Source: Candidatus Methylomirabilia bacterium
GTDB lineage: Bacteria; Methylomirabilota; Methylomirabilia; Rokubacteriales; CSP1-6
Length of the DNA: 64,000 bases
Direction of reading: 5' to 3'
NCBI GenBank assembly: GCA_041492755.1
Contig: JBGPXN010000002.1
Location: 14,883 to 78,882 of the forward strand
Shown piece by piece: positions 1 to 64,000 of the stretch; the stretch's first letter is position 1; the number at the start of each line of letters is the position of its first letter. The position numbers and the translations under genes are program-made. The notes below the pieces were generated by a model. It ran no database searches. It worked only from the letters and a program-made list of their open reading frames with translations, and had not been told where the DNA came from.

Positions 1-1
1 C

Positions 2-1762
2 CGGCTCGGCGGCGGCCGCGACGAGGCGCGCACCCAGTACGATCTGGCGCGTGGTCTCGACGCCGCCGGTCCCACCGGGCGGCTGGCCACGTTTCGGTTG
101 GCCCAGGTGAACTTCGAGCTGCGCGAGTTCGCGCAGGCGGCCAGCGACGTCGCGCCGCTCGTCACGGAAGGCGGCGTGGCCGAAGACCTCCGCGCGTCCG
201 CGCTGCTCCTTCAGGGCGAAGCCGCCTACTACGCCGGCGATCACGCCACCGCGACCACGGCGTACCGCCGGGTGGCGGCGGAGTCTTCGGCCGGCGCGGG
301 CGCGCGACTGGCGCTGGCGTGGACGGCGCTGCGGCAGGGGCAGGCCGCCGACGCGCGCCGGCAGTTCCTCGAGTTCGCCACCGCGGCGCCGTCCGACCCT
401 CACGCGGCCGACGCGTTCGTTCTCGCGTCGGAGCTGATGCTCGGTGCCGGCGATCTCAAGGCCGCGGACGCGACCCTCGAGCAGATCGTGACGCGGTACG
501 CCTCGAGCCCGCGCGCCGACTTCGCACGGCTCAATCGGGCGATCCTCCTCGTCCGCGCGGGCCAGGGTGCGGCGGCGGAGGCGCCGCTGCGCGATTGGAT
601 CGCGCGCTCCCCGTTCCCGCCGCTGCTCGGCCGCGCCTACGGCGCGCTCGGCGCCGCGCTGCTGGCCAGCGGCAAGGCGGCCGAGGCCGGAGGCGAGTTC
701 ACGCTCGCCCAGCGCGAAGGCCTCGGCCCACTCGCGTCGCTCGGCCTCGGCTCGGTCGGGGTCGCGCAGCGCCGCTGGGACGATGCCGCGCGCGATTTCG
801 GCGACGCACGGGACACCGGCCCGGCGCCGATCGCGGCCCAGGCCGAGTACGGCCTGGCCGTGGTGGCGTTTCAGCGGGGCCGGCCGGCCGACTTCGTCAA
901 ATTCGCGCGCGTCGCGCTCGACGCGAATCCGCGCGGGCCGATGGCGCCCCGGCTGCTCTACGCGATGACGGCCGTGGGCGCCGACCAGAAGGACTGGAAC
1001 GCCGCGCTGGGCGCCGCCAAGCGACTCGTCACGGACTTTCCGGCTGCGCCCACCGCCGATGACGCGCTCGCGCGCGTCGGCATCGCCGCCACCAAGGCCG
1101 GCGCCTGGCCCGTGGCCCAGGAGGCGTGGACCCTCCTGCGCGCCAGGTACCCGCAGAGCCCGTTCGTCGAGGACTCGCGCCTCGCGTTCGCCGACGTCCA
1201 GATGCAGACGGGCAACATCACCGAGGCGCGGGTCGAGCTCGAGCGCTTCGTGGCCGTCAATCCGACCGACCCGCGTACGGGCGCGGCGTGGCTCGCCCTT
1301 GGTCGGGCGCGCGCACAGACCGGCGATGCCGCCGGCGCGCTCGAAGCGTTCAAGCGCGCGCCCCCGGAGAGCGCGACCGCGCCCTGGCCGCGCGACACGG
1401 TTCTGAGCTACGCGCGCCTGCTCGCGCAAGCGCGCCGGTGGGCGGAAGCGCGCACGGTGGTGGAGCGCGTCCTCCGCGACAACGACGCCGCCCTCGCGGC
1501 CGAGGCGGCGGCGGTGATGGGCGACACGTATCAGGGACAGGGTGAGCACCTCGCCGCCGTGGAGTACTACATGACGGCCGCCTACGTGGCGCCGCAGACG
1601 CCGGCGGGCCGCCAGGCGCTGCTGGGCGCGGGCCGCGCCTTCGCCGCGCTGAAGCAGGTGGATGCGGCCGAAAAGGTGTATCGCAAGCTCCTCGCTCAGG
1701 GGAACCTGCCGGGCGACCTGGCCGATGCGGCGCGGCGCGGTCTGGCCGAGATCAAGCGGTAG
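2..1762 (+). CDS. TPR-repeat protein (5' end outside window)
   Basis: ORF 98..1762 stays open in the same frame back to base 2. It has degenerate ~34-aa Ala/Leu/Arg-rich helical repeats (GEAAYYAGDHATATTAYRRV, AEYGLAVVAFQRGR, AAWLALGRARAQTGD, AVEYYMTAAYVAPQ) typical of tetratricopeptide proteins. Confidence 0.6.
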   Translation, partial: RLGGGRDEARTQYDLARGLDAAGPTGRLATFRLAQVNFELREFAQAASDVAPLVTEGGVAEDLRASALLLQGEAAYYAGDHATATTAYRRVAAESSAGAGARLALAWTALRQGQAADARRQFLEFATAAPSDPHAADAFVLASELMLGAGDLKAADATLEQIVTRYASSPRADFARLNRAILLVRAGQGAAAEAPLRDWIARSPFPPLLGRAYGALGAALLASGKAAEAGGEFTLAQREGLGPLASLGLGSVGVAQRRWDDAARDFGDARDTGPAPIAAQAEYGLAVVAFQRGRPADFVKFARVALDANPRGPMAPRLLYAMTAVGADQKDWNAALGAAKRLVTDFPAAPTADDALARVGIAATKAGAWPVAQEAWTLLRARYPQSPFVEDSRLAFADVQMQTGNITEARVELERFVAVNPTDPRTGAAWLALGRARAQTGDAAGALEAFKRAPPESATAPWPRDTVLSYARLLAQARRWAEARTVVERVLRDNDAALAAEAAAVMGDTYQGQGEHLAAVEYYMTAAYVAPQTPAGRQALLGAGRAFAALKQVDAAEKVYRKLLAQGNLPGDLADAARRGLAEIKR

Positions 1763-1791
1763 CTCGGCCAACTTCGATCGGTCACCCGTCT

Positions 1792-1854
1792 CGGCGGGAG
1801 GGGGACGGGTCGCTGCGCTAACTATTCGCTCCGCGACCCGTCCCCCTCCCGCCG
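1792..1854. repeat. Perfect long palindromic element (22-bp arms, 19-nt loop), possible terminator/REP-like element
   Basis: CGGCGGGAGGGGGACGGGTCGC (1792..1813) is the exact reverse complement of GCGACCCGTCCCCCTCCCGCCG (1833..1854). It lies 30 nt after the TPR gene stop. Confidence 0.85.
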
Positions 1855-1883
1855 GTTGGGCCGCTCGCTCTTGCTGGGCGCGG

Positions 1884-1947
1884 GCTAACTGCTTCGATTC
1901 CGGCAGGCGCATTCGCTGCGCGACCTGTCTCCACTCCCTCCCGCCGG
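1884..1947. repeat. Degenerate second copy of the loop plus right arm of the 1792..1854 element
   Basis: GCTAACT...ATTCGCTGCGCGACCTGTCTCCACTCCCTCCCGCCGG parallels GCTAACTATTCGCTCCGCGACCCGTCCCCCTCCCGCCGG of the first copy. It lacks the left arm. Confidence 0.6.
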
Positions 1948-2028
1948 GCAATCGGCTCGTGCTGAGCTCAGGCCATCGGATCGAGTGCAGCCCCCCGGAT
2001 GCTTGCGAAAGCGGCTAATCTAGGGCGC

Positions 2029-3849
2029 ATGAAGGGTTATGGGGGGCGGCTGCTGTTCGTGGATCTGGCGCGGGGGGCGTCGCGGATCGAGGCGCTCGAG
2101 GAGTCCGTCGCGCGGGCGTTTCTCGGGGGGAACGGGCTGGCGGCGCGGGTGCTGTACGACCACGTGCCGGCGGGGATCGATGCGCTCGATCCGGCGAACG
2201 CGGTGGTGTTCGCGGTGGGGCCGATCACGGATACGACGGTGCCGGGCAATAGCCGGGCGTGCGTGGTGGCGAAGTCGCCGCTCACCGGGTTGTTCTTCGA
2301 CTCGACGTTCGGCGGACGCTTTCCGGCGACGCTCAAGCGCACGGGGTTCGACGCCGTGGTGCTGCAGGGGCGCGCGCCGGCGCCGTGTTACGTGCTCGTG
2401 ACCGACGCGGGGGCGGAGATCAAGCCGGCGCATGAGCTGTGGGGGCGCACGACGACGCGCGAGGCCGTCAATGCGCTCGTCGCCGCCGAGGGCGCCGACG
2501 CCGACGCGATTGCGATCGGGCCGGCGGGCGAGCACCGCGTGCGGTTCGCGGCGCTCGCGCACTACTGGAAGAACCGCGAGGGCGTCGCCGGGCGTGGCGG
2601 TCTCGGCGCGGTGCTCGGCGCCAAGAACGTGAAAGCGGTCGTGGTCCGCGGCGCGCGCAAGACCGAGATTGCCGATCCCCCCGCGCTCAAGGCGCTGATC
2701 GACGGCACCCGCGCGCCGCTGAAGACGGGTACGCAGGCGCTGTCGACGTTCGGCACGCCGTTCCTGGTCGGCCCGATCAACGCGCTGGGCGGGCTCGGCG
2801 CCTACAACCTGCGCGCCGAGACCTTTGCCGAGGCGCGGGTGATCGGCGGCGAGGACATGAAGACGCACTTCCACGACCGGGACACCACGTGCCTGAAGTG
2901 TCCGGTCGCGTGCGGCAAGCAATACGCGATCCGCGAGGGCGAGTTCGCGGGCACGAAGGCGAAGATGCCCGAGTACGAGACGATCTTCGCGCTCGGTCCC
3001 ATGCTCGGGAACGCCAACCCCGAATCGCTGATCCTCGCCAACGACCTCTGCGACCTGCTCGGCATGGACACGATCTCGATGGGCGTGACGCTGGCCTTCG
3101 TGGCCGAGGCGGTCGAGCGCGGCTGGCTCACCGCCGCCGACATCGGCCTGCCCTTCGGCTGGGGCGACTGGCGGTCGATGTTGAAGCTGGTGGAGATGAC
3201 GGCGCGTCGCGAAGGCTTCGGCGACCGACTCGCCGAAGGCGCCTGGCGTCTCGCGGCGTCCATCAATTCGGAGGCGACCCGGGCGGTCTACGCCGTGAAA
3301 GGACTGGAGCTTCCCGCCCACTCCGCGCGGGCGCTCAAGGGCATGTCGATCGGTTACGCCACGGCGACGCGCGGCGGCAGCCATCACGACACGCGCCCGA
3401 CGCCCCAGTACGCGGCCGGATTCGACCGGAAGAGTCCCGACGGCAAGCCCGCGTTCGCCGCGCGCAGCCAGCACTTCACCGCCGTGGGCGATTCGCTCGT
3501 GATGTGTCGCTTCACCTCCGAGCGCGGCTTCGGCCTCTTCGTGGGCGAGCCGTACGCGGCGATGGTGCGCGCGGTGACCGGCTGGGACGTCACCGTCGAG
3601 GAGCTCGAGCGGGTGGGCGAGCGCATCATCAATCTCGAGCGCCTCTTCAACGTGCGCGAAGGCGTCCGGCGCGCCCAGGACGTGCTGCCGTGGCGGGTGA
3701 TGCACGAGCCCATCACCGAGGGCCCGTCGGCCGGGATGTACTGCCCGCCCGCCGAGCTCGACGCGATGCTGGACGAGTACTACGCCCTCCGCGGGTGGGA
3801 CGGGGACGGCGTTCCCACCCCCGCGCGCCTCTCCAGCCTCGGCCTCTAG
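2029..3849 (+). CDS. Aldehyde:ferredoxin oxidoreductase (AOR) family, tungsto/molybdopterin enzyme
   Basis: ORF 1999..3849, with the likely start at ATG 2029 (MKGYGGRLLFVDL). It has an AOR N-domain-like sequence (FLGGNGLAARVLYD, VGPITDT, KSPLTG), a CLKCPVACGK Fe-S motif and a long AOR catalytic-domain-like C-terminus. Confidence 0.9.
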   Translation: MKGYGGRLLFVDLARGASRIEALEESVARAFLGGNGLAARVLYDHVPAGIDALDPANAVVFAVGPITDTTVPGNSRACVVAKSPLTGLFFDSTFGGRFPATLKRTGFDAVVLQGRAPAPCYVLVTDAGAEIKPAHELWGRTTTREAVNALVAAEGADADAIAIGPAGEHRVRFAALAHYWKNREGVAGRGGLGAVLGAKNVKAVVVRGARKTEIADPPALKALIDGTRAPLKTGTQALSTFGTPFLVGPINALGGLGAYNLRAETFAEARVIGGEDMKTHFHDRDTTCLKCPVACGKQYAIREGEFAGTKAKMPEYETIFALGPMLGNANPESLILANDLCDLLGMDTISMGVTLAFVAEAVERGWLTAADIGLPFGWGDWRSMLKLVEMTARREGFGDRLAEGAWRLAASINSEATRAVYAVKGLELPAHSARALKGMSIGYATATRGGSHHDTRPTPQYAAGFDRKSPDGKPAFAARSQHFTAVGDSLVMCRFTSERGFGLFVGEPYAAMVRAVTGWDVTVEELERVGERIINLERLFNVREGVRRAQDVLPWRVMHEPITEGPSAGMYCPPAELDAMLDEYYALRGWDGDGVPTPARLSSLGL

Positions 3850-3897
3850 CCTCTTCCCTCCTCCTGTACGCTGGGACTCAGGGGCGGAGGGAGACGT

Positions 3898-4715
3898 ATG
3901 CATCCGTTCATCCACCCGGGATCATCGTCGCCAGCGCGCTCGGCGCTCTCGTCATCTGCCTCATCGTCGTCCGTTACGGTCTCACTCCGTCGACGGACGC
4001 CGAATCCGACGCCGACGTCCGAGGCCGCCTGCTGGTCCGTTTCGGCCACGCGATGGCCGCGGTGTGCTTCGCCGTCACCGCCATGCTTGCCACCGTCGCC
4101 CTCGTCCACCAGGGCCAGGTCGTCGTGCCGGCCGCCGTACCCGGCGAGCTCGAGCAGAATCTCGCCGAATTGACCGACCAGGCGCGCGCGGCCGAGCAGC
4201 GGATAGGCCCCGTGGAGGGGCGCGTCGACCGCGTGGAGACGACGCTTCGCAAGGTCAGCGAGGACCTCACCCTGACGTCGACCCGGTTGCGTCAGGTCGA
4301 GCGCTTCGTGGCGAGCGCCGACCGCGAGCGGGTCACCCCCGCGCCCCGCCCACCGGAGGCAGCGCCAGCCGCGCCGCGCATCGAGCCGCCGCCCACTGTC
4401 CCACGCCCGAACGTCGAGCCCCGGCCCGCCACCGCGACGCCTCCGCCGCCCACCCGCTACAACCGTCCGCCCGCGCTCGCGCCCGCGCGACCGGACTCGT
4501 CTCGAACCATGGCGCCCGCGGCCGGCGCACGTCGCCCCGAGGCGTCGGCCGCACCCAGCCCGCCGGCCGCCGCGTCGGTCGAGATGCCCGAGAAGCTGCG
4601 CGAGGACTGGAAGGTGATCCGCCAGGGATTTCGCGAGGCGGGCACGGAGATCAGGAACTTCTGGGCCCGCCTGAGCCGTCGGGCCAGCGAGGTGATGGAG
4701 AGCGACCGCCGCTGA
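3898..4715 (+). CDS. Membrane-anchored coiled-coil / Pro-rich hypothetical protein, apparent -1 frameshift near 3918..3920
   Basis: The tail of ORF 2439..4715 gives two TM helices (IIVASALGALVICLIVV, AMAAVCFAVTAMLATVALV), a coiled coil (LEQNLAELTDQARAAEQRIGPVEGRVDRVETTLRKV) and a Pro/Ala-rich region. The only strong RBS plus ATG (GGAGGGAGacgtATG, 3898) is one frame off and would join if GGG 3918..3920 were GGGG. An in-frame alternative start is ATG 4053. Confidence 0.5.
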
Positions 4716-4745
4716 GGTACCATCGAGCGACGGTCCACGCGGCCC

Positions 4746-4821
4746 GGGCGGATAGCTCAGCTGGGAGAGCGCGGCCCTTACAAGGCCGAGGTCGCAGGTT
4801 CGATCCCTGCTCCGCCTACCA
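4746..4821 (+). tRNA. tRNA-Val (anticodon TAC)
   Basis: 76-nt cloverleaf: acceptor GGGCGGA/TCCGCCT, D arm GCTC-AGCTGGGA-GAGC, anticodon arm CGGCC-CTTACAA-GGCCG, T arm GCAGG-TTCGATC-CCTGC, encoded ACCA end. Confidence 0.95.
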
Positions 4822-5203
4822 CTCAATCGACCAGCCACTACGCTTCGCCGGAGCCGGGGCGGCGCGGCGATCGGGGTTCGTGGTGTCAGCTGCCGGCCAA
4901 TGGAGACGATCGACGCCAATGAGATGCCCCGATGAGCAGCGCGTTCAGGAGCATCAGGCGCCGGGACATCGGTCGAGTCCCCACCCCGACGGAGGTCATC
5001 GGTGAGCGCTGTGTCTCAGCGCCCACCGATGCCCTGTAAAGCAACCTGCGATCAGTGACCGCGCGGTGCGCCCTACCTTCTGTATGCGGGAACCGTACGG
5101 GAGCGTGCTAGAAATGTGATGCAGACAGGCCGGGGCCGCGCGAGGAGCCGTCTGCGCGAGCCTTCGGCGCGCAGCACATCAAATCCTTCCACGGGAGGGA
5201 CGC

Positions 5204-5698
5204 ATGGCCAACATCTGGATCCCCGAGGTATCCATCGCGGAGAAGATCTTGCGATCGGTGGCGATCTACGCGTTCCTGTTGCTCGCCTTTCGTTTCACGG
5301 GCAAGCGCCAGGTCGGGCAGCTCACGCCGTTCGATCTGGTTGTACTGCTCATCATCTCCAATGTCGTGCAGAACGCGGTGATTGGACCCGACAATTCCCT
5401 CGGCGGCGGCGTGATCGGTGCCCTGGCGATCTTGGGGCTGAACCGCGCGGTGGTCGAGGTCACCTGGCGGTGGAAGAAGGCCCGGCGCCTGCTCGAGGCT
5501 GCCCCAACCGTGCTTGTGCACAACGGGCGTATCCTCCACGATCACTTGGCGCAGGAGCGGATCACGCTCGACGACCTCCATGCCGCGCTTCGCCGCGCGG
5601 GGGTGGCCACCGTCGCCGATGTGCGTTTTGCGATGCTGGAGGAGAACGGCGGTATCAGCGTGGTCCCACGTGGGGCGGTCCCACCAGCCCAGTCCTAA
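5204..5698 (+). CDS. DUF421/YetF-like membrane protein
   Basis: 164-aa ORF with RBS GGGAGGGA upstream. It has N-terminal TM helices and the motif FRFTGKRQVGQLTPFDLVVLLIISN typical of YetF/DUF421 proteins. Confidence 0.75.
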   Translation: MANIWIPEVSIAEKILRSVAIYAFLLLAFRFTGKRQVGQLTPFDLVVLLIISNVVQNAVIGPDNSLGGGVIGALAILGLNRAVVEVTWRWKKARRLLEAAPTVLVHNGRILHDHLAQERITLDDLHAALRRAGVATVADVRFAMLEENGGISVVPRGAVPPAQS

Positions 5699-5875
5699 AG
5701 TGAGCTCCACGTCGTCAGCCTCGAAGTCGACCCGGCGGCCGGGTTCCTCATGGCCAGCGTCGAGGGGCTGGGGGCCGAGCACGTCCGCGGGATATCCACG
5801 GCGTTCTTTCAGTCCGCCTCACCGGGCATCCGGAGGCACCGACGCACTGGAGCCTGCAACAAGGGGAGGGTGTCG

Positions 5876-6457
5876 ATGCCAGAGGATCCGGAGATCCAGA
5901 CCGACGACCTGCAGGAAGCGATCCGGAGGGAGCTCGACGGTGAAAGCGGCGCGCTCATGCGGCGCATCGCTCTCACCACGGCCATCCTCGCCGCGCTCGC
6001 CGCAATCGCCGCCCTTCGGGCCGGGGCCACCGTCAACGAAGCCCTGATCCTGAAAACCGAGGCCACGCGCCTGCAAGCCGAGGCATCCGACCAGTGGGCC
6101 TACTACCAGGCCAAAGGAGTGAAGCAAGCCGTTCAGGAGGCATCGAAGTCGTCGTGGCGGGCGATCGGGAAAGAGCCGCCGGCTGCCTTTGCCGCCGAGC
6201 AAGCGCGCTACGTTGCGGAGCAGACCGACATTCAGAAAAAGGCCCGGGAGCTCGAACGGCAGCGTGACGAGCGATCCGCCGAGGCCGACCACCTCTTTCG
6301 CCGTCATCACGGGTTTGCGAACGACGTCGCGATCTTCCAAATCGCCATCGCGCTCGGCGCCGTCGCCGCCCTGACGAGACTCCGCCTGGTCTGGTATGGA
6401 TCGCTCGCCCTTGGAGTGGCCGGCATCATCGTCTTCGTCGTCAGTGTCCTGCGCTGA
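5876..6457 (+). CDS. DUF4337-like membrane protein
   Basis: ATG 5876 preceded by AAGGGGAGGG. It has a TM helix, then ASDQWAYYQAKGVKQ and a C-terminal TM pair, as I recall for DUF4337. Confidence 0.65.
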   Translation: MPEDPEIQTDDLQEAIRRELDGESGALMRRIALTTAILAALAAIAALRAGATVNEALILKTEATRLQAEASDQWAYYQAKGVKQAVQEASKSSWRAIGKEPPAAFAAEQARYVAEQTDIQKKARELERQRDERSAEADHLFRRHHGFANDVAIFQIAIALGAVAALTRLRLVWYGSLALGVAGIIVFVVSVLR

Positions 6458-6507
6458 CTCGGCGGGCGGCTATGGCGATCCGAAGGGACAGGACGACAGT
6501 GCCCGCG

Positions 6508-7122
6508 TCACTTCCGCTCGTCGTGGTGCCGGTAGCCGGGCATCTGTGCGCACTCGGCGTGACCCGCGAGCTCGACCCCCCGCTCGACGGCTTTCCCGAA
6601 GTCTTCGTTCAGCAGCGCCACGTTGATGCGCGGGCGAAAATAGTCCGCCCAAATGAATTCGGCGAACGGCTTCTGGCTCTTGTCGTAGCCACCCGCGTAG
6701 CGAACGTAGGCCGCCAGGCTGCGGTAGGGATCGTCGCGGAGCAGTTTCACGTGATGCGGTATCAAGTCGTAGAGTTGCTTGTGGCCCTGTTCGTCGTAGG
6801 GATGAACCCAGTTCTGGCGATCCATCTCGCGCCAGAAGTCCTGAAGGTCGAGGTCCGAGAGGTCCGCCACGATTTCCAATGACGCGCCGTCGATCTCCAC
6901 TTCCCACAGCGCGCGGCCCAGATGATGATGATCGATGACGAAGTACTTCTCATTGGGTCCCGTCACCACCGGGATCGGGTGCTCGGCGAGGAACTCCTTC
7001 AATCGGTGATGATGGTCACTGATCTTCGCGAGATGCGTCTTTTTCTCGTGAACTTCGATCATGCCGACGGTGATCTGAGTCGGCCGCAGGTGGTTGACGG
7101 CAATGCCGTGGATCGTTGCCAT
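6508..7122 (-). CDS. ParB-like nuclease domain protein (ParBc_2-like)
   Basis: 204-aa ORF. The N-terminal HLRPTQITVG motif and overall layout resemble the putative ParB-like nuclease family. Its GC content is markedly lower than the surroundings. Confidence 0.6.
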   Translation of the reverse strand: MATIHGIAVNHLRPTQITVGMIEVHEKKTHLAKISDHHHRLKEFLAEHPIPVVTGPNEKYFVIDHHHLGRALWEVEIDGASLEIVADLSDLDLQDFWREMDRQNWVHPYDEQGHKQLYDLIPHHVKLLRDDPYRSLAAYVRYAGGYDKSQKPFAEFIWADYFRPRINVALLNEDFGKAVERGVELAGHAECAQMPGYRHHDERK

Positions 7123-7207
7123 CTCCCCATCTCCTTGAGCTGATTCGGCTCCCTCCGAACCAAAGGTACACGACCACGGGCGGGCGGTTGAGGGCCGGCG
7201 CGCCCGC

Positions 7208-8398
7208 TTACTGCGTCCGCCCGCGCATGGAGGCCGGCTGGCCCGGGAGCTTGAGCTTCTTGCCGGTGTCGGTGATCGTGGTGCCGTCCACCTTGAGGAT
7301 GGACACGTTGCTGTCCGTATAGTTGCCGACGTAGAGGTACTTGCCGTCGGGGCTGAAGACCGCGCCCTCGGGCAGGCCGCCCACCTCGACCTCGCCCACC
7401 TTGGTTACCTTCTTGTCCTCGATCTTGAGCACGGCCAGGCTGCCGTTCCTCTTGGTGTTGAACCACATGCTCTTCGGCACGCTGGCCCCACCCAGGAGCA
7501 CGGCCACGGCGACGTCACCCTTGGGGCTGATCACAAAGCCCTCGGGGGCATCCCCCACGACCACGCGGTCGATGACCTTCGGCGGGTTGTTCCCGAGGTC
7601 GATGATGCTGACGGTGTCGATGTGGCCGTCCGGCGCGCCGGAATTGCCGTTGTCCGCGCTGATGGCGATCCGGCCGTTGGGCGTGACGTCGATGTTATAG
7701 GGCCAGAGGCCCACCGGCATGTCGTGCTTGGTATAGGTCACCTTCTGCCCGTTGATCTCGAGAAGCGCGATCTTGTGCGCGGCGAACTTGGTGGCGAGCG
7801 CGCGCTTGCCGTCGGGGGTGATGGCGACGGAAGCGACCTCGTCCCCCATCGCCACCGTGTCGATGAGCTTGACCTCGTTGCCCTGGATGGAGAGGACGCT
7901 GATGGACTTGTCGTTCCGGTTCGCGACCAGGGCCAGGTCCCCGGCCCGGTTGATCGCCAGCCCCGAGGGCTGCTTGCCGATCTCGACGGTCGCGATATGA
8001 CTCGGCGGGCTCGCCTTCAGATTGAAGACGTAGAGCTTGGTGTCGGGTGCGGGCTTCCAGGCGGCCCCGTCCGGAACCCAGTCCACGGAGTTCGCCACGA
8101 TGGCCAGGCGCTCGTCGGGGGTGATGGCGAGATTGGTCGGGGGGCCGAAGATCGAGTTCATCAAGGGGAAGCTCACGAGGATCTTCGGCGCCTCGCGGTC
8201 GGTGATGTCCACGACGGAGATGGTGTCCTTCCCCGGCGCGACGAATTGCCGCTTGCCCTCCGCGTCGAAGACGACCTTCGCGTCGTTGCCGATGATCATC
8301 AAGTCGGCGTGGGCCGCGGGCACGAGCGCCGTCAGGCCCGCGACCAGAACCAGGAGCAGTTGGGGGAGGACGACGATGCTGCGGCCGTGAGGTGTCAT
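7208..8398 (-). CDS. Secreted YVTN/lactonase-type beta-propeller repeat protein
   Basis: The real start is probably ATG 8398 (RBS GGAGGAG), giving the signal peptide MTPHGRSIVVLPQLLLVLVAGLTALVPAAHA. It has repeated blades of the form xPxGLAIxPDGKxLYVAN (ITPDERLAIVAN, INRAGDLALVAN, ITPDGKRALATK, FSPDGKYLYVGN). Confidence 0.7.
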   Translation of the reverse strand: MTPHGRSIVVLPQLLLVLVAGLTALVPAAHADLMIIGNDAKVVFDAEGKRQFVAPGKDTISVVDITDREAPKILVSFPLMNSIFGPPTNLAITPDERLAIVANSVDWVPDGAAWKPAPDTKLYVFNLKASPPSHIATVEIGKQPSGLAINRAGDLALVANRNDKSISVLSIQGNEVKLIDTVAMGDEVASVAITPDGKRALATKFAAHKIALLEINGQKVTYTKHDMPVGLWPYNIDVTPNGRIAISADNGNSGAPDGHIDTVSIIDLGNNPPKVIDRVVVGDAPEGFVISPKGDVAVAVLLGGASVPKSMWFNTKRNGSLAVLKIEDKKVTKVGEVEVGGLPEGAVFSPDGKYLYVGNYTDSNVSILKVDGTTITDTGKKLKLPGQPASMRGRTQ

Positions 8399-8590
8399 GG
8401 GAGGCTCCTCCTTGAGCGTTCTGGTCAAGATCATCGCGGGCTCTCGCCCGCCGCCGGGGGCGATGGTGGCACAAGCGCCTGCCGTCTGTATAGTAGGCGG
8501 CGCCGGAGATCCTGCTCGGCTTCGGCCCCGCGCTGTCGAAGCTGACCGACTCCGCCGCAGCGCCGCCGACCAACACGACGCACAACAGCA

Positions 8591-8812
8591 GTGCACTACG
8601 ACGATCACCCGCCACCCCCCTTCCATGTTCAATACGGCGACGACAGCGCGACAATGGATATCGACACCATGCGGATTACTGATGGTTACCTTCCGCCCCG
8701 AGTGCTCGGTTTTGTGACCGAATGGGGCGTGCGCCATCGGGCGCTGCTGCGCGAGAATTTTCGTCGCGCCCTGGAACACAGGGCGCCTGAACTCATCCCG
8801 CCCCTGGAATGA
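8591..8812 (+). CDS. DUF4160-family protein, N-terminally truncated or diverged copy
   Basis: HYDDHPPPPFHVQYGD...VTEWGVRHRALLRENF parallels the full copy at 9200..9460 but lacks the MPxVSRFxGIxVxM N-terminus. It has a GTG start. Confidence 0.55.
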   Translation: MHYDDHPPPPFHVQYGDDSATMDIDTMRITDGYLPPRVLGFVTEWGVRHRALLRENFRRALEHRAPELIPPLE

Positions 8813-8813
8813 T

Positions 8814-9071
8814 GTGCCGATGATCAAGCGCGTCGTGGAAGTTCGACCGCTCGGCGGTTATCGCCTCTTCATCAGGTTTGATGATGGCGTGCAAGGCGAA
8901 GTCGACATCGCGTCGTTCGTCCGCTTCGACGGCGTCTTCGAGCCGCTCCGCGATCCGGCCCGCTTCGCCGAAGCATTCGTCGATCTTGGTACGGTGTGCT
9001 GGCCCAACGAGCTCGACCTCGCTCCGGAAGTGCTGTACGAGAAGGTCTCGGGTCGCCCGCTCTCGGTCTAG
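8814..9071 (+). CDS. DUF2442-family protein
   Basis: 85-aa ORF starting 2 nt after the preceding stop. VVEVRPLGGYRLFIRFDDGVQGEVD...CWPNELDLAPEVLY matches the DUF2442 pattern and the paralog at 9453..9746. Confidence 0.7.
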   Translation: MPMIKRVVEVRPLGGYRLFIRFDDGVQGEVDIASFVRFDGVFEPLRDPARFAEAFVDLGTVCWPNELDLAPEVLYEKVSGRPLSV

Positions 9072-9199
9072 CTGACCCACCTCGCCGCGTCCGTTCGGAC
9101 GCGTCTCTTCAAGCGCGCCACCAGCGACCGGAACTTCTGGCTGTATCGATGATTGGACATTCTCAGCGAACGCGCGGTGCCCTACGGTCTCCCACGGCC

Positions 9200-9460
9200 A
9201 TGCCGCAGGTGAGCCGCTTCCGTGGAATCAGCGTGGAGATGTACCACGACGAGCACCCTCCGCCCCACTTTCACGTGTACTACGCGGACGAGAGCGCGAT
9301 AATCGAGATCGAGACGATGCAAATCATGGGAGGGCGATTGTCACCGCGCATACATCGGCTGGTCACCGAGTGGGGCCGCCGCCGCCGTGCGCAGCTACGA
9401 GAAAACTGGCGGCGCGTTGTCGCGCACGAGCCGCCGCTCTGGATCGAGCCTGATGAGTGA
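9200..9460 (+). CDS. DUF4160-family protein
   Basis: ATG 9200. MPQVSRFRGISVEMYHDEHPPPHFHVYYADESAIIEI is the canonical DUF4160 N-terminus. Confidence 0.75.
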   Translation: MPQVSRFRGISVEMYHDEHPPPHFHVYYADESAIIEIETMQIMGGRLSPRIHRLVTEWGRRRRAQLRENWRRVVAHEPPLWIEPDE

Positions 9461-9746
9461 CTGGTTGAGGACCGTCGTCGAGGTCAAGCCACTGGATGGG
9501 TACCGGGTCTTCTTGAGATTCGATGACGGCCTGGAAGGCGAGCTGGACCTCGAAGTCTTTCTCATGCCGTTCAAAGGTGTATTCGCGCCGCTCCGTGACC
9601 TCGCGCGTTTCCGCGAGGTCTTCGTTGATTGTCACACCGCATCGTGGCCGAACGGCGCCGATATCGCTCCGGAGGTCCTGTACTCCCAGGTCTCCGGTCG
9701 GCCGCTCCGCCGGCCGACCCACACTAAGGCAGAAGGTGGCCGATGA
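9453..9746 (+). CDS. DUF2442-family protein
   Basis: ATG 9453 overlaps the upstream stop (ATGAGTGA). VVEVKPLDGYRVFLRFDDGLEGELD...SWPNGADIAPEVLY. Confidence 0.75.
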   Translation: MSDWLRTVVEVKPLDGYRVFLRFDDGLEGELDLEVFLMPFKGVFAPLRDLARFREVFVDCHTASWPNGADIAPEVLYSQVSGRPLRRPTHTKAEGGR

Positions 9747-9938
9747 GGTAGAAGATCGCGCTGCGGAAGACGGACGAAGGTTACAGCGTGTCGGTCCCCG
9801 GCCTGCCGGGCTGTTTCGCAAGGTGCCACAGAGGATGAAGCCCGTGCGAACGTCCGGGACGCAATCCAGGAGTATCTGGCGGCTCGCGACCAGCTTCTGG
9901 ATGGGGCTACCGTGCGCGAGGTCGAAGTCACTACGTAG
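9743..9938 (+). pseudogene. HicB-like antitoxin pseudogene (in-frame TAG at codon 3 plus frameshift)
   Basis: Reads ATG AGG TAG AAG ATC... = MR*KIALRKTDEGYSVSVPGLPGCFA, then shifts frame at ~9812 into GATEDEARANVRDAIQEYLAARDQLLDGATVREVEVTT*. Together these reconstruct a typical HicB N-domain. Confidence 0.65.
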
Positions 9939-9964
9939 GCGGGTCCGGTATTACCGACACGAAC

Positions 9965-10312
9965 TCAGCGCGATCCGCTGTGAGTCTCCGCCAGCTCGAC
10001 GAACCGGCAGAGCGCGTTGATGAGCCGCATCTGATCCACCGTCCTCGCCCGTGACTCCAGCAGCCGTGGGCTTGCCACCACGTACGCCAGACACCGCGCG
10101 CGCGACACCGCCACGTTGAGGCGGTTCCGGGAAAGGAGGAACTCGAGACTGCGCGGCACGTCCTCCGCGCTCGACGTCGCCATCGAATAGAAGACCACCG
10201 CCGCCTCGCGCCCCTGGAACTTGTCGACCGTGCCGGCCTGAACGCGGCAGAGTCCGGCGGCATCCAGAGCCTGGCGCAGCCGGCGCACTTGCGCGTTGTA
10301 CAGCGCGACCAA
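9965..10312 (-). pseudogene. 3' fragment of an SF1 (Upf1/DNA2-like) helicase
   Basis: Only the last ~115 codons are present: YNAQVRRL, TVDKFQGREAAVVFYS, NRLNVAVSRAR (helicase motifs V/VI region). A TAG lies upstream in frame and there is no N-terminal ATPase domain. Confidence 0.65.
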
Positions 10313-10543
10313 TAGCTCCCGGCATGTTCTGCTACCGGGTTGCTACCAGACCACGCGGGACCACGCGGCATCACGCGAGTCACGGACTACCCCTGATCGT
10401 TGGTGTTCTGCGGGGTTTGAGGTGTCGTGGGGCGGCGTGGTGTGGTCCGAAGAGCAACGGCGGGCACCGCCGACTGATGGTGCGCCCAACCCGGCGTTAT
10501 GCTCACTCTATGTAACTCTCGATCGCTCGGTACGAATCCACCA

Positions 10544-10595
10544 GGGCGGACTTACAAGGCCGAGGTCGCAGGTTCGATCCCTGCTCCGCCTGCCA
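10544..10595 (+). pseudogene. Truncated tRNA-Val copy (acceptor 5' half fused directly to anticodon loop through the 3' end)
   Basis: GGGCGGA + CTTACAAGGCCGAGGTCGCAGGTTCGATCCCTGCTCCGCCT + GCCA. This is identical to tRNA-Val positions 1-7 and 32-72. The D arm and 5' anticodon stem are missing, and the discriminator is G instead of A. Confidence 0.8.
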
Positions 10596-10624
10596 TCCCA
10601 CCTTCATGTCGGGAGAGCGAACCC

Positions 10625-11110
10625 ATGGCACGAACGAAACGGGGAAGGGACTTTCTGGAGTGGCTCGCGCGATTGGTGACGGACTGGACGGGGCGGTCGG
10701 CGGCGTTCGCGCTGGCGCTCGGCACGATCGCCGTGTGGGGACTGACCGGGCCGCTCTTCGGCTTCTCCGACACGTGGCAGCTCGTCATCAACACCGGCAC
10801 GACGATCGTGACGTTTCTCATGGTGTTCCTGATTCAGCGCGCGCAGAACAAGGACGCGCTGGCGATCCACCTCAAGCTCAACGAGATCGTGGCCGCGCTC
10901 GAAGGCGCCAGCAACCGGCTCATCGCCGTCGAGGATCTGACCGAGCACGAGATCCAGGTCCTGCACGCGCACTTCCGCCAGCTCGCCGTCATGGCCAAGC
11001 GTGACGACGTGCTGACGCGGTCGCATTCGGTGGAGGAGGCCGAGCGGCGGCACGTCTACAAGCGGCGGCGCCGAGCGGTCGCCGACAAGGGCGAGGCGGC
11101 GAAGTCCTGA
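10625..11110 (+). CDS. Low-affinity iron permease family membrane protein
   Basis: ATG 10625. GPLFGFSDTWQLVINTGTTIVTFLMVFLIQRAQNKDALAIHLKLNEIV matches the conserved core of the low-affinity iron permease family (PF04120-like). Confidence 0.7.
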   Translation: MARTKRGRDFLEWLARLVTDWTGRSAAFALALGTIAVWGLTGPLFGFSDTWQLVINTGTTIVTFLMVFLIQRAQNKDALAIHLKLNEIVAALEGASNRLIAVEDLTEHEIQVLHAHFRQLAVMAKRDDVLTRSHSVEEAERRHVYKRRRRAVADKGEAAKS

Positions 11111-11454
11111 GCGCGGTGAGACGCGTCGCGCGTCAGCCCGGGAGCGTGCGACGGAAAAAGCGCGTCATGTCGTCGCGGAACAGGGCGGCCTGATCGCCCT
11201 GCGAGCCAGCACCCTCACCGCCGCCGCGACGTCGAACGCCGAGGCCGCGAACGAATACTGCGTCGGGTTCGACACCGTCGAGGTGACGTTGCGGGGCCCG
11301 AAGGAATCGAGCACGAAGGCCGCGATGCCGAGCATCATAGTCTTCAGGAACCGCGTCCCGACCGCCTCCGGGGTGGGGCCACGCGTCGGGGGGCGCCGCA
11401 CCTTCGTCAACGTTGTCTACGACACCCGCGATCAGGTCGATGGAGGGACGCGCC

Positions 11455-11847
11455 ATGGCCGCCGAACTCACGGTGATCCTGCGGGACGAGCCCGGTACCC
11501 TGGCCCGGCTCGCGGCGGCCCTGGGCGCCGCCCGGGTGAACATCGAAGCCATCCTGGGTTCGTCCCGTGAAGGCCATGGCGTCGTCCAGTTCGTGCCCAG
11601 CGAGCCCGACCGGGCCGCGCGTGCCCTCGACGCGGCCGGAATCGTCTACACCCGGCGCGAAGTCCTCATCGTCAGGGTCCTCGACGAACCCGGCACGCTG
11701 GGCGACGTGGCGCTGGTGATGTCGACGGCGGGCATCAACATCGATTCGGTCTATGCCACCACGCGCGGGCACATCGTGCTCGGCGTCGACGACCTGGATG
11801 GTGCCATCCAGGTCGCGGGCGGCATGGCGGTGATGATGCCCGATTGA
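11455..11847 (+). CDS. Tandem ACT-domain protein
   Basis: Two repeats of the LxVxLxDxPGxLAxL / NIxSVY pattern (LTVILRDEPGTLARLAAALGAARVNIEAI; LIVRVLDEPGTLGDVALVMSTAGINIDSVY). Confidence 0.65.
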   Translation: MAAELTVILRDEPGTLARLAAALGAARVNIEAILGSSREGHGVVQFVPSEPDRAARALDAAGIVYTRREVLIVRVLDEPGTLGDVALVMSTAGINIDSVYATTRGHIVLGVDDLDGAIQVAGGMAVMMPD

Positions 11848-11995
11848 GTACATGGGGGGCCCCGATAGGGCCCCCCATACCCCCCAAGACGCTCGGCGCG
11901 CCCCGGGGAACCCGTGGCGCGCCTCGAAACCCCTCAGCGCTCGGAGCGCCGCGGCGGAGCCGTGGCGCTCCTCGAATTCCCTCACACCCTCTGAG
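11845..11995. repeat. Intergenic repeat element copy A (three stem-loops)
   Basis: TGAGTACATGGGGGGCCCCGATAGGGCCCCCC...GGCGCGCC-N13-GGCGCGCC...GGAGCGCC-N13-GGCGCTCC...TTCCCTCACACCCTCTGAG. It is near-identical to 26115..26245 apart from a ~20-nt insertion. Confidence 0.85.
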
Positions 11996-12021
11996 CGAAG
12001 TCGGTCTGGCGGCGCCGGCCA

Positions 12022-12037
12022 TATGACCTACGTCATA
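12022..12037. promoter_or_regulatory. Candidate CRP/FNR-family (Dnr/NnrR-like) operator upstream of the molybdoenzyme operon
   Basis: Perfect inverted repeat TATGAC-CTAC-GTCATA. The core TGAC-N4-GTCA resembles the TTGAT/C-N4-G/ATCAA FNR-type box. Its centre lies ~76 nt upstream of ATG 12106. Confidence 0.3.
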
Positions 12038-12105
12038 CCGGCGCTCGCGCGATCGCGGGCAATGTGCGGGTGAGCCTCGGAGTGCGGGAGCAAGGAGGGC
12101 GCCCG

Positions 12106-13794
12106 ATGCCTCTGCGAGTGCGGCTGGTGATCCCGCTGTCGGTGGTTGCGTCGTTGGCGGCCGGGCTGTTCGGGTGTACGACCTCCCAGCCGGCACCTCC
12201 GTCGGCCGGAAGGCCGCCTGCCGTGGTCGGCGCGGGTGGGGCCGTGCAGTCGGGCACCGGCCAGCCGCTACCCGTGAAGCTCACGCCGTCTGTCACGCGG
12301 GAGGCGACGCCGGCGCTCCTCGCCCTCGGCCGGCGCGTTTACGACAAGCAATGCGCGGCCTGCCACGGCACGACGGGGCGCGGCGACGGCGAGGCCGCCT
12401 ACCTGCTGTATCCGAAGCCGCGCGACTTCACCACCGGCAACTACCGCAACGTCTCGACGTGGGAGCGCGCGCCGACGGACGAGGACCTCTACCTGACGGT
12501 CTCGCGGGGGATGCCGGGGTCGGCGATGCCGTCGTGGGGCCATCTGCCGGAGGACGAGCGCTGGGCCCTCGTCCACTACGTCAAGGGCTTCGCGGCCAAG
12601 CCGTGGACGATCGCGCCCGCCGTGGACGCCAAGGGCGAGGGGCAGACGGGCACGGGTGTCATTCGCGTCCCGCCCGCGCCGCCCTTCACCCCGGAGGCCA
12701 AGGCGCTCGCGCTCGAGCGGTACGCCGACGCGTGTGCGGCGTGCCACGGCAAGACGGGCAAGGGCGACGGCACCGAGGAGCAGAAGGACGATCTCGGCTA
12801 CCCGACGCGCCCGCGCGACCTGACCCTCGGCGTCTTCAAGGGCTCGCCCGACCCCGCGCACCTCTACCGTAGAATCGTCGCGGGGCTGCCGGGGACGCCG
12901 ATGCCGATGAGCGACTGGGCATACGGGGCCGAGGCGTGGCACCTCGTGAACCTGATCCGCTCCTGGTCGAGCGACAGCCAGCGCCGGCGCGCCGAGATGC
13001 AGAAGTTTCGCATCGTCGCCCGTCGTGTCCCGCAACTTCCGGAGCATCCCGACTCGGGGCTCTGGCGTCTGGCCCAGCCCGTGAACCTCCACGTGATGCC
13101 GCTCTGGTGGAGGACGGACCGGCCCGAGGAGATCACGGTGCGCGCGCTCCACGACGGCAGGCAGTTGGCGCTGCTCGCCGTGTGGTCAGACGCGACCCAC
13201 GACCACACGGCCATGCGGCCGCAGGACTTCCGCGACGCGGTGGCCGTGCAGTTCGCGCTCGATCCCGATCCGCCGTTCTTCGCGATGGGCAACCGCGACG
13301 GGTTCGTCAACATCTGGATGTGGAAGTCCGAGCGTCAGGCCGACATCGAGCCCGCATTCCAGGATCTCGAGAAGATCTACCCGAACCTCGGCATCGACTC
13401 CTATCCGAACTCGAAGGTGGCGGCCGCCGAGCAGCCCACGCGGCACGCGCTCACGCTCGGCTCGGACCCCGTCTTCATCAGCGGCTGGGCGGCGGGCAAC
13501 ATCGTCTCGGACCCGGCGCGGACGAGCCCGGCCGAGGACCTCGTCGCCCAGGGGTTCGGCACGCTCCGGGCCCGCCCGCGCGCCGATCAGGCGGTGGACG
13601 CGCGCGGCGTGTACGCCACCGATACCTACCGCGTGATGTTCCGTCGCGACCTGGTCGGTCGGGGCGGGCGGACGGTGACGCTCCGGCCGGGGACGACGGT
13701 GCCGGTCGGCTTCGCCGTGTGGAACGGCAGCGCCGGCGACCGCGACGGCAAGAAGTCGGTCACGATCTGGCAGGACCTCGTGCTCGAGCCGTGA
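12106..13794 (+). CDS. Gamma-type subunit: di-heme cytochrome c fused to an EB_dh (ethylbenzene-dehydrogenase-gamma-like) heme-b domain, possible lipoprotein
   Basis: ATG 12106 after AAGGAGGG. The signal ends in LFGC. There are two CAACHG heme-c motifs. The C-terminal half (VRALHDGRQLALLAVWSDATHD, DAVAVQFA, FAMGN, NIWMWKS, GFAVWNGSAGDRDGKKS) matches the EB_dh/NarI-independent gamma subunit pattern of type II DMSO-reductase enzymes. Confidence 0.8.
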   Translation: MPLRVRLVIPLSVVASLAAGLFGCTTSQPAPPSAGRPPAVVGAGGAVQSGTGQPLPVKLTPSVTREATPALLALGRRVYDKQCAACHGTTGRGDGEAAYLLYPKPRDFTTGNYRNVSTWERAPTDEDLYLTVSRGMPGSAMPSWGHLPEDERWALVHYVKGFAAKPWTIAPAVDAKGEGQTGTGVIRVPPAPPFTPEAKALALERYADACAACHGKTGKGDGTEEQKDDLGYPTRPRDLTLGVFKGSPDPAHLYRRIVAGLPGTPMPMSDWAYGAEAWHLVNLIRSWSSDSQRRRAEMQKFRIVARRVPQLPEHPDSGLWRLAQPVNLHVMPLWWRTDRPEEITVRALHDGRQLALLAVWSDATHDHTAMRPQDFRDAVAVQFALDPDPPFFAMGNRDGFVNIWMWKSERQADIEPAFQDLEKIYPNLGIDSYPNSKVAAAEQPTRHALTLGSDPVFISGWAAGNIVSDPARTSPAEDLVAQGFGTLRARPRADQAVDARGVYATDTYRVMFRRDLVGRGGRTVTLRPGTTVPVGFAVWNGSAGDRDGKKSVTIWQDLVLEP

Positions 13795-13817
13795 CGGCAC
13801 ACCGGGAGGAGACCACG

Positions 13818-16800
13818 ATGAGCGGAATGGAGCGCCGGGAGTTTCTCCGCTGGCTCGGCATCGGCGCCGGCACGGCCGCCGCGACGGAGCTCTCGCTACC
13901 GCTGAAGCTGCTCGCGGCCGCCGACCCCGACGAAAACCCGCTGGCGGGCTCGGTCGCGCGCGACTGGGAAAAGGTGTACCGCGACCAGTACACCTACGAC
14001 CGGTCGTTCGACTGGGTCTGCTCGCCGAACGACACCCACGCCTGCCGCGTACGCGCGTTCGTGCGCAACGGGATCGTCACGCGGCTCGGCAACACCTACG
14101 ACTACCAGACGTACGCCGATCTCGACGGCAACCACGCCACGGCGAACTGGAACCCGCGCCAGTGCGCCAAGGGCTACACCTTCCACCGGGTGCTCTACGG
14201 GCCCTACCGCCTCAAGCACCCGATCGTGCGCAAGGGCTGGAAGGCGTGGGCCGACGCCGGCTTCCCCGAGCTGACGGACGAGCTCCGGTCGAAGTATATG
14301 TTCGACAGCCGTGGCCAGGACGAGTTCGTCCAGATCTCGTGGGAGGACGCGTTCACCAGCATCGCGCGGGCGCTCGTCGCGATCGCCGAGCGGTACAGCG
14401 GCGAGGCGGGCAAGGCACGCCTGCTCGCGCAGGGCTACCAGCCCGAGATGGTCGAGGCGATGGGCGGAGCCGGCACGCGCACGCTCAAGATGCGGGGCGG
14501 CATGGGCCTCCTCGGGGTCATCGGCAAGTACGGGATGTACCGGCTCAACAATTCCCTGGCCCTGCTCGACGCCCAGATCCGCCGCGTGGGCCCGAAGGAC
14601 GCGAAGGCCGGCCGCAACTGGTCCAACTACACCTGGCACGGCGACCAGGCGCCGGGTCATCCGTGGGTGCACGGGCTGCAGGCGTCCGACTGCGACTTCA
14701 ACGACCTCCGCTTCTCGAAGCTCATCATCATGGACGGCAAGAACCTCGTGGAGAACAAGCTCACTGACTCCCACTGGTTCATCGAGACCATGGAGCGCGG
14801 CGCCAAGATCGTGGTGATCGCGCCGGAGTACGGTCCCCCGTCGACGAAGGCCGATTACTGGATCCCGATCCGACCGCAAACGGACGCGGCGCTCTGGCTC
14901 GGCGTCACGCGCCTCATGATCGACAACGGGTGGTACGACGAACCGTTCGTCACGGCGTTCACCGACTTTCCGCTCCTGGTCCGCACGGATACGCTGAAGC
15001 GCCTGCGGGCCCACGAGCTGTTCCCGGGCTACGTGACGACGCTCGCGCCGGACGGCCCGTCGATGAAGATCCAGGGTCTCACGGCCGACCAGCATGCCAG
15101 GCTCGGCGACTACGTGATCTGGGACGAGCAGGCCCAGACGCCACGGGCCCTCACGCGCGACGACGTCGGCGCGAGCATGCGGTCGAAAGGCCTCCAGCCC
15201 GCGCTCGAGGGAACGTGGAAGGTGAAGCTCGTCGACGGCAAGGAGGTCGAGGTCGCGACGCTCTGGACGCTCTACCGCACTCACCTGAAGGACTACGACC
15301 TGGACACCGTCGCCGAGATCACGCATGCGCCGAGGGACCTGATCCGCCAGCTCGCCCAGGACATCGGCGCGATGAAGCCGGTCTCGATCCACCAGGGCGA
15401 GGGGATCAACCACTGGTTCCACGCGACCGAGATGAACCGCGCGGCGTACCTGCCGCTCATGCTCACGGGGAACATCGGCAAGCCCGGCGCGGGCTGCCAC
15501 ACCTGGGCGGGGAACTACAAGGCCGCCCTGTTCCAGGGCTCGGCCGAGACCGGGCCGGGCTTCAAGGGCTGGGTGGCCGAGGATCCGTTCCACCCCAACC
15601 TCGATCCCGCCGCGCACGGGCGCGCCGTCGAGACCCACGCGTACACGAAGGACGAGGAGCCCGCGTACTGGAACCACGGCGACCTCGCGCTGATCGTGAA
15701 CACGCCGAAGTTCGGCCGCCGGAACTTCACGGGTGACACCCACATGCCGACGCCGAGCAAGGCGATCATCTTCAGCAACGTCAACTTGATCAACAACGCC
15801 AAGTGGGCGTACGGCATCATCAAGAACGTGAACCCCAAGGTGGAGATGATCTGCGCGATCGACCTCCAGATGACGGCGTCGATCGAGTACGCGGATATCG
15901 CGCTGCCGGCCAATAGCTGGCTCGAATTCGAGGACCTGGAGATCACGGCTTCCTGCTCGAATCCATTCCTGCAGATCTGGAAGGGCGGCATCCCGCCGGT
16001 CTTCGACAGCCGCGACGACCTGATGATCCTGGCCGGGATCGCGCAGGCGCTGGCCGAGGTGACCGGCGACCGGCGCTTCGCCGACTACTTCAAGTTCGCG
16101 CTCGAGGGCAAGCGCGCGGTCTACATCCAGCGGCTGCTGGACACGTGCACGACCACGGCCGGCTACCGGCTCGACGATGTCATGGCCGGCAAGTACGGGC
16201 CTCCCGGTGGCGCGCTCATGCTCTTTCGCACGTATCCGCGCATCCCGTTCTGGGAGCAGGTCCACGACTCCCTGCCGTTCCACACCGACACCGGGCGGCT
16301 GCACGCCTACGCCGACGTCCAGGAGGCGATCGACTACGGCGAGAACTTCATCGTTCACCGCGAAGGCCCGGAGGCGACGCCGTACCTGCCGAACGTCATC
16401 GTGTCGTCCAATCCCTGGATCCGCGCCGAGGACTACGGCATCCCCCTCGGCGCCGAGCACTGGGACGAGCGGACGATCCGCAACGTCAAGCTGCCGTGGA
16501 GCCAGGTGAAGGGGACGAAGAACTTCCTCTGGGAGAAGGGCTTCCGCTTCTACTGCCTCACGCCGAAGACCCGCCACCGGGTCCACTCGAGCTGGTCGAA
16601 CGTGGACTGGCACATGCTGTACGACTCGAATTTCGGCGACCCGTACCGCCTGGACAAGCGGGCGCCGTCGGTTGGCGAGCACCAGTTGCACATGAACCCG
16701 CAGGCGGCGCGCGACCTGGGCGTCAACGATGGTGACTACGTGTACGTGGACGCGAATCCCGCCGACCGGCCGTATCTGGGCGCCCGGCCCGACGACCCGT

Positions 16801-17264
16801 TCTACCGCGTGGCCCGCTGCATGCTGCGGGTGAAGTACAACCACGCGTATCCGTACAACTGCGTGATGATGAAGCACGCGCCGTTCATCGCGACCGAGCG
16901 GAGCGTCAAAGCCCACGAGACGCGGCCCGACGGCCGCGCGCTGTCCGAGAATACCGGCTATCAGGCGAACCTGCGCTACGGCTCGCAGCAGTCGGTCACC
17001 CGCAACTGGCACATGCCGATGCACCAGACCGACACCCTCTTCCACAAGTCCAAGGCCTTCATGAGCTTCCTCTTCGGGGGCGAGGCGGACAACCACGCGG
17101 TGAACACGGTCCCGAAGGAGACGCTCGTGAAGGTCACCAAGGCCGAGGATGGCGGTCTCGGCGGCAAGGGTATCTGGGCGCCGGCGACCACGGGCTTCAC
17201 CCCGGACAACGAGAACGACTTCATGAAGCGCTACATCGCCGGCGACCTCTACCGGAAGGCCTAG
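13818..17264 (+). CDS. Tat-exported molybdopterin alpha subunit, type II DMSO reductase family (NarG/NxrA-like)
   Basis: ATG 13818 after GGGAGGAG. It has the twin-arginine signal MSGMERREFLRWLG and an N-terminal C-x3-D-x3-C...C Fe-S motif (CSPNDTHAC at 14019..14045, then NPRQC). YTWHGDQAP aligns with the NarG WYCD(222)LPP Mo-ligand Asp region. It is 1148 aa long. Confidence 0.85.
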   Translation: MSGMERREFLRWLGIGAGTAAATELSLPLKLLAAADPDENPLAGSVARDWEKVYRDQYTYDRSFDWVCSPNDTHACRVRAFVRNGIVTRLGNTYDYQTYADLDGNHATANWNPRQCAKGYTFHRVLYGPYRLKHPIVRKGWKAWADAGFPELTDELRSKYMFDSRGQDEFVQISWEDAFTSIARALVAIAERYSGEAGKARLLAQGYQPEMVEAMGGAGTRTLKMRGGMGLLGVIGKYGMYRLNNSLALLDAQIRRVGPKDAKAGRNWSNYTWHGDQAPGHPWVHGLQASDCDFNDLRFSKLIIMDGKNLVENKLTDSHWFIETMERGAKIVVIAPEYGPPSTKADYWIPIRPQTDAALWLGVTRLMIDNGWYDEPFVTAFTDFPLLVRTDTLKRLRAHELFPGYVTTLAPDGPSMKIQGLTADQHARLGDYVIWDEQAQTPRALTRDDVGASMRSKGLQPALEGTWKVKLVDGKEVEVATLWTLYRTHLKDYDLDTVAEITHAPRDLIRQLAQDIGAMKPVSIHQGEGINHWFHATEMNRAAYLPLMLTGNIGKPGAGCHTWAGNYKAALFQGSAETGPGFKGWVAEDPFHPNLDPAAHGRAVETHAYTKDEEPAYWNHGDLALIVNTPKFGRRNFTGDTHMPTPSKAIIFSNVNLINNAKWAYGIIKNVNPKVEMICAIDLQMTASIEYADIALPANSWLEFEDLEITASCSNPFLQIWKGGIPPVFDSRDDLMILAGIAQALAEVTGDRRFADYFKFALEGKRAVYIQRLLDTCTTTAGYRLDDVMAGKYGPPGGALMLFRTYPRIPFWEQVHDSLPFHTDTGRLHAYADVQEAIDYGENFIVHREGPEATPYLPNVIVSSNPWIRAEDYGIPLGAEHWDERTIRNVKLPWSQVKGTKNFLWEKGFRFYCLTPKTRHRVHSSWSNVDWHMLYDSNFGDPYRLDKRAPSVGEHQLHMNPQAARDLGVNDGDYVYVDANPADRPYLGARPDDPFYRVARCMLRVKYNHAYPYNCVMMKHAPFIATERSVKAHETRPDGRALSENTGYQANLRYGSQQSVTRNWHMPMHQTDTLFHKSKAFMSFLFGGEADNHAVNTVPKETLVKVTKAEDGGLGGKGIWAPATTGFTPDNENDFMKRYIAGDLYRKA

Positions 17265-17268
17265 CGCG

Positions 17269-17541
17269 ATGCCGTACGCCGATCCGGATCCGACCGATCC
17301 CACCGAGCTGGTGGGCGTGGAGCTGCCGGCGCACGCGGAGGCGACGCGGGACATGGCCTGGGTCTTCGCCGAGGAGTTCGCGCGCATGGGCTTCGATGGG
17401 CGCCGGATCCTCGGGCTCTTCCGCTCGCCGTTCTACGCCGGGGCCCACCAGGCCCTGCGCGCGCTCGGCGAAGCCGAGGTCCTGGCCATCATCGAGGAGT
17501 GCGTCGGCGTCTTCGGCCGCCACGGGGAGACTCGCCTATGA
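17269..17541 (+). CDS. Small conserved-looking hypothetical protein between alpha and beta subunits
   Basis: 90-aa ORF starting 4 nt after the alpha stop. Its stop overlaps the beta start (ATGA at 17538..17541). It has normal acidic/helical composition, unlike off-frame ORFs. Confidence 0.55.
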   Translation: MPYADPDPTDPTELVGVELPAHAEATRDMAWVFAEEFARMGFDGRRILGLFRSPFYAGAHQALRALGEAEVLAIIEECVGVFGRHGETRL

Positions 17542-18803
17542 CCGCCGTCCACAACTGGCAACTCGGTCGTGAGATCGCCTACCCGTACGAGGCCGCGTAT
17601 CCCGAGCGGCAATTCGCGTTCGTCTTCAACATCAACCGCTGCATCGCCTGCCAGAGCTGCACGATGGCTTGCAAGTCCACCTGGACCTTCTCGAAGGGCC
17701 AGGAGCACATGTGGTGGGCCAACGTCGAGACCAAGCCGTACGGCGGCTACCCGATGTTCTGGGACATGAAGATCCTCCAGCTGCTCGACCGCGCGAACCC
17801 GGACGGCGTGAAGTGGACGGGCGCGCCGTCGGCCGACCGCCGGAGCCCCTACGGGACGTTCGAGGGCCGCACGGTCTTCGAGGCGCAGCGGATGCTGACG
17901 CCCGACAGCGCGCGCGTCCTCGGGTATCTCCCGACCGACGAGGAATGGAACTCGCCCAACATCTACGAGGACAACCCGGTCGGTGAGCGCGGCAAGCCCG
18001 GCGAGTTCCACCGGACCGGCGCGGTGCTGCCCGAGCACAAGACGTGGTTCTTCTACCTCGCGAGGATCTGCAACCATTGCCAGTACCCGGCGTGCCTGGC
18101 CGCCTGCCCGCGCAAGGCGATCTACAAGCGGCCCGAGGACGGCATCGTCCTCATCGACCAGGCGGAGTGCCGCGGCTACCGGAAATGCGTCGAGGCCTGC
18201 CCGTACAAGAAGTCCATGTACCGGGGCAACACGCGCGTGTCCGAGAAGTGCATCGCGTGCTACCCGCGCGTCGAGGGCAAGGACCCCGAGGCGGGCGGCG
18301 TCCCGCTCGAGACGCGCTGCATGGCGGCCTGCATCGGCCACATCCGCATGCAGGGTCTCGTGAAGCTCGACCGTGACGGCACGTGGGCGGAGGACCGCCA
18401 GCATCCGCTCTACTACCTCGTCCACGTCGCGAAGGTGGCGCTGCCGCTCTATCCGCAGTTCGGCACCGAGCCCAACGGCTACTACATCCCGCCGCGCTGG
18501 GTGCCGCGCCCCTATCTCCGCCAGATGTTCGGCCCGGGCGTGGACCAGGCGATCGAGCGCTACGAGAACCCCGACCGCGAGCTCACGGCCGTGCTCCAGC
18601 TCTTCCGCCGGTCGAACAAGATGATCTTTGGCTACAAGGTCGTGGACGGGCCCAAGATTTACGAGGGAACGCTCCGCGGGCGCACGGTCACGCTCTACAA
18701 CGACACGGTGATCGCGTACGGGAAAGACGGCAAGGAGCTCTTCCGGACGACGGTCGAGGAGCCGATCTATGTCCGCGCCGCCAAGCACGCCAACTCGATC
18801 TGA
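17538..18803 (+). CDS. Four-cluster Fe-S beta subunit (NarH/NxrB-like)
   Basis: MTAVHNWQLGREIAYPYE...FAFVFNINRCIACQSCTMACKSTW, CNHCQYPACLAACP, CRGYRKCVEACP, CIACYPR. It is 421 aa long, close to the periplasmic NxrB size class as I recall it. Confidence 0.85.
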   Translation: MTAVHNWQLGREIAYPYEAAYPERQFAFVFNINRCIACQSCTMACKSTWTFSKGQEHMWWANVETKPYGGYPMFWDMKILQLLDRANPDGVKWTGAPSADRRSPYGTFEGRTVFEAQRMLTPDSARVLGYLPTDEEWNSPNIYEDNPVGERGKPGEFHRTGAVLPEHKTWFFYLARICNHCQYPACLAACPRKAIYKRPEDGIVLIDQAECRGYRKCVEACPYKKSMYRGNTRVSEKCIACYPRVEGKDPEAGGVPLETRCMAACIGHIRMQGLVKLDRDGTWAEDRQHPLYYLVHVAKVALPLYPQFGTEPNGYYIPPRWVPRPYLRQMFGPGVDQAIERYENPDRELTAVLQLFRRSNKMIFGYKVVDGPKIYEGTLRGRTVTLYNDTVIAYGKDGKELFRTTVEEPIYVRAAKHANSI

Positions 18804-19539
18804 ACCGCCGCCGGCCGGGACCGAGCTGGCACTCTGCCGGAGCGGACTCTGGGAGGCGCTGGCGCTCGGCTTCCGTCCACCGACCTCGGAGACGGTGATC
18901 CGGCTCGCCTCTTCCGAGGGCACCCGCGCCCTGGCCGCCCTCGCCGTGACCCTCGACGCCGCCGACGGCAGCGCGCTCGGGCCGCACGCCGCGGCGCTGC
19001 CGCGTCGATCCTTGTCGGCGCTCGATCTGGGCTACGGGCGCCTCTTCGGCCACACTGCGCGGGGCGCGGTGTCGGCCTACGAGACCGAGCATGGCGAGGA
19101 CTCGATCTGGGAGCCGCAGCGCGAGATGAGTGACCTCGGCGCGTTCTACCGCGCGTTTGGCCTCCGCGTCGATCCGCGGGGGCACGAGCGCCCGGACCAC
19201 ATCGCCTGCGAGTGTGAGTTCCTGCTTGTCCTCGCGCGCCGGGACGCGCGGGCCCGGGCGCTCGGTGATGCGCCCGCGCAGGAGGCGACGTGTCGCGCGG
19301 TGCGTCTGTTTCTCCGCGACCACCTCGGACGCTGGGCGCCCGCGCTCGGCGCCCGGCTCACCCGGCTCGACCCGGAGGGCTTCTATGGCGCCCTGGGTCG
19401 ACTCCTCGCGGCGTTTGTCGTCGCCGAGTGCCGGCGCGCGGGCGTCGGCGTCGGGCCCGAGTTCCTGCGCCTGCGCTCGGCCGAGCCCGACGCGACGCCG
19501 ATGGCGTGCGGGCCACTCGCCGCCGCGCCGGAGACGTGA
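18769..19539 (+). CDS. TorD/NarJ/DmsD-family redox-enzyme maturation chaperone (delta)
   Basis: 256-aa ORF after GAGGAG. YGRLFGHTARGAVSAYETEH, PDHIACECEFLLVL and LFLRDHLGRWAP are characteristic TorD-family blocks. Confidence 0.75.
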   Translation: MSAPPSTPTRSEPPPAGTELALCRSGLWEALALGFRPPTSETVIRLASSEGTRALAALAVTLDAADGSALGPHAAALPRRSLSALDLGYGRLFGHTARGAVSAYETEHGEDSIWEPQREMSDLGAFYRAFGLRVDPRGHERPDHIACECEFLLVLARRDARARALGDAPAQEATCRAVRLFLRDHLGRWAPALGARLTRLDPEGFYGALGRLLAAFVVAECRRAGVGVGPEFLRLRSAEPDATPMACGPLAAAPET

Positions 19540-19541
19540 GC

Positions 19542-20429
19542 ATGGCGCGCCTCGAGCTCGAGTGGGATCCGGCGCTCGTGGAGGGCGCCGTCCTCGCCGC
19601 GATCAGCGGGCCGACCGAGACGCGGCGGTTCCACGCGGAGCGCGATGGGCTCTACCGGATCGCCGAGCCTGAGCCCCGCGAGGCGGCGTTCGCGGCGCTG
19701 CACGCGCGCTGGTTCGTGCGTCTCGGTCTCGGCCGGCCTTTCAGTCTGGCGCTTGCGGAGCGGCCGGAGATCGCCGAGCGCTGCGGGCGCTGGCTCGTCG
19801 CGCGCGCCCGCGCCCGGCGCGACGAAGCGGCCGATCTCCTCGTGGCCTCGGGCGTCCTTCCCACGCTGCTGGTCCGGGTCACCGCGGAGACGGTCGCGAC
19901 GGCCGGGCGACTGCAGATCCTGCTCCGCCACGAGCTGCTCTGCGTGTCCGACATGCTCGACCCGCGCTTCGCCTACGCGCCGTCCCTGCGGGAGGACGCG
20001 GCCGGTGGCGCCCGCGAGCGAGTCGTGCGCGACAACTACCGTGTCCTGTGGAGCGTATTCGTGGACGGCCGGCTCCTCCGCGCGGGCCTGGCCCCGGGCG
20101 CCGTTCGCCGCGAACGCCTGCGTGAGTTCCTCGCCGCTTTTCCGCACCTGGGCGATCGCGGCGAGGCGGCCTTCGAGCGCTTCTTCGACGGGCGGGGGCT
20201 GACCCACGCCGCTCTCCTCGCCGCGGCGGCCGGGGGCCCGGACGGCACGCCGTCGCCCCGCTGCCGGCTCTGCGATCTGCCCACACCCGAGATCGAGGCC
20301 GCCGCGGAGGCGCTGCCGCACGACGTGCTGGCCGCGATCGTGCGCGACTTCCCGTCGTGGCGTCCGGCGGACGGGGTGTGTGGTCGCTGTGCGGAGCTCT
20401 ACGCGTCACGCGTGGCGATGCGCGCCTGA
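19542..20429 (+). CDS. Hypothetical protein with C-terminal CxxC...CxxC zinc-ribbon-like motif
   Basis: ATG 19542 lies 2 nt after the chaperone stop. CRLCDLP...x36...CGRCAELY sits at the C-terminus. I do not recognise the family. Confidence 0.5.
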   Translation: MARLELEWDPALVEGAVLAAISGPTETRRFHAERDGLYRIAEPEPREAAFAALHARWFVRLGLGRPFSLALAERPEIAERCGRWLVARARARRDEAADLLVASGVLPTLLVRVTAETVATAGRLQILLRHELLCVSDMLDPRFAYAPSLREDAAGGARERVVRDNYRVLWSVFVDGRLLRAGLAPGAVRRERLREFLAAFPHLGDRGEAAFERFFDGRGLTHAALLAAAAGGPDGTPSPRCRLCDLPTPEIEAAAEALPHDVLAAIVRDFPSWRPADGVCGRCAELYASRVAMRA

Positions 20430-20456
20430 CCCCGCGCCCGATCGCGCGGCTTCTCG

Positions 20457-21371
20457 TCAGGTCGCGGAGGTCTCGCCGTGCTGGACGAGCATCACCGGGA
20501 CGCGCGTGGCTCGCTCCACGCGCTCGGCGACGCTGCCCTTGACGATGCGTTCGAGGCCGCTCCGGCGATGGCTGGCCATCGCGATCATGGCGGGGCCCGT
20601 GGCCGCGGCTTCCTTGACGATCTCGTCGGCCGGTTCGCCGAAGCGAACGGCCAGGTCGACCTCGACCCCGTACAGGCGCTCGCCGACGCGCCGCAGGTAG
20701 GCGAGCATCTCGGCCTCGACCCGGGCCGTCTCCTGATCCGCGTAGGCGATCACGCGGTCGTCGTTCGCGCGCACCTCCCCGGGCGGCTGCGCGACGAACA
20801 GCAGGCGAACGCGTGCGCCCTCGGCCCGCGCCAGCTCGCCGACAGCCGGGAGCACCGCTTCACTGCCGGCGGCCCCGTCGAGCGGGACCAGGATCGTCGG
20901 CGGAGCGGCCTCGCGCCGGTCGGCGCCGGCCACGTCCAGGCCCGGGATTCCGAGAACCGAGGCGAACGCCCGGAGCACGTCGATCTCGGTGATGATGCCG
21001 ACGAGCCGCCCGTGCTCAACCACCGGCAGGGCCCCGATCTTCTGCTCCAGCATCTGGCGTACCGCCTCGGCGAGCGGCGCCTCGGGCTCGACGATCAGCA
21101 CACGGCGGGTCATCACCTCGCCCACGGTCAGCCGCTCGAGCAGGAAGCGGATCTCGCCGACCGAGAACGACGTCGCCGGCGACGGCAGCACCGTCCGGAG
21201 ATCTCGATCGGTGATGATTCCCACCAGGCGCCCATCGTCCATCACCGGGAGATGGCGCAGGCGCCGGAGACTCATCATCTCGTGCAGACCGGCGACCGGA
21301 GTGGTCGGAGTGACGGTGATGGGCGAGGGCGTCATCCATTCCCTGATACGCATGGCGATGATCGTCGGCAT
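20457..21371 (-). CDS. CBS-pair plus universal stress protein (USP) fusion
   Basis: Start ATG 21371 (RBS GGAGGAG) or 21353. It has two CBS motifs (HLPVMDDGRLVGIITDRDL, ALPVVEHGRLVGIITEIDV) followed by a USP domain (ILVPLDGAAGSE...MIAMASHRRSGLERIVKGSVAERV). Confidence 0.8.
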   Translation of the reverse strand: MPTIIAMRIREWMTPSPITVTPTTPVAGLHEMMSLRRLRHLPVMDDGRLVGIITDRDLRTVLPSPATSFSVGEIRFLLERLTVGEVMTRRVLIVEPEAPLAEAVRQMLEQKIGALPVVEHGRLVGIITEIDVLRAFASVLGIPGLDVAGADRREAAPPTILVPLDGAAGSEAVLPAVGELARAEGARVRLLFVAQPPGEVRANDDRVIAYADQETARVEAEMLAYLRRVGERLYGVEVDLAVRFGEPADEIVKEAAATGPAMIAMASHRRSGLERIVKGSVAERVERATRVPVMLVQHGETSAT

Positions 21372-21430
21372 CGGGCTCCTCCTCGCGCCACATCCTGCGC
21401 GAGCCGGGTGGTGCGCGGATATGACGGCGA

Positions 21431-22555
21431 TCATACATCCTCGAGGAGCAGGAGGGACGGCAAGCTCACCGCGCCTTCGCCGATCGACGCGGCGACCGCG
21501 GGGTGCACGATCTTCCCGCGCCACACGTTGACGCCGGCGGCCAGGGCGGCGTCGCGTCGGACGGCCTCGACCAGCCCGTGGTCGGCGATCGCCATGACGT
21601 AGGGCGCCGTCGCGTTCGTCAGCGCGAAGGTCGACGTGCGCGGCACCAGCGCCGGCATGTTCGCGACGCCGTAGTGCACGACGCCGCCGACCCGGTACAC
21701 CGGCTCCATCAGCGTGGTCGGGTGGATCGTCTCCACGCATCCTCCCTGATCCACCGCGACGTCCACGATGACCGCGCCTTCTTTCATCTGCCGCACCATG
21801 GCTTCGGTCACCAGCACTGGCGCCCGCGCGCCCGTGACCAGCACGGCGCCGATCAGCAGATCGGCGCGCTGGATGACGCGCTCGAGGTTGTACCGGCTCG
21901 AGTACAGCGTCACGATCTGGCCGCGGAAGAGGTCGTCGCAGTCGCGAAGCCGGTCGAGACGCAGATCGACGATCGACACGTCCGCGCCGAGGCCGACCGC
22001 CGTCTTCGCGGCGTTCACGCCCACGGTGCCCGCGCCCAGGATCACGACGTTGCCGCGGGGCACGCCGGGGACGCCCGAGAGCAGGATGCCGCGGCCGCCG
22101 TGGGCGCGCCCGAGGTAGAACGCGCCCTCCTGCACGGCCAGCCGCCCGGCCACTTCGCTCATCGGCGTGAGCAGCGGAAGGCTGCCGTCCGGCAGCTGCA
22201 CGGTCTCGTACGCGATCGCGATCACGTCGGCCTTCTGCAGGGCCCGGGTGAGCTGGGGGTCCGGCGCGAGGTGCAGGTACGTGAAGAGCACCTGGCCCGA
22301 GCGCATCCGCGGCCATTCCGCCGGCAGCGGCTCTTTCACCTTGAGCACGAGATCGGCTTGCGCCCAGACCGCGTCGATGCTCGCCAGGGTGGCGCCGACG
22401 TGCGTGTACTCGTCGTCGCGGATCGCGCTGCCTTCGCCCGCGCTGCGCTCGACGACGACCCGGTGGCCGTGCTCGATCAGCTCGGCGGCGCCGCTCGGAG
22501 CGAGCGCAATCCGCTGCTCGCCCGGCTTGATCTCCCGCGGGACTCCGACGACCAT
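21431..22555 (-). CDS. ald: Alanine dehydrogenase
   Basis: [20 protein letters not shown]..., [23 protein letters not shown] Rossmann motif and 374 aa, typical of Ald. Confidence 0.9.
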
Positions 22556-22572
22556 CGTTCGCGCGCCTCGGG

Positions 22573-23028
22573 TCAGCGCCCGGCCCGACCGCGTACGGTC
22601 AGGACGGGGCAGGGCGCCGTGCCCACCACGCGTTCCGCCACGCTCCCCAGGAACACTCGGGCCAGACCCGTCCGGCCGTGCGTGCCCATGACGATCACGT
22701 CGGCACGCTGGGACTTGGCGGCCCTGGCGATCTGGGTCGCCGCGACGCCCTCGAGCAGCAGGCCGCGCGCGCGAGTCCCGGCTTTGCGCGCGCGGGCCAC
22801 GGCCGCGTCGAGCTGCGTCTGGCCCTGCGCACGTGCCGCCCGCTGCACTTCGTCGAACGCCGCCGGCGAGACGTAGCCTTCGCCGATCATCGGTACGACG
22901 ACGGCCAGCGCGTGCACGATCAGGAGCTCGGCCTTGTCTCGGCGTGCCACTTCGATCGCGCAGTCGAATGCCCGGCGGCTCGCCGGCGAGAAGTCGGTCG
23001 GATGCAGAACGCGCCGGATCTTCATCAT
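22573..23028 (-). CDS. Universal stress protein
   Basis: RBS AGGAGG. ILHPTDFS...LIVHAL...VIVMGTHGRTGLARVFLGSVAERV is the USP signature. Confidence 0.85.
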   Translation of the reverse strand: MMKIRRVLHPTDFSPASRRAFDCAIEVARRDKAELLIVHALAVVVPMIGEGYVSPAAFDEVQRAARAQGQTQLDAAVARARKAGTRARGLLLEGVAATQIARAAKSQRADVIVMGTHGRTGLARVFLGSVAERVVGTAPCPVLTVRGRAGR

Positions 23029-23084
23029 CGTTGGCCTCCTTCAGCCCTGGCGTTGGCTACGAGTTAACATCGCGTCGCCACGTC

Positions 23085-24232
23085 ATGTCCAGACTGCTCC
23101 CTATCGTGGTCGCCCTCGTCATCGTCCACGGGCTCGTGCTGGCGTCGCTCCGCCCGTACGGCGGCAATCTCTCGGCGATGATGCGCATCGGCGAGAGCGA
23201 GGAGCGCGAGCAGGTCGTGCGCGAGTACTTCCAGCCGGGATTCGTGATCTTCACCGGCGAGGGTGGGTACGACGGTCAGGCCTACTACTACGTCGCGATG
23301 GACCCGCTCGCGACGAAGGGGCTGTATCGCAATCCCTATCGGTACCAGCGCATCCTCTATCCGCTCGTGGCCCGGGGGTTGGCCCTGGGCCAGCCGCGGC
23401 TGCTGCCGCTCACGCTGTACCTCGCCAACCTCCTGGCCCTCGCGGCCGGCATGGCCGTGATGATCACGTTACTCCGCGGCCAGGGACGGTCGCCGTGGTG
23501 GAGCCTGTTCGCCGGCCTCTGCCCGGCCGCGATCATGACGATCCAGTACGATTTGCCCTCGCCGCTGGCGATCGCGTTGCTGCTCGGCGCGGTCGCCGCC
23601 TACGGGCGCGACAGAGTCGTCGTCGCGAGCGGGCTCATCGCGCTCGCGTTTCTCACGCGCGAGGACGCCGTGATGGTGCTGGTGCCGCTGCTGGCGTGGG
23701 AGGTGTGGGCGCACCGCTCGCGGCGTCGGGCGGCGATGCTCGCGGCGTCGGTGACGCCGTTCGTGGCGTGGCAGGCGTTCGTGACGTCCCGCCGGGGGGC
23801 GTGCCCGCCGCCGAGTCATTGGCCGTTATCCAGCCGGTCCCGTTCGCGGGTCTCGCCGGCTACTTCGCGAGCCTGCGCGGCAACGCGGGCGCGACGGCGT
23901 GGCTCAAGCACGCGGCGGTGCTTGCCGTCGCGTGCTTCCTGCTCGCCGTGGGCGTGATCGTCCTGCGCCGGCTTCGTCGCGCGCCGCACCTCTACTACGT
24001 CCTGGCGGCCGCGTACCCGCTGCTCGCGGTCTTCACGGTGCCGTCGCAGTGGGACAACTACAACGGCCTGCTGCGCCTGTTCTACGGGCTCTTCCCGTTC
24101 CTGACCCTCGCCTACGGGGTCGAGCGCGCGCGCTCGGTACAGTACGCCGTGTTCGCCATCGCGGTGTTGAGTATGCTCGCCGCCCTGCGTGTGCTGCTCG
24201 TCAGTCCGGTCTACCCGTTCAGGATCGCCTGA
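23085..24232 (+). CDS. Polytopic membrane protein (glycopolymer/glycosyltransferase-like), apparent -1 frameshift in G6 run 23794..23799
   Basis: ATG 23085. It has many TM helices and a GEGGYDGQAYYYVAMDP motif. The frame switches from the 22833 ORF to the 22934 ORF exactly at CGGGGGGC, and one extra G restores ...QAFVTSRRGGVPAAESLAVIQPVPFAGL... Confidence 0.6.
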
Positions 24233-24263
24233 GCGCTTCGAGTCGGACGGTGGCACTCGTGGC

Positions 24264-25556
24264 TCAGGCGGCGCCGTCCCGGCCGACGCCATCCCGCGCC
24301 GCGCCGTCGCGCGCCACGCCGTCGCCCGCCACGACGTCGCGGGGGGCGGCGTTGCGGGCCGCGCCGTCGGGTATCGAGCGCTCGGCGGAATCTTGGTCGC
24401 GATCCAGGCCGTACTCTTCGATCTTCGAGAGCAGCGATTTGTAGCTGATTTCCAGGATTCGCGCGGCCCGCGTGCGGTTCCAACGGACGCGGCCCAGTAC
24501 CTCGTGGATGACGGCGCGTTCGGCCGCGCGCGCGGCCTGGCGCGCCACCTGCTTGAGCCCGCCCGGCACGTCGATGATGAGTCCGAGGTCGTCGGACGAG
24601 GTCTTCGCGGGCCGCTCGGTCCGGATTCGCGTGAGCAGCTCCGTGTGCACGGCGGCGGCTCCGTCGAGGACGACCATGCGCCGGACGACGTTCTCGAGCT
24701 CGCGCACGTTGCCGGGCCAGCCGTACGTGGCAAAGACCTCCAGCGTCTCGGGAGGGATCATGACCTTGCGGCCGTACTCCGCGTTGAAGCGCTCCAGGAA
24801 GTGCGCGGCCAGCACGGGGATCTCGTCGCGCCGCTCGCGGAGCGGCGGCACGTGGATCTCGATGACCTTGAGGCGGAAGTAGAGGTCCTCACGGAACTCG
24901 CCGTCGCGCATGGCGGATTCGAGATCGCGGTTCGTGGCGGCGATGAGGTGGACGTCGACTTCCACCGGTTGGTCGCCGCCCACGCGGCAGAACCGGCCGT
25001 CCTGCAACACGTGGAGCAGCTTGGCCTGGAGCGCGGGGGCCAGCTCGCCAATCTCGTCCAGGAGCAAGGTGCCCCGGTGGGCGACCTCGAACTTCCCCTG
25101 ACGACGGCGATGGGCCCCGGTGAACGCCCCCTTCTCGTGGCCGAACAGCTCCGACTCCAGCAGCTCGGCCGGCAGCGCTGCGCAGTTGACCTTCACGAAC
25201 GGCTGACCCGCGCGCGGTGACGCGCGATGGATGGCGTGCGCGACGACTTCCTTGCCTACGCCGCTCTCGCCCCGGAGCAGGACGGTGGCGCTCGCGCGGG
25301 CGACCTTGCCGATCAGCTCGCGCAGGCCGCGGAGCGCGCGGCTCTCCCGCACCCAGGCGCCGTCGCCGACGACGGAGGCGAGCCAGACGGCGCCGACACT
25401 GGACCACGCGCCGAGCGACCGCCGGACGGCGCTGACGGCGGCGAGGGCTTGCGGATCGCCCACGACGTGCTCGATGACGCGCCTGGTGACGAAGACCATC
25501 GGGATTGCGGCCGCGGCGAGGCCGCAGCGGAGCCACAAACGGGAACGCGTGTTCAT
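24264..25556 (-). CDS. Sigma54-dependent transcriptional activator (bEBP), no receiver domain
   Basis: AAA+ core with Walker A GESGVGKE, the GAFTGA motif (HEKGAFTGA) and a C-terminal Fis-type HTH ([19 protein letters not shown]). The ~95-aa N-terminus has two hydrophobic segments, and the C-terminal tail carries ARDG repeats. Confidence 0.85.
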
Positions 25557-25718
25557 CCTTGGTTCACCCCCGTGTCGGTGAGACGGGTGCGGGCGCTGGT
25601 GGCATTCGAGTCGAGGAGTCGTGTGAGGAGAAATTGCATTGCAGGAATTGCCGTGACGGGCGATGACGCGAGCGATGGTTCCTGGACGGGGCCGATCGCC
25701 GGGCGTACGCTGCCAAGC

Positions 25719-26117
25719 ATGAGGCGGATGCCACCGTCCATCGTCGGCGTCCTGCTCCTACTCGTTGTTTACGTGGTGATGGCCACCGCTCATCAGCAGC
25801 TCAAACCCCTCGTGACCGGCTGGGAACAGTTCTTCAAATTGGAATGGGAAGCCGCCGAGCGGAAGGGCAAACCGATCGTCCGCGGGTACATCAAGAACGA
25901 GTCGGGCATGACTGCTGCCAACGTCCGCCTTCTCGTCGACGGGCTGGATCCCTCCGGCCAGGTGGTCAGCCAGACGGTGGGCTGGCTCGGGACCGACCTC
26001 ACCCCCGGCACGCGAGCGTACCTCGAAGTGCCGGTGGAGCGGCCCGCGCCGGCCTACCGGGTCAGCGTCTTTTCCTTCGACTTCGTCCAGCACGGCGGTC
26101 CGCGCCGCCGCTTTTGA
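25719..26117 (+). CDS. Small membrane-anchored hypothetical protein
   Basis: ATG 25719. It has one N-terminal TM helix ([15 protein letters not shown]) followed by a beta-rich ~100-aa domain. I am not confident of the family. Confidence 0.5.
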
Positions 26118-26245
26118 GTACATGGGGGGCCCCGATATGGCCCCCCCTACCCCCATCGCTCGGACGCGCCCCGGGAAACCCGGGGCGCGCCTCGACATCC
26201 GCGGCGGAGCCGTGGCGCTCCTCGAATTCCCTCACACCCCCTGAG
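26115..26245. repeat. Intergenic repeat element copy B
   Basis: TGAGTACATGGGGGGCCCCGATATGGCCCCCCC...GCGCCCCGGG-AAA-CCCGGGGCGC...GGAGCGCC-N13-GGCGCTCC...TTCCCTCACACCCCCTGAG. This is the second copy of the element at 11845..11995. Confidence 0.85.
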
Positions 26246-26341
26246 TCCCGCCCGGGCCTTCGTGGGCGCGGGTCGCCGTCTGGACAGCCGCGCCCATCCC
26301 CACTACCTTCTTTGGGGCCCCCCATTCAAGGAGACATCGCG

Positions 26342-28243
26342 ATGAAGAGCGTGTACGAGAGCGTGTATCAGCACGCCGCCAGGGATCCGGAGAGCTTCTG
26401 GGCGGCGGCCGCCGAGGACCTGTACTGGGACCGCCGATGGGACCGCGTCCTCGACGACTCGCGCAAGCCGTTCTACCGGTGGTTCCCGGGGGGCCGGCTC
26501 AACACCTGCTACAACGCGCTCGACATCCACGTCGACCGGGGCCGCGGCAAGCAGCGCGCGCTCGTGTACGACAGTCCTGTCACCGGCACCGTGCGCGCGT
26601 TCACCTATCAGGAATTGCGTGACGAGGTCGCGCGCTGCGCGGGCGCGCTCCGGCGGCAAGGCATCACGGCCGGCGACCGCGTCATCGTCTACATGCCGAT
26701 GGTGCCGGAGGCCGTCGTCGCCATGCTCGCGTGCGCCCGGATCGGCGCCATCCACTCCGTCGTTTTCGGCGGGTTCGCCGCGAACGAGCTCGCCAAGCGC
26801 ATCGACGACGCCGGGCCGCGGCTGATCCTCTCCGCGTCGTGCGGCATCGAGGTCAACCGCGTCGTGCCCTACAAGCCGCTGCTCGATGGCGCCTGCGCGA
26901 TGGCCGCGCACAAGGTCGAGCGATGCGTGATCCTCCAGCGGCCGCAAGAGAAGGCCACGCTCGTGAAAGGCCGGGATCTCGACTGGGGTGATTTTCTCGA
27001 CGGCGCCCCACCCGCGGAGTGCGTGCCGGTGGAGGCCACCGATCCCCTCTACGTCCTGTACACGTCGGGCACGACCGGCATCCCCAAGGGCGTCGTCCAC
27101 GACAACGGCGGCCACGCGGTCGCGCTCAAGTGGTCGATGAGCGGCGTCTACGGCATGGGCGCGGGCGAGACCTACTGGGCCGCCTCCGACATCGGCTGGG
27201 TCGTCGGCCACTCGTACATCGTCTACGCGCCGCTGCTCAAGGGCTGCACGACGATCCTCTACGAGGGCAAGCCCGTCGGCACGCCGGATCCCGGCGCGTT
27301 CTGGCGGCTCATCAGCCAGCACGGCGTCAACGCGCTCTTCACGGCGCCGACCGCGTTCCGCGCCATCAAGAAGGAGGATCCCCAGGGGACGTACATGCGC
27401 ACGTACGACCTTTCGCGCTTCCGGACGTTGTTCCTGGCCGGGGAGCGCTGCGATCCCGACACGCTGCTGTGGGCGCGCGAGCATCTGGGCGTGCCCGTGA
27501 TCGATCACTGGTGGCAAACGGAGACGGCGTGGCCGATCGCCGCGAACTGCGTGGGGCTCGGCATGCTGCCCGTCAAGCCGGGCTCGCCCACCAAGCCGGT
27601 GCCGGGCTACGACGTGCGCGTGCTGGACGACGCCAACCGCGAGATGCCCGCCGAGCAGATCGGCTCGATCGCGATCACGCTGCCACTGCCGCCCGGCTGC
27701 CTGCCCACGCTGTGGAACAACGACGCCGGCTACGAGAAGTCGTATCTCACCAAGCACCCGGGCTTCTACCTGACCGGCGACGCCGGCTACAAGGACGCCG
27801 ACGGGTACGTCTACATCATGAGTCGCGTGGACGACATCATCAACGTCGCCGGCCACCGGCTGTCCACGGGTGGGATGGAAGAGGTGCTCGCGGCGCATCC
27901 CGACGTCGCCGAGTGCGCGGTGGTCGGCGTGGCCGACGACATCAAGGGCGAGGTCCCGGTCGGCTTCGTGGTGACGAAGGCGGGCGTCGAGCGATCCGAG
28001 GCCGACATCGTGAAGGAGCTGGTGGAGCGGATCCGGCAGCAGATCGGCCCGGTGGCGGCGTTCAAGACGGCGATGGTCGTCCAGCGCCTGCCCAAGACGC
28101 GCTCGGGCAAAATCTTGCGCGGCACGATGAAGAAGATCGCCGACGGCGCCACCTGGACGATGCCGGCCACCATCGACGATCCCCTCATCCTCGACGAGAT
28201 CACGTCCGCCCTGCAGGGCGTCGGCTACCCCAAGAACGCGTGA
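26342..28243 (+). CDS. prpE: Propionyl-CoA synthetase-like acyl-CoA ligase (AMP-forming)
   Basis: ATG 26342. The N-terminus (YESVYQHAARDPESFWAAAAEDLYWDRRWDRVLDDSRKPFYRWFPGGRLNTCYNALD) and the AMP-binding motifs (YTSGTTGIPKG, YWAASDIGW, LTGDAGYKDADGYVYIMSRVDDIINVAGHR) fit PrpE/Acs-type enzymes. The substrate is not certain. Confidence 0.75.
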   Translation: MKSVYESVYQHAARDPESFWAAAAEDLYWDRRWDRVLDDSRKPFYRWFPGGRLNTCYNALDIHVDRGRGKQRALVYDSPVTGTVRAFTYQELRDEVARCAGALRRQGITAGDRVIVYMPMVPEAVVAMLACARIGAIHSVVFGGFAANELAKRIDDAGPRLILSASCGIEVNRVVPYKPLLDGACAMAAHKVERCVILQRPQEKATLVKGRDLDWGDFLDGAPPAECVPVEATDPLYVLYTSGTTGIPKGVVHDNGGHAVALKWSMSGVYGMGAGETYWAASDIGWVVGHSYIVYAPLLKGCTTILYEGKPVGTPDPGAFWRLISQHGVNALFTAPTAFRAIKKEDPQGTYMRTYDLSRFRTLFLAGERCDPDTLLWAREHLGVPVIDHWWQTETAWPIAANCVGLGMLPVKPGSPTKPVPGYDVRVLDDANREMPAEQIGSIAITLPLPPGCLPTLWNNDAGYEKSYLTKHPGFYLTGDAGYKDADGYVYIMSRVDDIINVAGHRLSTGGMEEVLAAHPDVAECAVVGVADDIKGEVPVGFVVTKAGVERSEADIVKELVERIRQQIGPVAAFKTAMVVQRLPKTRSGKILRGTMKKIADGATWTMPATIDDPLILDEITSALQGVGYPKNA

Positions 28244-29067
28244 CGCGCGCGCTCGACGGCGGTCGCGCGGTGGAGCGATTTACCACCGACGACCTCGCGC
28301 GCCCGCTCGCGCTCGGGCCGGGCGCCCGGCGCATCGTGTCGCTCGCGCCTTCGTGCACGGAGAGCCTGCTCGCGCTCGGCGCGGGTGACCGCCTCGTGGG
28401 TGTGGAGGAGCACTCCGAGCTGCCGCCGGCCCTCGCCCATCTGCCCCGCATCGGCGGCTTCAAGTACCTCGATCTCGCCCGCATCGTCGCCCTCGAGCCC
28501 GATCTCGTCGTGGCGGCGTCGCTGCACGCGGTCGCTGTGGTCCCGCGGCTCGCGGCCGATGGGTTACGCGTGTTCGCGTTCCTGCCGCGCACGCTCGACG
28601 ACGTCGTGGACGGCTTGGCGCGCCTGGCCGCGCGCGCGGCCGGCGGCGGGGTGGCTCGCCGCAGCCCGGGCTCGGATCGCGCGGGTGGTGGAGCGCACCG
28701 TGCGCGGGGGGCGCCGGCCGCTCGTCTACGTCGAGCTCTCCCCGCGCGGGCACACCGGGGGGCCGCAGAGCTTCGTGCACGACCTGGTCACCAAGGCCGG
28801 CGGCGTCAACGCGGGCGGGCTCGCGCGCGTGGAGTGGCCGGTGCTCTCGGCGGCGACGGTGTGCCGCCTCGATCCCGAGGTGATCGTCCTCGCGGCTATC
28901 CGGGCAGCGCGACCGCCGAGACGCTCGCCGCCCGCGACGGCTGGGCGGGCCTCGCCGCCGTCAAGACCCGGCGAGTGTTCGAAGTGCCGTCACCGACGCT
29001 GAAGCATCCGGGACCACTGGCCATCGACGGTCTCGAGTGCGTCGCGGCCCTCCTCGCTCGTGACTAG
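28240..29067 (+). pseudogene. BtuF/FhuD-like periplasmic substrate-binding protein with two compensating frameshifts
   Basis: Frame A reads RIVSLAPSCTESLLALGAGDRLVGV...DLARIVALEPDLVVA. The middle reads correctly only in another frame (RPLVYVELSP...GPQSFVHDLVTKAGGVNA...WPVLSAATVCRLDPEVIVLA, ~28640..28893). It returns to frame A after GCGGCTAT (one G apparently missing) for YPGSATAETLAARDGWAGLAAVKTRRVFEV. Confidence 0.55.
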
Positions 29068-29348
29068 ACCGGCCGGCCACCGACTTGCCTACCGCCCGGC
29101 GACACGCCGAGAGGGCTTGATGGCGCGATGCCGGGAGGGCGCTGGCGCTCTGGCGTGGGCGCGCTTGAGCCTTCATTTCGCCGAGCGCTGAGCCGTCGGT
29201 CCAGTGTCGGACCGGCAGGATCGGCCGGCCGGTGCCGCGGTGGGAGAGAGAGCGGATTTCGCGCGCCGTGCAAGAATTTATGCGCCCCCACCAGTTGTGT
29301 CAGTTCTTCGCTTGCCTCTCCCCGCCGAGGTTGGGTATAACCTTTTAC

Positions 29349-30992
29349 GTGAAGCGCGTCCTCGCGGCGGTTCTCGTCGCCCTGCTTCTCTGTCCCGCCA
29401 TCCCAGCTTCGGTCCGGGCGCAGACGACCGAGGCCGACGTCTACGTCGCCCAGGCCATCATCGACTTCGAGGAGAAGCGCTACCCGGACGCGCTCGAGAA
29501 CCTCAGGAAAGCGTCGGAGCTCGAGCCGGATCACGTCGAGGCCCTCTACTACACGGGCGTGATCGCCATGACCCAGGGCCGGACGCCCGAAGCCATCGCG
29601 CCGCTGGAGCGGGCGCGGGCCAAGGCGCCGGGCGACCCGTCGGTGGCGTTCCAGCTCGGCCTCGCCTACTTCGGACAGCAGCAGTACGACAAGGCGCAGC
29701 CGCTCCTCGAAGAGGTGTTCCGGGGGCAGCCGACGCTCGACGGCCTCGGGTACTACGTCGGGTTCATGCGATACCGCAAGAAGGATTACCGCAACGCGCT
29801 CGCCGCCTTCCGTGCCGGACGCTCCGCGGACCCCGAGCTGCAGCAGCTCACGCGGCTCTACAGCGGCCTCACCCTCGCCGTGCTCGGTCTGCCCACGCAG
29901 GCGGCGGCCGAGGTCGAGCAGTCGCTGCGATTGGCCCCGGGCTCCGCGCTCACCGGTCCCTCCGAACGATTGCGCGACACGATCGCGCAGGCGCGCTCGA
30001 AGGAAAAGCGACTCGCGATCGACCTGCGCTTCGGCTTCCTGTACGACGACAACGTCCGGGTCACGCCGGACCCGAGCAACCAGGAGCCGATCGTGCGCCC
30101 GCTCCTCCACCCGAAGCGCGATTCGCCGGGGGAGGTGGCCGGGGTCAACATCAACTACACCTTCTTCCGGACGGACTCGTGGGACGCCAGCGCCGGGTAC
30201 TCGTTCTTCGGGACGTACTACAACGACCTCACCAGCTTCAACACGACCGACCACCTGGTGAATTTCGGGCTGACCCACAAGACGGCTCTGTCGGCCACGT
30301 TTCCCTGGATCGGCGAGATCAACATGCCGGCGCAGCTCGGCGCCCAGTACGCGTTCGACGTGCTCTACCTGCGCGAGGACCAGTTCATCCAGCGGCACAC
30401 CGGGACGGTCTACGCCGCGGTCGTCGAGAACGATCTCCTGCTGACCCAGGCCTTCATGCGCTACCAGCGCAAGGACTTCACCGAGCCCGACATCCGCCCG
30501 CCTCGCGAGGAGATCCGCGACGCCGACAACTACATGGTCGGCTTCGTCCAGCTCTTCCGCTTCGAGGAGGACCGGCACTTCATCAAGCTGGGATACCAGT
30601 TCGACTACGAGGAGACGTCCGGGAAGAACTACGAGTACCGCGGGCACCGGCTCACCGCGGGCGGCCAGTACACGCTGCCCTGGTATGGCATCCGGCTGAA
30701 GTACGACATGGATGCGCACATCCGCGGCTACGTCCACAAGAACAGCCTGCTGCCGACCGTCGATGAGACCGGTGTCCCCGGATCCGGGCAAGACAAAAAG
30801 CGCCGGCGCGACCACGAGATCACGCACGTCATGCGCGTAGAGTGGCCGCTGCCGTGGAAGCCCCGGCTGTTCGACCGCGACACCGAGTTCGTGCTGGCGG
30901 GGGAGCACCAGAACACCGGCGCTCACTCCAACATCCAGGTCTTCGACTACGATCGCCGCGTGACCTCGCTGATCCTGTCCTGGTCCTTCTGA
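29349..30992 (+). CDS. Outer-membrane protein: N-terminal TPR domain plus C-terminal beta-barrel
   Basis: GTG 29349 gives the signal peptide VKRVLAAVLVALLLCPAIPASVRA. TPR repeats cover ~residues 25-230 (YPDALENLRKASELEPDHVEALYYTGV...). The C-terminal ~300 aa has alternating amphipathic strands and ends in LILSWSF (terminal aromatic). The architecture is like Slam/DUF560 or BcsC/PgaA-type exporters. Confidence 0.65.
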   Translation: MKRVLAAVLVALLLCPAIPASVRAQTTEADVYVAQAIIDFEEKRYPDALENLRKASELEPDHVEALYYTGVIAMTQGRTPEAIAPLERARAKAPGDPSVAFQLGLAYFGQQQYDKAQPLLEEVFRGQPTLDGLGYYVGFMRYRKKDYRNALAAFRAGRSADPELQQLTRLYSGLTLAVLGLPTQAAAEVEQSLRLAPGSALTGPSERLRDTIAQARSKEKRLAIDLRFGFLYDDNVRVTPDPSNQEPIVRPLLHPKRDSPGEVAGVNINYTFFRTDSWDASAGYSFFGTYYNDLTSFNTTDHLVNFGLTHKTALSATFPWIGEINMPAQLGAQYAFDVLYLREDQFIQRHTGTVYAAVVENDLLLTQAFMRYQRKDFTEPDIRPPREEIRDADNYMVGFVQLFRFEEDRHFIKLGYQFDYEETSGKNYEYRGHRLTAGGQYTLPWYGIRLKYDMDAHIRGYVHKNSLLPTVDETGVPGSGQDKKRRRDHEITHVMRVEWPLPWKPRLFDRDTEFVLAGEHQNTGAHSNIQVFDYDRRVTSLILSWSF

Positions 30993-31090
30993 TTAATGAG
31001 CGACGACCGCCCCCGACGGGCGGTCAGGCAGGAGTCGCCGACTTCGCAGCCTTCGTGATCTTCAGGGGGTCTTCGGGGTCTCCGTGACCT

Positions 31091-31471
31091 TCACGGGGCC
31101 TTCTTCATCTTGACGTAACGCTGGCGGTTGTTCTCGAAGGCCCACTCGTTGGTGTCCTTCACGTCCACCCGCTGCTTCTTGCCCGCGTCCTCGATCAGCT
31201 TCTTGCGCTCGTCGAGCAGGCCCTTGAGCTCGTTCTGCATGTCCTGGGCCTGCCGCTGGAGCAGCGCGAAGTTGGCGAGGATGGCGGACATCTTCGCCTC
31301 CGTCGCCGCCGCCTTCAGCGTGGTCTGCTCGTCGAGGCGGATCTCCTCGCCGGGCCCGGGCTGGGGCGTGGTGGCCTGAGCGAGTTGGACCGGGCTGGGT
31401 TGCGCTGCCACCGGCGCGACCACGAGCGTGGTTGCGGTGAGCGCCACGGCCATCGACACGACAGCCTTCAT
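31091..31471 (-). CDS. Small secreted coiled-coil protein
   Basis: Signal peptide MKAVVSMAVALTATTLVVAPVAAQ, then a heptad-like helical region (AILANFALLQRQAQDMQNELKGLLDERKKLIEDAGKK). It lies 52 nt downstream of the giant FecR-domain gene. Confidence 0.6.
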   Translation of the reverse strand: MKAVVSMAVALTATTLVVAPVAAQPSPVQLAQATTPQPGPGEEIRLDEQTTLKAAATEAKMSAILANFALLQRQAQDMQNELKGLLDERKKLIEDAGKKQRVDVKDTNEWAFENNRQRYVKMKKAP

Positions 31472-31523
31472 TCGGAATCCTTCTCCTCTGTCCCGAGTTC
31501 TTCTTACCGCAACGCGACGTCCA

Positions 31524-34500
31524 TCACCCGCCGCCGTTGCCGCCGGTACCCGTGATGACGAGCCGGCTGTTGGCCCCGCTCAGGATGACGTCGGCGGTGC
31601 TGATGGCGCTCCGGGTGATGGTCCCCGAGCCCGCGATCCCGCCCCCGCTCCCCACACTGATGTTGGAGGAGGAGGCGCCGTTCTGGATGGCGACGTTGAG
31701 GCCGCCAAAGCTGAGGCACGACGTGCCGCAGGCCGTGTTGGTGATGTTGACGGTGTTGCTACCGGTCCCGAACCGGTACATCACACCGGTGATGTTCACC
31801 ACCGCGGTGCCGCTGATCGACAGCGGTGCGCCGTTGCTCACGCGGAGGGTGCTGCCGCTGCTGAGGGAAAAGAGGTCGCCGCTGACTCGCAGCAGGCTGT
31901 CGTTCACACGCACGGCGGCTCCGCTGTTGACGGTCAGGGTGCTCGCGATGAGCTCGACCAGGTTCCCCGCCGCGGTGAGCTTCGCCTTGTTGCTGAGATC
32001 GATGGCGTCGAGCGCGGTCGTGAGGCTACTGCCGGGCGCGCCCGTCGCGGAGGTCAGTCGCAGGATCGGCATGCTGGCTTGCACCAGCGCATCGTCTTGT
32101 AGATAGAACTTCTGGGGCACGGTCGATCCCGACCCGAACGTGGCGTCCTTGGCCTCCATGAAGACGCCGCCGTGCGACAGCGGGACGTCCGTGCCCGTCG
32201 TGACGTTCACGGCGCCCGCGCTCGTCTCGCCGCCCACGGCTTCGGTGGTGAAGGCGGTGGTCCGGCCGCTGAGGCGGAACATCGCGGAGTCCGTCGCGAT
32301 CGCCGTCGCGATAGCGTGCGTCCCGCCCGTGAAGCTCGTCAGCGGGTCTGTCGACCCGTTCACTTGCAGGTTGGCGTTCTCCTGCACCCTGACCAAGCCG
32401 TGCGTCGCGTTCAGGATGCTGCCAACGGAGAGCAGCGGCCCGTTCAGCGTTACCGTAGCCGGCGATCCCGAACTCACCGGGCCCCCCAGCGCGCTGATGC
32501 TCAGCACGCGACCGTCGAAGCCGGCCGAGCCGGCGTTCAGCGTCGAGTTGCTGAGCGTGATCAGCGGCGACGTCGTTGTGCTCGTGAGCTGCCCACCTTG
32601 GAACACGCCGATCACGTCACTGCTGAAGGTCGAGGTCGTGGAGCCCGTCGCGGAGAGGAGCGGGCCGGCCAGAGTCACCGTGGACAGCGTTGAACCCGTG
32701 GATCCGCTGACGTTCAGCAACCGACCGCCGATCGAGCCCGAGCCGGCGCTGAGGGTGGAGGTGCCGATGAGGGAGATCAATGGCGCCGTCGTTGTGCTCG
32801 TCAGTCTGGCGCCGCTCAATACGCCGATCACGTCATTGGTGAAGCTCAAGTCCGGCGAGATCGTCGCCGGCAACGGCCCGGCCAAGAGGACCGGGCCGGC
32901 CAGCGTCACCGCCGCCGTCGCGGAACCCGTGGTCCCTCCTGCGCCACTGACGCTCAGCAGCCGCCCGCTGAACGCGGTAGACCCGGCGCGAAGCGTCGTT
33001 CCGCCGCTCAGGGTCACCAACGGCGCCGTCGTCGTGCTCGCCAGGGTCGCGCCATTGAACACGCCGATCACGTCACCCGTGAAGCTCAGCGTGGAGCTGG
33101 TCGCCGAGAGCAGCGGGCCGGCCAGAGACACGCTGGTCGCCAGCGCCGCGACGTTGGCCGTCGGCTGGTTGGCAAGGAGCAGGGCGCCGTAGGTCGTGGT
33201 GCCGTCGATCACGTTGGTGCCGCCGGCGGTCAACGTCGACGAGTCGGTCACGGTCATGAGGGCGACCGGGCTCGTGCTGGTGAAGCTCGACTGATTCACG
33301 GACAACGTGGAGAACAGCGAGGTCAACCTGCTGGCCGCCGGGTTCGGCGTCGCTTGGGTCACCGGATCCTTCGCCATCGACAACAGCGGGCCGGCGAGGT
33401 TGACGCTGGCGGAGGCGGTGAGGGACTCGCCCAGGTTCGTGGCCGTCACGTGAAAGAAGGTGCCACCCGACTGGCTGTCGGGGCCCGCGCTGAAGGTGGA
33501 GCTCGTGAGCTGGATCAGGGCACCGGCGCCGGTTCCGGTGAGACGGCCTCCCTGACCGATGAAGAACCCGCTGCAGCAAGCCGACCGCGAGCCGCCGGGG
33601 AGGAATCCGAGGCTCGTGGTGTTGAAGCTGCTGTTGTTGCTCGCCACCAGCAGCGGGCCCGCGATGCTCATCGACGGGATGGCCTGGCTCAGGGTGTTGC
33701 GCAGGGTCAGGATGTTGGCCGACGTGTCCACGGTCGTGTTGCTGAACGACATCAGCGGCCCGGTGCCGGTGCTCGTGAAGCTCGTGCCGTTGCCGATGAA
33801 GACGAAGCTCTGGGTGTTACTGGTCGGCAGGCCGTTCTGGATGGTGGTGTTCGCCGCAGCGACGAGCGGCCCCGCCAGGGTGATCGAGACGGGGGCGTTG
33901 CCTGCCGCCGAGGACGCGGTGAAGAAGTTACCCGTGCCCCCCGCGGTGGCGGAGCCGCCGGTGATCGAGATCAACGGCTCGCCCGACGTGCTGGATAACG
34001 TCGAGCCGTCGAAGATCCCGAAGGCGTCGTCGGTCGTCAGGATCGTGGCGTTGGTCGACTTCCACAGTGGCCCACGGAGGCTGACATTCGTGAGCGCAGG
34101 GTTGCCCGTCGAGTTGCTGAGCGCCAGCGTTACGAGCCGGCCCGTCGTCGTGGACCCGTCGATCGGGCTGGGCCCGCCGATGTTGATGGTCGTGCCGTCG
34201 AACGCCAGCAGCGGATCGGTGGTCGTGCTCGAGAGCGTGCCGCGGAAGACGCCCAGCACGTTCTGGAGCGCCGCGACAGTGCCACCCGTCATGCTGAGCA
34301 GCGCGCCTGCCAGCGTCACCGATGGCGTCGCCACGACCGTTGGCTCACCCAGGATCGACGTGAAGTCGAAGATGCTGATCACGCGGTTGCCGAGGTTGAG
34401 CGCCGTGCCGTTGAGCTGGATGAGCGGCGTGGTGGTCGTGCTCGTGAAGCGCGTGCCCTGACCGACCGCGAGCAGGTTGCAGCAGAGCTGCCGGGCGCCC

Positions 34501-36167
34501 GACTGATCGAAGAAGGCCGAGCTGAAGGACCGGAAGCTCCCACCGGCGGCTCGGAGCAGCGGCCCCGCGAGATCCACGGTCGGCGCCGGGCCGCCGAAGC
34601 GATTCCGCGCGGTGAAGAGGCTGCCCGAGCTGCTGACCGTGCTGTTCGTGAGCTGGACGAACGGGTCGCTGCTGGTGCCGCGGATAACGGCCCCATCACC
34701 GGCAAGGGCGAAAGCCAGCGCGTTGGCGTTCGGCCCGCTTTCCACGCCATTGACGAGGGTGCTGCCGTCGGCCGTGAGCAAGGCCCCGGCCAGGGTGAGG
34801 CGGCCATTCTCGATGAACGCGAAGTTCGCGCCGGCGTTCAACGTGCTGTTCCTGAACTGCACGAGCGTTCCGTTGTCGTTGCCGGTCACGATGGCGCCCC
34901 GGAGGAGCAGTGCCTCACGCGGAAGGTTAATGATGCTGTTGGCTACGGTCAGCAGGGGCGACGCCAGCGTGAGGTTGGCGCCTGCGAGGGCCGCGATCGC
35001 GGGGTCAGCGGTCAAGAGATTGAGGGTCGCACTATTGCTGATCTGGGCCAGCGCAGCCAAAGAGGTGCGGTTCAGCGTGGTACTGAAGCGGAAAACAGAG
35101 TTCTGAACGTTGAGCGTTCCTCCGGACAGAACGAACGGGTCACCCTGCAGTGGACCAGCGATCGTGATAGGGAACTGCAGTACGCCGGCGGTGGTGGTGA
35201 AGAACGGTATGCCGGAGAGAGCGACAAAGCTGCAGCCCTGTGCGCTACACAGTGGCGGTGCCACTGCGGCCTGGGCTGTTGCTATGACCGCCATCAGCGT
35301 TTCGCATTGCTGCGATCCGTTACACAGTGCGTTGTACTCCGTGTGTAGCGTGTTTGTCGTCGTGGTCACGGGCTGGATCGGCAGGGGCGCTGGCGCCGAA
35401 AGGCCCCCACCGGGCGTGGGACCCACCAGCCTGTTCACGAGGTTCGTGGCTGTTAACACCGCCTGCTCACGGACCTGTGCGCGATTGCCCGCCTCGGTGG
35501 CCTGCACACCCTGCGGCTGCAGACCCGACGTCACCTGCTGCACCTGCTCGGGCGGGATCGGAGCGATCCGTGGCGGCGCGTTGCCGGTGGCGGTGAAAGA
35601 CTGCAGCACGTTGAGCGGCTGCGGCGGCCCCACGGGCGCCCGCGTGACCGGATCGAGCTGGGTGGCGAGCACCGTGCCGCGGAGCACGTAGAAGTTCGTG
35701 GTGACCGCCGGCGCGCCGGCGCCGGCCTGGGCGCTGGCGCGCAGGACCTCGGCGACGACGACCGTACCGCGCACGGCGGCGACCGCGTTGGGGGTGCGGA
35801 TCTCGATCTGCTCACCGGGGCGCAGCTTCTCGCGGGCGACGGCCAGCGCGATCTTGCCGGATTCCAGGTCGACCGTGGACCGGCCAGGCACCTCGGTGAT
35901 GTTGAGGATGGAGCGCTCGCGGACGGTAACGACCGCCTTGCCGCCCAGGAGCATGCGGGCCAGCGACCGATCGCCGGTGGTGATGCGGTCGCGCAGGAAG
36001 ACGTCGTCCTTGAACTTGAGGGACACGGGCGCGGTACCGCGGGTGGCGGTGACGGTGCCTTCGAGGGTGGTGACGACGCCGGCTTTCTCCTGCTGGGCCA
36101 GAACCAGCGTGGGCCAGAAGGTAAACAGCGCGAGGAGGGTGGCGAGCGCACGACGGAACATCACCAT
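31524..36167 (-). CDS. Giant secreted FecR-domain protein with Thr/Ser/Gly/Ala-rich beta-helix-like repeats (1547 aa)
   Basis: ATG 36167 after GGGAGG. Signal MVMFRRALATLLALFTFWPTLVLAQ. FecR-like N-domain (AGVVTTLEGTVTATRG...DDVFLRDRITTGDRSLARMLLGGKAVVTVRERS...IEIRTPNAVAAVRGT). It then has at least nine ~65-aa units of the form VTLAGPLLSA..S.F..DVIGVF.G..L.STTT.PL..L....L.AGS...GRLL.VSG. Confidence 0.8.
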   Translation of the reverse strand: MVMFRRALATLLALFTFWPTLVLAQQEKAGVVTTLEGTVTATRGTAPVSLKFKDDVFLRDRITTGDRSLARMLLGGKAVVTVRERSILNITEVPGRSTVDLESGKIALAVAREKLRPGEQIEIRTPNAVAAVRGTVVVAEVLRASAQAGAGAPAVTTNFYVLRGTVLATQLDPVTRAPVGPPQPLNVLQSFTATGNAPPRIAPIPPEQVQQVTSGLQPQGVQATEAGNRAQVREQAVLTATNLVNRLVGPTPGGGLSAPAPLPIQPVTTTTNTLHTEYNALCNGSQQCETLMAVIATAQAAVAPPLCSAQGCSFVALSGIPFFTTTAGVLQFPITIAGPLQGDPFVLSGGTLNVQNSVFRFSTTLNRTSLAALAQISNSATLNLLTADPAIAALAGANLTLASPLLTVANSIINLPREALLLRGAIVTGNDNGTLVQFRNSTLNAGANFAFIENGRLTLAGALLTADGSTLVNGVESGPNANALAFALAGDGAVIRGTSSDPFVQLTNSTVSSSGSLFTARNRFGGPAPTVDLAGPLLRAAGGSFRSFSSAFFDQSGARQLCCNLLAVGQGTRFTSTTTTPLIQLNGTALNLGNRVISIFDFTSILGEPTVVATPSVTLAGALLSMTGGTVAALQNVLGVFRGTLSSTTTDPLLAFDGTTINIGGPSPIDGSTTTGRLVTLALSNSTGNPALTNVSLRGPLWKSTNATILTTDDAFGIFDGSTLSSTSGEPLISITGGSATAGGTGNFFTASSAAGNAPVSITLAGPLVAAANTTIQNGLPTSNTQSFVFIGNGTSFTSTGTGPLMSFSNTTVDTSANILTLRNTLSQAIPSMSIAGPLLVASNNSSFNTTSLGFLPGGSRSACCSGFFIGQGGRLTGTGAGALIQLTSSTFSAGPDSQSGGTFFHVTATNLGESLTASASVNLAGPLLSMAKDPVTQATPNPAASRLTSLFSTLSVNQSSFTSTSPVALMTVTDSSTLTAGGTNVIDGTTTYGALLLANQPTANVAALATSVSLAGPLLSATSSTLSFTGDVIGVFNGATLASTTTAPLVTLSGGTTLRAGSTAFSGRLLSVSGAGGTTGSATAAVTLAGPVLLAGPLPATISPDLSFTNDVIGVLSGARLTSTTTAPLISLIGTSTLSAGSGSIGGRLLNVSGSTGSTLSTVTLAGPLLSATGSTTSTFSSDVIGVFQGGQLTSTTTSPLITLSNSTLNAGSAGFDGRVLSISALGGPVSSGSPATVTLNGPLLSVGSILNATHGLVRVQENANLQVNGSTDPLTSFTGGTHAIATAIATDSAMFRLSGRTTAFTTEAVGGETSAGAVNVTTGTDVPLSHGGVFMEAKDATFGSGSTVPQKFYLQDDALVQASMPILRLTSATGAPGSSLTTALDAIDLSNKAKLTAAGNLVELIASTLTVNSGAAVRVNDSLLRVSGDLFSLSSGSTLRVSNGAPLSISGTAVVNITGVMYRFGTGSNTVNITNTACGTSCLSFGGLNVAIQNGASSSNISVGSGGGIAGSGTITRSAISTADVILSGANSRLVITGTGGNGGG

Positions 36168-36232
36168 GGGGCCTCCCGGAAACCGTCGGCGAAGATTGGC
36201 GGCCGCGCGACTGACGAGACTTTCATCAACAG

Positions 36233-36284
36233 TCTCGCGATCATCGGCCGCGCGAGGTATTTTTGTCAACGAAGAATCGCGAGA
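36233..36284 (-). promoter_or_regulatory. Candidate promoter/operator of the FecR-domain gene
   Basis: On the coding (minus) strand, a perfect -35-like TTGACA (plus-strand TGTCAA 36264..36269) is bracketed by the 9-bp inverted repeat TCTCGCGAT (36233..36241) / ATCGCGAGA (36276..36284). The -10 is weak. Confidence 0.25.
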
Positions 36285-36413
36285 GTCCCCACCCAACGGC
36301 CGGGGCGCGCCGACAACCCCGCGGGATCGTTGATTCCACGCTGGCCGCGTGATAGCGTGATGGCGCTCAGCGTGCCCGTCGGGCACGCCTCCACGCACGA
36401 ATTCCGGCGGCGC

Positions 36414-36491
36414 GGGCTCGTGGTGCAGCCTGGTTAGCACACTGGACTGTCAATCCAGAGGCCGCGGGTTCAAATCCCGTCGAGCCCGCCA
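36414..36491 (+). tRNA. tRNA-Asp (anticodon GTC)
   Basis: Acceptor GGGCTCG/CGAGCCC, D arm GTGC-AGCCTGGTTA-GCAC, anticodon arm CTGGA-CTGTCAA-TCCAG, T arm GCGGG-TTCAAAT-CCCGT, encoded GCCA end. Confidence 0.9.
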
Positions 36492-36500
36492 CTAATCCAA

Positions 36501-36537
36501 ACACGTAGGGCCGGGGTGAGCACCCGGCCCTACGTGT
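36501..36537 (+). terminator. Perfect 15-bp-stem hairpin immediately after tRNA-Asp
   Basis: ACACGTAGGGCCGGG-GTGAGCA-CCCGGCCCTACGTGT. Only a short CTT follows, so rho-independent function is uncertain. Confidence 0.4.
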
Positions 36538-36792
36538 CTTGTAGCGGTTCTGTAGCGGTCAACGAGCCCGCCCCCTCGATCGCGCGACGCTTCTCGATGA
36601 TCGCGGCGAGTTCGGCATCGAGGTCCGGCGCCGGCCCGCGCGTCAGGCGGGTGAGGAGAATGGCGCGCGTCGTGCGCTCGATGGACAATCACAAATGCGG
36701 CCTGGGCACGGCGCAGCGTAGGCGGCGAGCGTGACGGAGGGCACTACCACGGATCGGATACCGTCGGGTTCCGCTCACACAACGTCCGGCGC

Positions 36793-37443
36793 ATGAGTCC
36801 TCGGTCGTCGCGATGGGCTATCGTCCTGGCCGTGGTCGTGTTGATCGGGGCCCTCATTGCTGGGCTCCCGACAACTCGAGAGCCGATTCTCAGGGCCGCT
36901 GGAGGGGTTCTCGTAGCCAGCGATCCGCTCGGGCCGGCCGAGATCATCGTCATCGCGGTGGATGCCGGCGGCGCCGGCGTGCTCGAAGCCGCGGACCTGG
37001 TTCACGGCGGTATCGCGCCGCGGGTCGCGATCTTCGCCGATCCTCCCGACGCTCTGGATCGCGAGTTCCTGCGCCGTGGACTCCCCTATGAAGACGCGGC
37101 CGCACGCTCCGCCCGTCAACTCCGGTCGCTCGGGGTGACCGCCGTCGAGCTGATCCCCAGAGCTGTCGCCGGAACCGAGGCCGAGGGGGAGGCGCTTCCC
37201 GGTTGGTGCGACCAGCATCAGTTCCGCTTCATCGTCGTCGTAACCTCAACCGACCATGCGCGGCGGTTACGCCGAGTCCTCCGCCGATCCATGAAGGGGC
37301 GTCAGACAACGGTCATGGTGCGACCCGCCCGCTACTCGGCATTCGATCCCGATCGATGGTGGGAAACTCGCGCGGGTCTCCGCGAGGGAATCATCGAGCT
37401 CCAGAAGCTGTTGCTCGACGTCGTGCGTCACCCGATTTCATGA
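36793..37443 (+). CDS. YdcF/ElyC (DUF218) family protein
   Basis: N-terminal TM anchor, then AEIIVIAVDAGG...GIAPRVAIFAD...FRFIVVVTSTDHARRLRRVL, the DUF218 layout. Confidence 0.6.
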   Translation: MSPRSSRWAIVLAVVVLIGALIAGLPTTREPILRAAGGVLVASDPLGPAEIIVIAVDAGGAGVLEAADLVHGGIAPRVAIFADPPDALDREFLRRGLPYEDAAARSARQLRSLGVTAVELIPRAVAGTEAEGEALPGWCDQHQFRFIVVVTSTDHARRLRRVLRRSMKGRQTTVMVRPARYSAFDPDRWWETRAGLREGIIELQKLLLDVVRHPIS

Positions 37444-38281
37444 GGTATACCGCGTCGCGGGTCAAGCCAGCATTGGCACCCGGCCGATCACCGCCGCCGA
37501 CCGCGGTCCGCCGCTCTGGGCCTCGCCGGTACGACCACCCGGCGCGACTTCACGGCCTCGGCCCTCACCGCGTCCGGCGTGTTGGTGAGCGCAGCAGCCA
37601 TGTCTTCGACGGCACGATGCGATCGCGCCGGTTGATCGAGTCTGCTCCTCACCGCCCTCCGGGTCCTTCCGGCGGCGCGCGTCAGGCGAAGGGAAAGCAC
37701 GGCCCGGATCAACGGCCGCGCGGAATTTCCCCTCCCGGGCTCGGCCACGCGGCGCGCGTGTCATGGGCCAACCGTCCGCGCGTGCGTACGCTGCGAACGT
37801 GGCCCCAGGGGTCGTCGCAGTACCCATTGCAGCCCTCGTGCGGGCCGGTCAGCTTGAACAGCAGCAACGACAGCGCACCGATCAGTCGCTTCATATCCAC
37901 CTCCGAATTCGACGCCAGGGGACCAGGGATGGCGGCAAATATCACGCCAAAGCCCGAATAGGACGATCCCATCGGCTCCCGGCCATTTCCGCAACACCCC
38001 ATGGCCGACCGATACGCGAATCATTCACTGGGTGCGCAACGGTGTTGCAGGCTCCGCAGAGACTTGCCTCAGGTGACCCGTAACCGGGCGCGGCGTGCCC
38101 ATCGACCAACGGGCGCGCTGATGGCGACCTGCCGCGACCGTCTTGACCTTGGTTGGGTGTGGGCGCAGTATCCCAGCCGTTGATCGAGGCCTTCACCGAT
38201 CCTCATCGACGTGTGGCGCGGCCAGCCCCCGACAGGAGCCCGGCGAGCCCGCACGTCCAACGAGCACCATGCGGAGGTCCC

Positions 38282-39298
38282 ATGAGCACCAGCAGGCGCA
38301 CGTTTCTGACGACCGCCACCGCCGCCGCAGTGATGGCTTCCTCGCCGCGTGTCTTCGCCGAGTGGGAGCCCAGTCAGCGGTATCCGGATCCCGCCGTCAA
38401 GCTGATCGATCCGAGCTTTGGGCGCTATCGGCTGAACCTGGCGAGGGTCGAGCGTTTGGGGACAGGGTTCCGCTGGTGCGAGGGGCCGGTGTGGTTCGGG
38501 GACGGACGCTATCTGCTCTGGAGCGACATCCCGAACAACCGGATCATGCGCTGGGACGAAGAGACGGGGGCCGTCAGCGTCTACCGCAAGCCGTCGAATT
38601 TCTCCAACGGCAACACGCGCGACCGCCAGGGGCGACTCGTCACGTGCGAGCACGGCACTCGGCGGGTCACACGCACGGAGTACGACGGCAGCGTCACCGT
38701 CATCGCCGACAAGTTCGAGGGCAAGCCGCTCAACTCGCCGAACGACGTGGTGTGCAAATCCGACGGCTCGATCTGGTTCAGCGATCCACCGTTCGGCATC
38801 CTCGGTTTGTACGAGGGCTACGTCGCCAAAGTGGAACTGCCCACGAACGTGTATCGCGTCGACGGCAAGACCGGGAACATCACGGTCGCGGCGGGCGACG
38901 TGAACCGGCCGAACGGACTGTGCTTCTCACCGGACGAGTCGAAGCTCTACATCATCGAAGGCGGCGTCACTCCGCGCATCATCCACGCCTACGACATGGT
39001 CGATGGCGGCACCCGGCTCGCCAACAAGCGCAAGCTCATCGACGCCGGGCCGGGGACGCCGGACGGCATGCGCTGCGACGTGGACGGCAACATCTGGTGC
39101 GGCTGGGGCATGGGGCAGGAGGGGCTCGACGGTGTCTGGGTGTTCAACCCCGACGGCAAGCACATCGGCCGTATCGACCTGCCCGCGCGCTGCGCCAACC
39201 TCTGCTTCGGCGGCGTGCAGCGCAACCGGCTGCTCATGTGCGGCAGCACGGCGATGTACTCGCTCTACGTCAACACGCAGGGCGCGGTCGGCGGCTGA
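38282..39298 (+). CDS. Tat-signal SMP-30/gluconolactonase/LRE-family beta-propeller
   Basis: MSTSRRTFLTTATAAAVMASSPRVFA twin-arginine signal. CEGPVWFGDGRYLLWSDIPNNRIMRWD, NSPNDVVCKSDGSIWFSDP, RPNGLCFSPDESKLYI and PDGMRCDVDGNIW are the classic blades. Confidence 0.85.
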   Translation: MSTSRRTFLTTATAAAVMASSPRVFAEWEPSQRYPDPAVKLIDPSFGRYRLNLARVERLGTGFRWCEGPVWFGDGRYLLWSDIPNNRIMRWDEETGAVSVYRKPSNFSNGNTRDRQGRLVTCEHGTRRVTRTEYDGSVTVIADKFEGKPLNSPNDVVCKSDGSIWFSDPPFGILGLYEGYVAKVELPTNVYRVDGKTGNITVAAGDVNRPNGLCFSPDESKLYIIEGGVTPRIIHAYDMVDGGTRLANKRKLIDAGPGTPDGMRCDVDGNIWCGWGMGQEGLDGVWVFNPDGKHIGRIDLPARCANLCFGGVQRNRLLMCGSTAMYSLYVNTQGAVGG

Positions 39299-39321
39299 GG
39301 CGCATCGCCCCTTCGAGGGGC

Positions 39322-39957
39322 ATGATCGACGCGCTGTCACGGCCGGCCGCACTGAGCATGCGCGGACTTCGGCTCCTCGGCGCGGCCGCGTTGCTCGCCT
39401 TCCTTGCCGTCGCGTTCACGCCGCTCGCCGACACGCTGGCGCACCGGCTCGTCGAGCCGGCCCCGCTCGGCCCGGCCGACGCCATCATCGTGCTCGGCGC
39501 GGGGCTCGGGGCCGATGGCGGGCTCAGCGATCAGTCCCTCGGCCGCTTCGTGTACGGCGTGCGTCTCTATCGCCGCGGCCTGGCTCCCGTCCTCGTGTTC
39601 ACGGGTGGTCCGGCGGCGCGCGGACGACCGGAGGCCGAAGTGCGGGCGGCGCTGGCGCGTGAGCTCGGAGTGCCCGCTACGGACATCATCGTGGTCGCCG
39701 CGGCCCGCACGACGCGCGAAGAAGCGCTCCGCGTGAAGGACGATCTCGGTGCCCGCGGGGTGAGCCGGATCCTGCTCGTGACGGGCGGCAGTCACATGGA
39801 GCGAGCCCGTGCGCTGTTCAGGCGGGCCGGGTTCACCGTGCAGGCCGCGCCGCTGACCGAGGCAGCCACCTCGCCCGAGGACCGCCTGGATCTCATGCGC
39901 CGCGTGCTTCAGGAAGTCGTGGCACGCGCCTACTATCGGCTCGCCGGCTGGCTCTGA
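39322..39957 (+). CDS. YdcF (DUF218) family protein
   Basis: TM anchor, DAIIVLGAG, APVLVFTGG, EAEVRAALARELGVPATDIIV, RILLVTGGSHMERARALF. Confidence 0.75.
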   Translation: MIDALSRPAALSMRGLRLLGAAALLAFLAVAFTPLADTLAHRLVEPAPLGPADAIIVLGAGLGADGGLSDQSLGRFVYGVRLYRRGLAPVLVFTGGPAARGRPEAEVRAALARELGVPATDIIVVAAARTTREEALRVKDDLGARGVSRILLVTGGSHMERARALFRRAGFTVQAAPLTEAATSPEDRLDLMRRVLQEVVARAYYRLAGWL

Positions 39958-39960
39958 GGC

Positions 39961-40266
39961 ATGCGCGAGGCCAGCCTCGTCATCGCGGTGCTCGTGGCGA
40001 GCTCGGTCGCCGCTTACCTGATCGGCACACGCCGCCGCGGGGTGCGCATGAGGGACGTGCCGGCGGCCGTCGGCTTCACGCTCGAGTCGCTGGGCCTGGG
40101 CGTCATCTTCTTCGCCGTGAACGTCGGCGTGGGGATGGCGGTCGGCATCGCGAGCCGGGCCCTCGGCGTCGCGTTCATCCCGCTGTACCTCATCGGCGAC
40201 TGGACGCTGCCGGTGCTCTCGCTTCTTCAGGGGCTGACGTTCCGGCGCTGGCTCGCGTCGCGCTAG
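39961..40266 (+). CDS. Small integral membrane protein, hypothetical
   Basis: 101-aa ORF starting 3 nt after the previous stop, with three predicted TM helices. Confidence 0.5.
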   Translation: MREASLVIAVLVASSVAAYLIGTRRRGVRMRDVPAAVGFTLESLGLGVIFFAVNVGVGMAVGIASRALGVAFIPLYLIGDWTLPVLSLLQGLTFRRWLASR

Positions 40267-40370
40267 CGCCTCGCACCCGATTTCACGATTGGGTGGCGCG
40301 GGGTCTCGGCGGCATCCCGCTTGCTCCCGCAGTCCCACACTTGCGCCGATGCGGGGCGCAAATCGGGACG

Positions 40371-40610
40371 ATGGGAGGGAACGTCGTGGTTGGCAGCTTC
40401 ATGCTCGGCATGATCGTGGGCGGTGCGGCCGTGTGGTTCTGGGGCGAGCAGATGCGCGAGTACGTCGACGACAAGACGTGGGCGATGCGTGCTCGGGCGG
40501 CCGAAGGGTTGGGGGCGGCGGCTGACACCTTGCAGTCTGCCCGAGAGACGGTCGAGGGTGGGTTGTCCGGTGCCTCGCCTGGGCCGGGTGGGCGGGAGAC
40601 TGCCGCCTGA
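40371..40610 (+). CDS. Small membrane-anchored hypothetical protein (YtxH-like layout)
   Basis: ATG 40371. One TM helix (VVVGSFMLGMIVGGAAVWFW) followed by a helical tail. Confidence 0.4.
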   Translation: MGGNVVVGSFMLGMIVGGAAVWFWGEQMREYVDDKTWAMRARAAEGLGAAADTLQSARETVEGGLSGASPGPGGRETAA

Positions 40611-40629
40611 CCTCTCGTTGTTTCGGGCC

Positions 40630-40692
40630 GGGGTGCGGCATCGACTCCGAGCGACTTCGTCTGCGCGGAGCGAGGGGTCGATGCCGCACCCC
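40630..40692. repeat. Palindromic element (16-bp perfect arms) between convergent genes
   Basis: GGGGTGCGGCATCGAC (40630..40645) and GTCGATGCCGCACCCC (40677..40692). The 31-nt loop contains a nested CTCCG...CGGAG stem. Likely a bidirectional terminator or REP. Confidence 0.7.
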
Positions 40693-40803
40693 CGACCCGG
40701 GCAAGCGGCTCACCCCGTCACTCGGCGCCAGCGGCCATGCGCGCATGGAAGGGCCGCTCCCGCGGGACTCACCGGAACGGGGGTGGGTATCAGCGCCGGT
40801 CGG

Positions 40804-41241
40804 TCAGCCTGTGGAGCCGAAGCCTCCGGCGCCGCGAGTGGTGGACGGGAGTTCGTCGACCGGGGTCAGCGTGACGTGTTCGATGCGCTGGACGACGAGT
40901 TGGGCGACGCGATCGCCACGCGCCACCGCCACCGCGGCGCGAGGGTCGTGGTTCACCAACAGGACTTGGACCTCGCCGCGGTAGCCGGCGTCGATGAGGC
41001 CGGGAGCGTTGAGGACGGTCAGGCCGTGGCGCAGGGCGAGACCGGAGCGGGGAAGGACGAAGCCGGCGTGGCCGTCGGGGATGGCGATGGCGAGGCCGGT
41101 GCGGACCAGGGCGCGCGCGCCGGCTTCGATCGTGACCGACTCCGCGGCGTAGAGATCGAGGCCGGCATCCGATTCGCGGGCGTAGGCCGGGAGTGGTAGC
41201 GAGGGATCGAGCCTCGTGACGAGCACGCGGAGCGGGCTCAC
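40804..41241 (-). CDS. dut: dUTP diphosphatase
   Basis: GTG start. [28 protein letters not shown] and [10 protein letters not shown] are the dUTPase motifs. Confidence 0.9.
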
Positions 41242-41322
41242 GGCGAGCGCATACTAGCACGCGGTCTTCGTGTGCCTTGCGTGGCCTCGCGCCACGCGGG
41301 AGCGTCGAACGTCGTGTCCACG

Positions 41323-41571
41323 TCCGCGCTCGCCGGTGTGACCGTGCTCGATCTCGCCACCTTCCTCGCGGCCCCGTGTGCGCCATGCTGCTCGGTGAAT
41401 TCGGCGCCGACGTCATCAAAGTGGAGCACACGTCCGGGCGCGAGAGAACATCGTGTGGATGGCGGTGGAAGACCTCGGCGTGCTGCTGATGCCGGGCCGT
41501 CCCAGCCGGGGCAGGACAACGAGGAAATCTACGGAGGGCGGCTCGGCCTGGCTTTCGCGGCGAGGGCCGTT
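41323..41571 (+). pseudogene. Remnant of a family III CoA-transferase (CaiB/BaiF-like) with frameshift and large internal deletion
   Basis: LAGVTVLDLATFLAAP (one frame) continues as VCAMLLGEFGADVIKVEH in the -1 frame (a missing G at ~41369..41372). About 60 nt later only the C-terminal-like GQDNEEIYGGRLGL remains, so ~300 codons are absent. Confidence 0.55.
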
Positions 41572-43534
41572 ACTTCTCGGAGCCCGGACGCTCCTGGTCG
41601 GTGGCGACCACCATCTCGGACAGGCGCTTGAGCACTTCCATGGTGAGCTCGGGACGGTTGCGGATCAGCCACTCCAGCCGCTGATACTTCAGCACCAGCA
41701 GCTCGGTGTCGTTGGTGGCGATGGCGGACGCGGACCGGGCGGCCTTGCGGAAGAGCGCCATCTCGCCGAAGAGGTCGCCTTCGCCATACTTGGCCAGCGT
41801 GCGCTCCGAGCCGTTGAAGCGCTTCTTGATCTCGACCACCCCGGAGTGCACCACGTACGCCTCGCCCTTGGCGTCGTCACCTTCGTTGAAGATCACGGTC
41901 GACGGCCCGTACTTCCGGCGCTCGACGTCGCCGAGCGTGAGGTTCTTGTAGATCTCGAGCCCGATCGACGGCAGGTGGCCCTTGGACTCGACCGGCAGGC
42001 GCGCGTTCGTCCATCCGCCCAGTCCGCCCTTGAGGATGCGCGCGCCCGTGTAGCCGGTGGCGTGCAGCTTGTGGACGACCTTCTCGCTCGTCTGCTCCTC
42101 CGGGCTCGTACAGTACGCCACGATCATCTGCTTCTTGTCGGCGTCGAGATTGAAGCGGCCGGCCAGCGCCTCGTCGGGATCGATGCGGATGGAGCCGGGC
42201 AGCTTGAGCGGACTGGTGTCGTAATCGCTCTGGGTGCGGACGTCGACGAGCAGCGGGTTCGCGCCCTTCTCGATCGCCGCGATGACCTGCCTGGGGAGGA
42301 TGCGGAATCGGTTCTTCCACCAGCGCCGGCCCCACATGCCGCCGTAGACGCCCCCGCTCAGCAGCGTCACGCCGAGGGTTGCCAACGCCCACGGAAACGG
42401 CCGTGGCGGCGGGTTCTTGACCTTCTCCTCCGCGTCGTCGAGGGCGCGCTTGACGTCGGTCAGGTTCGGCAGCAGCTTGTTGGCTTCGCCGATCTTGGCC
42501 GCCGCCGTCGCGTAGCGCTCCCCGAACAGCGCGGTAACGCCCGCGGCCCACGGTTCGTTGAACCGGCTGTCGCCGGGCTTCTGGACGGGGGTGTCGGCGA
42601 GGAATTTCAGGACGTCCTTGGCCGGGATCAGGAAATTGAAGCCCTGCACGATGGCGCCGCCGCTCTGCGACAGCGACACGAACGTCAGGACGGCGGCCAC
42701 CGCGGCCTCGTTGTCGATGGCGGGCCCACCGCTGTTGCCGTGGGCGGCCGGCGCGTCGGACTGGATCACGTCCTGCCCGATGGCGTCCGTCTGGAACCCG
42801 GACACGGCCCCGTTCGTGGCGGACGACTGGATCGCCACGCTCTGGTTCAGCAGCTCGTTGGAGAGGACGACGCCCGGAAAGCCGAGGATGTGGAGGGGAT
42901 CGCCGATCTTCGCGGCCTTGGTCGAGATCGGCAGTGCGGGATAGACACCGTCCTTCACCTTGAGCAGGGCGAGGTCGCGTCCCGAGTCCTTCAGGGGCTG
43001 GTTCGCCGTGTCGAGGTAGAGCGGCGGGCTGAACTTCTTGACCTCGGCCTCGAGCCGGGTCCCGTTCGAGAGCAGCACGCTGATCTGCGGTATGGGGGTG
43101 AACTTGGCGTTCGCCAGCGCGCGGTCACCGGCGTCCCGCCGGATCTGATCTTCGAGGTCGGGGCGCTGCCCGCGCATCAGGCCGCGGGCGCGCAGCACCG
43201 GCTCCACGCACGCCTGATCCACCGCGCTCTTCTTGAGCTCGTGGGTGACCCAGGGTGGTAGGCGATGCGCCGGGTCGACGACATGGGCGTTGGTGACCAG
43301 GTAGCCGCGGCCGTCGACGAACCAGCCGGTGCCGGTTTCCACGAACGGCGCCGGCTTCACCGTCGTCGGCCCCTGGCCGCAATTCATGGTGATCTCGGCG
43401 TCGACGCGGGTGGTGATGAGCGCGACCGCCGGCTTCGCCCTGAGGATAGCTTCCTGGACGCTGAGAGCGAGCGCGGGGAGCGGCGCGGCGATCCAGGCTA
43501 GCGCCAGCGCACTCTCGAGCAACAGCCGCTTCAT
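41570..43534 (-). CDS. Multidomain protein: secreted trypsin-like Ser protease - TM - rhodanese - cyclic-nucleotide-binding domain
   Basis: ATG 43534 gives the signal MKRLLLESALALAWIAAPLPALA. The S1 triad context is present (TNAHVV, DLALLKV, GNSGGPA), followed by a TM segment (WALATLGVTLLSGGVYGGMW). The rhodanese domain has LVDVRTQSDYD...IVAYCTSPEE and the cNMP domain has FNEGDDAKGEAYVVHSGVVEI...GEGDLFGEMALF...RSASAIA. Confidence 0.8.
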   Translation of the reverse strand: MKRLLLESALALAWIAAPLPALALSVQEAILRAKPAVALITTRVDAEITMNCGQGPTTVKPAPFVETGTGWFVDGRGYLVTNAHVVDPAHRLPPWVTHELKKSAVDQACVEPVLRARGLMRGQRPDLEDQIRRDAGDRALANAKFTPIPQISVLLSNGTRLEAEVKKFSPPLYLDTANQPLKDSGRDLALLKVKDGVYPALPISTKAAKIGDPLHILGFPGVVLSNELLNQSVAIQSSATNGAVSGFQTDAIGQDVIQSDAPAAHGNSGGPAIDNEAAVAAVLTFVSLSQSGGAIVQGFNFLIPAKDVLKFLADTPVQKPGDSRFNEPWAAGVTALFGERYATAAAKIGEANKLLPNLTDVKRALDDAEEKVKNPPPRPFPWALATLGVTLLSGGVYGGMWGRRWWKNRFRILPRQVIAAIEKGANPLLVDVRTQSDYDTSPLKLPGSIRIDPDEALAGRFNLDADKKQMIVAYCTSPEEQTSEKVVHKLHATGYTGARILKGGLGGWTNARLPVESKGHLPSIGLEIYKNLTLGDVERRKYGPSTVIFNEGDDAKGEAYVVHSGVVEIKKRFNGSERTLAKYGEGDLFGEMALFRKAARSASAIATNDTELLVLKYQRLEWLIRNRPELTMEVLKRLSEMVVATDQERPGSEK

Positions 43535-43707
43535 GGCCTCGAACCCTACCACGGAGAGCCGGTGTGTTGCTAGGTTCGTCGGGCGCGGCGCGTCCGGCCG
43601 GTCCCGGGGTGACGGCATCCTGACGTCCAGCGTCAGCCGATGACACGCTGACGCGACGTCGAGCGGCGGGATCCGAGCCGCCCCGCCCGAAAGTCGGCGG
43701 TTCCTCC

Positions 43708-44133
43708 GTGCAATTCGCCACGCGGTCTTGGCATGCTGGCTGCTACCACGGGTCCGGCGTGAGAGGCCAACGCGGATTCACCCTGATCGAGCTCATGATC
43801 GTCGTCGCGATCATCGGGATCCTCGCGTCGACCGCGGTGCTCGTTTTCGCGAACGTCACGAATCGAACACGGGGCGCGAAAGCGCAGGCGGACGTTCGAT
43901 CGCCGTCGACCGCCATCGTCGTGTCCAGCGCCCACGTGTCGGACTTTCCGCCGACGCTGGATGCGCTCACCGCCGTCGCCACCAACGCCCAGGGGTTGAC
44001 GGCCGGACCGTTCCTGGGCACGGTCCCGGTGCCGCCGGAGGGATGGGGCGCCGCCTATGGGTACGCGACGGCGGTGACCGGCACCTTCACCATTTCCGCC
44101 GCGGGCGACAACACGACCGTCTCCGGGCCGTAG
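43708..44133 (+). CDS. Type IV pilin / pseudopilin with prepilin N-terminal methylation motif
   Basis: GFTLIELMIVVAIIGILAS class III signal. The start is uncertain (GTG 43708 or GTG 43759). Confidence 0.75.
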   Translation: MQFATRSWHAGCYHGSGVRGQRGFTLIELMIVVAIIGILASTAVLVFANVTNRTRGAKAQADVRSPSTAIVVSSAHVSDFPPTLDALTAVATNAQGLTAGPFLGTVPVPPEGWGAAYGYATAVTGTFTISAAGDNTTVSGP

Positions 44134-44159
44134 ACCTCGGCGGGGGCAGCGCCCGACCG

Positions 44160-46736
44160 TCAGCGCTGCGCGAGGTAGGCGCTCAACGCGGCGCCTTCGC
44201 GCTCGCGGAGGGAGACGGCGATTCGGAGCTGTTCGAGGTATTGCTCGAGGGTCCTGCCCCCGAGGTGAATGTGTCGGGTGGTGAAGAAGTCGCGGACGTC
44301 GCGTTCCAGCTCGGGGGTGGCCAGGCCGGTCACGCCTTCACACATGCGCCGCAACCCGTGCTTCGGATACAGACGGTCCATCTCGGCCCAGTGCTCCTTC
44401 GCGAATCGCCAGGTCAGCTCGCGCGACGCGACGCTCATCAGTATCGTGCGCAGGACGAAGGGCGCGTCTTGCGTGCGGATCTCGCCGTTGATGGTGCGGG
44501 CGAGCGTCGCCTCCACCAGCGCGGGTGGCCGGAACGCGGCCAGGGCGTAGAGATACCGCTGTTCTTCCTGCGGCGTGCGCGCGTTGCGGAAGCGGGTGAG
44601 GAACTCGTGGTAACGGGAGGCGTCGCCCGCATGGGCCAGGGTCGCGATGAGGCTCGGCAGCACGTTGGGATCGACCGCGGTGGGATCGTGCTGAGCGCGC
44701 GCGTAGAGTCGAGCCGCTTCGGCTTGCGTGGTGGCGTCGTTGCCCAGGACGCCGAACGCGCGCAGCAGATCGCCGCGTAGCTGCCGCGTCAGCTCGTCCT
44801 CGCCGGGAGCCGGCGTCCACCCGAGGGCGGCCACCGCCGGCGCCAGCAGCCGGCGCACGAACGCCTCGAAATTCGCGCAATCTTCGGGGCGGACGATCCG
44901 GTTCACCGCGCCGAGCGACGCGACCAGGGTCGTCCACACGTTCCGATCGCGCTCGTCCACGAAGCGCGTCGTGAGGTCGAGATACTCGGTGAGCGGCGTG
45001 AGACCGCCCAGCGTGGCGGCCCAGGCGTCGTTGGCGAGGTTGAAGCGCTCGATGGGCTGCAGACCGGCCCGGCGGGCGAGCAGTCGCTCGCGCAGGTCGC
45101 GCTCGTAGCGCACCCGGTAGAAGCCATGTCCGCCCTCGTTGACCAGCGCCCACGCCAGCCCCGCCGGCGCGGGCACGCGCACCTCGTCGGTGTCGAGCAG
45201 GACCCGGCGGATCTCCTCGCCGCCGGTGCCGGCCAGCCGCAGCTGCACGGGGACGTGCCAGCGAGTCGTCGACGGTGGATCAAGCGGCGTCGCGCCCGGC
45301 AGCGGAGGTGGCGGCGCCGCCAGGAACGTGAAGCGCTGCTGGGTGAGGACCAGGTCGTTGCCGTCCCGCCGTACGCTGACGAGCGGATATCCGGGGCGGA
45401 AGATCCAGCCGTCCATGACGGCGGGGATCGGCTGGCCGGACGCCCGGCCGAGGGCCGCCCACAGGTCGCCGGTGTCGGCGTTGGCGTAGGCATGCGTGCG
45501 CAAGTATTCGCGCACGCCCTCGCGGAACACCGGCGGGCCCAGATACTGCTCGAGCATGCGGAGCACGGACGCGCCCTTCTCGTACGTCAGCACGTCGAAC
45601 ATGGCGTCGGCGTCGCGCGGCGCGCGCACGGGGAACTCGATCGGCCGCGTGTTCCAGAGACCGTCCACGGCGAAGGCGGCCGCGCGCGACACCCCGAACG
45701 TCGTCCAGCGCTGCCACTCCGGCTTCCACGCGTCGACGGCGAGCATCTCCATGAACGTCGCGAACGCTTCGTTGAGCCAGATCCCGTTCCACCAGGTCAT
45801 GGTCACGAGATCCCCGAACCACATGTGGGCGTTCTCGTGGGCCACGACGTCGGCCACCCGCTCCTGCTCGGCGTGAGTGGCGGCCGTCTCGTCCACGAGC
45901 AGCGCGGTCTCGCGGAACGTGATGGCGCCGAGGTTTTCCATGGCGCCGGCCGCGAAGTCGGGGATGGCGAGCAGGTCGAGCTTCTCGGCGGGGTACGCAA
46001 GGCCGTAGTAGTCCTCGAAGAACCGGAGCGACGCGGCGCCGATCTCGCGACCGAAGCCGGTGAGCCGAAGCTTGCCCGGCACGCACCAGACGCGCAGGGG
46101 CGCCCGACCGACCATGACCGGCTCGGTCGCCTCCAGCTCGCCGACGATGAACGCGACCAGGTACGTCGACATCCGGATCGAGTCGGCGAAGCGGATCACC
46201 TTCTTTCCGCCCTCGCGCCGCTCCTGCCGCACCGGCGTGTTGGACACCGCGGTCAGCGCCTCATCGATCACGAGTGTCGGCGCGAAGACGGCCTTGAAGT
46301 CGGGCTCGTCCCAGCACGGAAACGCGCGCCGCGCGTCGGTCGCCTCGAACTGGGTCGCCGCCAGCGCGTGGGTGGCGCCCGCGGGGTCCTTGTACGTGCT
46401 GCGGTAGAAGCCGCGCAGCTTGTCGTTGAGCGTGCCGCGGAACGTGAGCCGCAGCCGCCAGGGGCCCGGTGTCGCGGCCTGCGGGAACGTCAGCCGGGCG
46501 CGCTCGAGCGCCTCGTCCGACTCCGCGGTGCCGACGAGCCGCCCGCCCGCGTCGTTTTCGAGCACCACGCTCGTGATCGCGATCTCGGCGGCGTTGAGGA
46601 CGATCTCCCGCGTGGGCTCGTGCACGGTGACCGCCACCGTCTCCTCGCCGGCGAACGTGGACGTGACGAGATCCGGCTCCAGCCTCAAGTCATAACGCGA
46701 CGGCACGACGACGCGCGGCAACCGGTAGGGATCCAC
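44160..46736 (-). CDS. pepN: Aminopeptidase N (M1 family)
   Basis: GTG start after GGGAGG. It has the GAMENLG exopeptidase motif and the HENAHMWFGD...WLNEAFA zinc site, and is 858 aa long. Confidence 0.9.
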   Translation of the reverse strand: MDPYRLPRVVVPSRYDLRLEPDLVTSTFAGEETVAVTVHEPTREIVLNAAEIAITSVVLENDAGGRLVGTAESDEALERARLTFPQAATPGPWRLRLTFRGTLNDKLRGFYRSTYKDPAGATHALAATQFEATDARRAFPCWDEPDFKAVFAPTLVIDEALTAVSNTPVRQERREGGKKVIRFADSIRMSTYLVAFIVGELEATEPVMVGRAPLRVWCVPGKLRLTGFGREIGAASLRFFEDYYGLAYPAEKLDLLAIPDFAAGAMENLGAITFRETALLVDETAATHAEQERVADVVAHENAHMWFGDLVTMTWWNGIWLNEAFATFMEMLAVDAWKPEWQRWTTFGVSRAAAFAVDGLWNTRPIEFPVRAPRDADAMFDVLTYEKGASVLRMLEQYLGPPVFREGVREYLRTHAYANADTGDLWAALGRASGQPIPAVMDGWIFRPGYPLVSVRRDGNDLVLTQQRFTFLAAPPPPLPGATPLDPPSTTRWHVPVQLRLAGTGGEEIRRVLLDTDEVRVPAPAGLAWALVNEGGHGFYRVRYERDLRERLLARRAGLQPIERFNLANDAWAATLGGLTPLTEYLDLTTRFVDERDRNVWTTLVASLGAVNRIVRPEDCANFEAFVRRLLAPAVAALGWTPAPGEDELTRQLRGDLLRAFGVLGNDATTQAEAARLYARAQHDPTAVDPNVLPSLIATLAHAGDASRYHEFLTRFRNARTPQEEQRYLYALAAFRPPALVEATLARTINGEIRTQDAPFVLRTILMSVASRELTWRFAKEHWAEMDRLYPKHGLRRMCEGVTGLATPELERDVRDFFTTRHIHLGGRTLEQYLEQLRIAVSLREREGAALSAYLAQR

Positions 46737-46820
46737 CTGAACCTCCCGAAGGATGGCAGTCTCCGTACTCTATCAGGCTGCCCGCGCCGTTTCCCCGCCT
46801 AGTTGCGCGGAGGAAGCCGA

Positions 46821-47642
46821 CTACGTTCGGCCAAGCGCGCCCAGTCCGGCGACGAAGCCGGTGAGCATGTCCCAGCCGGAGGAATGGCCGATGCGCGTGA
46901 GCCGGCGGGCGGCGTCGAGGATCTCCTCGCGCGGCCGCGCGCCCGCGGCCCGCCCGGCGAGATCGTGCAGGGGGGCGTGGCCTTCGCCATCGAGCAGGTC
47001 ACCCAGGAGCGCGGCGCTGATGGGATGCGTGCGCGCCGGCGCGCGCCGGCGGATCTCGTTCGCCGCCCGTCGCCAGTCATCGGCGTCGCGATGCTCGAGC
47101 CGGTCGACGACGGCGCGCGCGAAGAAGGCGCCGCCGACGAAATCGTCCCCGGCGGGCGTGAGGCCGGGCCCGAGACCGAGCAGCGGCGCCGCGGCGCGCC
47201 CGGCGGCGTGGGCGTCGTCGCTCGCGCACGCACGGGCCAGCGCCATCGCCGCCGGCACCGCGCTCTCGAGCGGGAAGGCGGGGACGCGTCCGAGGAGCAA
47301 CGCGCCGAGGCCGTCGGGGACGCCGACCTCGGCCGCGGCCCTCGACAGATCACGCGCGGCCGCACGGAGCGCCGCCGCCGCGTCCGAGCCGTCGGGCAGC
47401 GCCGGCGCGCGCCAGCGCCGGGCGGCGTGCAGCGTGAGGCGCGGACGGTCGCCGGCCGGAAGCGGGTCGGCGGTCAGCATCGCGCGCGGATGCAGCGACG
47501 AGCCGGGCGGGCCGAGCCAGACGATCTCACCGTCGATGGTGAGATACACGGACGCCGAGAGCGCGGCGAGCACATGAACGGAACCGGGCGCGCGTTCAAC
47601 CGCGCGTTCTGCTCGCCACCCGACGTCGCTGACCACGATCAC
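46821..47642 (-). CDS. Hypothetical protein, DUF2877-like
   Basis: 273-aa ORF with a GTG start. The GLGPGLTPAGDDFVGG motif resembles the DUF2877 / AllH-like family as I remember it. The assignment is weak. Confidence 0.4.
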   Translation of the reverse strand: MIVVSDVGWRAERAVERAPGSVHVLAALSASVYLTIDGEIVWLGPPGSSLHPRAMLTADPLPAGDRPRLTLHAARRWRAPALPDGSDAAAALRAAARDLSRAAAEVGVPDGLGALLLGRVPAFPLESAVPAAMALARACASDDAHAAGRAAAPLLGLGPGLTPAGDDFVGGAFFARAVVDRLEHRDADDWRRAANEIRRRAPARTHPISAALLGDLLDGEGHAPLHDLAGRAAGARPREEILDAARRLTRIGHSSGWDMLTGFVAGLGALGRT

Positions 47643-47668
47643 GTCGGGCGTCTGCTAAGGTACGCGGG

Positions 47669-48877
47669 ATGCTCCGCCGTCTGCGCGACGCGGCCGGGCT
47701 CGTGCTGCTGCTCCTGGGCGCGGCGGGCGCGACCGGCGGCGACTCCGTCACCGAGTTCCTCGGCCGCCACTGGCGACGTCCCCTCGCGCCGCAAGGCGAT
47801 GCGCCGGCACGCTTCAGTCCGGTGGAGGCCTCGCTGCATCCCGAAGCGTGCGGCACCTGCCATCCCATCCAGCTCGCCGACTGGCGCACGAGCCTGCACG
47901 CGGCGTCGATGGGACCGGGCGTGGCCGGGCAGATCGTCGAAATGCTCGCGACCGATCCCGCCAGTGCGCTCGGCTGCCTCGGCTGCCATGCGCCACTCGC
48001 CGAGCAAGCGCCGCTGGCGGGCCGCATCGACGCGCTCGTCGACAACCCGGTGCACGACCGCGCGCTCGGCGGCAAGGGCGTGGTCTGCGCCGCCTGCCAC
48101 GTGCGCGAGCACGAACGCTTCGGTCCGCCGCGCCGCGACGGCAGCCTGACCGCCCGCGCGCCGCGCGACACCCTGCCGCACGCCGGGGTGACGCGAACCC
48201 CCGCGTTCCTGGCCTCGGGGTTTTGCCGCTCGTGCCACCAGTTCCAGCCCGACGGCCTGGCCCTGAACGGCAAGTTGCTGGAGGACACCTACGACGAATG
48301 GCAGGCGAGTCGCTTCGCGCGCTCGAACGTGCACTGCCAGGACTGCCACATGCCGGACCGCCGGCACCTGTGGCGCGGCATCCACGACCGCGACATGGTC
48401 CGTGGCGGCGTCACCATCACGCCGCGGGTCCGAATGGAGCGGCCGGGCCCGGCCCGGCTGGTGAACGTCTCGCTCACCCTGCGGAACACGCGGGTCGGCC
48501 ACGCCTTTCCGACGTACATTCCGCCCCGGGTCGTCATGCGCGTGGAGCTGCGCGATGCGGCCGGGGTTCCGGTGCCGGGCGGCGTCGAGGAATACACGAT
48601 CGGCCGCGACGTGTCGCTCGACATGGCGCAGGAGCTGAGCGACACGCGGGTTCAGCCCGGGCAGACGGCGACGGTGCATCTCCGCCGGCAGGTGGATCAG
48701 CGCGGCTCGATCGTTCGCGCCACCGTGACCGTGTACCCGGACGCCTTCTACACGCGCTTCTTCGAGACGTTGCTGGAGCAAGGCGCCGGGCGTGGCGAAC
48801 CGCTGATCCGCCGGGCGCTGGAGGCCACCCGGCGCTCGTCGTTCACGATTTACGAGCAGGAGTGGCCCGTGCGCTGA
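47669..48877 (+). CDS. Secreted pentaheme c-type cytochrome
   Basis: Signal-like N-terminus and five CxxCH motifs (CGTCH, CLGCH, CAACH, CRSCH, CQDCH). Confidence 0.8.
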   Translation: MLRRLRDAAGLVLLLLGAAGATGGDSVTEFLGRHWRRPLAPQGDAPARFSPVEASLHPEACGTCHPIQLADWRTSLHAASMGPGVAGQIVEMLATDPASALGCLGCHAPLAEQAPLAGRIDALVDNPVHDRALGGKGVVCAACHVREHERFGPPRRDGSLTARAPRDTLPHAGVTRTPAFLASGFCRSCHQFQPDGLALNGKLLEDTYDEWQASRFARSNVHCQDCHMPDRRHLWRGIHDRDMVRGGVTITPRVRMERPGPARLVNVSLTLRNTRVGHAFPTYIPPRVVMRVELRDAAGVPVPGGVEEYTIGRDVSLDMAQELSDTRVQPGQTATVHLRRQVDQRGSIVRATVTVYPDAFYTRFFETLLEQGAGRGEPLIRRALEATRRSSFTIYEQEWPVR

Positions 48878-48906
48878 TCCCGAGTGCGACGCGGCCGGCC
48901 CGCCGG

Positions 48907-49692
48907 TCACGCCGACGTGAGCACGGCGCGCCCATCGTCGTCGCGCTCGTGCGAGGCGACGCGGAGCCCGGCCGCGGCTGCTTCGCGCTCGAGCTCGCCC
49001 ACCTGAAACTGATGCTCGTAGTGGATGGAGCGCCAGTCGTCGCCGGCCCAGATCTTGTCGCCGGGCTCCGGTCGCCAGTCCGCGCCGCACACCGACGCGG
49101 CCAGCGCGGTCAGCCGGCGGGGGAGCGTGCGCTCGGGCCCGTCCGTGGCCACGTAACTGAGGAGGATGCGGCCGCCCGGCGCGAGCACGGCACGAAGTCG
49201 GGCGAGCGTGGCCGTGCGCAGCGCGAGCGAGGGGATGTACGAATAGGCGTACCAGGAGAAGACGATCGCGTCGTACGGCCCGCGGAGCGGCGCCGTCTCC
49301 ACCGCGCCCGTGATGACCTCCGCGCTGAGCCCGAGCTTCACGAGCATCGCGCGCGCCCGGGCGGCGCTCGCCGGCACGAGCTCGAGCCCGTCGACGCGGT
49401 AACCGAGGCGGAGCAGCGCGATCAGATCGCGTCCGGTCCCGCATCCGACGAGCAGCGCGTGATCCTCGGGCCGCAGCTGGCCGGGATACCACCTCTTCTC
49501 CCAGTCCATGAGTCCGGAGAGGATCTGCGCCTCGTTGCCGGCGTGGCCGTCCCAGCGCGCTGCCACCGCCGCGCTCAGCTCGCTACGCGGAAGCGTGCCC
49601 GCGGCCAGGCACACCACGGCGCGCGCACCGCGATCGAGGACGCGCCCGGCGACCTGGAGCGTGACGAACGCGGCCCGCCGCATGATCGCCAT
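48907..49692 (-). CDS. Class I SAM-dependent methyltransferase
   Basis: ATG 49692 lies 5 nt after the GGT stop. It has motif I LLVGCGTGRDL and the post-I/II pattern YDAIVFSW, PGGRILL. Confidence 0.7.
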   Translation of the reverse strand: MAIMRRAAFVTLQVAGRVLDRGARAVVCLAAGTLPRSELSAAVAARWDGHAGNEAQILSGLMDWEKRWYPGQLRPEDHALLVGCGTGRDLIALLRLGYRVDGLELVPASAARARAMLVKLGLSAEVITGAVETAPLRGPYDAIVFSWYAYSYIPSLALRTATLARLRAVLAPGGRILLSYVATDGPERTLPRRLTALAASVCGADWRPEPGDKIWAGDDWRSIHYEHQFQVGELEREAAAAGLRVASHERDDDGRAVLTSA

Positions 49693-49697
49693 CGAGC

Positions 49698-51329
49698 CTA
49701 CCGGCCGAGCGCGGCGCCGTCGGCGCGCGGGTCCGAGCCGCCGCGCAGGCCGTCGGCGTCGATCGCGATCACGTGGGCGTGACCCATGAGGTCGCTCCAC
49801 TCCTCCACCACGCGCACCTCGTGACCACGGGCGCGCAACCCGTCCACCACTTCGGCGCCGAAGCGCGCCTCGATCTTCAGGTCGCGCGAGGCCGCTCCCC
49901 ACGTCCGGCCCCACAGCCAGCGCGGCGCCTCCACCGCGGCTTGCGGGCCGAGGCCGCGGTCGACGATCCGCGTCACCAGCGCGGCCTGCGTCTGGGGCTG
50001 GCCTTCGCCGCCCATGGTGCCGTAGACCAGCCGCGGCCGGCCGCCGACGAGATACATCGACGGGATCAGCGTGTGCGCCGTCTGCTTGCGCGGAGCGAGC
50101 GCGTTGGGATGCGCGGGATCGAGCGAGAAGAAGGCGCCTCGGTTTTGCAGCAGGACGCCGGTGTCGCCCGCGATCACGCCGGAGCCGAACTCGTGATAGA
50201 GGCTCTGGATGACCGCGACCGCGTTGCCGGCGGCGTCCGCGGTCACGATCGCGATCGTGTCGTCGCCGGCCGCTCGCCCCGCGCCCTCGGGCGTGGCGGC
50301 GCGGCGTCTGGAGATGCGTTCGCGCCGTCGGGCCAGGCGCGCGAGATCCAGGCACCGGTCCACCGGGACCGGTACGACCGTGGGGTCGGCCAGATAGCGA
50401 TCGCGGTCCTCGAACGCGACCTTGGTGGCTTCCACCAGCACGTGCACGTATTCCGTCTCGTCCAATCCGGCGATATCGAAGCCCTCGAGCAGCGCAAGGA
50501 TCGCCAGCGCGGCGAAGCCCTGCGTCGGCGGCGGAAAGCTCACGGCTTCGCCGCGGCGGTACGGCACGCGCAGCGCGTCGACCCACTCCGCGCGATGCGC
50601 GGAGAAGTCTTCGGCCCGAAGCGGGCTCCCCAGCGCTTCCGCGGCGGCCGTGATGCGGCGGGCGAGCGCGCCGCGATAGAACTCGTCGGCCCCGCCCTCG
50701 GCGATTGCCGCCAGGGTCCGGCCGAGATCGGCCTGTACGAACCGCTCGGTGTTCAGGCGGTGGGGGTGATAGCCGGGCCAGAGCGTCTTGCGAACCTCGT
50801 CGGGCGCGCCGTCGGAGAACAGGTCGTGTGCAGCGGCGGTGACCCGCCGCTGGCCTGGAGACGGCGCGATTCCTTCGCGCGCGTGGACGATGGCGTGTTC
50901 GAGGAGGGTGCGCCAGCCCAGCGGCGAGCCGAGCCGCGTACGGCTGTACTCATGAACGGCCCACCAGCCGGACACCGCGCCGGGGACGGTGAGAGCGGCG
51001 GCGCCGCCCCGGACCGGAATGGTCATACCGAACCGGGTACGGTACTCGGCCAGTTCGGCGGCCCGCGCCGAGCGCCCGGCGGCGTTGAGCCCGGCGACGG
51101 TGCGGCGGTGGGAGTCGTAAACGAGCCAAAAGCTGTCGCCCCCGATGCCTGTCATGTGGGGGTACACCACTGCGATGGTTGCGGCGGTGGCCACGGCGGC
51201 ATCCGCGGCGGTACCGCCAGCGGCCAGGGCGGCGAGCCCAGCTTCCGAGGCGAGCCGGTGCGGCGAGGCCACCATGCCAAGGTTTGCGCGGGTTTCCGGC
51301 CAGCGGGTGGGGGTCGGCACGGCGCCCAT
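49698..51329 (-). CDS. ggt: Gamma-glutamyltransferase family protein
   Basis: MVASPHRLASEAGLAALAAGGTAADAAVA...HMTGIGGDSFWLVY, the GDDTIAIVTAD autoprocessing Thr region and TMGGEGQPQT. ATG 51329 is preferred over TTG 51395. Confidence 0.85.
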   Translation of the reverse strand: MGAVPTPTRWPETRANLGMVASPHRLASEAGLAALAAGGTAADAAVATAATIAVVYPHMTGIGGDSFWLVYDSHRRTVAGLNAAGRSARAAELAEYRTRFGMTIPVRGGAAALTVPGAVSGWWAVHEYSRTRLGSPLGWRTLLEHAIVHAREGIAPSPGQRRVTAAAHDLFSDGAPDEVRKTLWPGYHPHRLNTERFVQADLGRTLAAIAEGGADEFYRGALARRITAAAEALGSPLRAEDFSAHRAEWVDALRVPYRRGEAVSFPPPTQGFAALAILALLEGFDIAGLDETEYVHVLVEATKVAFEDRDRYLADPTVVPVPVDRCLDLARLARRRERISRRRAATPEGAGRAAGDDTIAIVTADAAGNAVAVIQSLYHEFGSGVIAGDTGVLLQNRGAFFSLDPAHPNALAPRKQTAHTLIPSMYLVGGRPRLVYGTMGGEGQPQTQAALVTRIVDRGLGPQAAVEAPRWLWGRTWGAASRDLKIEARFGAEVVDGLRARGHEVRVVEEWSDLMGHAHVIAIDADGLRGGSDPRADGAALGR

Positions 51330-51599
51330 CTTACTCGCTTGCCGAGCCACTGTGGCCGCGCCGATGTCAGCGTGGCTAACGCACGGCGTTCCCAATCCGG
51401 CGTCGAGCGTCCGCCTTAACGTGTTGTGAAACCGTTACATATCCGGCGGCGCTGGCGAGCCCGGGGGGGAGTAGACAAAGAGTTGCAGGGCGAGTAGGCA
51501 CGAACTTTCACACCGGATGCTACGATGACCCTACGTTGAACAGGACGGCGGCGCGAATGTAGTAGGGGCGCCCATTTAGGAAGCGACGCACATTTACCA

Positions 51600-54500
51600 A
51601 TGAACAGGAATGGTGCTCTCGTGACCCGACCGAATCTCATGAACGGCGTCCGGGGCTTGCTGCTCGGCCTCGTCGCCCTCGGGACCAGCTACCTGGCCGC
51701 CGGCTCGGCCGATGCCGCGGTCCTCAAGCGCGTCCACACCGGTGTCCGGAACGTCCCGAGCGCAACGGCCGTCACGGTGGTCTTGGATCTACCCGACGCG
51801 TCCAAAGCCTTCGTCGTGTGCTATCCCCGCAGCAGCACCACGAGCTCGCACCAGCGCGTGACCTGCGTCCTCGGCGACAACCTGCTCACGATCGACGGCG
51901 GGACGAACGTCGGCGCCAACGTCACCGTCTCCTTCTACGTCGCCGAGTTCGATTCCGGAGTGTTCGTCCGGCGCGGCACCTCGAGCTTCGCCGCCGCGGG
52001 GACGACGCCGACCGCGGCCCCATCGTTCAGCGCGGTGGACTGCACGTCCAGCTTCATCGTCTGGGGTGGCGAGCAGACGAATGCCTCCGCGAGCAACAAC
52101 AACGACGAAGAGTTCACCTTCCGCGCGATCCTGGGCACGGTCGCTTCGCCCTGCACCAGCGGGACGACCAGCACGCTGTCGATCGATCGACTCGACGGCG
52201 CGACGGCGGCCACCGTGGCCTGGCAGATCGTCACCATGGACAGCGCGGTGGTGCAGCGGAACGTGGCGAGTCTCGCCAATAACGCGACCACCACCACCGC
52301 TGCCATCACCTCGGTCGACACGACCAAGTCGTTCGCGCAGATCACCCGGACCGGCGGCACCGCGATCGCCGGCGTCGAGAACCTGTACCTGACGCGGGTG
52401 ACCTTCTCGGCCGCCAACCAGCTCACGTTCACGCGGGGCGCGCAGACGGGCGCCGCCAACACGGGGGTGAGCATCGCGTGGGAGGTCGTGTCGTTCTTCG
52501 ACGGTACGACCGTGACGTCCGGGACGACCACCGGCACGGGCACCCACACCCAGATGAGCACGGCGCTGTCAGGGGTCAGCACGGGACGGGCCGTGCCGTT
52601 GTACGCGCAGTCGACCGCCGTCGCGGGCAACAACATCTGGTCGGCCGCGGCCTGGTCGGTGCAGGTGGTGAGCAACCCGAGTTTACAGATCCTGTTCACG
52701 CGCGGCGCCAGCAGCAACAGCGTCGTGTCGGCGAGCTGGTACGTCGTGTCCTTCAACCGTTGCACCAACGATCCGCTCTGCCAGGTCGGCGCCAATGCCG
52801 GCTCGGGTCAGGTGCGGCTGGCCACCACGACTTACACTGACCCCGGGTGCCCCGTGTTCGGCTGCGGGTACCTGGTGCTGCGCCGGACGGCCTCGATCAC
52901 CGACGCGCCGGTGAATGGCACGCAGTACGCGGTAGGGGGCACGATCGGGAGCTCGACGGTCGTCTACAACGCGCACCAGACGAGCAACACCAACGCGAAC
53001 GCCGCCAATGCGACCAGCTTGACGGTCGGGTCGACGACCGGCTTCCCGTCGTCCTGCAACAGCAACTGCCGCGCATACGTCTTCGACGCGACCACGCTGG
53101 CCGTCGACGAGTTCACGTATACCGGCACCACGGCGACGACCTTCACGGGCATCCCGAACTCGGGCGCGCTGGCCATGCTGGCCCACCCCGTCGGCTCCAT
53201 CGTCCGCGCGTATCCGGGCAGCCAATCGAGCGGGAACATCACGATGCCGCAGACGACGACGTCCGCCGCGCTCGGCTTGACCAGCACGACGGGGGCGATC
53301 ACCGTGGCGTCCACCACGATCACCGTCGCGTCCACGACGAACTTCGCCTCGTCGGGGACCGCCTTCATCAACAAGACCGACGCGTTCACGTACACGGGGA
53401 CGACGGCGACGTCGTTCACCGGCGTGTCGGGGATCGACGCGTCCTACGCCGCCGGCGCTGGCATCAACGCCTTCGGCACGACGATCACCGTGGCCTCGAC
53501 GGCCAACTTCCCGTCGGCGGGTACCGCCTACGTCAGCGCCAGCGATTCGTTCACCTACACGGGGACCACCGCCACGTCGTTCACCGGAGTTCAGGGCGTG
53601 AGCGCCTCCTACACGTCCGGGGTGGCCATCACCGCGGAGGGCTTCCGGGAGACCGGCCTCAGCAACGGGACGACCTACTTCTACAAGGTGTTCCCGAAGA
53701 CCGGGAGCAGCACGTACGTGACGACGCTGACGAACGCGCAGAGCCAGGTGACCGCGGTCCCCGACGCGGGCCAGACGACGTGGAGCTTCGCGACGACGTC
53801 GGGCTCGACCATGAACTTCCCGGTCGCGGGGAACACCGGCATCTTCGTGTCCGCGAACAACACGACGATCACGACGCTCAACCCGGCCGACGGGACGCAG
53901 ATGGCGCAAGCGAACACGGAGGGGGCGGTCCAGAGCTACGTGACGTGGGGCGTCGACAGCGGCGGCGCGGGCGAAAGCGTCACCGGCGCGGACTCGGTCG
54001 GCATGATCTACCAGCTCGACGCCAGCACCGGGGACCCGCGGTGGTCGACCGCCTTCCCGAATCTCCAGGCCGGAGACTACATCCAGGCCGGCATCTCCGC
54101 CCAGGTCCTCGACTACTCGGACGCGACGTTCCAGGGCCAGTTCTCGACGGACGTGCTCTTCGTCGGCACCACGGGCGACGGCACGAACACGACCAACCAT
54201 GCGGTGGCGGCGTTTCGCGCTGACACCGGCGCGCTGCTGTGGGAGTTCCGGCCGAACCCCACGGGAGTCGGCGCGCCCATGGGCGAGGTGATCGGCCAGC
54301 CGTGGGTCGACTATGAGCGCAACCGGCTCTACGTCACCACCCGCAATGGCGTGTTCGGCGGTCAGAACGGCCTGTGGGTGCTGCGCACGGTCCAGGAAGG
54401 CGCGAACGCCGCGGGCACGCTCGTCACCTCGTTCGGCACCGTCGGTGATTCCCAGATCCCCCCCACGGCCAGCTACAACGGCCAGGTCCTCTACCTCGCC

Positions 54501-55013
54501 GACGTGCCGGATCAGAGCGCAGGCTTCACGGCGGGCACGCTGCACGCGTTCAACCTGAATGGCGGAACGCCGGCTCAGAAATGGGCGGGCGGTATGGCCA
54601 TCCAGAGCCCGCTCGGTTACCCGAAGGGCCTGGTCTGGGAGGACTTCGGCGTGAACCCCGGGGGCGAGCGACGGCTGTACGTCGTGACCGACGACAATGC
54701 CCGGGACGGGATCCGCTGCATCCAGGACGATGGCGCGAGCGGCTCGCCGTGCTGGCATCGGCCGCATCCGGCGTCGGGCGGGCGATTCCGGAGCATGGTC
54801 ATCGGCGACGATGCTCTCTACGTGGGGAGCTCCGATGGCCGTCTCTACCAGATCGACTACGTGACGGGGAGCATCGTGACGTGCTACGCGGTCTCCGGCA
54901 GTCCCGACCTTGGCGACGCCAGCACCTCGGATGGTCAGCAGATCTTCCTCGGGAGCGCGGGCGGGCGCGTGTACCGTATCGAGCTTCCGCTCCCGGTGGT
55001 GAGCTGCCCATGA
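51600..55013 (+). CDS. Giant secreted protein: Thr/Ser-rich N-region, triple FTYTGTTATSFTG repeat, C-terminal PQQ/BamB-like beta-propeller
   Basis: Signal (GLLLGLVALGTSYLAAGSADA). There are three ~45-aa repeats at ~53010..53640. The C-terminal propeller blades include RLYVTTRNG, QVLYLADV, RLYVVTDD, ALYVGSSDGRLYQID and IFLGSAGGRVYRI. The stop overlaps the next start (ATGA 55010..55013). Confidence 0.75.
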   Translation: MNRNGALVTRPNLMNGVRGLLLGLVALGTSYLAAGSADAAVLKRVHTGVRNVPSATAVTVVLDLPDASKAFVVCYPRSSTTSSHQRVTCVLGDNLLTIDGGTNVGANVTVSFYVAEFDSGVFVRRGTSSFAAAGTTPTAAPSFSAVDCTSSFIVWGGEQTNASASNNNDEEFTFRAILGTVASPCTSGTTSTLSIDRLDGATAATVAWQIVTMDSAVVQRNVASLANNATTTTAAITSVDTTKSFAQITRTGGTAIAGVENLYLTRVTFSAANQLTFTRGAQTGAANTGVSIAWEVVSFFDGTTVTSGTTTGTGTHTQMSTALSGVSTGRAVPLYAQSTAVAGNNIWSAAAWSVQVVSNPSLQILFTRGASSNSVVSASWYVVSFNRCTNDPLCQVGANAGSGQVRLATTTYTDPGCPVFGCGYLVLRRTASITDAPVNGTQYAVGGTIGSSTVVYNAHQTSNTNANAANATSLTVGSTTGFPSSCNSNCRAYVFDATTLAVDEFTYTGTTATTFTGIPNSGALAMLAHPVGSIVRAYPGSQSSGNITMPQTTTSAALGLTSTTGAITVASTTITVASTTNFASSGTAFINKTDAFTYTGTTATSFTGVSGIDASYAAGAGINAFGTTITVASTANFPSAGTAYVSASDSFTYTGTTATSFTGVQGVSASYTSGVAITAEGFRETGLSNGTTYFYKVFPKTGSSTYVTTLTNAQSQVTAVPDAGQTTWSFATTSGSTMNFPVAGNTGIFVSANNTTITTLNPADGTQMAQANTEGAVQSYVTWGVDSGGAGESVTGADSVGMIYQLDASTGDPRWSTAFPNLQAGDYIQAGISAQVLDYSDATFQGQFSTDVLFVGTTGDGTNTTNHAVAAFRADTGALLWEFRPNPTGVGAPMGEVIGQPWVDYERNRLYVTTRNGVFGGQNGLWVLRTVQEGANAAGTLVTSFGTVGDSQIPPTASYNGQVLYLADVPDQSAGFTAGTLHAFNLNGGTPAQKWAGGMAIQSPLGYPKGLVWEDFGVNPGGERRLYVVTDDNARDGIRCIQDDGASGSPCWHRPHPASGGRFRSMVIGDDALYVGSSDGRLYQIDYVTGSIVTCYAVSGSPDLGDASTSDGQQIFLGSAGGRVYRIELPLPVVSCP

Positions 55014-55480
55014 CCAGACGCGCGCTGACCGGAGCACTGGCCGCCCTCGCCCTCCTCGTGGTCTCGGCGACGCCCCCCGCGCAGGCGAAGAACGGATGCC
55101 GAGGCGACCACGAGCGGATCGAGCACCATCGTGGGGACCCCCGCGCGCGGATCACGTTCATCGGGATGACGCGCGACGGCCACCCGCACCACGGCGACCA
55201 CTTCCATGGACGCTCGGTGGCGGTGGTGCGGATCATCGTCGACTGGCGCCGACTCGGCACGCCGGGCACGCAACGACTCGACGTCTTCACGCCCAACGGC
55301 GACCTGTACCGGAGCTTCACCGCCACCGCGACCGACGACGCCGTGGTGGAGACACGGCTGCCCGTCGCCGGGACCTGGATCACCCAGCACTCCATGTTCG
55401 GCGCGTGGTGCGCCGAGGTGTCGTTGGTGGGCGAAGAGGGGCCGGTCGCGCGGGACGGCTTCGTCCTGGCTCCACGCTGA
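55010..55480 (+). CDS. Small secreted His-rich hypothetical protein
   Basis: Signal MTRRALTGALAALALLVVSATPPAQA, then HERIEHHRGD...HPHHGDHFHG and a beta-rich domain. It is translationally coupled on both sides. Confidence 0.55.
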   Translation: MTRRALTGALAALALLVVSATPPAQAKNGCRGDHERIEHHRGDPRARITFIGMTRDGHPHHGDHFHGRSVAVVRIIVDWRRLGTPGTQRLDVFTPNGDLYRSFTATATDDAVVETRLPVAGTWITQHSMFGAWCAEVSLVGEEGPVARDGFVLAPR

Positions 55481-55929
55481 GTCTCCCCCCCGCGCTCGCC
55501 GCCGACCTCGCCGGTCACCTGCTGCGCCGCGGCGACACGGTGACGATCCGCGCGCGCGGCGCGAGCATGCTGCCGTTCCTGCGCGACGGTGATCTCGTGC
55601 GAATCGTTCCCCGACCGGTCGGCGCCGTCCTGACGGGTGACGTTGTGTGCTACGCTGCCGCGAATGCGTTGTTCCTCCACCGCGTCGTCGATCGACCGGG
55701 TCACTTCGTGGTCAAGGGCGATGCCGTGACGTTCGCGGACGTGGTCCCGGCCGCCGAGGTACTCGGGCTGGTGACGGCGGTGGAACGCCACGGCCGCGTC
55801 CGGCGGATGGACACGCGGGCCGCGCGCCTGCGAAACCGCGTGATCGCCTCGTTGTCTCCGCTGCTCTCCGCCGTCGTTCCTGCCGGTGTGGCCATCGTGC
55901 GGCGCCTCCTCCGGCGAGGCGGTGCATGA
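55477..55929 (+). CDS. S24/S26 (SipW-like signal peptidase) family peptidase
   Basis: GASMLPFLRDGDLVRI (catalytic Ser-Met), GDVVCY, LFLHRVV, VKGDA. The start is uncertain: there is no ATG/GTG upstream of the conserved N-region, so it is either CTG 55477 overlapping the previous TGA (CTGA) or GTG 55540. Confidence 0.6.
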   Translation: MSLPPALAADLAGHLLRRGDTVTIRARGASMLPFLRDGDLVRIVPRPVGAVLTGDVVCYAAANALFLHRVVDRPGHFVVKGDAVTFADVVPAAEVLGLVTAVERHGRVRRMDTRAARLRNRVIASLSPLLSAVVPAGVAIVRRLLRRGGA

Positions 55930-56723
55930 GCGGTTCGGCGCGCGAAGTGCGCATCGAGATCGGTGGTCTTCGCGCGGCTCTCGAAACCGAGGGCGGTGAG
56001 CTCACGGCGCTGGCCGAGCGACGGTACGCGGGGTTTCTCTCGCGGGCGCGTCCCGACTGGCGCTTCCGCGTCGGCCGGCGGGAGCACGGTCTGGTGCCGC
56101 TCGCCGACGTGGTCGTCCGTCAGCCCCACGGAACTGGGCGGATCGAGCTCGAACGGCACGACTTTCTCGCGACACTGGACGTCCGCCGTCGCGTCGGCGA
56201 CGTCGCTCTGGGCGAGATGGACGAGATCGCGCTGGACGCCTTCTTGCGGGTCGCCTACTCCATCGCGTTGCTCGATGCCGGTGCGCTGTTGCTGCACGCC
56301 TCGAGCGTGGCGCGGGATGGCCGCGGCTACGTCTTCCCGGGGCGCTCCGGCAGCGGCAAGACGACGGTAACGCGACTGTCGCCCGGCGCCACCCTGCTGA
56401 GCGACGAGCTGTCGATCGTCGGGCGCGAGGGTCGCTGTTACGGCACACCGTTCTGGGGTGAGCTCGCCAGGGCTGGGGAGAACCGCTCGGTCCCGGCCGC
56501 CGGGCTCTATCTTCTGCGCCAGGCGGATCACCATGCCGCCACGCCGCTTCGCGCGCCGCAGGCGCTGGCCGCGCTATTGCCGAACGTCGTCTTCTTCGCC
56601 CGCGACCCCGGGCTGGTCGCGCGAGTCTTCGACGTCGCGGCCGACGTGGTCGAGCGCGTGCCATGCTTCGACCTCGCGTTCCGGCGGGATCCGGGGTTCT
56701 GGGACGTCATCCAGCGTGACTGA
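55926..56723 (+). CDS. HPr-kinase-related protein (HprK-related kinase A/B type)
   Basis: ATGA overlap with the upstream stop. LLLHASSVARDGRGYVFPGRSGSGKTTV is the HprK-like P-loop block, and FWGEL follows downstream. Confidence 0.7.
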   Translation: MSGSAREVRIEIGGLRAALETEGGELTALAERRYAGFLSRARPDWRFRVGRREHGLVPLADVVVRQPHGTGRIELERHDFLATLDVRRRVGDVALGEMDEIALDAFLRVAYSIALLDAGALLLHASSVARDGRGYVFPGRSGSGKTTVTRLSPGATLLSDELSIVGREGRCYGTPFWGELARAGENRSVPAAGLYLLRQADHHAATPLRAPQALAALLPNVVFFARDPGLVARVFDVAADVVERVPCFDLAFRRDPGFWDVIQRD

Positions 56724-57006
56724 GCACTACCCGACGCAGAATCCCCGGGCGGCGTGGCGAGTCTACGAGGGCGAAGCCGTCATCGTGTCACCCGAGGACA
56801 GCCGGTTCCACACGCTGAATGCCGTCGGCACCTTGATCTGGGAAGCCGCCGACGGGCGCACACCGCTCGGGGCGATCGTGACTCGGATCTGCGCGGAGTA
56901 CGCCGTCGAACCGGACGCCGCCGTAAGCGACGCGAGCGCGTTCGTGTCCGCGCTCTGTGCCCGTGGGCTGATGGAGCTCCGCGAGACCCCGGCCGAGACG
57001 GGGTGA
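56716..57006 (+). CDS. PqqD-family protein (RiPP recognition element)
   Basis: GTG 56716 overlaps the kinase end by 8 nt. AVIVSPEDSRFHTLNAVGTLIWEAADGRTPLGAIVTRICAEYAVEPDAAVSDASAFVSALCARGLM is the canonical PqqD pattern. Confidence 0.8.
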   Translation: MTEHYPTQNPRAAWRVYEGEAVIVSPEDSRFHTLNAVGTLIWEAADGRTPLGAIVTRICAEYAVEPDAAVSDASAFVSALCARGLMELRETPAETG

Positions 57007-57016
57007 GGAGGTCGCG

Positions 57017-57175
57017 ATGGATGCCAATGGCGAACGTCGTGGCGAGGGCGATGGCCGGAAGCCCTACGAGCCACCCCAGATCGTGAGCGAGGACATCTTC
57101 GAGACGACCGCTCTGGCGTGCGGCAAGAAGCCGATGCAGGGCGGCAACTGCGCGGCCCGCGCGAAGGCCTCCTGA
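57017..57175 (+). CDS. Candidate RiPP precursor peptide (52 aa), not in the supplied ORF track
   Basis: GAGGAGGtcgcgATG. The translation is MDANGERRGEGDGRKPYEPPQIVSEDIFETTALACGKKPMQGGNCAARAKAS. It has a YxxPxI leader motif, two Cys and a C-terminal Ser, and its stop lies 1 nt before the radical SAM start. Confidence 0.6.
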   Translation: MDANGERRGEGDGRKPYEPPQIVSEDIFETTALACGKKPMQGGNCAARAKAS

Positions 57176-57176
57176 C

Positions 57177-58286
57177 GTGTCCGCTCTCGCCGAGCGCGTG
57201 GCCGACCTCAGCATGGCGCGACGGATCCCGCTGTCCGTCCACGTCGATCTCACCATGCGCTGCAACGAGACGTGCGTGCACTGCTACCGCGTCATCGAGC
57301 GCCGCGACGAGCTCACCACGGCCGAAGTCACCGCGCTGCTCCACGAGCTGGCCCGGGCGGGCACGCTCTATCTCACGTTCAGCGGGGGTGAGGTTTTTCT
57401 GCGGCGCGACCTGTTCGAGCTCATCGAGGTCGCCAAGCGGCTGCGCTTCGACCTTCGGCTCAAGACCAACGCGCTGCTCGTCACGCGGGAGCGGGCGGAG
57501 CGCCTCCGCGCGCTCGGCGTCCGGCAGGTGGACATCAGCATCTACAGCGCCGATCCGGCCGTGCACGATCAGGTCACCCGCGTCCCCGGCTCGCTCGCCC
57601 GGTCGCTGCAGGGCGTCCAGCATCTGACGGCGGCCGGGCTCCGAGTTCGCCTCAACTGTCCGTTGATGGCCCATACGGCGGCCACCTACCGGGACGTGCG
57701 CGCCCTGGCGGAACGGCTCGGCGTCACGTGCGGCTTCGATCCCATGATCACCGCCCGCAACGACGGCGATCGCCGGACGGTCGGCCTGCGCATCCGGCCC
57801 GCTGAGCTGCGTCGGGTGCTTCAGGACCCGGTGCTGAATCCGCCGGCACCCTCCGGGACGAAGCCGCCCGCCGCCGACCCAGCCCCGCCGGCCGGCGCGC
57901 GCGCCGACCTCGACGACATCGCGTGCGGCGCCGGCCACAACGCCTGTTACGTGAGTGCCTACGGAGACGTCATGCCCTGCGTGGCCATGCCGATCGCCTG
58001 CGGCAGCATTCGGGACGCGTCGTTCATGGAGATCTGGTCACGCTCGCCGAAGATGCAGGAGGTCCGAGCCGTCCGGATCCGTCACCTGCATACCTGCGCC
58101 ACCTGCGAGGTCGCCTCGTTCTGTTCACGCTGCCCCGGCCAGGCCCTGGTCGAGGACGGCGACCTCTACGGACCCTCGACGGCTGCCTGTGAACACGCCG
58201 CCGTCGCCGCGGGACTTGCTGGCATTGCCGCGGTCCCGGCCTCGTGGCGAGGGCGAGACGGTCTGCCCTCCCGCATCGCGCCGTAA
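57177..58286 (+). CDS. Radical SAM / SPASM-domain peptide-modifying enzyme
   Basis: GTG start. It has the CNETCVHC (CxxxCxxC) cluster motif, the FSGGEVFL SAM-binding block and the C-terminal SPASM cysteines (CGAGHNACYVSAYGDVMPC, CATCEVASFCSRCPG). Confidence 0.85.
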   Translation: MSALAERVADLSMARRIPLSVHVDLTMRCNETCVHCYRVIERRDELTTAEVTALLHELARAGTLYLTFSGGEVFLRRDLFELIEVAKRLRFDLRLKTNALLVTRERAERLRALGVRQVDISIYSADPAVHDQVTRVPGSLARSLQGVQHLTAAGLRVRLNCPLMAHTAATYRDVRALAERLGVTCGFDPMITARNDGDRRTVGLRIRPAELRRVLQDPVLNPPAPSGTKPPAADPAPPAGARADLDDIACGAGHNACYVSAYGDVMPCVAMPIACGSIRDASFMEIWSRSPKMQEVRAVRIRHLHTCATCEVASFCSRCPGQALVEDGDLYGPSTAACEHAAVAAGLAGIAAVPASWRGRDGLPSRIAP

Positions 58287-58459
58287 GCTCGTACAAAGCA
58301 AGCTGAAGTAGCTTCTTATCACCCCTAGTCCGGGTCTCGGGGTTTCTCCCGCCCAAAATACGGGCGGCGCCGGATCGACGCCACTTCAGAACTTTCCTAT
58401 CCTGTTCACACCCGCCGAAAAACTTTTCACATGGAAGTGCACATGCGCCCTTCTTCGAC

Positions 58460-61400
58460 ATGAAGCGAGCCTGGTTCCTGGCTCTCCTGCTGGCCTTGAC
58501 CAGCCCGGTGGCTCGCGCCGAAGAGGCCCAGGCGGACGATTGCGCCCGCCTGAGTGGGGTCGTGGTCGATTCTGGTCTGACCTCGGAGTGCCGGATCGCC
58601 ACCCAGGTCAACGCCAGCGGCGCCTATAACATCGCCACGGCGCTCCGCATCATGTCCACGGGGCAAATCGTGGTTCCCCCGGTGGCCACCGGGAACTCGC
58701 TGACACTGAACGTCGCCGGCGCTCTCACCTTCGAAGTCCCAACGCTGGCGGGCGCGGCGTCGATCGTGGGCGACACCGACGTATTTGGCCCGAACCCCGG
58801 CGGCATCGGCGCCAGCCTGACGATCACCGCTACGGGCGATGTCGTCCTGCGCGGCGACGGCTCCAAGGGCGCCATCGTGTCCGCCAACTCGGATCCTGCC
58901 GGCTGCACCGGGAACGGCAAGGCCGGAACCATCGTCATCGGCTCGACGCTTGGTCAGGTCACGGTGGAGAACGGCGGGAGCATCGAGGCCTCCGGGCAGT
59001 GCCCGGCAGGTGAAATCTCCATCGTCACCGACGAGGGCGACATCCGGATCGACGGAGTGGTGGAGGCCGCGAGCGGGACCTCGGGGAGCGGCGGCGTTAC
59101 CCGACCGCGCGGGGGCCCGATCACCATCTCGGCGGCCTGCAAGCTCACCATCGACAAGAACGGTCGTGTCAGCTCCAAGGGACTCAGTCCCGGTGCCGAC
59201 CTCGTCCACCTCGAGAGCGGCTGCGACACGGAAATCCTCGGCCGCGTCGAGTCCGTCGCGGGGGTCGTCCCGGACGGGATGCCGAACCGGTGTACCGCGC
59301 CGTTCCGGCCGGACAAGCCGACCAACGCCACCGCGTGCATCGAGGTCTGGGCGGGCGGAAAGCTCGTCGTCACGACGATCACGCCGAACAACGGATACGT
59401 CGTGGCGGAGACCGGCGCCGGAGTGAGCGCCGCGCTTCCCGGCATCTGCTGTACGTGGATCGACCTCTTCGCCAACGGCGACGTCACGATCCAGGGCCGG
59501 CCAACGAGTGTGCGCGGCCAGCCCTACGCGATCGCCGCCCGTCAGACCGCGGCGAACGCCAAGGGCGGGTCCATCGACGTGAAGTCCGTGAAGGGCAAGG
59601 TCACCACGAGCGGCCGAGCCCTGGTTGCCGACGCCATCACCGCGCCCGGTGGCACCGGCGGCAGCATCACGATCGAAGCGGGCGGACCGACGACGTATCC
59701 GCCGAACCTCGTGCACCCGGCCGACCCGGCATCGAACGTCGACCTGGGCGACACGTCGGTGCGTGCGGTGGGGGGCGCTCAGATCACGCCGCCCGGCCGC
59801 GGCAGCATCGCGGTCCGGTCCTTCAACGGTCAGATCACGGGGGGTGGCCTGACCAATGGTGCGCCCGACATCAACAAGGGGCATCTCGATGCCTCCGGCG
59901 GCGGTACGGCCGTGGTCATCGACGTCCGCCTCTGCGAAGGCGATCTCTACATCGGCCCCATTCTCCCGGGGGCGACGCGGAGCTCGCTGGCCTGCGGCGG
60001 CAATCCGACGCCACCCTCGTTCGTGGACGTCCCGGTGTTCGTGCCGCGACCGACCGTCACGATCTCGAGTCCGGCCGGCTGCCAGAACTTCGTGTGCGTC
60101 TTCAACGCGGCACCTCGCCCTGCCACGGCGCTCGCGACCGGCACCCAGGGCGAGCCGCTCTCGCCGGTGAACGTCACGTACGCCTTCAACGGCAACCCCG
60201 TGACGGTACCACTCGCCGTCGGCGACTACGTCGTGACCGCGACGTTCCCGGGCAACGCGAATTACCGGTCGGCTTCGGCCACCGCGATCGTCACGGTCAT
60301 CGGCGGTAACCTGCCGGTCCCGACGCTCAGCGTGACGGGGGGGACGTTCACCTATGACCGCGCGCCGCATTCGGCGACGGTCACCCTGTTGGGCAATGGC
60401 TTGCCGCTCGCCGGAGCCATCGTCACCTACAACGGCTCGCCGGCCCCGCCGGTGAACGCCGGGATGTACGCGGTCGTCGCCTCGTACGCCGGCAGCTCGC
60501 TCTTCCTGCCCGCCGGACCGGTCCAGACGACGATCACGATCAACCAGGCGACGCCCGTGGTGAGCGTGTCGTCGTTCTCCGCCCTCTACGACGGCAACCC
60601 GCATCCGGCCAGCGGCTTGGTCACGGGCGTCGGCGGCGAGAGCCTCGGCGCCCCGACGTTCACCTACAGCGGATCGCCGAGCGCGCCGCGCTTCGCGATC
60701 GGCAGCTACACCGTCGTCGGAACCTACGCCGGCAGCACCAACTACTCGGGCGCGACCGGCACGGGCACGATTACGCTGACGCCGGCGACGCCGCTGGTGA
60801 CCGTGAGCCACCTGACGTTCCTGTACGACGGCCAGCCCCATCCCGCCACGGGCAGCGTCATCGGTGTGAACGGCGAAGTGCTGAGCGGCCTGGCGTTCAC
60901 GTACGACAACTCCCCGGCGGCGCCCACCACGCGGGGCTTCTACCCGGTCACCGGCGCGTTCACGGGCGGCGGCAACTACGGGCCCGCGACCGGCGTCGGG
61001 TCGGTGACCATCGTTGGCCTGCCGGTGACCGTCACGGTGACGGGCGCCAGCGTCACGTACGACGGGCAGCCGCATCCGTCCACGGCCACGGTGACGGACG
61101 CCAGCAACGTCGTCATCGCCATCGTTCCCCTCGTCTACAACGACCTGGACGCCGGCGGCTCCGTGCCGATCCCCGTCGACGCCGGGACGTACGACGTCGT
61201 GGCCTCCTATCCGGGCGACGACGTCAACGCGCCCGCGGAGGGCTCGGCCCAGACCGTGATCGCGCCGTTCACCACGCAGATGACCCTCACCGGCGGCTCG
61301 TTCACCTACGATGGCCAGGCGCATCCCACCGTGGTGACCGTGACCGGCGTCGGCGGCCAGCCGCTGAGCCCGGTGGACGTGACGTACAACGGCGTGCCGG

Positions 61401-63112
61401 ATCCGCCCGTCGCCGTGGGCACCTACACGGTCGTCGCCACGTTCGCGGCCACGCGCAACTACGCGGGCGTCACGCGCTCGGCAACGATCACGATCCGGGC
61501 GCTGCCGGCCACGGTCAGCGTCACCGGCGGTTACTTCGCCTTCGACGGTCAGCCGCACCCGGCGACGGGCACCGTGACCGGCGTGAGCGGCGAGCCCCTC
61601 GCGCCACTGACGTTCACCTACAACGGCCTCCCCGACGCGCCGGTGAACGCCGGCACGTACCAGGTGGTAGGCACGTTCCCCGGCAACGACCTGTACGGCC
61701 CGGCCACGGCGACGGCCGTGATCCGGATCGTGTCCGGCGACGAGGCCGGCGAGACCTGTGTGCTCGTGGACTTCCGGGAGATCACCTACTTCCGGAACCA
61801 GACGGTGATCACGTCGTCGGATGCCGGCATCCGCCTGCGCAGCGGGATCGGCGGGCCGTTCAACCCGGCGCTGTGGCCGTACGACGCGAACGGCGCTGCG
61901 GGGAAGACGCGCTCGCGGGGAACGCTGTTCCGCATCTACGGCTTCAAGGCGGACCAGCTCGGCGCGCGCATTCCGGACGCCGACAACCCGCTGAGCTATC
62001 CGGTGGTCGCGGACCCGAACATTCCCGGCGCGTACTACATCGATCTCGGCGGCAAGCCGGCGCGGGTGACGGTGTGCGTCCCGCAGTTGCAGACGAATCT
62101 CCTCGACGGGTCGCTCGATGACGCCGGCGTGCTCCCCGGCAGCCCCCGGCTGACCGACGCGCAGAAGAACGTGCCGGGCATCATGCTCACCCACAACGCG
62201 GTCAAGCTCTCGATCCCGTCGCGCGTGCGCACCGAGCTGCGCGCTCTCGGCATGCCGCTGGTGGACCAGCGCGGGCGCGACGTGGCGTACGGATACATCC
62301 ACTACGTCGGTTTCCAGCTCTGGGGCCACGGAAACGAGAGCCTGCGCGAGTTCGTCGACGTCCGGGTGGAGTTCGTCAACGACGACGCCACCGACCGGCG
62401 GCTCCACTACGAGTACGGCTTCCATACCGTGAAGAACGACGACTTCGAGAGCCCGGCCGGCTGCAACTACATGGACCGCAACCCCGGTAACGACGGCCTG
62501 CGATTCAACGACGTGTGGGAAGGCACGCGCGTCGGGGACCCGGACTATGGCCCGGCCTGCGGCGCGCGGGAGCCGTCGCAGAACCAGAAGGTGCGCGCGA
62601 ACTACGCGGTGCCGTTCAATGGCGTGCAGCTCCTGACCGCGGTGAACACCCACGACGACACCGTGCGCATCTTCTTCGGCGAGATCCGGCCGGTGCCGCC
62701 GGCGAATCGTGCCCCGGCCCTGACCTCGCCGGGTAACCGGACGGTGACAGTGGGCTCGGCGCTCACGTTCACGCTCCAGGCGACGGATGCCGACGGCGAC
62801 GCCCTGACCTACGGCGCCACCGGCCTGCCGGCGGGCGGCACGCTGAACGCCGCGACCGGCGCGTTCGCGTGGACGCCGACATCCACCCAGGTGGGCGCCT
62901 TCAGCATGACCTTCACCGTGACCGATGCGGGCGGGTTGCGCGACTCCAGGACGGTCGTCCTGACGGCGCAGCGCAAGCGCACGGGGGACAAGGACTCCGA
63001 GCCCGACGACGACGAGCGCTCGCACAGGCAAAAGACGGGCGAGCGGTCTCGAGACGACGATGACGATCGCCCGGCGTCCCGAAAAGCAGGTGAATTATCG
63101 CGCGACGACTGA
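58460..63112 (+). CDS. Giant secreted adhesin-like protein: beta-helix N-region, seven MBG-like repeats, He_PIG/cadherin-like Ig domain, acidic tail (1550 aa)
   Basis: Signal MKRAWFLALLLALTSPVARA. Seven ~73-aa units of the form FTYDGQPHPATG.VTGV.GE.L....FTYNG...PV.AGTY.VV.TF.G..NY at ~60090..61730. He_PIG-like block: LTSPGNRTVTVGSALTFTLQATDADGDALTYGATGLPAGGTLNAATGAFAWTP. Asp/Arg-rich C-terminus. Confidence 0.8.
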   Translation: MKRAWFLALLLALTSPVARAEEAQADDCARLSGVVVDSGLTSECRIATQVNASGAYNIATALRIMSTGQIVVPPVATGNSLTLNVAGALTFEVPTLAGAASIVGDTDVFGPNPGGIGASLTITATGDVVLRGDGSKGAIVSANSDPAGCTGNGKAGTIVIGSTLGQVTVENGGSIEASGQCPAGEISIVTDEGDIRIDGVVEAASGTSGSGGVTRPRGGPITISAACKLTIDKNGRVSSKGLSPGADLVHLESGCDTEILGRVESVAGVVPDGMPNRCTAPFRPDKPTNATACIEVWAGGKLVVTTITPNNGYVVAETGAGVSAALPGICCTWIDLFANGDVTIQGRPTSVRGQPYAIAARQTAANAKGGSIDVKSVKGKVTTSGRALVADAITAPGGTGGSITIEAGGPTTYPPNLVHPADPASNVDLGDTSVRAVGGAQITPPGRGSIAVRSFNGQITGGGLTNGAPDINKGHLDASGGGTAVVIDVRLCEGDLYIGPILPGATRSSLACGGNPTPPSFVDVPVFVPRPTVTISSPAGCQNFVCVFNAAPRPATALATGTQGEPLSPVNVTYAFNGNPVTVPLAVGDYVVTATFPGNANYRSASATAIVTVIGGNLPVPTLSVTGGTFTYDRAPHSATVTLLGNGLPLAGAIVTYNGSPAPPVNAGMYAVVASYAGSSLFLPAGPVQTTITINQATPVVSVSSFSALYDGNPHPASGLVTGVGGESLGAPTFTYSGSPSAPRFAIGSYTVVGTYAGSTNYSGATGTGTITLTPATPLVTVSHLTFLYDGQPHPATGSVIGVNGEVLSGLAFTYDNSPAAPTTRGFYPVTGAFTGGGNYGPATGVGSVTIVGLPVTVTVTGASVTYDGQPHPSTATVTDASNVVIAIVPLVYNDLDAGGSVPIPVDAGTYDVVASYPGDDVNAPAEGSAQTVIAPFTTQMTLTGGSFTYDGQAHPTVVTVTGVGGQPLSPVDVTYNGVPDPPVAVGTYTVVATFAATRNYAGVTRSATITIRALPATVSVTGGYFAFDGQPHPATGTVTGVSGEPLAPLTFTYNGLPDAPVNAGTYQVVGTFPGNDLYGPATATAVIRIVSGDEAGETCVLVDFREITYFRNQTVITSSDAGIRLRSGIGGPFNPALWPYDANGAAGKTRSRGTLFRIYGFKADQLGARIPDADNPLSYPVVADPNIPGAYYIDLGGKPARVTVCVPQLQTNLLDGSLDDAGVLPGSPRLTDAQKNVPGIMLTHNAVKLSIPSRVRTELRALGMPLVDQRGRDVAYGYIHYVGFQLWGHGNESLREFVDVRVEFVNDDATDRRLHYEYGFHTVKNDDFESPAGCNYMDRNPGNDGLRFNDVWEGTRVGDPDYGPACGAREPSQNQKVRANYAVPFNGVQLLTAVNTHDDTVRIFFGEIRPVPPANRAPALTSPGNRTVTVGSALTFTLQATDADGDALTYGATGLPAGGTLNAATGAFAWTPTSTQVGAFSMTFTVTDAGGLRDSRTVVLTAQRKRTGDKDSEPDDDERSHRQKTGERSRDDDDDRPASRKAGELSRDD

Positions 63113-63158
63113 AGCGGGCGCCACCGATCGGGCGGTGGCCCGCCGTACAATCGCATCG

Positions 63159-64000
63159 ATGCCGTTAGGGCCTTTCCGCGCCGTTGACCAGTGGTTGACC
63201 CGCTGCCTGCACGACGCCGGCCGCGGGATTCCGGCTCCCGGCGGCCCGGCGCCCGATGACTGGAGCGCCGTGCTGGCGACCGCGGAGCGCCACGGCCTCG
63301 GCGCGGCGCTCGGCTGGGCCGTCCGCGCACGCGGTGACGTGCCGGCCGCCGTCCGTGCAGCAGGCGAACGTCATCTCGCGCACGGCGCGGCGCGCCACCT
63401 CCTCATGACCAACGGGCTCGTGCAGGTCCTGCGCGCGTGCGCCGCCGACGGAATCCCGGTGATACCGCTGAAGGGCCCGGCGCTCGCCGAGGCGCTCTAT
63501 CCCCATCCGGGCATGCGTCCCTGCAACGACGTCGACATCCTCGTGCGTCCCGCCGACGTGCGTCGCGCGGACGCCGCCTTGCGGCGCCTCGGATACGCGT
63601 CGTACGACGACGCGCATTCCTGGGACTTCGACCTCGCGTACGACCACGCGACGCTGTACGAGCGCACCGACGGCGTGCGCCTGGACCTGCACTGGCGCCT
63701 GCTCAACGATCCGCGCTACACCGGCGACGTCGACGCCGGCATCTGGGACCGCGCCACCGAGCAGGAGATCGCCGGCCTCCGGGCCCGCGTCCTCGGCCGG
63801 GAGGACGTGCTCCTCTATCTGGCTGTGCACCTCGCCGTGCACCACGCCCTGGACGGTCTGGTCTGGTACTGGGACCTCGCGCTCCTCGTCGACCGCTGGC
63901 GCCCGGAGATCGACTGGCAGGCCGTGGTGACGCGCGCGCTCGCCGGCCACGTCCGACGCGCGCTCTTCCACGCGCTCGCCGGTCTGCACGCCACGTTCGG
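63159..64000 (+). CDS. Nucleotidyltransferase family protein (pfam14907/NTP_transf_5-like), 3' end outside window
   Basis: ATG 63159 opens a frame with no stop to base 64000, which is probably why it is absent from the ORF track. My own translation gives IPVIPLKGPALAEALYPHPGMRPCNDVDILVRPADVRRADAALRRLGY...LDLHWRL...LLYLAVHLAVHH. The listed 63165..63989 minus ORF is its antisense shadow. Confidence 0.7.
   Translation, partial: MPLGPFRAVDQWLTRCLHDAGRGIPAPGGPAPDDWSAVLATAERHGLGAALGWAVRARGDVPAAVRAAGERHLAHGAARHLLMTNGLVQVLRACAADGIPVIPLKGPALAEALYPHPGMRPCNDVDILVRPADVRRADAALRRLGYASYDDAHSWDFDLAYDHATLYERTDGVRLDLHWRLLNDPRYTGDVDAGIWDRATEQEIAGLRARVLGREDVLLYLAVHLAVHHALDGLVWYWDLALLVDRWRPEIDWQAVVTRALAGHVRRALFHALAGLHATF

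Follow-up and report, generated by a model that had tools for sequence, protein, structure and literature searches.

A probable radical-SAM-containing sister of the LPP ribosomal-peptide pathway in soil bacteria

The linear polyphosphorylated peptide (LPP) pathway was described from Bacillota, to which LPPs are stated to be restricted, and comprises LppA, LppS, LppB, LppK, LppN and LppD (Popov et al., Nat Commun 2026, PMC13381572). The LPP leader follows the consensus YxxPxVLxHQxIxFET and is cleaved after F-3 E-2 T-1 by LppS, which requires LppB, while LppK polyphosphorylates Ser3; the published domain table uses TIGR02228, PqqD, NTP_transf_5 and TIGR04249, the last of which is matched by LPP kinases (PMC13381572). 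In lasso precursors, the conserved C-terminal Ser is likewise a substrate of HprK-type kinases, and the resulting phosphate receives a hexose from PsmN (PMC9266682, PMC6993621).

Comparison at the sequence level points to LPP as the closest known system to a locus in the window, the whole 64,000-nt stretch of DNA analysed (Table 1), and this locus probably encodes a ribosomal-peptide maturation pathway that is a radical-SAM-containing sister of LPP. Both have a SipW-like SpI peptidase for the leader, whose Ser/His/Asp triad (predicted in the window enzyme) falls at nearly the same positions, a discrete PqqD-type RiPP recognition element (RRE), a ScmC/HprK-like kinase and an NTP_transf_5 transferase, as well as a leader in which YxxP is followed by FET, although the stretch between the two motifs is two residues shorter in the window locus. 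However, the window locus adds a radical SAM (rSAM)/SPASM enzyme, a type nowhere mentioned in the LPP paper (PMC13381572), it is without the MsbA-type exporter of LPP, and it has Leu at core position +3 where LPP has the phosphorylated Ser. Its core is short (about 22 aa), with two Cys and a C-terminal Ser; the four LPP cores examined, by contrast, are 37-46 aa long, Cys-free and Gly/Asn/Pro-rich, with Lys or Phe at the end. Furthermore, loci of the window type come from high-GC soil lineages and from Acidobacteriota, Omnitrophota and other groups, usually linked to secreted propeller and 156-aa beta-sandwich proteins, whereas LPP occurs in Bacillota and is linked to capsule loci.

Table 1. 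Features of the locus and its flanks, in window coordinates
Feature	Coordinates	Strand	Basis or remark
BIG, 1137-aa secreted protein	51600..55013	+	Signal peptide, Thr/Ser/Gly-rich repeats, C-terminal PQQ-like beta-propeller
P160, 156-aa secreted protein, beta-sandwich	55010..55480	+	AlphaFold pLDDT 78 (over 85 across sandwich)
SpI-like (S26B, SipW/Sec11-type) predicted leader peptidase	55477..55929	+	150 aa if the start is CTG 55477
ScmC-family HprK/PEPCK-fold P-loop kinase, 265 aa	55926..56723	+	Profiles, fold, conserved motifs
Discrete PqqD-type RRE, 96 aa	56716..57006	+	Pfam PqqD 2.9e-17
Spacer GGAGGTCGCG	57007..57016	+	Shine-Dalgarno of precursor gene; sequence read
Precursor leader, residues 1-30	57017..57106	+	Alignments
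Predicted 22-residue core TALACGKKPMQGGNCAARAKAS and stop codon	57107..57175	+	Alignments
rSAM/SPASM peptide maturase, 369 aa	57177..58286	+	Pfam Radical_SAM 2.8e-21, SPASM 5.6e-12
MBG/He_PIG/Ig-repeat surface protein, 1550 aa	58460..63112	+	Pfam MBG_3 3.8e-34, He_PIG 5.3e-17
NTP_transf_5 (PF14907) nucleotidyltransferase-like protein	63159..64000, cut by window end	+	Pfam 4.5e-58

The original prediction, a RiPP-type maturation operon, is supported: each of its family assignments (S26-type peptidase, HprK-like protein, PqqD, rSAM/SPASM) held in profile searches, homology or fold comparisons. Its statement that the combination has no characterised product stands for the five-gene set with the rSAM enzyme, within the searchable literature, but not for the LPP-defining module of peptidase, RRE, HprK-like kinase and NTP-transferase, which has been characterised since May 2026; it is the rSAM-containing variant that is uncharacterised. 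The likeness to phosphorylated lasso clusters, from which the pairing of an HprK-like protein with PqqD was said to be otherwise known, is real, but the same pair is also the core of the bioinformatically defined SynChlorMet cassette. The paeninodin/pseudomycoidin-type lasso systems (PadeK/ThcoK/PsmK, PsmN) resemble the locus in their PqqD-type RRE, which reads a (Y/W)xxP leader, in having a kinase of the HprK family together with an enzyme of the NTP_transf_5 type, and in a precursor whose C-terminal Ser is strictly conserved; however, none of the cassettes examined here contains a lasso cyclase or B2 cysteine protease, and an S26-type serine peptidase and an rSAM/SPASM enzyme are present instead. 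Sactipeptide and ranthipeptide maturation (SkfB, AlbA, PapB) likewise combines rSAM/SPASM, an RRE and a Cys-containing core, but here the RRE is a separate protein, and a kinase, an NTP-transferase and an S26 peptidase come in addition.

The genes are tightly packed, and all five junctions are as originally claimed. The 156-aa ORF ends in a TGA that shares bases with an in-frame CTG (CTGA, 55477-55480), the peptidase and kinase-like ORFs overlap by ATGA (55926-55929), the PqqD gene starts with GTG at 56716, 8 nt inside the kinase-like ORF (stop 56721-56723), 10 nt separate the PqqD stop (57004-57006) from the precursor ATG at 57017, and the precursor stop (57173-57175) is followed after 1 nt by the rSAM GTG at 57177. 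The proposed unit of five genes is indeed coupled but too small: a further ATGA overlap (55010-55013) joins the 1137-aa and 156-aa ORFs, so the coupled chain comprises seven genes. The same packing is seen in dozens of related loci. Across about 45 of them the ScmC-to-PqqD overlap is almost everywhere -8 nt, the PqqD-to-peptide spacer is ~10 nt with GGAGG inside, and the peptide-to-rSAM gap is 1-10 nt; chance does not explain these recurring spacings. The NTP_transf_5 gene, 5 kb downstream of the coupled genes, is included in the enlarged unit.

Co-occurrence was counted over 15 loci whose flanks extend to 3 kb or more. The rSAM/SPASM, PqqD and kinase-like genes lie beside the precursor in all 15, and the S26-like peptidase is found in 14. 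NTP_transf_5 is found in 11, and its absence from the other four counts against the LPP-like pathway, as does its position in the window: in most relatives it directly follows the rSAM gene, whereas here a 4.7-kb gene intervenes. The gene starts at ATG 63159, its product is 51% identical to that of the gene following rSAM in locus L002, and it is an analogue of LppN/PsmN.

The peptidase is an LppS homolog. Its profile matches (TIGR02228 5.4e-9, Peptidase_S24 9e-4) are under cut-off, but in BLASTP it matches a Bacillota LppS homolog at 9e-13 and, at 9e-19, the acidobacterial SpI OFV81495, the GxSMxP, HR[VI] and KGDA boxes are invariant in 33 homologs, and the predicted catalytic residues Ser30 (55564-55566) and His68 (55678-55680), which would act with Asp82 (55720-55722), match LppS S29/H68 in position. 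Automatic gene calls start the peptidase at ATG 55567 and thereby lose the catalytic Ser; the CTG at 55477 is a non-canonical, putative start, and no canonical start codon lies upstream of the catalytic Ser in the window or in several relatives, which counts against our reading. The RRE, an analogue of LppB and lasso B1, has ScmD (2.9e-10) and lasso_PqqD_Bac (1.4e-9) as NCBIfam matches and matches a Bacillota LppB homolog at 5e-11 (BLASTP).

For the kinase, the best NCBIfam models are HprK_rel_A (3.2e-10) and ScmC (6e-10), both under cut-offs, and all 120 homologs listed, of 381 found, carry the precomputed Pfam label PF27840 ScmC. Its AlphaFold model (pLDDT 90.2) retrieves ATP-PEPCK (1.9e-9) and HprK/P (about 1e-3) with Foldseek, Walker A (G139-T147, 56340-56366) is invariant, and invariant residues in the alignment include H124, GxSGxGK(T), D160 and E161. 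The protein is an analogue of LppK and lasso PadeK, although D160-E161, set against Asp-Asp in lasso kinases in an unaligned comparison, counts against the proposed pathway.

The small ORF said to lie next to the enzymes (52 aa) is conserved in alignments, has evolved under purifying selection (dN/dS about 0.30) and co-occurs with the rSAM, PqqD and kinase-like genes in 15/15 well-flanked loci. After a variable N-terminus the leader reads K15-P-Y17-E-P-P20-Q-I22-V-S-E25-D-I-F28-E29-T30, which contains a YxxP motif, assigned to RRE binding by homology, and the FET peptidase motif; the span from Y to T is exactly 14 residues in 148/148 parsed superfamily members. The core follows the pattern xALxCGK..C..x6-S, in which both Cys and the C-terminal Ser are invariant (the alignment shows C35, K37, C45 and S52 without variation). 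Cys45 stands 10 residues past Cys35, and Ser52 a further 7 residues on, a spacing fixed in 67/68 close relatives. Across the 148 parsed members, Cys occupies core position 5 in 144, and Ser or Thr is the C-terminal residue in 147 and the only conserved hydroxyl of the core. Six different codons encode the invariant C-terminal Ser across homologs. Core position +3 is an invariant Leu, and the phospho-acceptor Ser is absent there. In-frame natural fusions of RRE and precursor occur (L006/L007, P0213, P0192).

These features suggest the following pathway. The precursor would be translated from its own GGAGG site and bound by the RRE through Y17-x-x-P20, as the homologous LppB-LppA crystal structure suggests. 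The rSAM/SPASM enzyme may then modify the core at Cys35 and Cys45, most likely by intramolecular thioether cross-links, and the kinase may phosphorylate, possibly polyphosphorylate, a serine. Because the Ser+3 of LPP is replaced by the invariant Leu, Ser52 is the predicted acceptor, as in paeninodin-type lasso precursors; this choice is inferred by exclusion and from analogy, since LPP uses Ser+3 rather than a C-terminal Ser. NTP_transf_5 might decorate the phosphate, comparable to hexose addition by PsmN. Finally, the SipW-like peptidase, with the RRE presenting the substrate, would cut after F28-E29-T30, as suggested by LppS homology, to give the 22-residue core; an alternative cleavage point is the A32-L-A34 site, which is invariant.

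The reaction type of the rSAM enzyme (CxxxCxxC at C29/C33/C36, 57261-57284; nine Cys in the C-terminal domain) cannot be read from its sequence, because no curated maturase family reaches cut-off and the match to SkfB is modest. It is therefore conceivable, though on balance unlikely, that an LPP-type phosphopeptide pathway operates here with rSAM/SPASM chemistry other than a Cys thioether, such as a C-C/C-O cross-link with Lys37, epimerisation, Cys oxidation (anSME-like), or a reaction at the C-terminal Ser or the phosphoglycan. The best NCBIfam matches (AhbD, NirJ2, MftC, GeoRSP, ScmE) are all under cut-off and the top scores belong to non-thioether SPASM families (the first four), no curated sactipeptide or ranthipeptide maturase model reaches cut-off for the window enzyme, PqqE is also among its PDB sequence matches, and Lys at core position 7 (133/148 parsed members) is nearly as conserved as Cys. 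However, the heme-pathway scores come mostly from the generic rSAM core at the N-terminus (stretches 23-184), and among solved structures the best sequence match is SkfB (4e-13), which forms thioethers. Cys content also correlates strictly with rSAM presence: all 148 parsed rSAM-type cores hold 2-3 Cys, the four published LPP cores, which come from rSAM-less systems, hold none, and neither does the precursor of the rSAM-less locus L013. Cys-Cys spacing and tail length are both fixed, which points to a defined topology, either bicyclic or hairpin.

Less probable still is that the peptide, rather than being a free secondary metabolite, is the precursor of a cofactor or a small cross-linked subunit that works with BIG and P160. 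Known parallels are PqqA/D/E, which serve periplasmic propeller quinoproteins, and the gamma subunit of quinohemoprotein amine dehydrogenase (QHNDH), an rSAM/SPASM-cross-linked Cys peptide whose system also has its own protease and a propeller subunit. In favor of such a role, homologs of BIG lie directly upstream of P160 and S24 in type-A and type-B cassettes, P160 is always paired with BIG (10/15 well-flanked loci) and followed by the peptidase gene, and the BIG-P160-peptidase block stays beside the cassette in two rearranged gene orders from different phyla. The rigid core length and spacing and the strong conservation are commoner in cofactor or subunit precursors than in diversifying antibiotics, and the cassette holds neither an exporter nor an immunity gene; the lack of a transporter, although BIG and P160 are secreted, also counts against the LPP-like pathway. 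Divergent cassettes, too, have other large secreted proteins with propellers or Ig repeats at their flanks (an FG-GAP protein in L108, a 713-aa secreted protein in L105), but these two show no homology to BIG. BIG and P160 are moreover missing from 5/15 well-flanked loci and from the full cassettes L003, L095, L096, L056, L076 and L067, and the peptide has neither a signal sequence nor an evident export route. The propeller match is generic (Pfam Beta-prop_ACSF4 1.1e-8, under cut-off; PDB sequence matches to designer propellers only), and P160, which matches no Pfam or NCBIfam model, has weak, generic best folds (Wzt carbohydrate-binding domain, E 3e-4, TM 0.40; RhoGDI/PDE6delta-type sandwiches). 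BIG is an accessory component that is often conserved along with the system. The 1550-aa surface protein between the rSAM and NTP_transf_5 genes is probably outside the core system.

Membership in the SynChlorMet cassette (ScmC, ScmD, ScmE, ScmF; NCBIfam TIGR04248-TIGR04251; no characterised product), which shares a ScmC-family HprK-like protein, a PqqD homolog and rSAM/SPASM and whose ScmC and ScmD models are best or near-best for the kinase-like protein and PqqD, in line with the PF27840 ScmC label, is highly improbable and was rejected, since the locus has one rSAM gene rather than two, bit scores are far under the equivalog cut-offs (38.9/125, 40.2/100, 95.3/400, 66.3/400), and the ScmC model also matches rSAM-less LPP kinases and hence marks a kinase superfamily rather than a cassette. 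For the window locus, a precursor, a peptidase for leader removal and an NTP transferase are also identified.

Soil bacteria harbour a very large family of such loci, of which the window locus is a member. The precursor superfamily forms 649 clusters at 50% identity, and the gene set is kept through three gene orders in several phyla, including Acidobacteriota, Omnitrophota and low-GC lineages.

The RiPP-type cassette in the window represents a new form of the pathway for linear polyphosphorylated peptides (LPPs), one that contains an rSAM enzyme and is very widespread. LPPs were described in Bacillota in May 2026 and reported to be linear and restricted to Bacillota (Popov et al. Nat Commun 2026, PMC13381572). 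Their core genes encode the SipW-like signal peptidase I (SpI) peptidase LppS, the discrete RiPP recognition element (RRE) LppB, the HprK-like kinase LppK, an MsbA-like pump and LppN, an NTP transferase that is uncharacterised; the paper assigns LPPs neither a final structure nor a function (PMC13381572). With the exception of the MsbA model, the window cassette matches the models of the LPP domain table, which comprises PqqD, NTP_transf_5, TIGR02228, TIGR02203 and TIGR04249 (PMC13381572). The window peptidase aligns with a Bacillota LppS homolog (BLASTP 9e-13) and the window PqqD protein with an LppB homolog (BLASTP 5e-11), the kinase matches TIGR04249 (the ScmC model, 6e-10, under the NCBIfam cut-off), and an NTP_transf_5 gene lies farther downstream. 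In addition, one protein of SSN cluster 3 of the LPP study, where SpI proteins from outside Bacillota with co-localised RREs are listed without analysis (PMC13381572), is 40% identical to the window peptidase. The LPP leader consensus is YxxPxVLxHQxIxFETxxS (PMC13381572), and the window-type leader contains YxxP (Y17xxP20) and FET, both invariant, with a spacer between them that is two residues shorter than in LPPs.

Several features differ from LPPs. A radical SAM (rSAM)/SPASM gene belongs to the invariant core of the window-type cassette and adjoins the precursor gene in 15/15 well-flanked loci, whereas the LPP product is linear and radical SAM is never mentioned in the LPP paper (PMC13381572). 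No MsbA-like ABC exporter was found among the cassette genes and conserved neighbours of the window and six related loci (L002-L007), whereas LPP clusters carry the MsbA-like pump. Core position +3 is Leu in 141/148 family members (T31-A32-L33 in the window precursor), in contrast to the phospho-acceptor Ser of LPPs, the core Ser3 that LppK polyphosphorylates (PMC13381572). Moreover, cores of the rSAM type contain two or three Cys, whereas the four published LPP cores contain none. The precursor of L013 (8901-9092), a Chloroflexia locus, is LPP-like and likewise Cys-free (KPYNKPGIIHDLVLET/RAGSP...); it lies directly after a ScmC-like gene, and tblastn over the 16.8-kb locus detected no rSAM gene. 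Thus, Cys content tracks the rSAM enzyme, and LPP-type systems exist outside Bacillota.

The original prediction of a tightly coupled RiPP maturation operon of five genes is supported overall, and the finding is real. All five junctions that it listed were read directly in the sequence (table), but the chain is longer than the five-gene unit proposed, as it continues upstream through the 1137-aa ORF of the secreted protein BIG (51600-55013) and the 156-aa ORF of the secreted protein P160 (55010-55480), which share ATGA at 55010-55013. Tight packing is a trait of the whole family: in about 45 related loci, ScmC and PqqD overlap (-8 nt) nearly everywhere, ~10 nt carrying a GGAGG-type site separate PqqD from the peptide gene, and 1-10 nt lie between the peptide and rSAM genes. 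One locus that is otherwise typical of type A carries an insertion of ~260 nt between the PqqD and precursor genes (L002, 11079-11339). Promoter and terminator scans of the 70% GC window DNA yielded nothing useful.

Junctions and coordinates of the cassette genes in the window
Feature	Position	Strand	Evidence
P160 stop / candidate peptidase start	TGA 55478-55480 over in-frame CTG 55477	+	sequence
Peptidase / kinase junction	ATGA 55926-55929	+	sequence
PqqD start	GTG 56716, 8 nt within kinase-like ORF (stop 56721-56723)	+	sequence
PqqD stop / precursor start	stop 57004-57006, 10-nt spacer GGAGGTCGCG, ATG 57017	+	sequence
Small-ORF stop / rSAM start	stop 57173-57175, one base, GTG 57177	+	sequence
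NTP_transf_5	63159 to window end, cut there	+	PF14907 4.5e-58

The short ORF had been proposed to be the precursor, and its conservation and its recurrence beside maturation genes in related loci bear this out. Close relatives share the consensus (K/R)PYExPxIVSExIFETTALAC(G/A)K...C......S*, and 67/68 unique close sequences have a conserved block of exactly 38 residues, a Cys-Cys spacing of 10 and a 7-residue tail to Ser. The median dN/dS of pairwise comparisons is ~0.30, and the invariant residues use several codons, the invariant Ser six. A word-index search returned only 13 called homologs, so that a DNA motif scan and an exhaustive HMM search were needed: scanning metagenome contigs at the DNA level for I[FY]ET[TL]ALAC gave 434 stretches, 415 of which encode relatives, and an exhaustive profile search (E<=1e-3) defined a superfamily of 649 representative clusters at 50% identity. 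Residue statistics refer to the 150 of these 649 clusters that were listed, 148 of which were parsed. The C-terminal residue is Ser in 142 and Thr in 7 of the 150 listed precursors (140 and 7 of the 148 parsed), all 148 parsed precursors have exactly 14 residues from the YxxP Tyr to the end of the FET-type motif, and the first Cys falls at core position 5 (xALxCGK) in 144 of them. The typical core is ~22 residues long, has Cys at positions 5 and ~15, and ends in a Ser or Thr that is its sole conserved hydroxyl; every parsed core carries two or three Cys. Since public data contain at least 649 of its clusters at 50% identity, this Cys-containing class represents a large untouched RiPP family.

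Several precursors depart from the common arrangement. Orphan copies (...RPYEPPRIVSEQIFETTALACAKRPAEGGKCNLRAKSS) occur in L039 (9001-9123) and L040 (1515-1637), with maturation genes absent within the available flanks. The RRE and precursor are fused in frame in L006 (10785-11231), L007 (5497-5943) and the proteins P0213 and P0192, and the fused leader of P0213 has WxxP in place of YxxP. In the acidobacterial locus L014 (6702-7501), the rSAM gene is followed by three precursor genes in tandem, each ending in ...C-x6-S, with differing cores.

The domain assignments of the original prediction all held. The PqqD protein matches Pfam PqqD (2.9e-17), and the rSAM/SPASM protein matches Radical_SAM (2.8e-21) and SPASM (5.6e-12); the CxxxCxxC motif of the latter is C29/C33/C36, and nine Cys can be read in its C-terminal domain. 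The kinase-like protein has its best matches in HprK_rel_A (3.2e-10) and ScmC, both under the NCBIfam cut-off. It has 381 homologs, and the precomputed Pfam label PF27840 ScmC is present on all 120 of those listed; its invariant positions comprise H124, D160-E161 and the Walker A motif GxSGxGK(T). A profile search against PDB sequences gave only P-loop-level matches, so that fold comparison was needed: the model (pLDDT 90.2) matches ATP-dependent PEP carboxykinase (E 1.9e-9, TM ~0.5) and HPr kinase/phosphorylase (E ~1e-3), which places the predicted fold in the PEPCK/HprK P-loop phosphotransferase superfamily. The SipW-like/S26 peptidase matches TIGR02228 (5.4e-9; 36 bits against a cut-off of 51.85) and Peptidase_S24 (9e-4), both under cut-off. 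Its motifs GxSMxP, HR[VI] and KGDA, which carry the Ser, His and Asp of the active site in SipW/Sec11-type S26 enzymes, are invariant in 33 homologs. These boxes agree with the LppS catalytic mutants (PMC13381572).

The peptidase gene has more than one candidate start. Gene callers begin it at ATG 55567, whereby the catalytic Ser is lost, and protein conservation reaches ~20 residues upstream of this codon. In-frame candidates are CTG 55477, which overlaps the P160 stop, and GTG 55405/55408. A start at CTG 55477 would give 150 aa with Ser30 and His68, and LppS has 151 aa with S29 and H68; peptidases with a canonical ATG (L064, L105 and L106) begin 23-33 residues before GxSM. Because no ATG, GTG or TTG precedes the conserved block in three related loci (L002, L046 and L053), the reading frames suggest CTG initiation or termination-reinitiation coupling.

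Could the cassette belong to a system that is already known? Ribosomal peptide maturation, which had been proposed as sactipeptide/ranthipeptide-like, is supported; the rSAM enzyme falls far short of the cut-offs of the characterised thioether-forming families AlbA (58 vs 850 bits), the SkfB model (64 vs 300) and StsB (97 vs 625). Paeninodin-type lasso clusters resemble the cassette in that the RRE is of the B1 type, the leader has (Y/W)xxP, the kinase is HprK-like and the C-terminal Ser is conserved, and the window PqqD matches lasso_PqqD_Bac at 1.4e-9, under cut-off. A lasso peptide cluster was rejected since no examined cassette contains an Asn-synthetase-like macrolactam cyclase or a transglutaminase-like B2 protease; as the original prediction had stated for the window, neither Pfam family occurs among its large ORFs that were scanned, nor among called genes within 10 kb in related loci (L002-L007 and L105-L108). 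Membership in SynChlorMet was rejected at 38.9 vs 125 bits for ScmC, 40.2 vs 100 for ScmD, 95.3 vs 400 for ScmE and 66.3 vs 400 for ScmF; the window has a single rSAM gene, whereas SynChlorMet has two rSAM/SPASM genes, and its cut-offs are likewise missed by L008, L014 and L016, which are distant relatives of the window cassette. The PQQ and mycofactocin pathways do not fit either (PqqE 92.7 vs 381 bits, MftC 108.7 vs 265 bits), the precursor having neither the PqqA ExxxY motif nor the MftA C-terminal GVY. On these comparisons, the window system is placed outside SynChlorMet, lasso clusters and every curated sactipeptide or ranthipeptide family. Literature searches on SynChlorMet, on HPr kinase with radical SAM and PqqD, and on PF14907 found nothing relevant, and the claim that the combination has no characterised product holds, as far as searchable literature shows, for the rSAM-containing cassette.

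We propose the following mechanism. By homology, the RRE would bind the YxxP leader. The SpI-like peptidase most likely cuts the leader off after F28-E29-T30. LppS (catalytic S29/H68/D93) cuts after F-3/E-2/T-1 and requires LppB (PMC13381572); given this, an AxA signal-peptidase site at the invariant A32-L-A34 is regarded as the alternative. The rSAM enzyme would act on Cys35 and Cys45, probably forming thioethers; its closest solved relative by sequence is SkfB in the PDB (4e-13), and no curated maturase family is reached. The kinase probably targets the C-terminal Ser52, because this is the sole conserved hydroxyl of the core and fits the rule for lasso-associated HprK kinases, whose target is the conserved Ser at the C-terminus of the precursor (PMC9266682). 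NTP_transf_5 may then decorate the phosphate in the manner of PsmN, which adds a hexose (PMC6993621). The chemistry of the family would join thioether-type cross-linking, (poly)phosphorylation and possibly phosphoglycosylation. The LPP-type chassis of leader, RRE, SpI peptidase, kinase and NTP transferase is now seen outside Bacillota, together with rSAM/SPASM and a distinct class of Cys-containing, Ser-ending precursors, and provides a natural comparison of the enzyme sets that a single RRE/leader system can recruit.

The co-occurrence of the five families, which had been suggested as a check, was examined in 15 loci with at least 3 kb of sequence between the peptide gene and either contig end. 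Genes for rSAM/SPASM, PqqD and the ScmC-like kinase are near the peptide gene in all 15, the S24/S26-like peptidase in 14, NTP_transf_5 in 11, and BIG and P160 in 10 each. Three gene orders were found: BIG, P160, S24, ScmC, PqqD, peptide, rSAM, NTP_transf_5 in the window and its soil relatives (type A); NTP_transf_5 ... ScmC, PqqD, rSAM, peptide, (BIG, P160), S24 in Acidobacteriota (type B); and peptide, S24, ScmC, PqqD, rSAM, NTP_transf_5 in L105 (type C). The GC content of the window is ~70%, and soil and rhizosphere metagenomes are the source of its closest relatives; distant cassettes with recognisably related precursors occur in L014 (Acidobacteriota), L016 (Omnitrophota, 39% GC) and L106 (44% GC). 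The low-GC cassette of L106 (4782-10220) additionally encodes a PRMT-like methyltransferase and, transcribed divergently, an ABC-2 transporter, and its precursor ends in Thr, not Ser.

The order of the BIG-P160-peptidase block is kept in types A and B; the BIG/P160 pair is missing in a third of the 15 well-flanked cassettes, and unrelated large secreted propeller or Ig-repeat proteins adjoin other cassettes. BIG combines a signal peptide with a propeller of generic PQQ-like type, and P160 is a secreted beta-sandwich with weak and generic fold matches. That the core is rigid and linked to secreted propeller proteins hints at a physiological rather than an antibiotic role. The recurrent link to BIG and P160 motivates a minority reading, which we consider rather improbable, that the rSAM-cross-linked, C-terminally phospho(glyco)sylated 22-mer is a partner of both proteins (a peptide-derived cofactor, a covalent prosthetic group or a small subunit) and not an antibiotic-like metabolite; if true, it would be a new PQQ- or QHNDH-type (quinohemoprotein amine dehydrogenase) system in soil Acidobacteriota and other uncultured lineages. 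BIG itself was rejected as a PQQ-dependent dehydrogenase because its propeller similarity is generic only, and a match of P160 to the Wzt carbohydrate-binding domain (TM 0.40) was too weak for use in assigning a function, its model being a generic beta-sandwich.

The N-terminal half of BIG (51600-53500) contains three near-identical 'FTYTGTTATSFTG' repeats within a Thr/Ser/Gly-rich region before the propeller. P160 carries a His-rich insert at 55109-55213 (residues 34-68; HERIEHHRGD...DGHPHHGDHFHG), which may be a metal-binding segment; its closest homologs have the insert and more distant ones do not. A 4.7-kb gene between rSAM and NTP_transf_5 (58460-63112) encodes a 1550-aa MBG/He_PIG/Ig-repeat surface protein whose C-terminal tail is highly charged. 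In its place, L006 and L007 have genes for a 1909-aa protein, an S8 peptidase and a PAP2/vanadium-haloperoxidase-like protein after the rSAM gene. On the minus strand at 44166-51395 lies a block encoding an M1 aminopeptidase, an AllH-like protein, a methyltransferase and a gamma-glutamyltranspeptidase (GGT), which is syntenic upstream of all type-A cassettes. The comparison also covered L009 (870-2636), L011 and L012. A GGT homolog (38-39% identity) is also located ~4-6 kb upstream of acidobacterial type-B cassettes, and this neighbourhood could reflect either lineage synteny or a functional link.

Follow-up and report, generated by a model that had tools for sequence, protein, structure and literature searches.

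A tightly packed operon, in which the genes for an SpI-like peptidase, ScmC, PqqD, a short peptide (A) and a radical SAM (rSAM) enzyme follow one another in this order, lies on the forward strand of the window, as we call the whole 64,000-nucleotide stretch of DNA analysed here. The gene for the putative precursor peptide, 52 codons and a stop, occupies positions 57017..57175 (+), with the PqqD gene (56716..57006, +) on its 5' side and the radical SAM/SPASM gene (57177..58286, +) on its 3' side. This is where the initial annotation had placed it, and its translation is identical to the 52-aa sequence quoted there. The PqqD stop codon (57004..57006) overlaps the Shine-Dalgarno sequence of the peptide gene, while the stop codon of the latter ends 1 nt short of the rSAM start codon. 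The Shine-Dalgarno sequence itself, GAGGAGG at 57005..57011 (+), was read from the sequence and agrees with the strong ribosome-binding site described earlier, except that it stands 5 nt from the ATG and not 6 nt. Nor is the ORF unannotated, as had been stated: a gene for the identical protein has been called, as ‘hypothetical protein’, in the NCBI assembly GCA_041485185.1 and also in JGI metagenomes.

Coding periodicity, homologues and synonymous variation all show that the ORF at 57017..57175 is a real, conserved protein-coding gene under protein-level selection. Its GC content by codon position (0.64/0.55/0.83) is similar to that of the neighbouring genes, and its codon log-likelihood reaches +12.5 bits in its own frame, being negative in the other five. 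When 47 different DNA sequences of the conserved block are compared, each of the 12 invariant residues (12/12) is encoded by at least two codons; variable positions include 21/21 third codon positions, compared with 10 first and 8 second ones. Conservation at the nucleotide level only, raised in the initial annotation as an alternative, is therefore not what we observe, there being synonymous variation at every invariant residue. A structured RNA was considered as well and is ruled out by the same synonymous-site variation; no Rfam match was found in 55000..59000 at E ≤ 1. The peptide is matched by none of the Pfam and NCBIfam models, and a PDB sequence search with it gave no match even at E ≤ 10.

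The first search for relatives of the peptide yielded 13 small homologues. Relatives were found at 61 genome loci, and a search with the family profile gave 649 representatives at E ≤ 1e-3 (50% identity), nearly all of them 45–80 aa long. The genomes in which they occur are all MAGs and belong to Methylomirabilota, Acidobacteriota, Armatimonadota and others. At 62 loci, many of which are truncated, the peptide gene is linked to genes for PqqD (46 loci), rSAM (40), SpI (39), ScmC (37) and NTP_transf_5 (25). These neighbour-gene families were defined by iterated profile searches and not by single-linkage clustering of neighbouring ORFs, which lumped families together, as high-GC DNA contains spurious long ORFs that overlap with real genes. 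The linkage of the peptide, PqqD and rSAM is kept from phylum to phylum, in no fewer than four gene orders. In the Chthonomonadia loci, the peptide, PqqD and SpI are kept, together with the C-terminal Ser and the Cys pattern, and no ScmC, rSAM or NTP_transf_5 gene was found within 8 kb of the peptide. Overall, the peptide is genetically linked to five enzyme families across phyla, and the conserved small ORF beside orthologous PqqD/rSAM pairs, for which the initial annotation had proposed to look, is present across phyla too.

From homology to LppA leaders (KKPYAPPSVLSHQKVSFET) and from the family profile, we infer a leader that covers M1–T30 (57017..57106, +) and reaches through F28-E29-T30. 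LppA is part of the linear polyphosphorylated peptide (LPP) clusters (LppA/K/B/S/D/N) of Bacillota (Popov et al., Nat Commun 2026;17:6633; PMC13381572). The predicted leader begins with a variable charged N-terminus, followed by R14-K15-P16-Y17-E18-P19-P20-Q21-I22 and then by F28-E29-T30. Its segment Y17-E-P-P20-Q-I22 (57065..57082, +), previously read as a Y-x-x-P-x-L/I motif for RRE binding, has the form YxxPxΦ and is conserved more strongly than any other family feature, with Tyr in 213/215 sequences, Pro in 215/215 and I, F, V or L at the final position. Its putative role is taken from LppA and lasso leaders, for both of which the role of the YxxP-type motif has been demonstrated. By homology to LppA, F28-E29-T30 (57098..57106, +) are the predicted −3/−2/−1 residues of the leader cleavage site, and they are conserved in the family (F in 192/215, E in 207/215 and T in 167/215). 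LppA leaders are cleaved after the Thr of FET, and F-3, E-2 and T-1 are required for cleavage by LppS (PMC13381572). The cleavage site is nevertheless uncertain, because the classical −3/−1 rule suits a cut between A-L-A and C better than one after F-E-T. We also considered A-L-A-C as a lipobox and rejected this lipoprotein reading, given that a hydrophobic signal sequence is absent and Leu stands at −2, not at −3.

The gene immediately upstream (56716..57006, +) encodes a discrete PqqD-type RiPP recognition element (RRE) of 96 aa (Pfam PqqD, 2.9e-17), with an 8-nt overlap between its GTG start and the end of the ScmC gene. Its nearest solved relatives are TbiB1 (1.9e-5, the best match), PbaB1 (9x90; 6e-4) and LppB (9x8z; 5e-3), that is, lasso and LPP RREs crystallised with YxxPxΦ-type leaders; in BLASTP, it matches an LPP RRE at E = 1.2e-9. 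In LppB, an Asn fixes the kink at the leader Pro and an Asp forms a hydrogen bond with the leader Tyr (PMC13381572). Alignment to chain B of 9x8z equates LppB N33 and D70 with N35 and D72 of our protein, and these are conserved in 43/46 and 45/46 PqqD homologues, respectively. The docking of leader and RRE was assessed by mapping these LppB contact residues only. Thus, the proposed motif is near-invariant in the family, and the adjacent PqqD keeps the recognising Asn and Asp.

The predicted core, T31–S52 (TALACGKKPMQGGNCAARAKAS; 57107..57172, +), contains Cys35 (57119..57121, +), Cys45 (57149..57151, +) and the C-terminal Ser52 (57170..57172, +), with K-K-P at core positions 7–9. The family motif is xALACGK...C-x6-Ser-COOH: core position +3 is Leu in 198/215, 159/215 sequences have their last Cys 7 residues from the C-terminus, and the middle of the core is variable. 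The two Cys that the initial annotation had pointed out in the core-like C-terminal half are indeed conserved; the first one holds a fixed position in all 215 in-register sequences (core position +5 in 124/128), and 116/128 family members have two Cys within the predicted core. Across at least eight phyla, the core keeps its xALACGK N-terminus, its Cys spacing and its C-terminal Ser. The C-terminal residue had not been remarked upon before; 203/215 sequences end in Ser and 9/215 in Thr. This Ser is probably of functional importance.

The radical SAM/SPASM enzyme (369 aa; Pfam Radical_SAM and SPASM) follows directly at 57177..58286 (+). The C29x3C33x2C36 motif is present in 33/33 homologues, and the seven SPASM Cys are kept in 28–33 of the 33; scanning with Pfam and NCBIfam revealed no fused RRE domain. 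The nearest solved structure by sequence is that of the thioether-forming SkfB (4e-13), and the enzyme scores similarly with the MftC, PqqE and GeoRSP models and with those of sactisynthases. Thioether formation is a class-level guess, because the protein scores under the cutoff of every curated NCBIfam family.

Upstream of PqqD, the ScmC-family HprK-like P-loop protein (265 aa; PF27840; 55926..56723, +) is a putative peptide kinase. In NCBIfam, it matches HprK_rel_A (7.8e-10) and ScmC (1.7e-9), both under cutoff; its Walker A motif GxSGxGK[ST] is present in 35/36 homologues and the [ST]D[ED] acidic pair in most of them. The ATG of its gene overlaps the stop codon (ATGA) of the gene for a protein resembling signal peptidase I of the archaeal type (55405..55929, +; start uncertain, GTG at 55405, 55408 or 55540), which we regard as a putative LppS-like leader peptidase on the basis of TIGR02228, BLASTP and the catalytic triad. 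This gene lies about 0.8 kb 5' of PqqD, with ScmC alone in between. The TIGR02228 match (2.4e-8) is under cutoff and that to Peptidase_S24 is weak, while the BLASTP E-values for four LPP SpI proteins range from 3e-13 to 1e-9, the best alignment having 33% identity over 140 aa. Of the triad, Ser is conserved in 37/43 homologues (Cys in 3), His in 43/43 and Asp in 42/43.

Further downstream, an LppN/PsmN-like NTP_transf_5 nucleotidyltransferase gene (63060..64000, +) is cut by the window end. The PF14907 match was made on the 411-aa product encoded in record L001, which is nearly identical to the window, differing at 14 of 16,984 bases; at the loci L011, L017, L038 and L051, this domain adjoins the cassette. 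A secreted His-rich protein of 156 aa (p156; 55010..55480, +), without a Pfam match, is possibly cassette-associated, as judged from its co-occurrence at varying positions beside the cassette in 16/62 loci from two phyla. In two phyla, and in differing arrangements, the cassette is flanked by large PQQ_2-type beta-propeller proteins and by this His-rich protein. An exporter of the ABC/MsbA type was looked for in the cluster of the window, and none was found.

Such evidence induces us to propose that, quite probably, the ORF product is the precursor (A) peptide of a RiPP, made on the ribosome and then modified by enzymes, and its pathway a sister of the LPP system that contains a radical SAM enzyme. 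That the ORF is a RiPP precursor, as first suggested from the window sequence, is supported by the conservation of the motif and of the Cys and by the linkage to PqqD and rSAM. In the scenario we envisage, the 52-aa peptide would be translated from the packed operon, and the PqqD RRE would bind its leader as an added beta-strand: judging from the retained LppB contact residues, Asp72 would hydrogen-bond Tyr17, Asn35 would fix the Pro20 kink and Ile22 would fill the second hydrophobic pocket. The complex of RRE and peptide would then be handed to the rSAM/SPASM enzyme, itself devoid of an RRE, which would modify the core, most probably by one or more thioether cross-links from Cys35 and/or Cys45, as the enzyme class and the conserved Cys suggest. 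The HprK-like ScmC might phosphorylate a hydroxyl group. Given that LPPs use Ser+3 as the acceptor and that this position is Leu here, its likeliest target would be Ser52, in analogy to paeninodin-type lasso peptides; the phosphate may subsequently be decorated by the NTP_transf_5 enzyme. Finally, by homology to LppS and LppA, the Ser/His/Asp signal-peptidase-like enzyme, together with the RRE, would remove the leader, most likely after F28-E29-T30, to give a modified peptide of 22 residues.

Several other readings have to be weighed against this scenario. The Cys could simply form a disulfide, because Bacillota LPP cores, which often have two Cys, carry them without any rSAM enzyme. We consider it unlikely that the peptide is an LPP-type precursor with a mere disulfide, the rSAM enzyme making another modification (epimerisation, C–C or C–O cross-linking, C-terminal processing) or acting on another substrate. 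Such a reading would agree with the Chthonomonadia loci, where the Cys pattern is kept with no rSAM gene nearby, and with the similar fit of the enzyme to MftC, PqqE, GeoRSP and sactisynthase models. However, rSAM adjoins the peptide in 40/62 loci across phyla and gene orders, it has no RRE of its own and stands next to a discrete one, and SkfB, its nearest solved relative by sequence, forms thioethers. Even less probable, in our estimation, is that the peptide gives rise to a peptide-derived cofactor, a redox carrier or a conserved physiological factor, comparable to PQQ or mycofactocin. Its product would not be a variable natural product and would serve the secreted beta-propeller and surface proteins beside the cluster. 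Cofactor precursors typically have a core that is conserved across phyla, which is uncommon among antibiotic RiPPs, and here xALACGK, Cys spacing and C-terminal Ser recur in at least eight phyla; the pairing of PqqD with a PqqE-like rSAM/SPASM enzyme and the PQQ_2-type beta-propellers and His-rich protein that flank the cassette in two phyla point in the same direction. These neighbours, however, occur in 16/62 loci only, the middle of the core is variable, and all PQQ and mycofactocin models score under cutoff, while SpI, the HprK-like kinase and NTP_transf_5 make up an LPP/paeninodin-type set, whose peptides have no known cofactor role.

The probability of a lasso peptide precursor is close to nil. 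The YxxPxΦ leader motif and the lasso B1 protein TbiB1 as the best PDB match for the RRE would favour it, but neither a cyclase nor a B2 protease was found among the called genes within ~10 kb or the Pfam-scanned proteins of other loci, core positions 7–9 read K-K-P, and the leader peptidase is SpI-like. The lasso-type comparison drawn in the initial annotation thus stands for the leader motif and the kinship of the RRE and does not extend to the system as a whole. A spurious ORF in an intergenic region conserved only as RNA or DNA appears just as implausible: the ORF is short and the high-GC genome is rich in chance ORFs, but synonymous variation at every invariant residue and 649 protein-level relatives refute it, and frame-specific codon usage and the empty Rfam search also speak against it.

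Returning to the radical-SAM-containing sister of the LPP system, the peptide is a concrete, testable candidate substrate for ScmC/PqqD/rSAM cassettes. The conserved core (xALACGK, the distance from the last Cys to the C-terminus, the terminal Ser) points to a conserved function and not to an arms-race antibiotic, and with it the family lends itself readily to heterologous reconstitution. It is tempting to go further and suppose a deeply conserved, cross-linked peptide, phospho(glyco)sylated at its C-terminus, which would differ from antibiotic-type RiPPs and whose role in uncultured phyla of soil and groundwater would be housekeeping-like, although we offer this tentatively and regard it as rather unlikely. 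Such a peptide could act as a cofactor or as a signal, or else serve the exopolysaccharide machinery or the giant secreted beta-propeller and adhesin-like proteins encoded nearby as a partner or anchor. If this supposition were true, the radical-SAM-linked form would represent the wider group, with the Bacillota LPPs as its rSAM-less offshoot.

Among known systems, lasso clusters of the paeninodin/pseudomycoidin type share with ours a YxxPxL-type leader bound by a discrete PqqD RRE, an HprK-like kinase (PadeK, ThcoK, PsmK) and an NTP_transf_5-type transferase (PsmN) as tailoring enzymes, and a Ser at the C-terminus, the residue that undergoes (poly)phosphorylation followed by glycosylation in those peptides. 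It is on the C-terminal Ser that the HprK-like kinases of lasso clusters act, and PsmN adds a hexose to the phosphate (PMC6993621, PMC10368454). Our system differs in having an SpI-like leader peptidase and an rSAM/SPASM enzyme and in lacking the lasso cyclase, the B2 Cys protease and, because core positions 7–9 are K-K-P, the acidic ring-closing residue. No Asn-synthetase-like cyclase or transglutaminase-type B2 protease was found among the called genes within ~10 kb or among the Pfam-scanned proteins of other loci; because both are missing, the system is not a lasso one. Sactipeptide and ranthipeptide systems (SkfB, AlbA, CteB, PapB) resemble ours in the seven-Cys SPASM rSAM enzyme, RRE-dependent recognition and Cys in the core. 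Here, however, the RRE is a separate protein and not an N-terminal domain, the rSAM enzyme scores under the cutoffs of all curated sacti- and ranthipeptide maturases, and the kinase, NTP transferase and SpI peptidase are foreign to those systems.

The HprK-like ScmC, the PqqD homologue and the rSAM/SPASM enzyme, along with the PF27840 matches, also recall SynChlorMet (ScmC/ScmD/ScmE/ScmF; TIGR04248-04251) and GeoRSP. All scores stay far under the SynChlorMet equivalog cutoffs (ScmC 37.5/125, ScmD 40.2/100, ScmE 95.3/400, ScmF 66.3/400), and there is one rSAM enzyme here as opposed to two. No precursor is known to have been assigned to the SynChlorMet cassette in the TIGRFAM description, and our literature search found no paper on it. 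The scores against PQQ and mycofactocin models likewise stay below their cutoffs (PqqE 92.7/381, PqqD 23.6/46, MftC 108.7/265), and, unlike the precursors of those pathways, the window peptide has neither an E-x3-Y motif nor a C-terminal GVY.

The nearest known system is therefore LPP and not the lasso peptides. In LPP clusters, YxxP is bound by the RRE, without which LppS does not cleave after FET, the kinase polyphosphorylates Ser, the product is linear, no enzyme that cross-links backbone or side chains being involved, and the precursor motif is YxxPxVLxHQxIxFETxxS, in which Ser+3 is the phosphorylation site (PMC13381572). Common to both systems are the leader form [KR][KR]PYxxPxΦ...ΦFET, a discrete PqqD RRE with the Asn/Asp pair (binding itself being predicted from these residues), an archaeal-type SpI-like Ser/His/Asp leader peptidase (TIGR02228 in both; 33% identity, E = 3e-13), an NTP_transf_5 transferase (PF14907), and an HprK-like P-loop kinase, the latter recognised by its ScmC/HprK_rel_A matches and its intact P-loop. 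A profile of 11 LPP precursors placed the window family among its top 27 matches of 7,149 sequences, albeit weakly (E = 0.008–0.3; the window peptide alone, E = 0.26). The two systems also differ. The spacer from YxxPx to FET is two residues shorter here, the phospho-acceptor Ser+3 is replaced by Leu (198/215), the core is conserved as xALACGK...C-x6-Ser-COOH instead of being highly variable, and the MsbA-like exporter of LPP clusters was not found in the cluster of the window. A radical SAM/SPASM enzyme is added (40/62 loci); in their accessible portions, the text and supplement of the LPP paper do not mention one (PMC13381572). We found no such combination in the searchable literature or among curated peptide families, and the coupling of LPP-type logic to a radical SAM/SPASM enzyme would thus be a new combination of enzymes. 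LPPs were stated by their authors to be restricted to Bacillota (PMC13381572), whereas the hosts here are Methylomirabilota, Acidobacteriota, Armatimonadota and others. Overall, the leader/RRE/signal-peptidase logic of LPPs, described in 2026 for Bacillota only, is now seen in at least eight other phyla.

The peptide ORF (57017..57175, + strand) encodes 52 residues, exactly as quoted in the initial annotation, and lies, as stated there, between the genes for PqqD (56716..57006) and a radical SAM/SPASM enzyme (rSAM; 57177..58286). The ribosome-binding site GAGGAGG (57005..57011) was confirmed, while the 6-nt spacer proposed for it has to be corrected, the ATG being 5 nt downstream. This Shine-Dalgarno sequence shares bases with the PqqD stop codon, and 1 nt separates the peptide stop codon from the GTG start of the rSAM gene. 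GC content by codon position (0.64/0.55/0.83) agrees with that of PqqD (0.68/0.55/0.86) and rSAM (0.72/0.53/0.87), and the codon-usage log-likelihood is +12.5 bits in the peptide frame, with the other five frames negative. The peptide gene is real. Nor is it unannotated, as had been assumed: an identical protein is already listed as a 'hypothetical protein' in NCBI assembly GCA_041485185.1, whose record differs from the window at 14 of 16,984 overlapping bases, and in JGI metagenomes.

A word-seeded search retrieved 13 related small proteins (48-63 aa). Invariant among them are P16, Y17, E18, P19, P20, I22, S24, E25, F28, E29 and T30 in the predicted leader, and T31, A32, L33, A34, C35, G36, K37, Q41, C45 and the C-terminal S52 in the predicted core. 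Both features singled out in the initial annotation, the YxxPxL-type motif Y17-x-x-P20-x-I22 and two cysteines in a core-like context (C35 and C45), are thus conserved. Scanning one genome per species yielded 61 peptide loci, all in MAGs; the closest relatives (65-75% identity) come from Methylomirabilota/Rokubacteria, and others from Acidobacteriota, Armatimonadota, Chloroflexota, Myxococcota, Binatota, Elusimicrobia and Proteobacteria. When 1.84 billion representatives were searched exhaustively with a profile, 649 family proteins scored at E<=1e-3, nearly all of 45-80 aa. The family profile, built on 215 sequences in register, has the leader block [KR][KR]-P-Y-x-x-P-x-Φ-x-x-E-x-Φ-F-E-T-x-A-L-A-C-G-K (Φ, hydrophobic), followed by about six variable residues, the last Cys and the C-terminus, which is exactly 7 residues from that Cys in 159/215; 203 sequences end in Ser and 9 in Thr. 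No curated Pfam or NCBIfam family covers the peptide. The possibility that the region is conserved only as nucleotide sequence fails: the conserved block occurs in 47 different DNA versions, in which all 21 third codon positions vary (first, 10; second, 8) and each of the 12 invariant residues is encoded by at least two codons, and Rfam gave no match at E<=1 in 55000..59000.

In the window, the peptide belongs to a cassette of overlapping or almost abutting genes running from an S24/S26-like (SpI-like) peptidase (~55405..55929) through a ScmC-family HprK-like P-loop protein (55926..56723) and PqqD to rSAM. Across 62 loci, of which many are truncated, iterated profile searches found PqqD in 46, rSAM in 40, the peptidase in 39, ScmC in 37 and an NTP_transf_5 nucleotidyltransferase in 25. 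The peptide gene occupies at least four placements: the PqqD/rSAM gap, after rSAM, before the peptidase and on the opposite strand. Since the linkage outlasts such rearrangement of gene order across phyla, it argues for a functional unit. The window NTP_transf_5 gene (63060..>64000) is separated from rSAM by a surface-protein gene (58460..63112; adhesin-like, 1,550 aa, MBG_3/He_PIG/Big_9) preceded by a 173-nt AT-richer gap; this gene looks like an insertion, because rSAM and NTP_transf_5 are adjacent in the other Methylomirabilota loci.

Secreted His-rich (156 aa) and beta-propeller (>1,000 aa) proteins flank the cassette in 16/62 loci, upstream in Methylomirabilota (window, 55010..55480 and 51600..55013, the latter of 1,137 aa) and downstream in Acidobacteriota (8181..8810 and 8915..15957 in locus L017). 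The 156-aa protein had no Pfam match; the beta-propeller proteins have weak PQQ_2/ACSF4-type matches, with CBM96 in L017. A functional tie to the cassette is possible. Elsewhere, the window encodes an aldehyde:ferredoxin oxidoreductase (1999..3849), a Nar/Nxr-like pair made up of a molybdopterin oxidoreductase of unusual length (1,442 aa) and, following it, a 4Fe-4S dicluster subunit (12936..18803), and an unusual 681-aa fusion of trypsin-like peptidase, rhodanese and cyclic-nucleotide-binding domains (41570..43618, - strand).

Popov et al. (Nat Commun 2026;17:6633; PMC13381572) described Bacillota 'linear polyphosphorylated peptides' (LPPs), whose precursors carry the motif YxxPxVLxHQxIxFETxxS. 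The RRE LppB binds YxxP, D70 hydrogen-bonding Tyr and N33 fixing the Pro kink; the peptidase LppS, which needs LppB, cuts after the Thr of FET and requires F-3, E-2 and T-1 (PMC13381572). Aligned to PDB chain 9x8z_B, LppB L32, N33, V35, I56, Y60, D70, F74, M78 and L83 correspond to L34, N35, V37, I58, Y62, D72, F76, L80 and L85 of the window PqqD. N35 is kept in 43/46 homologues and D72 in 45/46; the residues needed for RRE binding are intact. So are those for proteolysis: across loci, the peptidase triad retains Ser in 37/43 (Cys in 3, all from clusters of a second peptide subfamily), His in 43/43 and Asp in 42/43. As in the homologous LPP pathway, PqqD would bind Y17-x-x-P20-x-I22 and hand the peptide to the signal-peptidase-like enzyme, which would cleave after F28-E29-T30 and free T31-S52. 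We regard this site as somewhat favoured. In 14 of the 215 sequences, Arg or Gln takes the place of the FET Thr, and cleavage at A32-L33-A34/C35, which suits the classical small -3/-1 rule better (-1 small in 207/215; -3 A, S or V in 215/215), is a possible but rather unlikely alternative.

In public gene calls the window peptidase (120-129 aa) begins no earlier than its catalytic Ser. To include the conserved N-terminal helix and the Ser motif GASMLPF, translation has to start further upstream, either at a GTG at 55405 or 55408, which gives an overlap with the preceding gene, or at GTG 55540. The Bacillota LppS homologue WP_051395626.1 (123 aa) in the published LPP table is likewise N-terminally shortened (PMC13381572).

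The residues for Fe-S binding in rSAM (C-x3-C-x2-C in 33/33, complete seven-Cys SPASM motif) and for ATP binding in ScmC (GxSGxGK[ST] in 35/36, acidic pair in most) are also intact. No N-terminal RRE domain was found in rSAM, which falls under every curated NCBIfam cutoff (full-length matches, bits against cutoff: MftC 108.7/265, GeoRSP 106.5/400, StsB 96.7/625). Judging by enzyme class, rSAM would cross-link the core, probably via Cys35 and/or Cys45; its best PDB match by sequence is thioether-forming SkfB (4e-13). Alternatively, the two cysteines might form a simple disulfide and no rSAM thioether, two Cys being frequent in Bacillota LPP cores that have no rSAM enzyme at all (PMC13381572). 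In lasso clusters, the HprK-like kinases PadeK, ThcoK, SyanK and PsmK target the C-terminal Ser, and the NTP_transf_5-type enzyme PsmN then adds a hexose to the phosphate (PMC6993621, PMC10368454). On this precedent ScmC may phosphorylate Ser52; a C-terminal hydroxyl residue, found in 212/215, is the sole universally conserved hydroxyl of the predicted core in both subfamilies.

The second subfamily (RRPYEPPRIxxREPLEAxAAVC...C..GPIxS) has LEA in place of FET, lies near position 8001 of loci L050, L054, L055, L059, L062 and L064-L067, and accompanies peptidases with a Ser-to-Cys nucleophile (GDCMSP in L054). Chthonomonadia/Armatimonadota (L022-L026, L028, L030, L033) have a minimal cluster of peptidase, PqqD and a three-Cys peptide containing …ALACGKCTSGPFSQFACSTIERNS; no ScmC, rSAM or NTP_transf_5 occurs within 8 kb, and SpoIID and CheB are neighbours in L024. 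About a dozen orphan peptide genes have no cassette gene within 8 kb (L034, L035, L039-L041, L043, L052, L057, L058, L062, L063); L039 and L052, which end in Thr and have no ACGK motif, may therefore be a divergent group.

Against LPP sequences from Supplementary Data 1 of PMC13381572, the window peptidase is 33% identical to LPP peptidases over 140 aa (E=3e-13), and PqqD matches an LPP RRE at E=1.2e-9, a Bacillus lasso RRE more weakly (6.7e-6). With a profile built from 11 LPP precursors, the peptide family ranked within the top 27 of 7,149 sequences, with weak individual E-values (0.008-0.3); on visual inspection, KKPYAPPSVLSHQKVSFET (LPP) and RKPYEPPQIVSEDIFET (window) are one leader with a two-residue deletion. 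The window cassette contains an rSAM/SPASM enzyme, a class not mentioned in the LPP paper's text and supplement, evidence that is incomplete in that it takes in only part of Supplementary Data 2 (PMC13381572). The LPP polyphosphorylation site, Ser+3 (PMC13381572), is Leu in 198/215 family sequences, and the core start xALACGK, Cys positions and C-terminal Ser are conserved, whereas LPP cores are highly variable. Unlike LPP clusters, that of the window has no MsbA-type exporter; in one Terriglobales MAG (L051), an ABC-2 transporter is encoded immediately in front of the peptide gene (6230..7824, +). In a Vicinamibacteria MAG (L054, 10816..13038, -), a Wzz/GNVR/AAA_31 polysaccharide co-polymerase tyrosine kinase adjoins the cassette, echoing the capsule-locus context reported for LPPs. 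LPPs are confined to Bacillota according to their authors (PMC13381572), whereas our hosts lie outside that phylum. The cassette also resembles SynChlorMet (ScmC/D/E), scoring far under its NCBIfam cutoffs, and we found no description of an rSAM-linked LPP-type system in the searchable literature. Overall, the initial interpretation is supported in a refined form, LPP-like rather than lasso-like, and the system is a novel form, widespread in uncultured phyla, of a type of pathway that was first described very recently.
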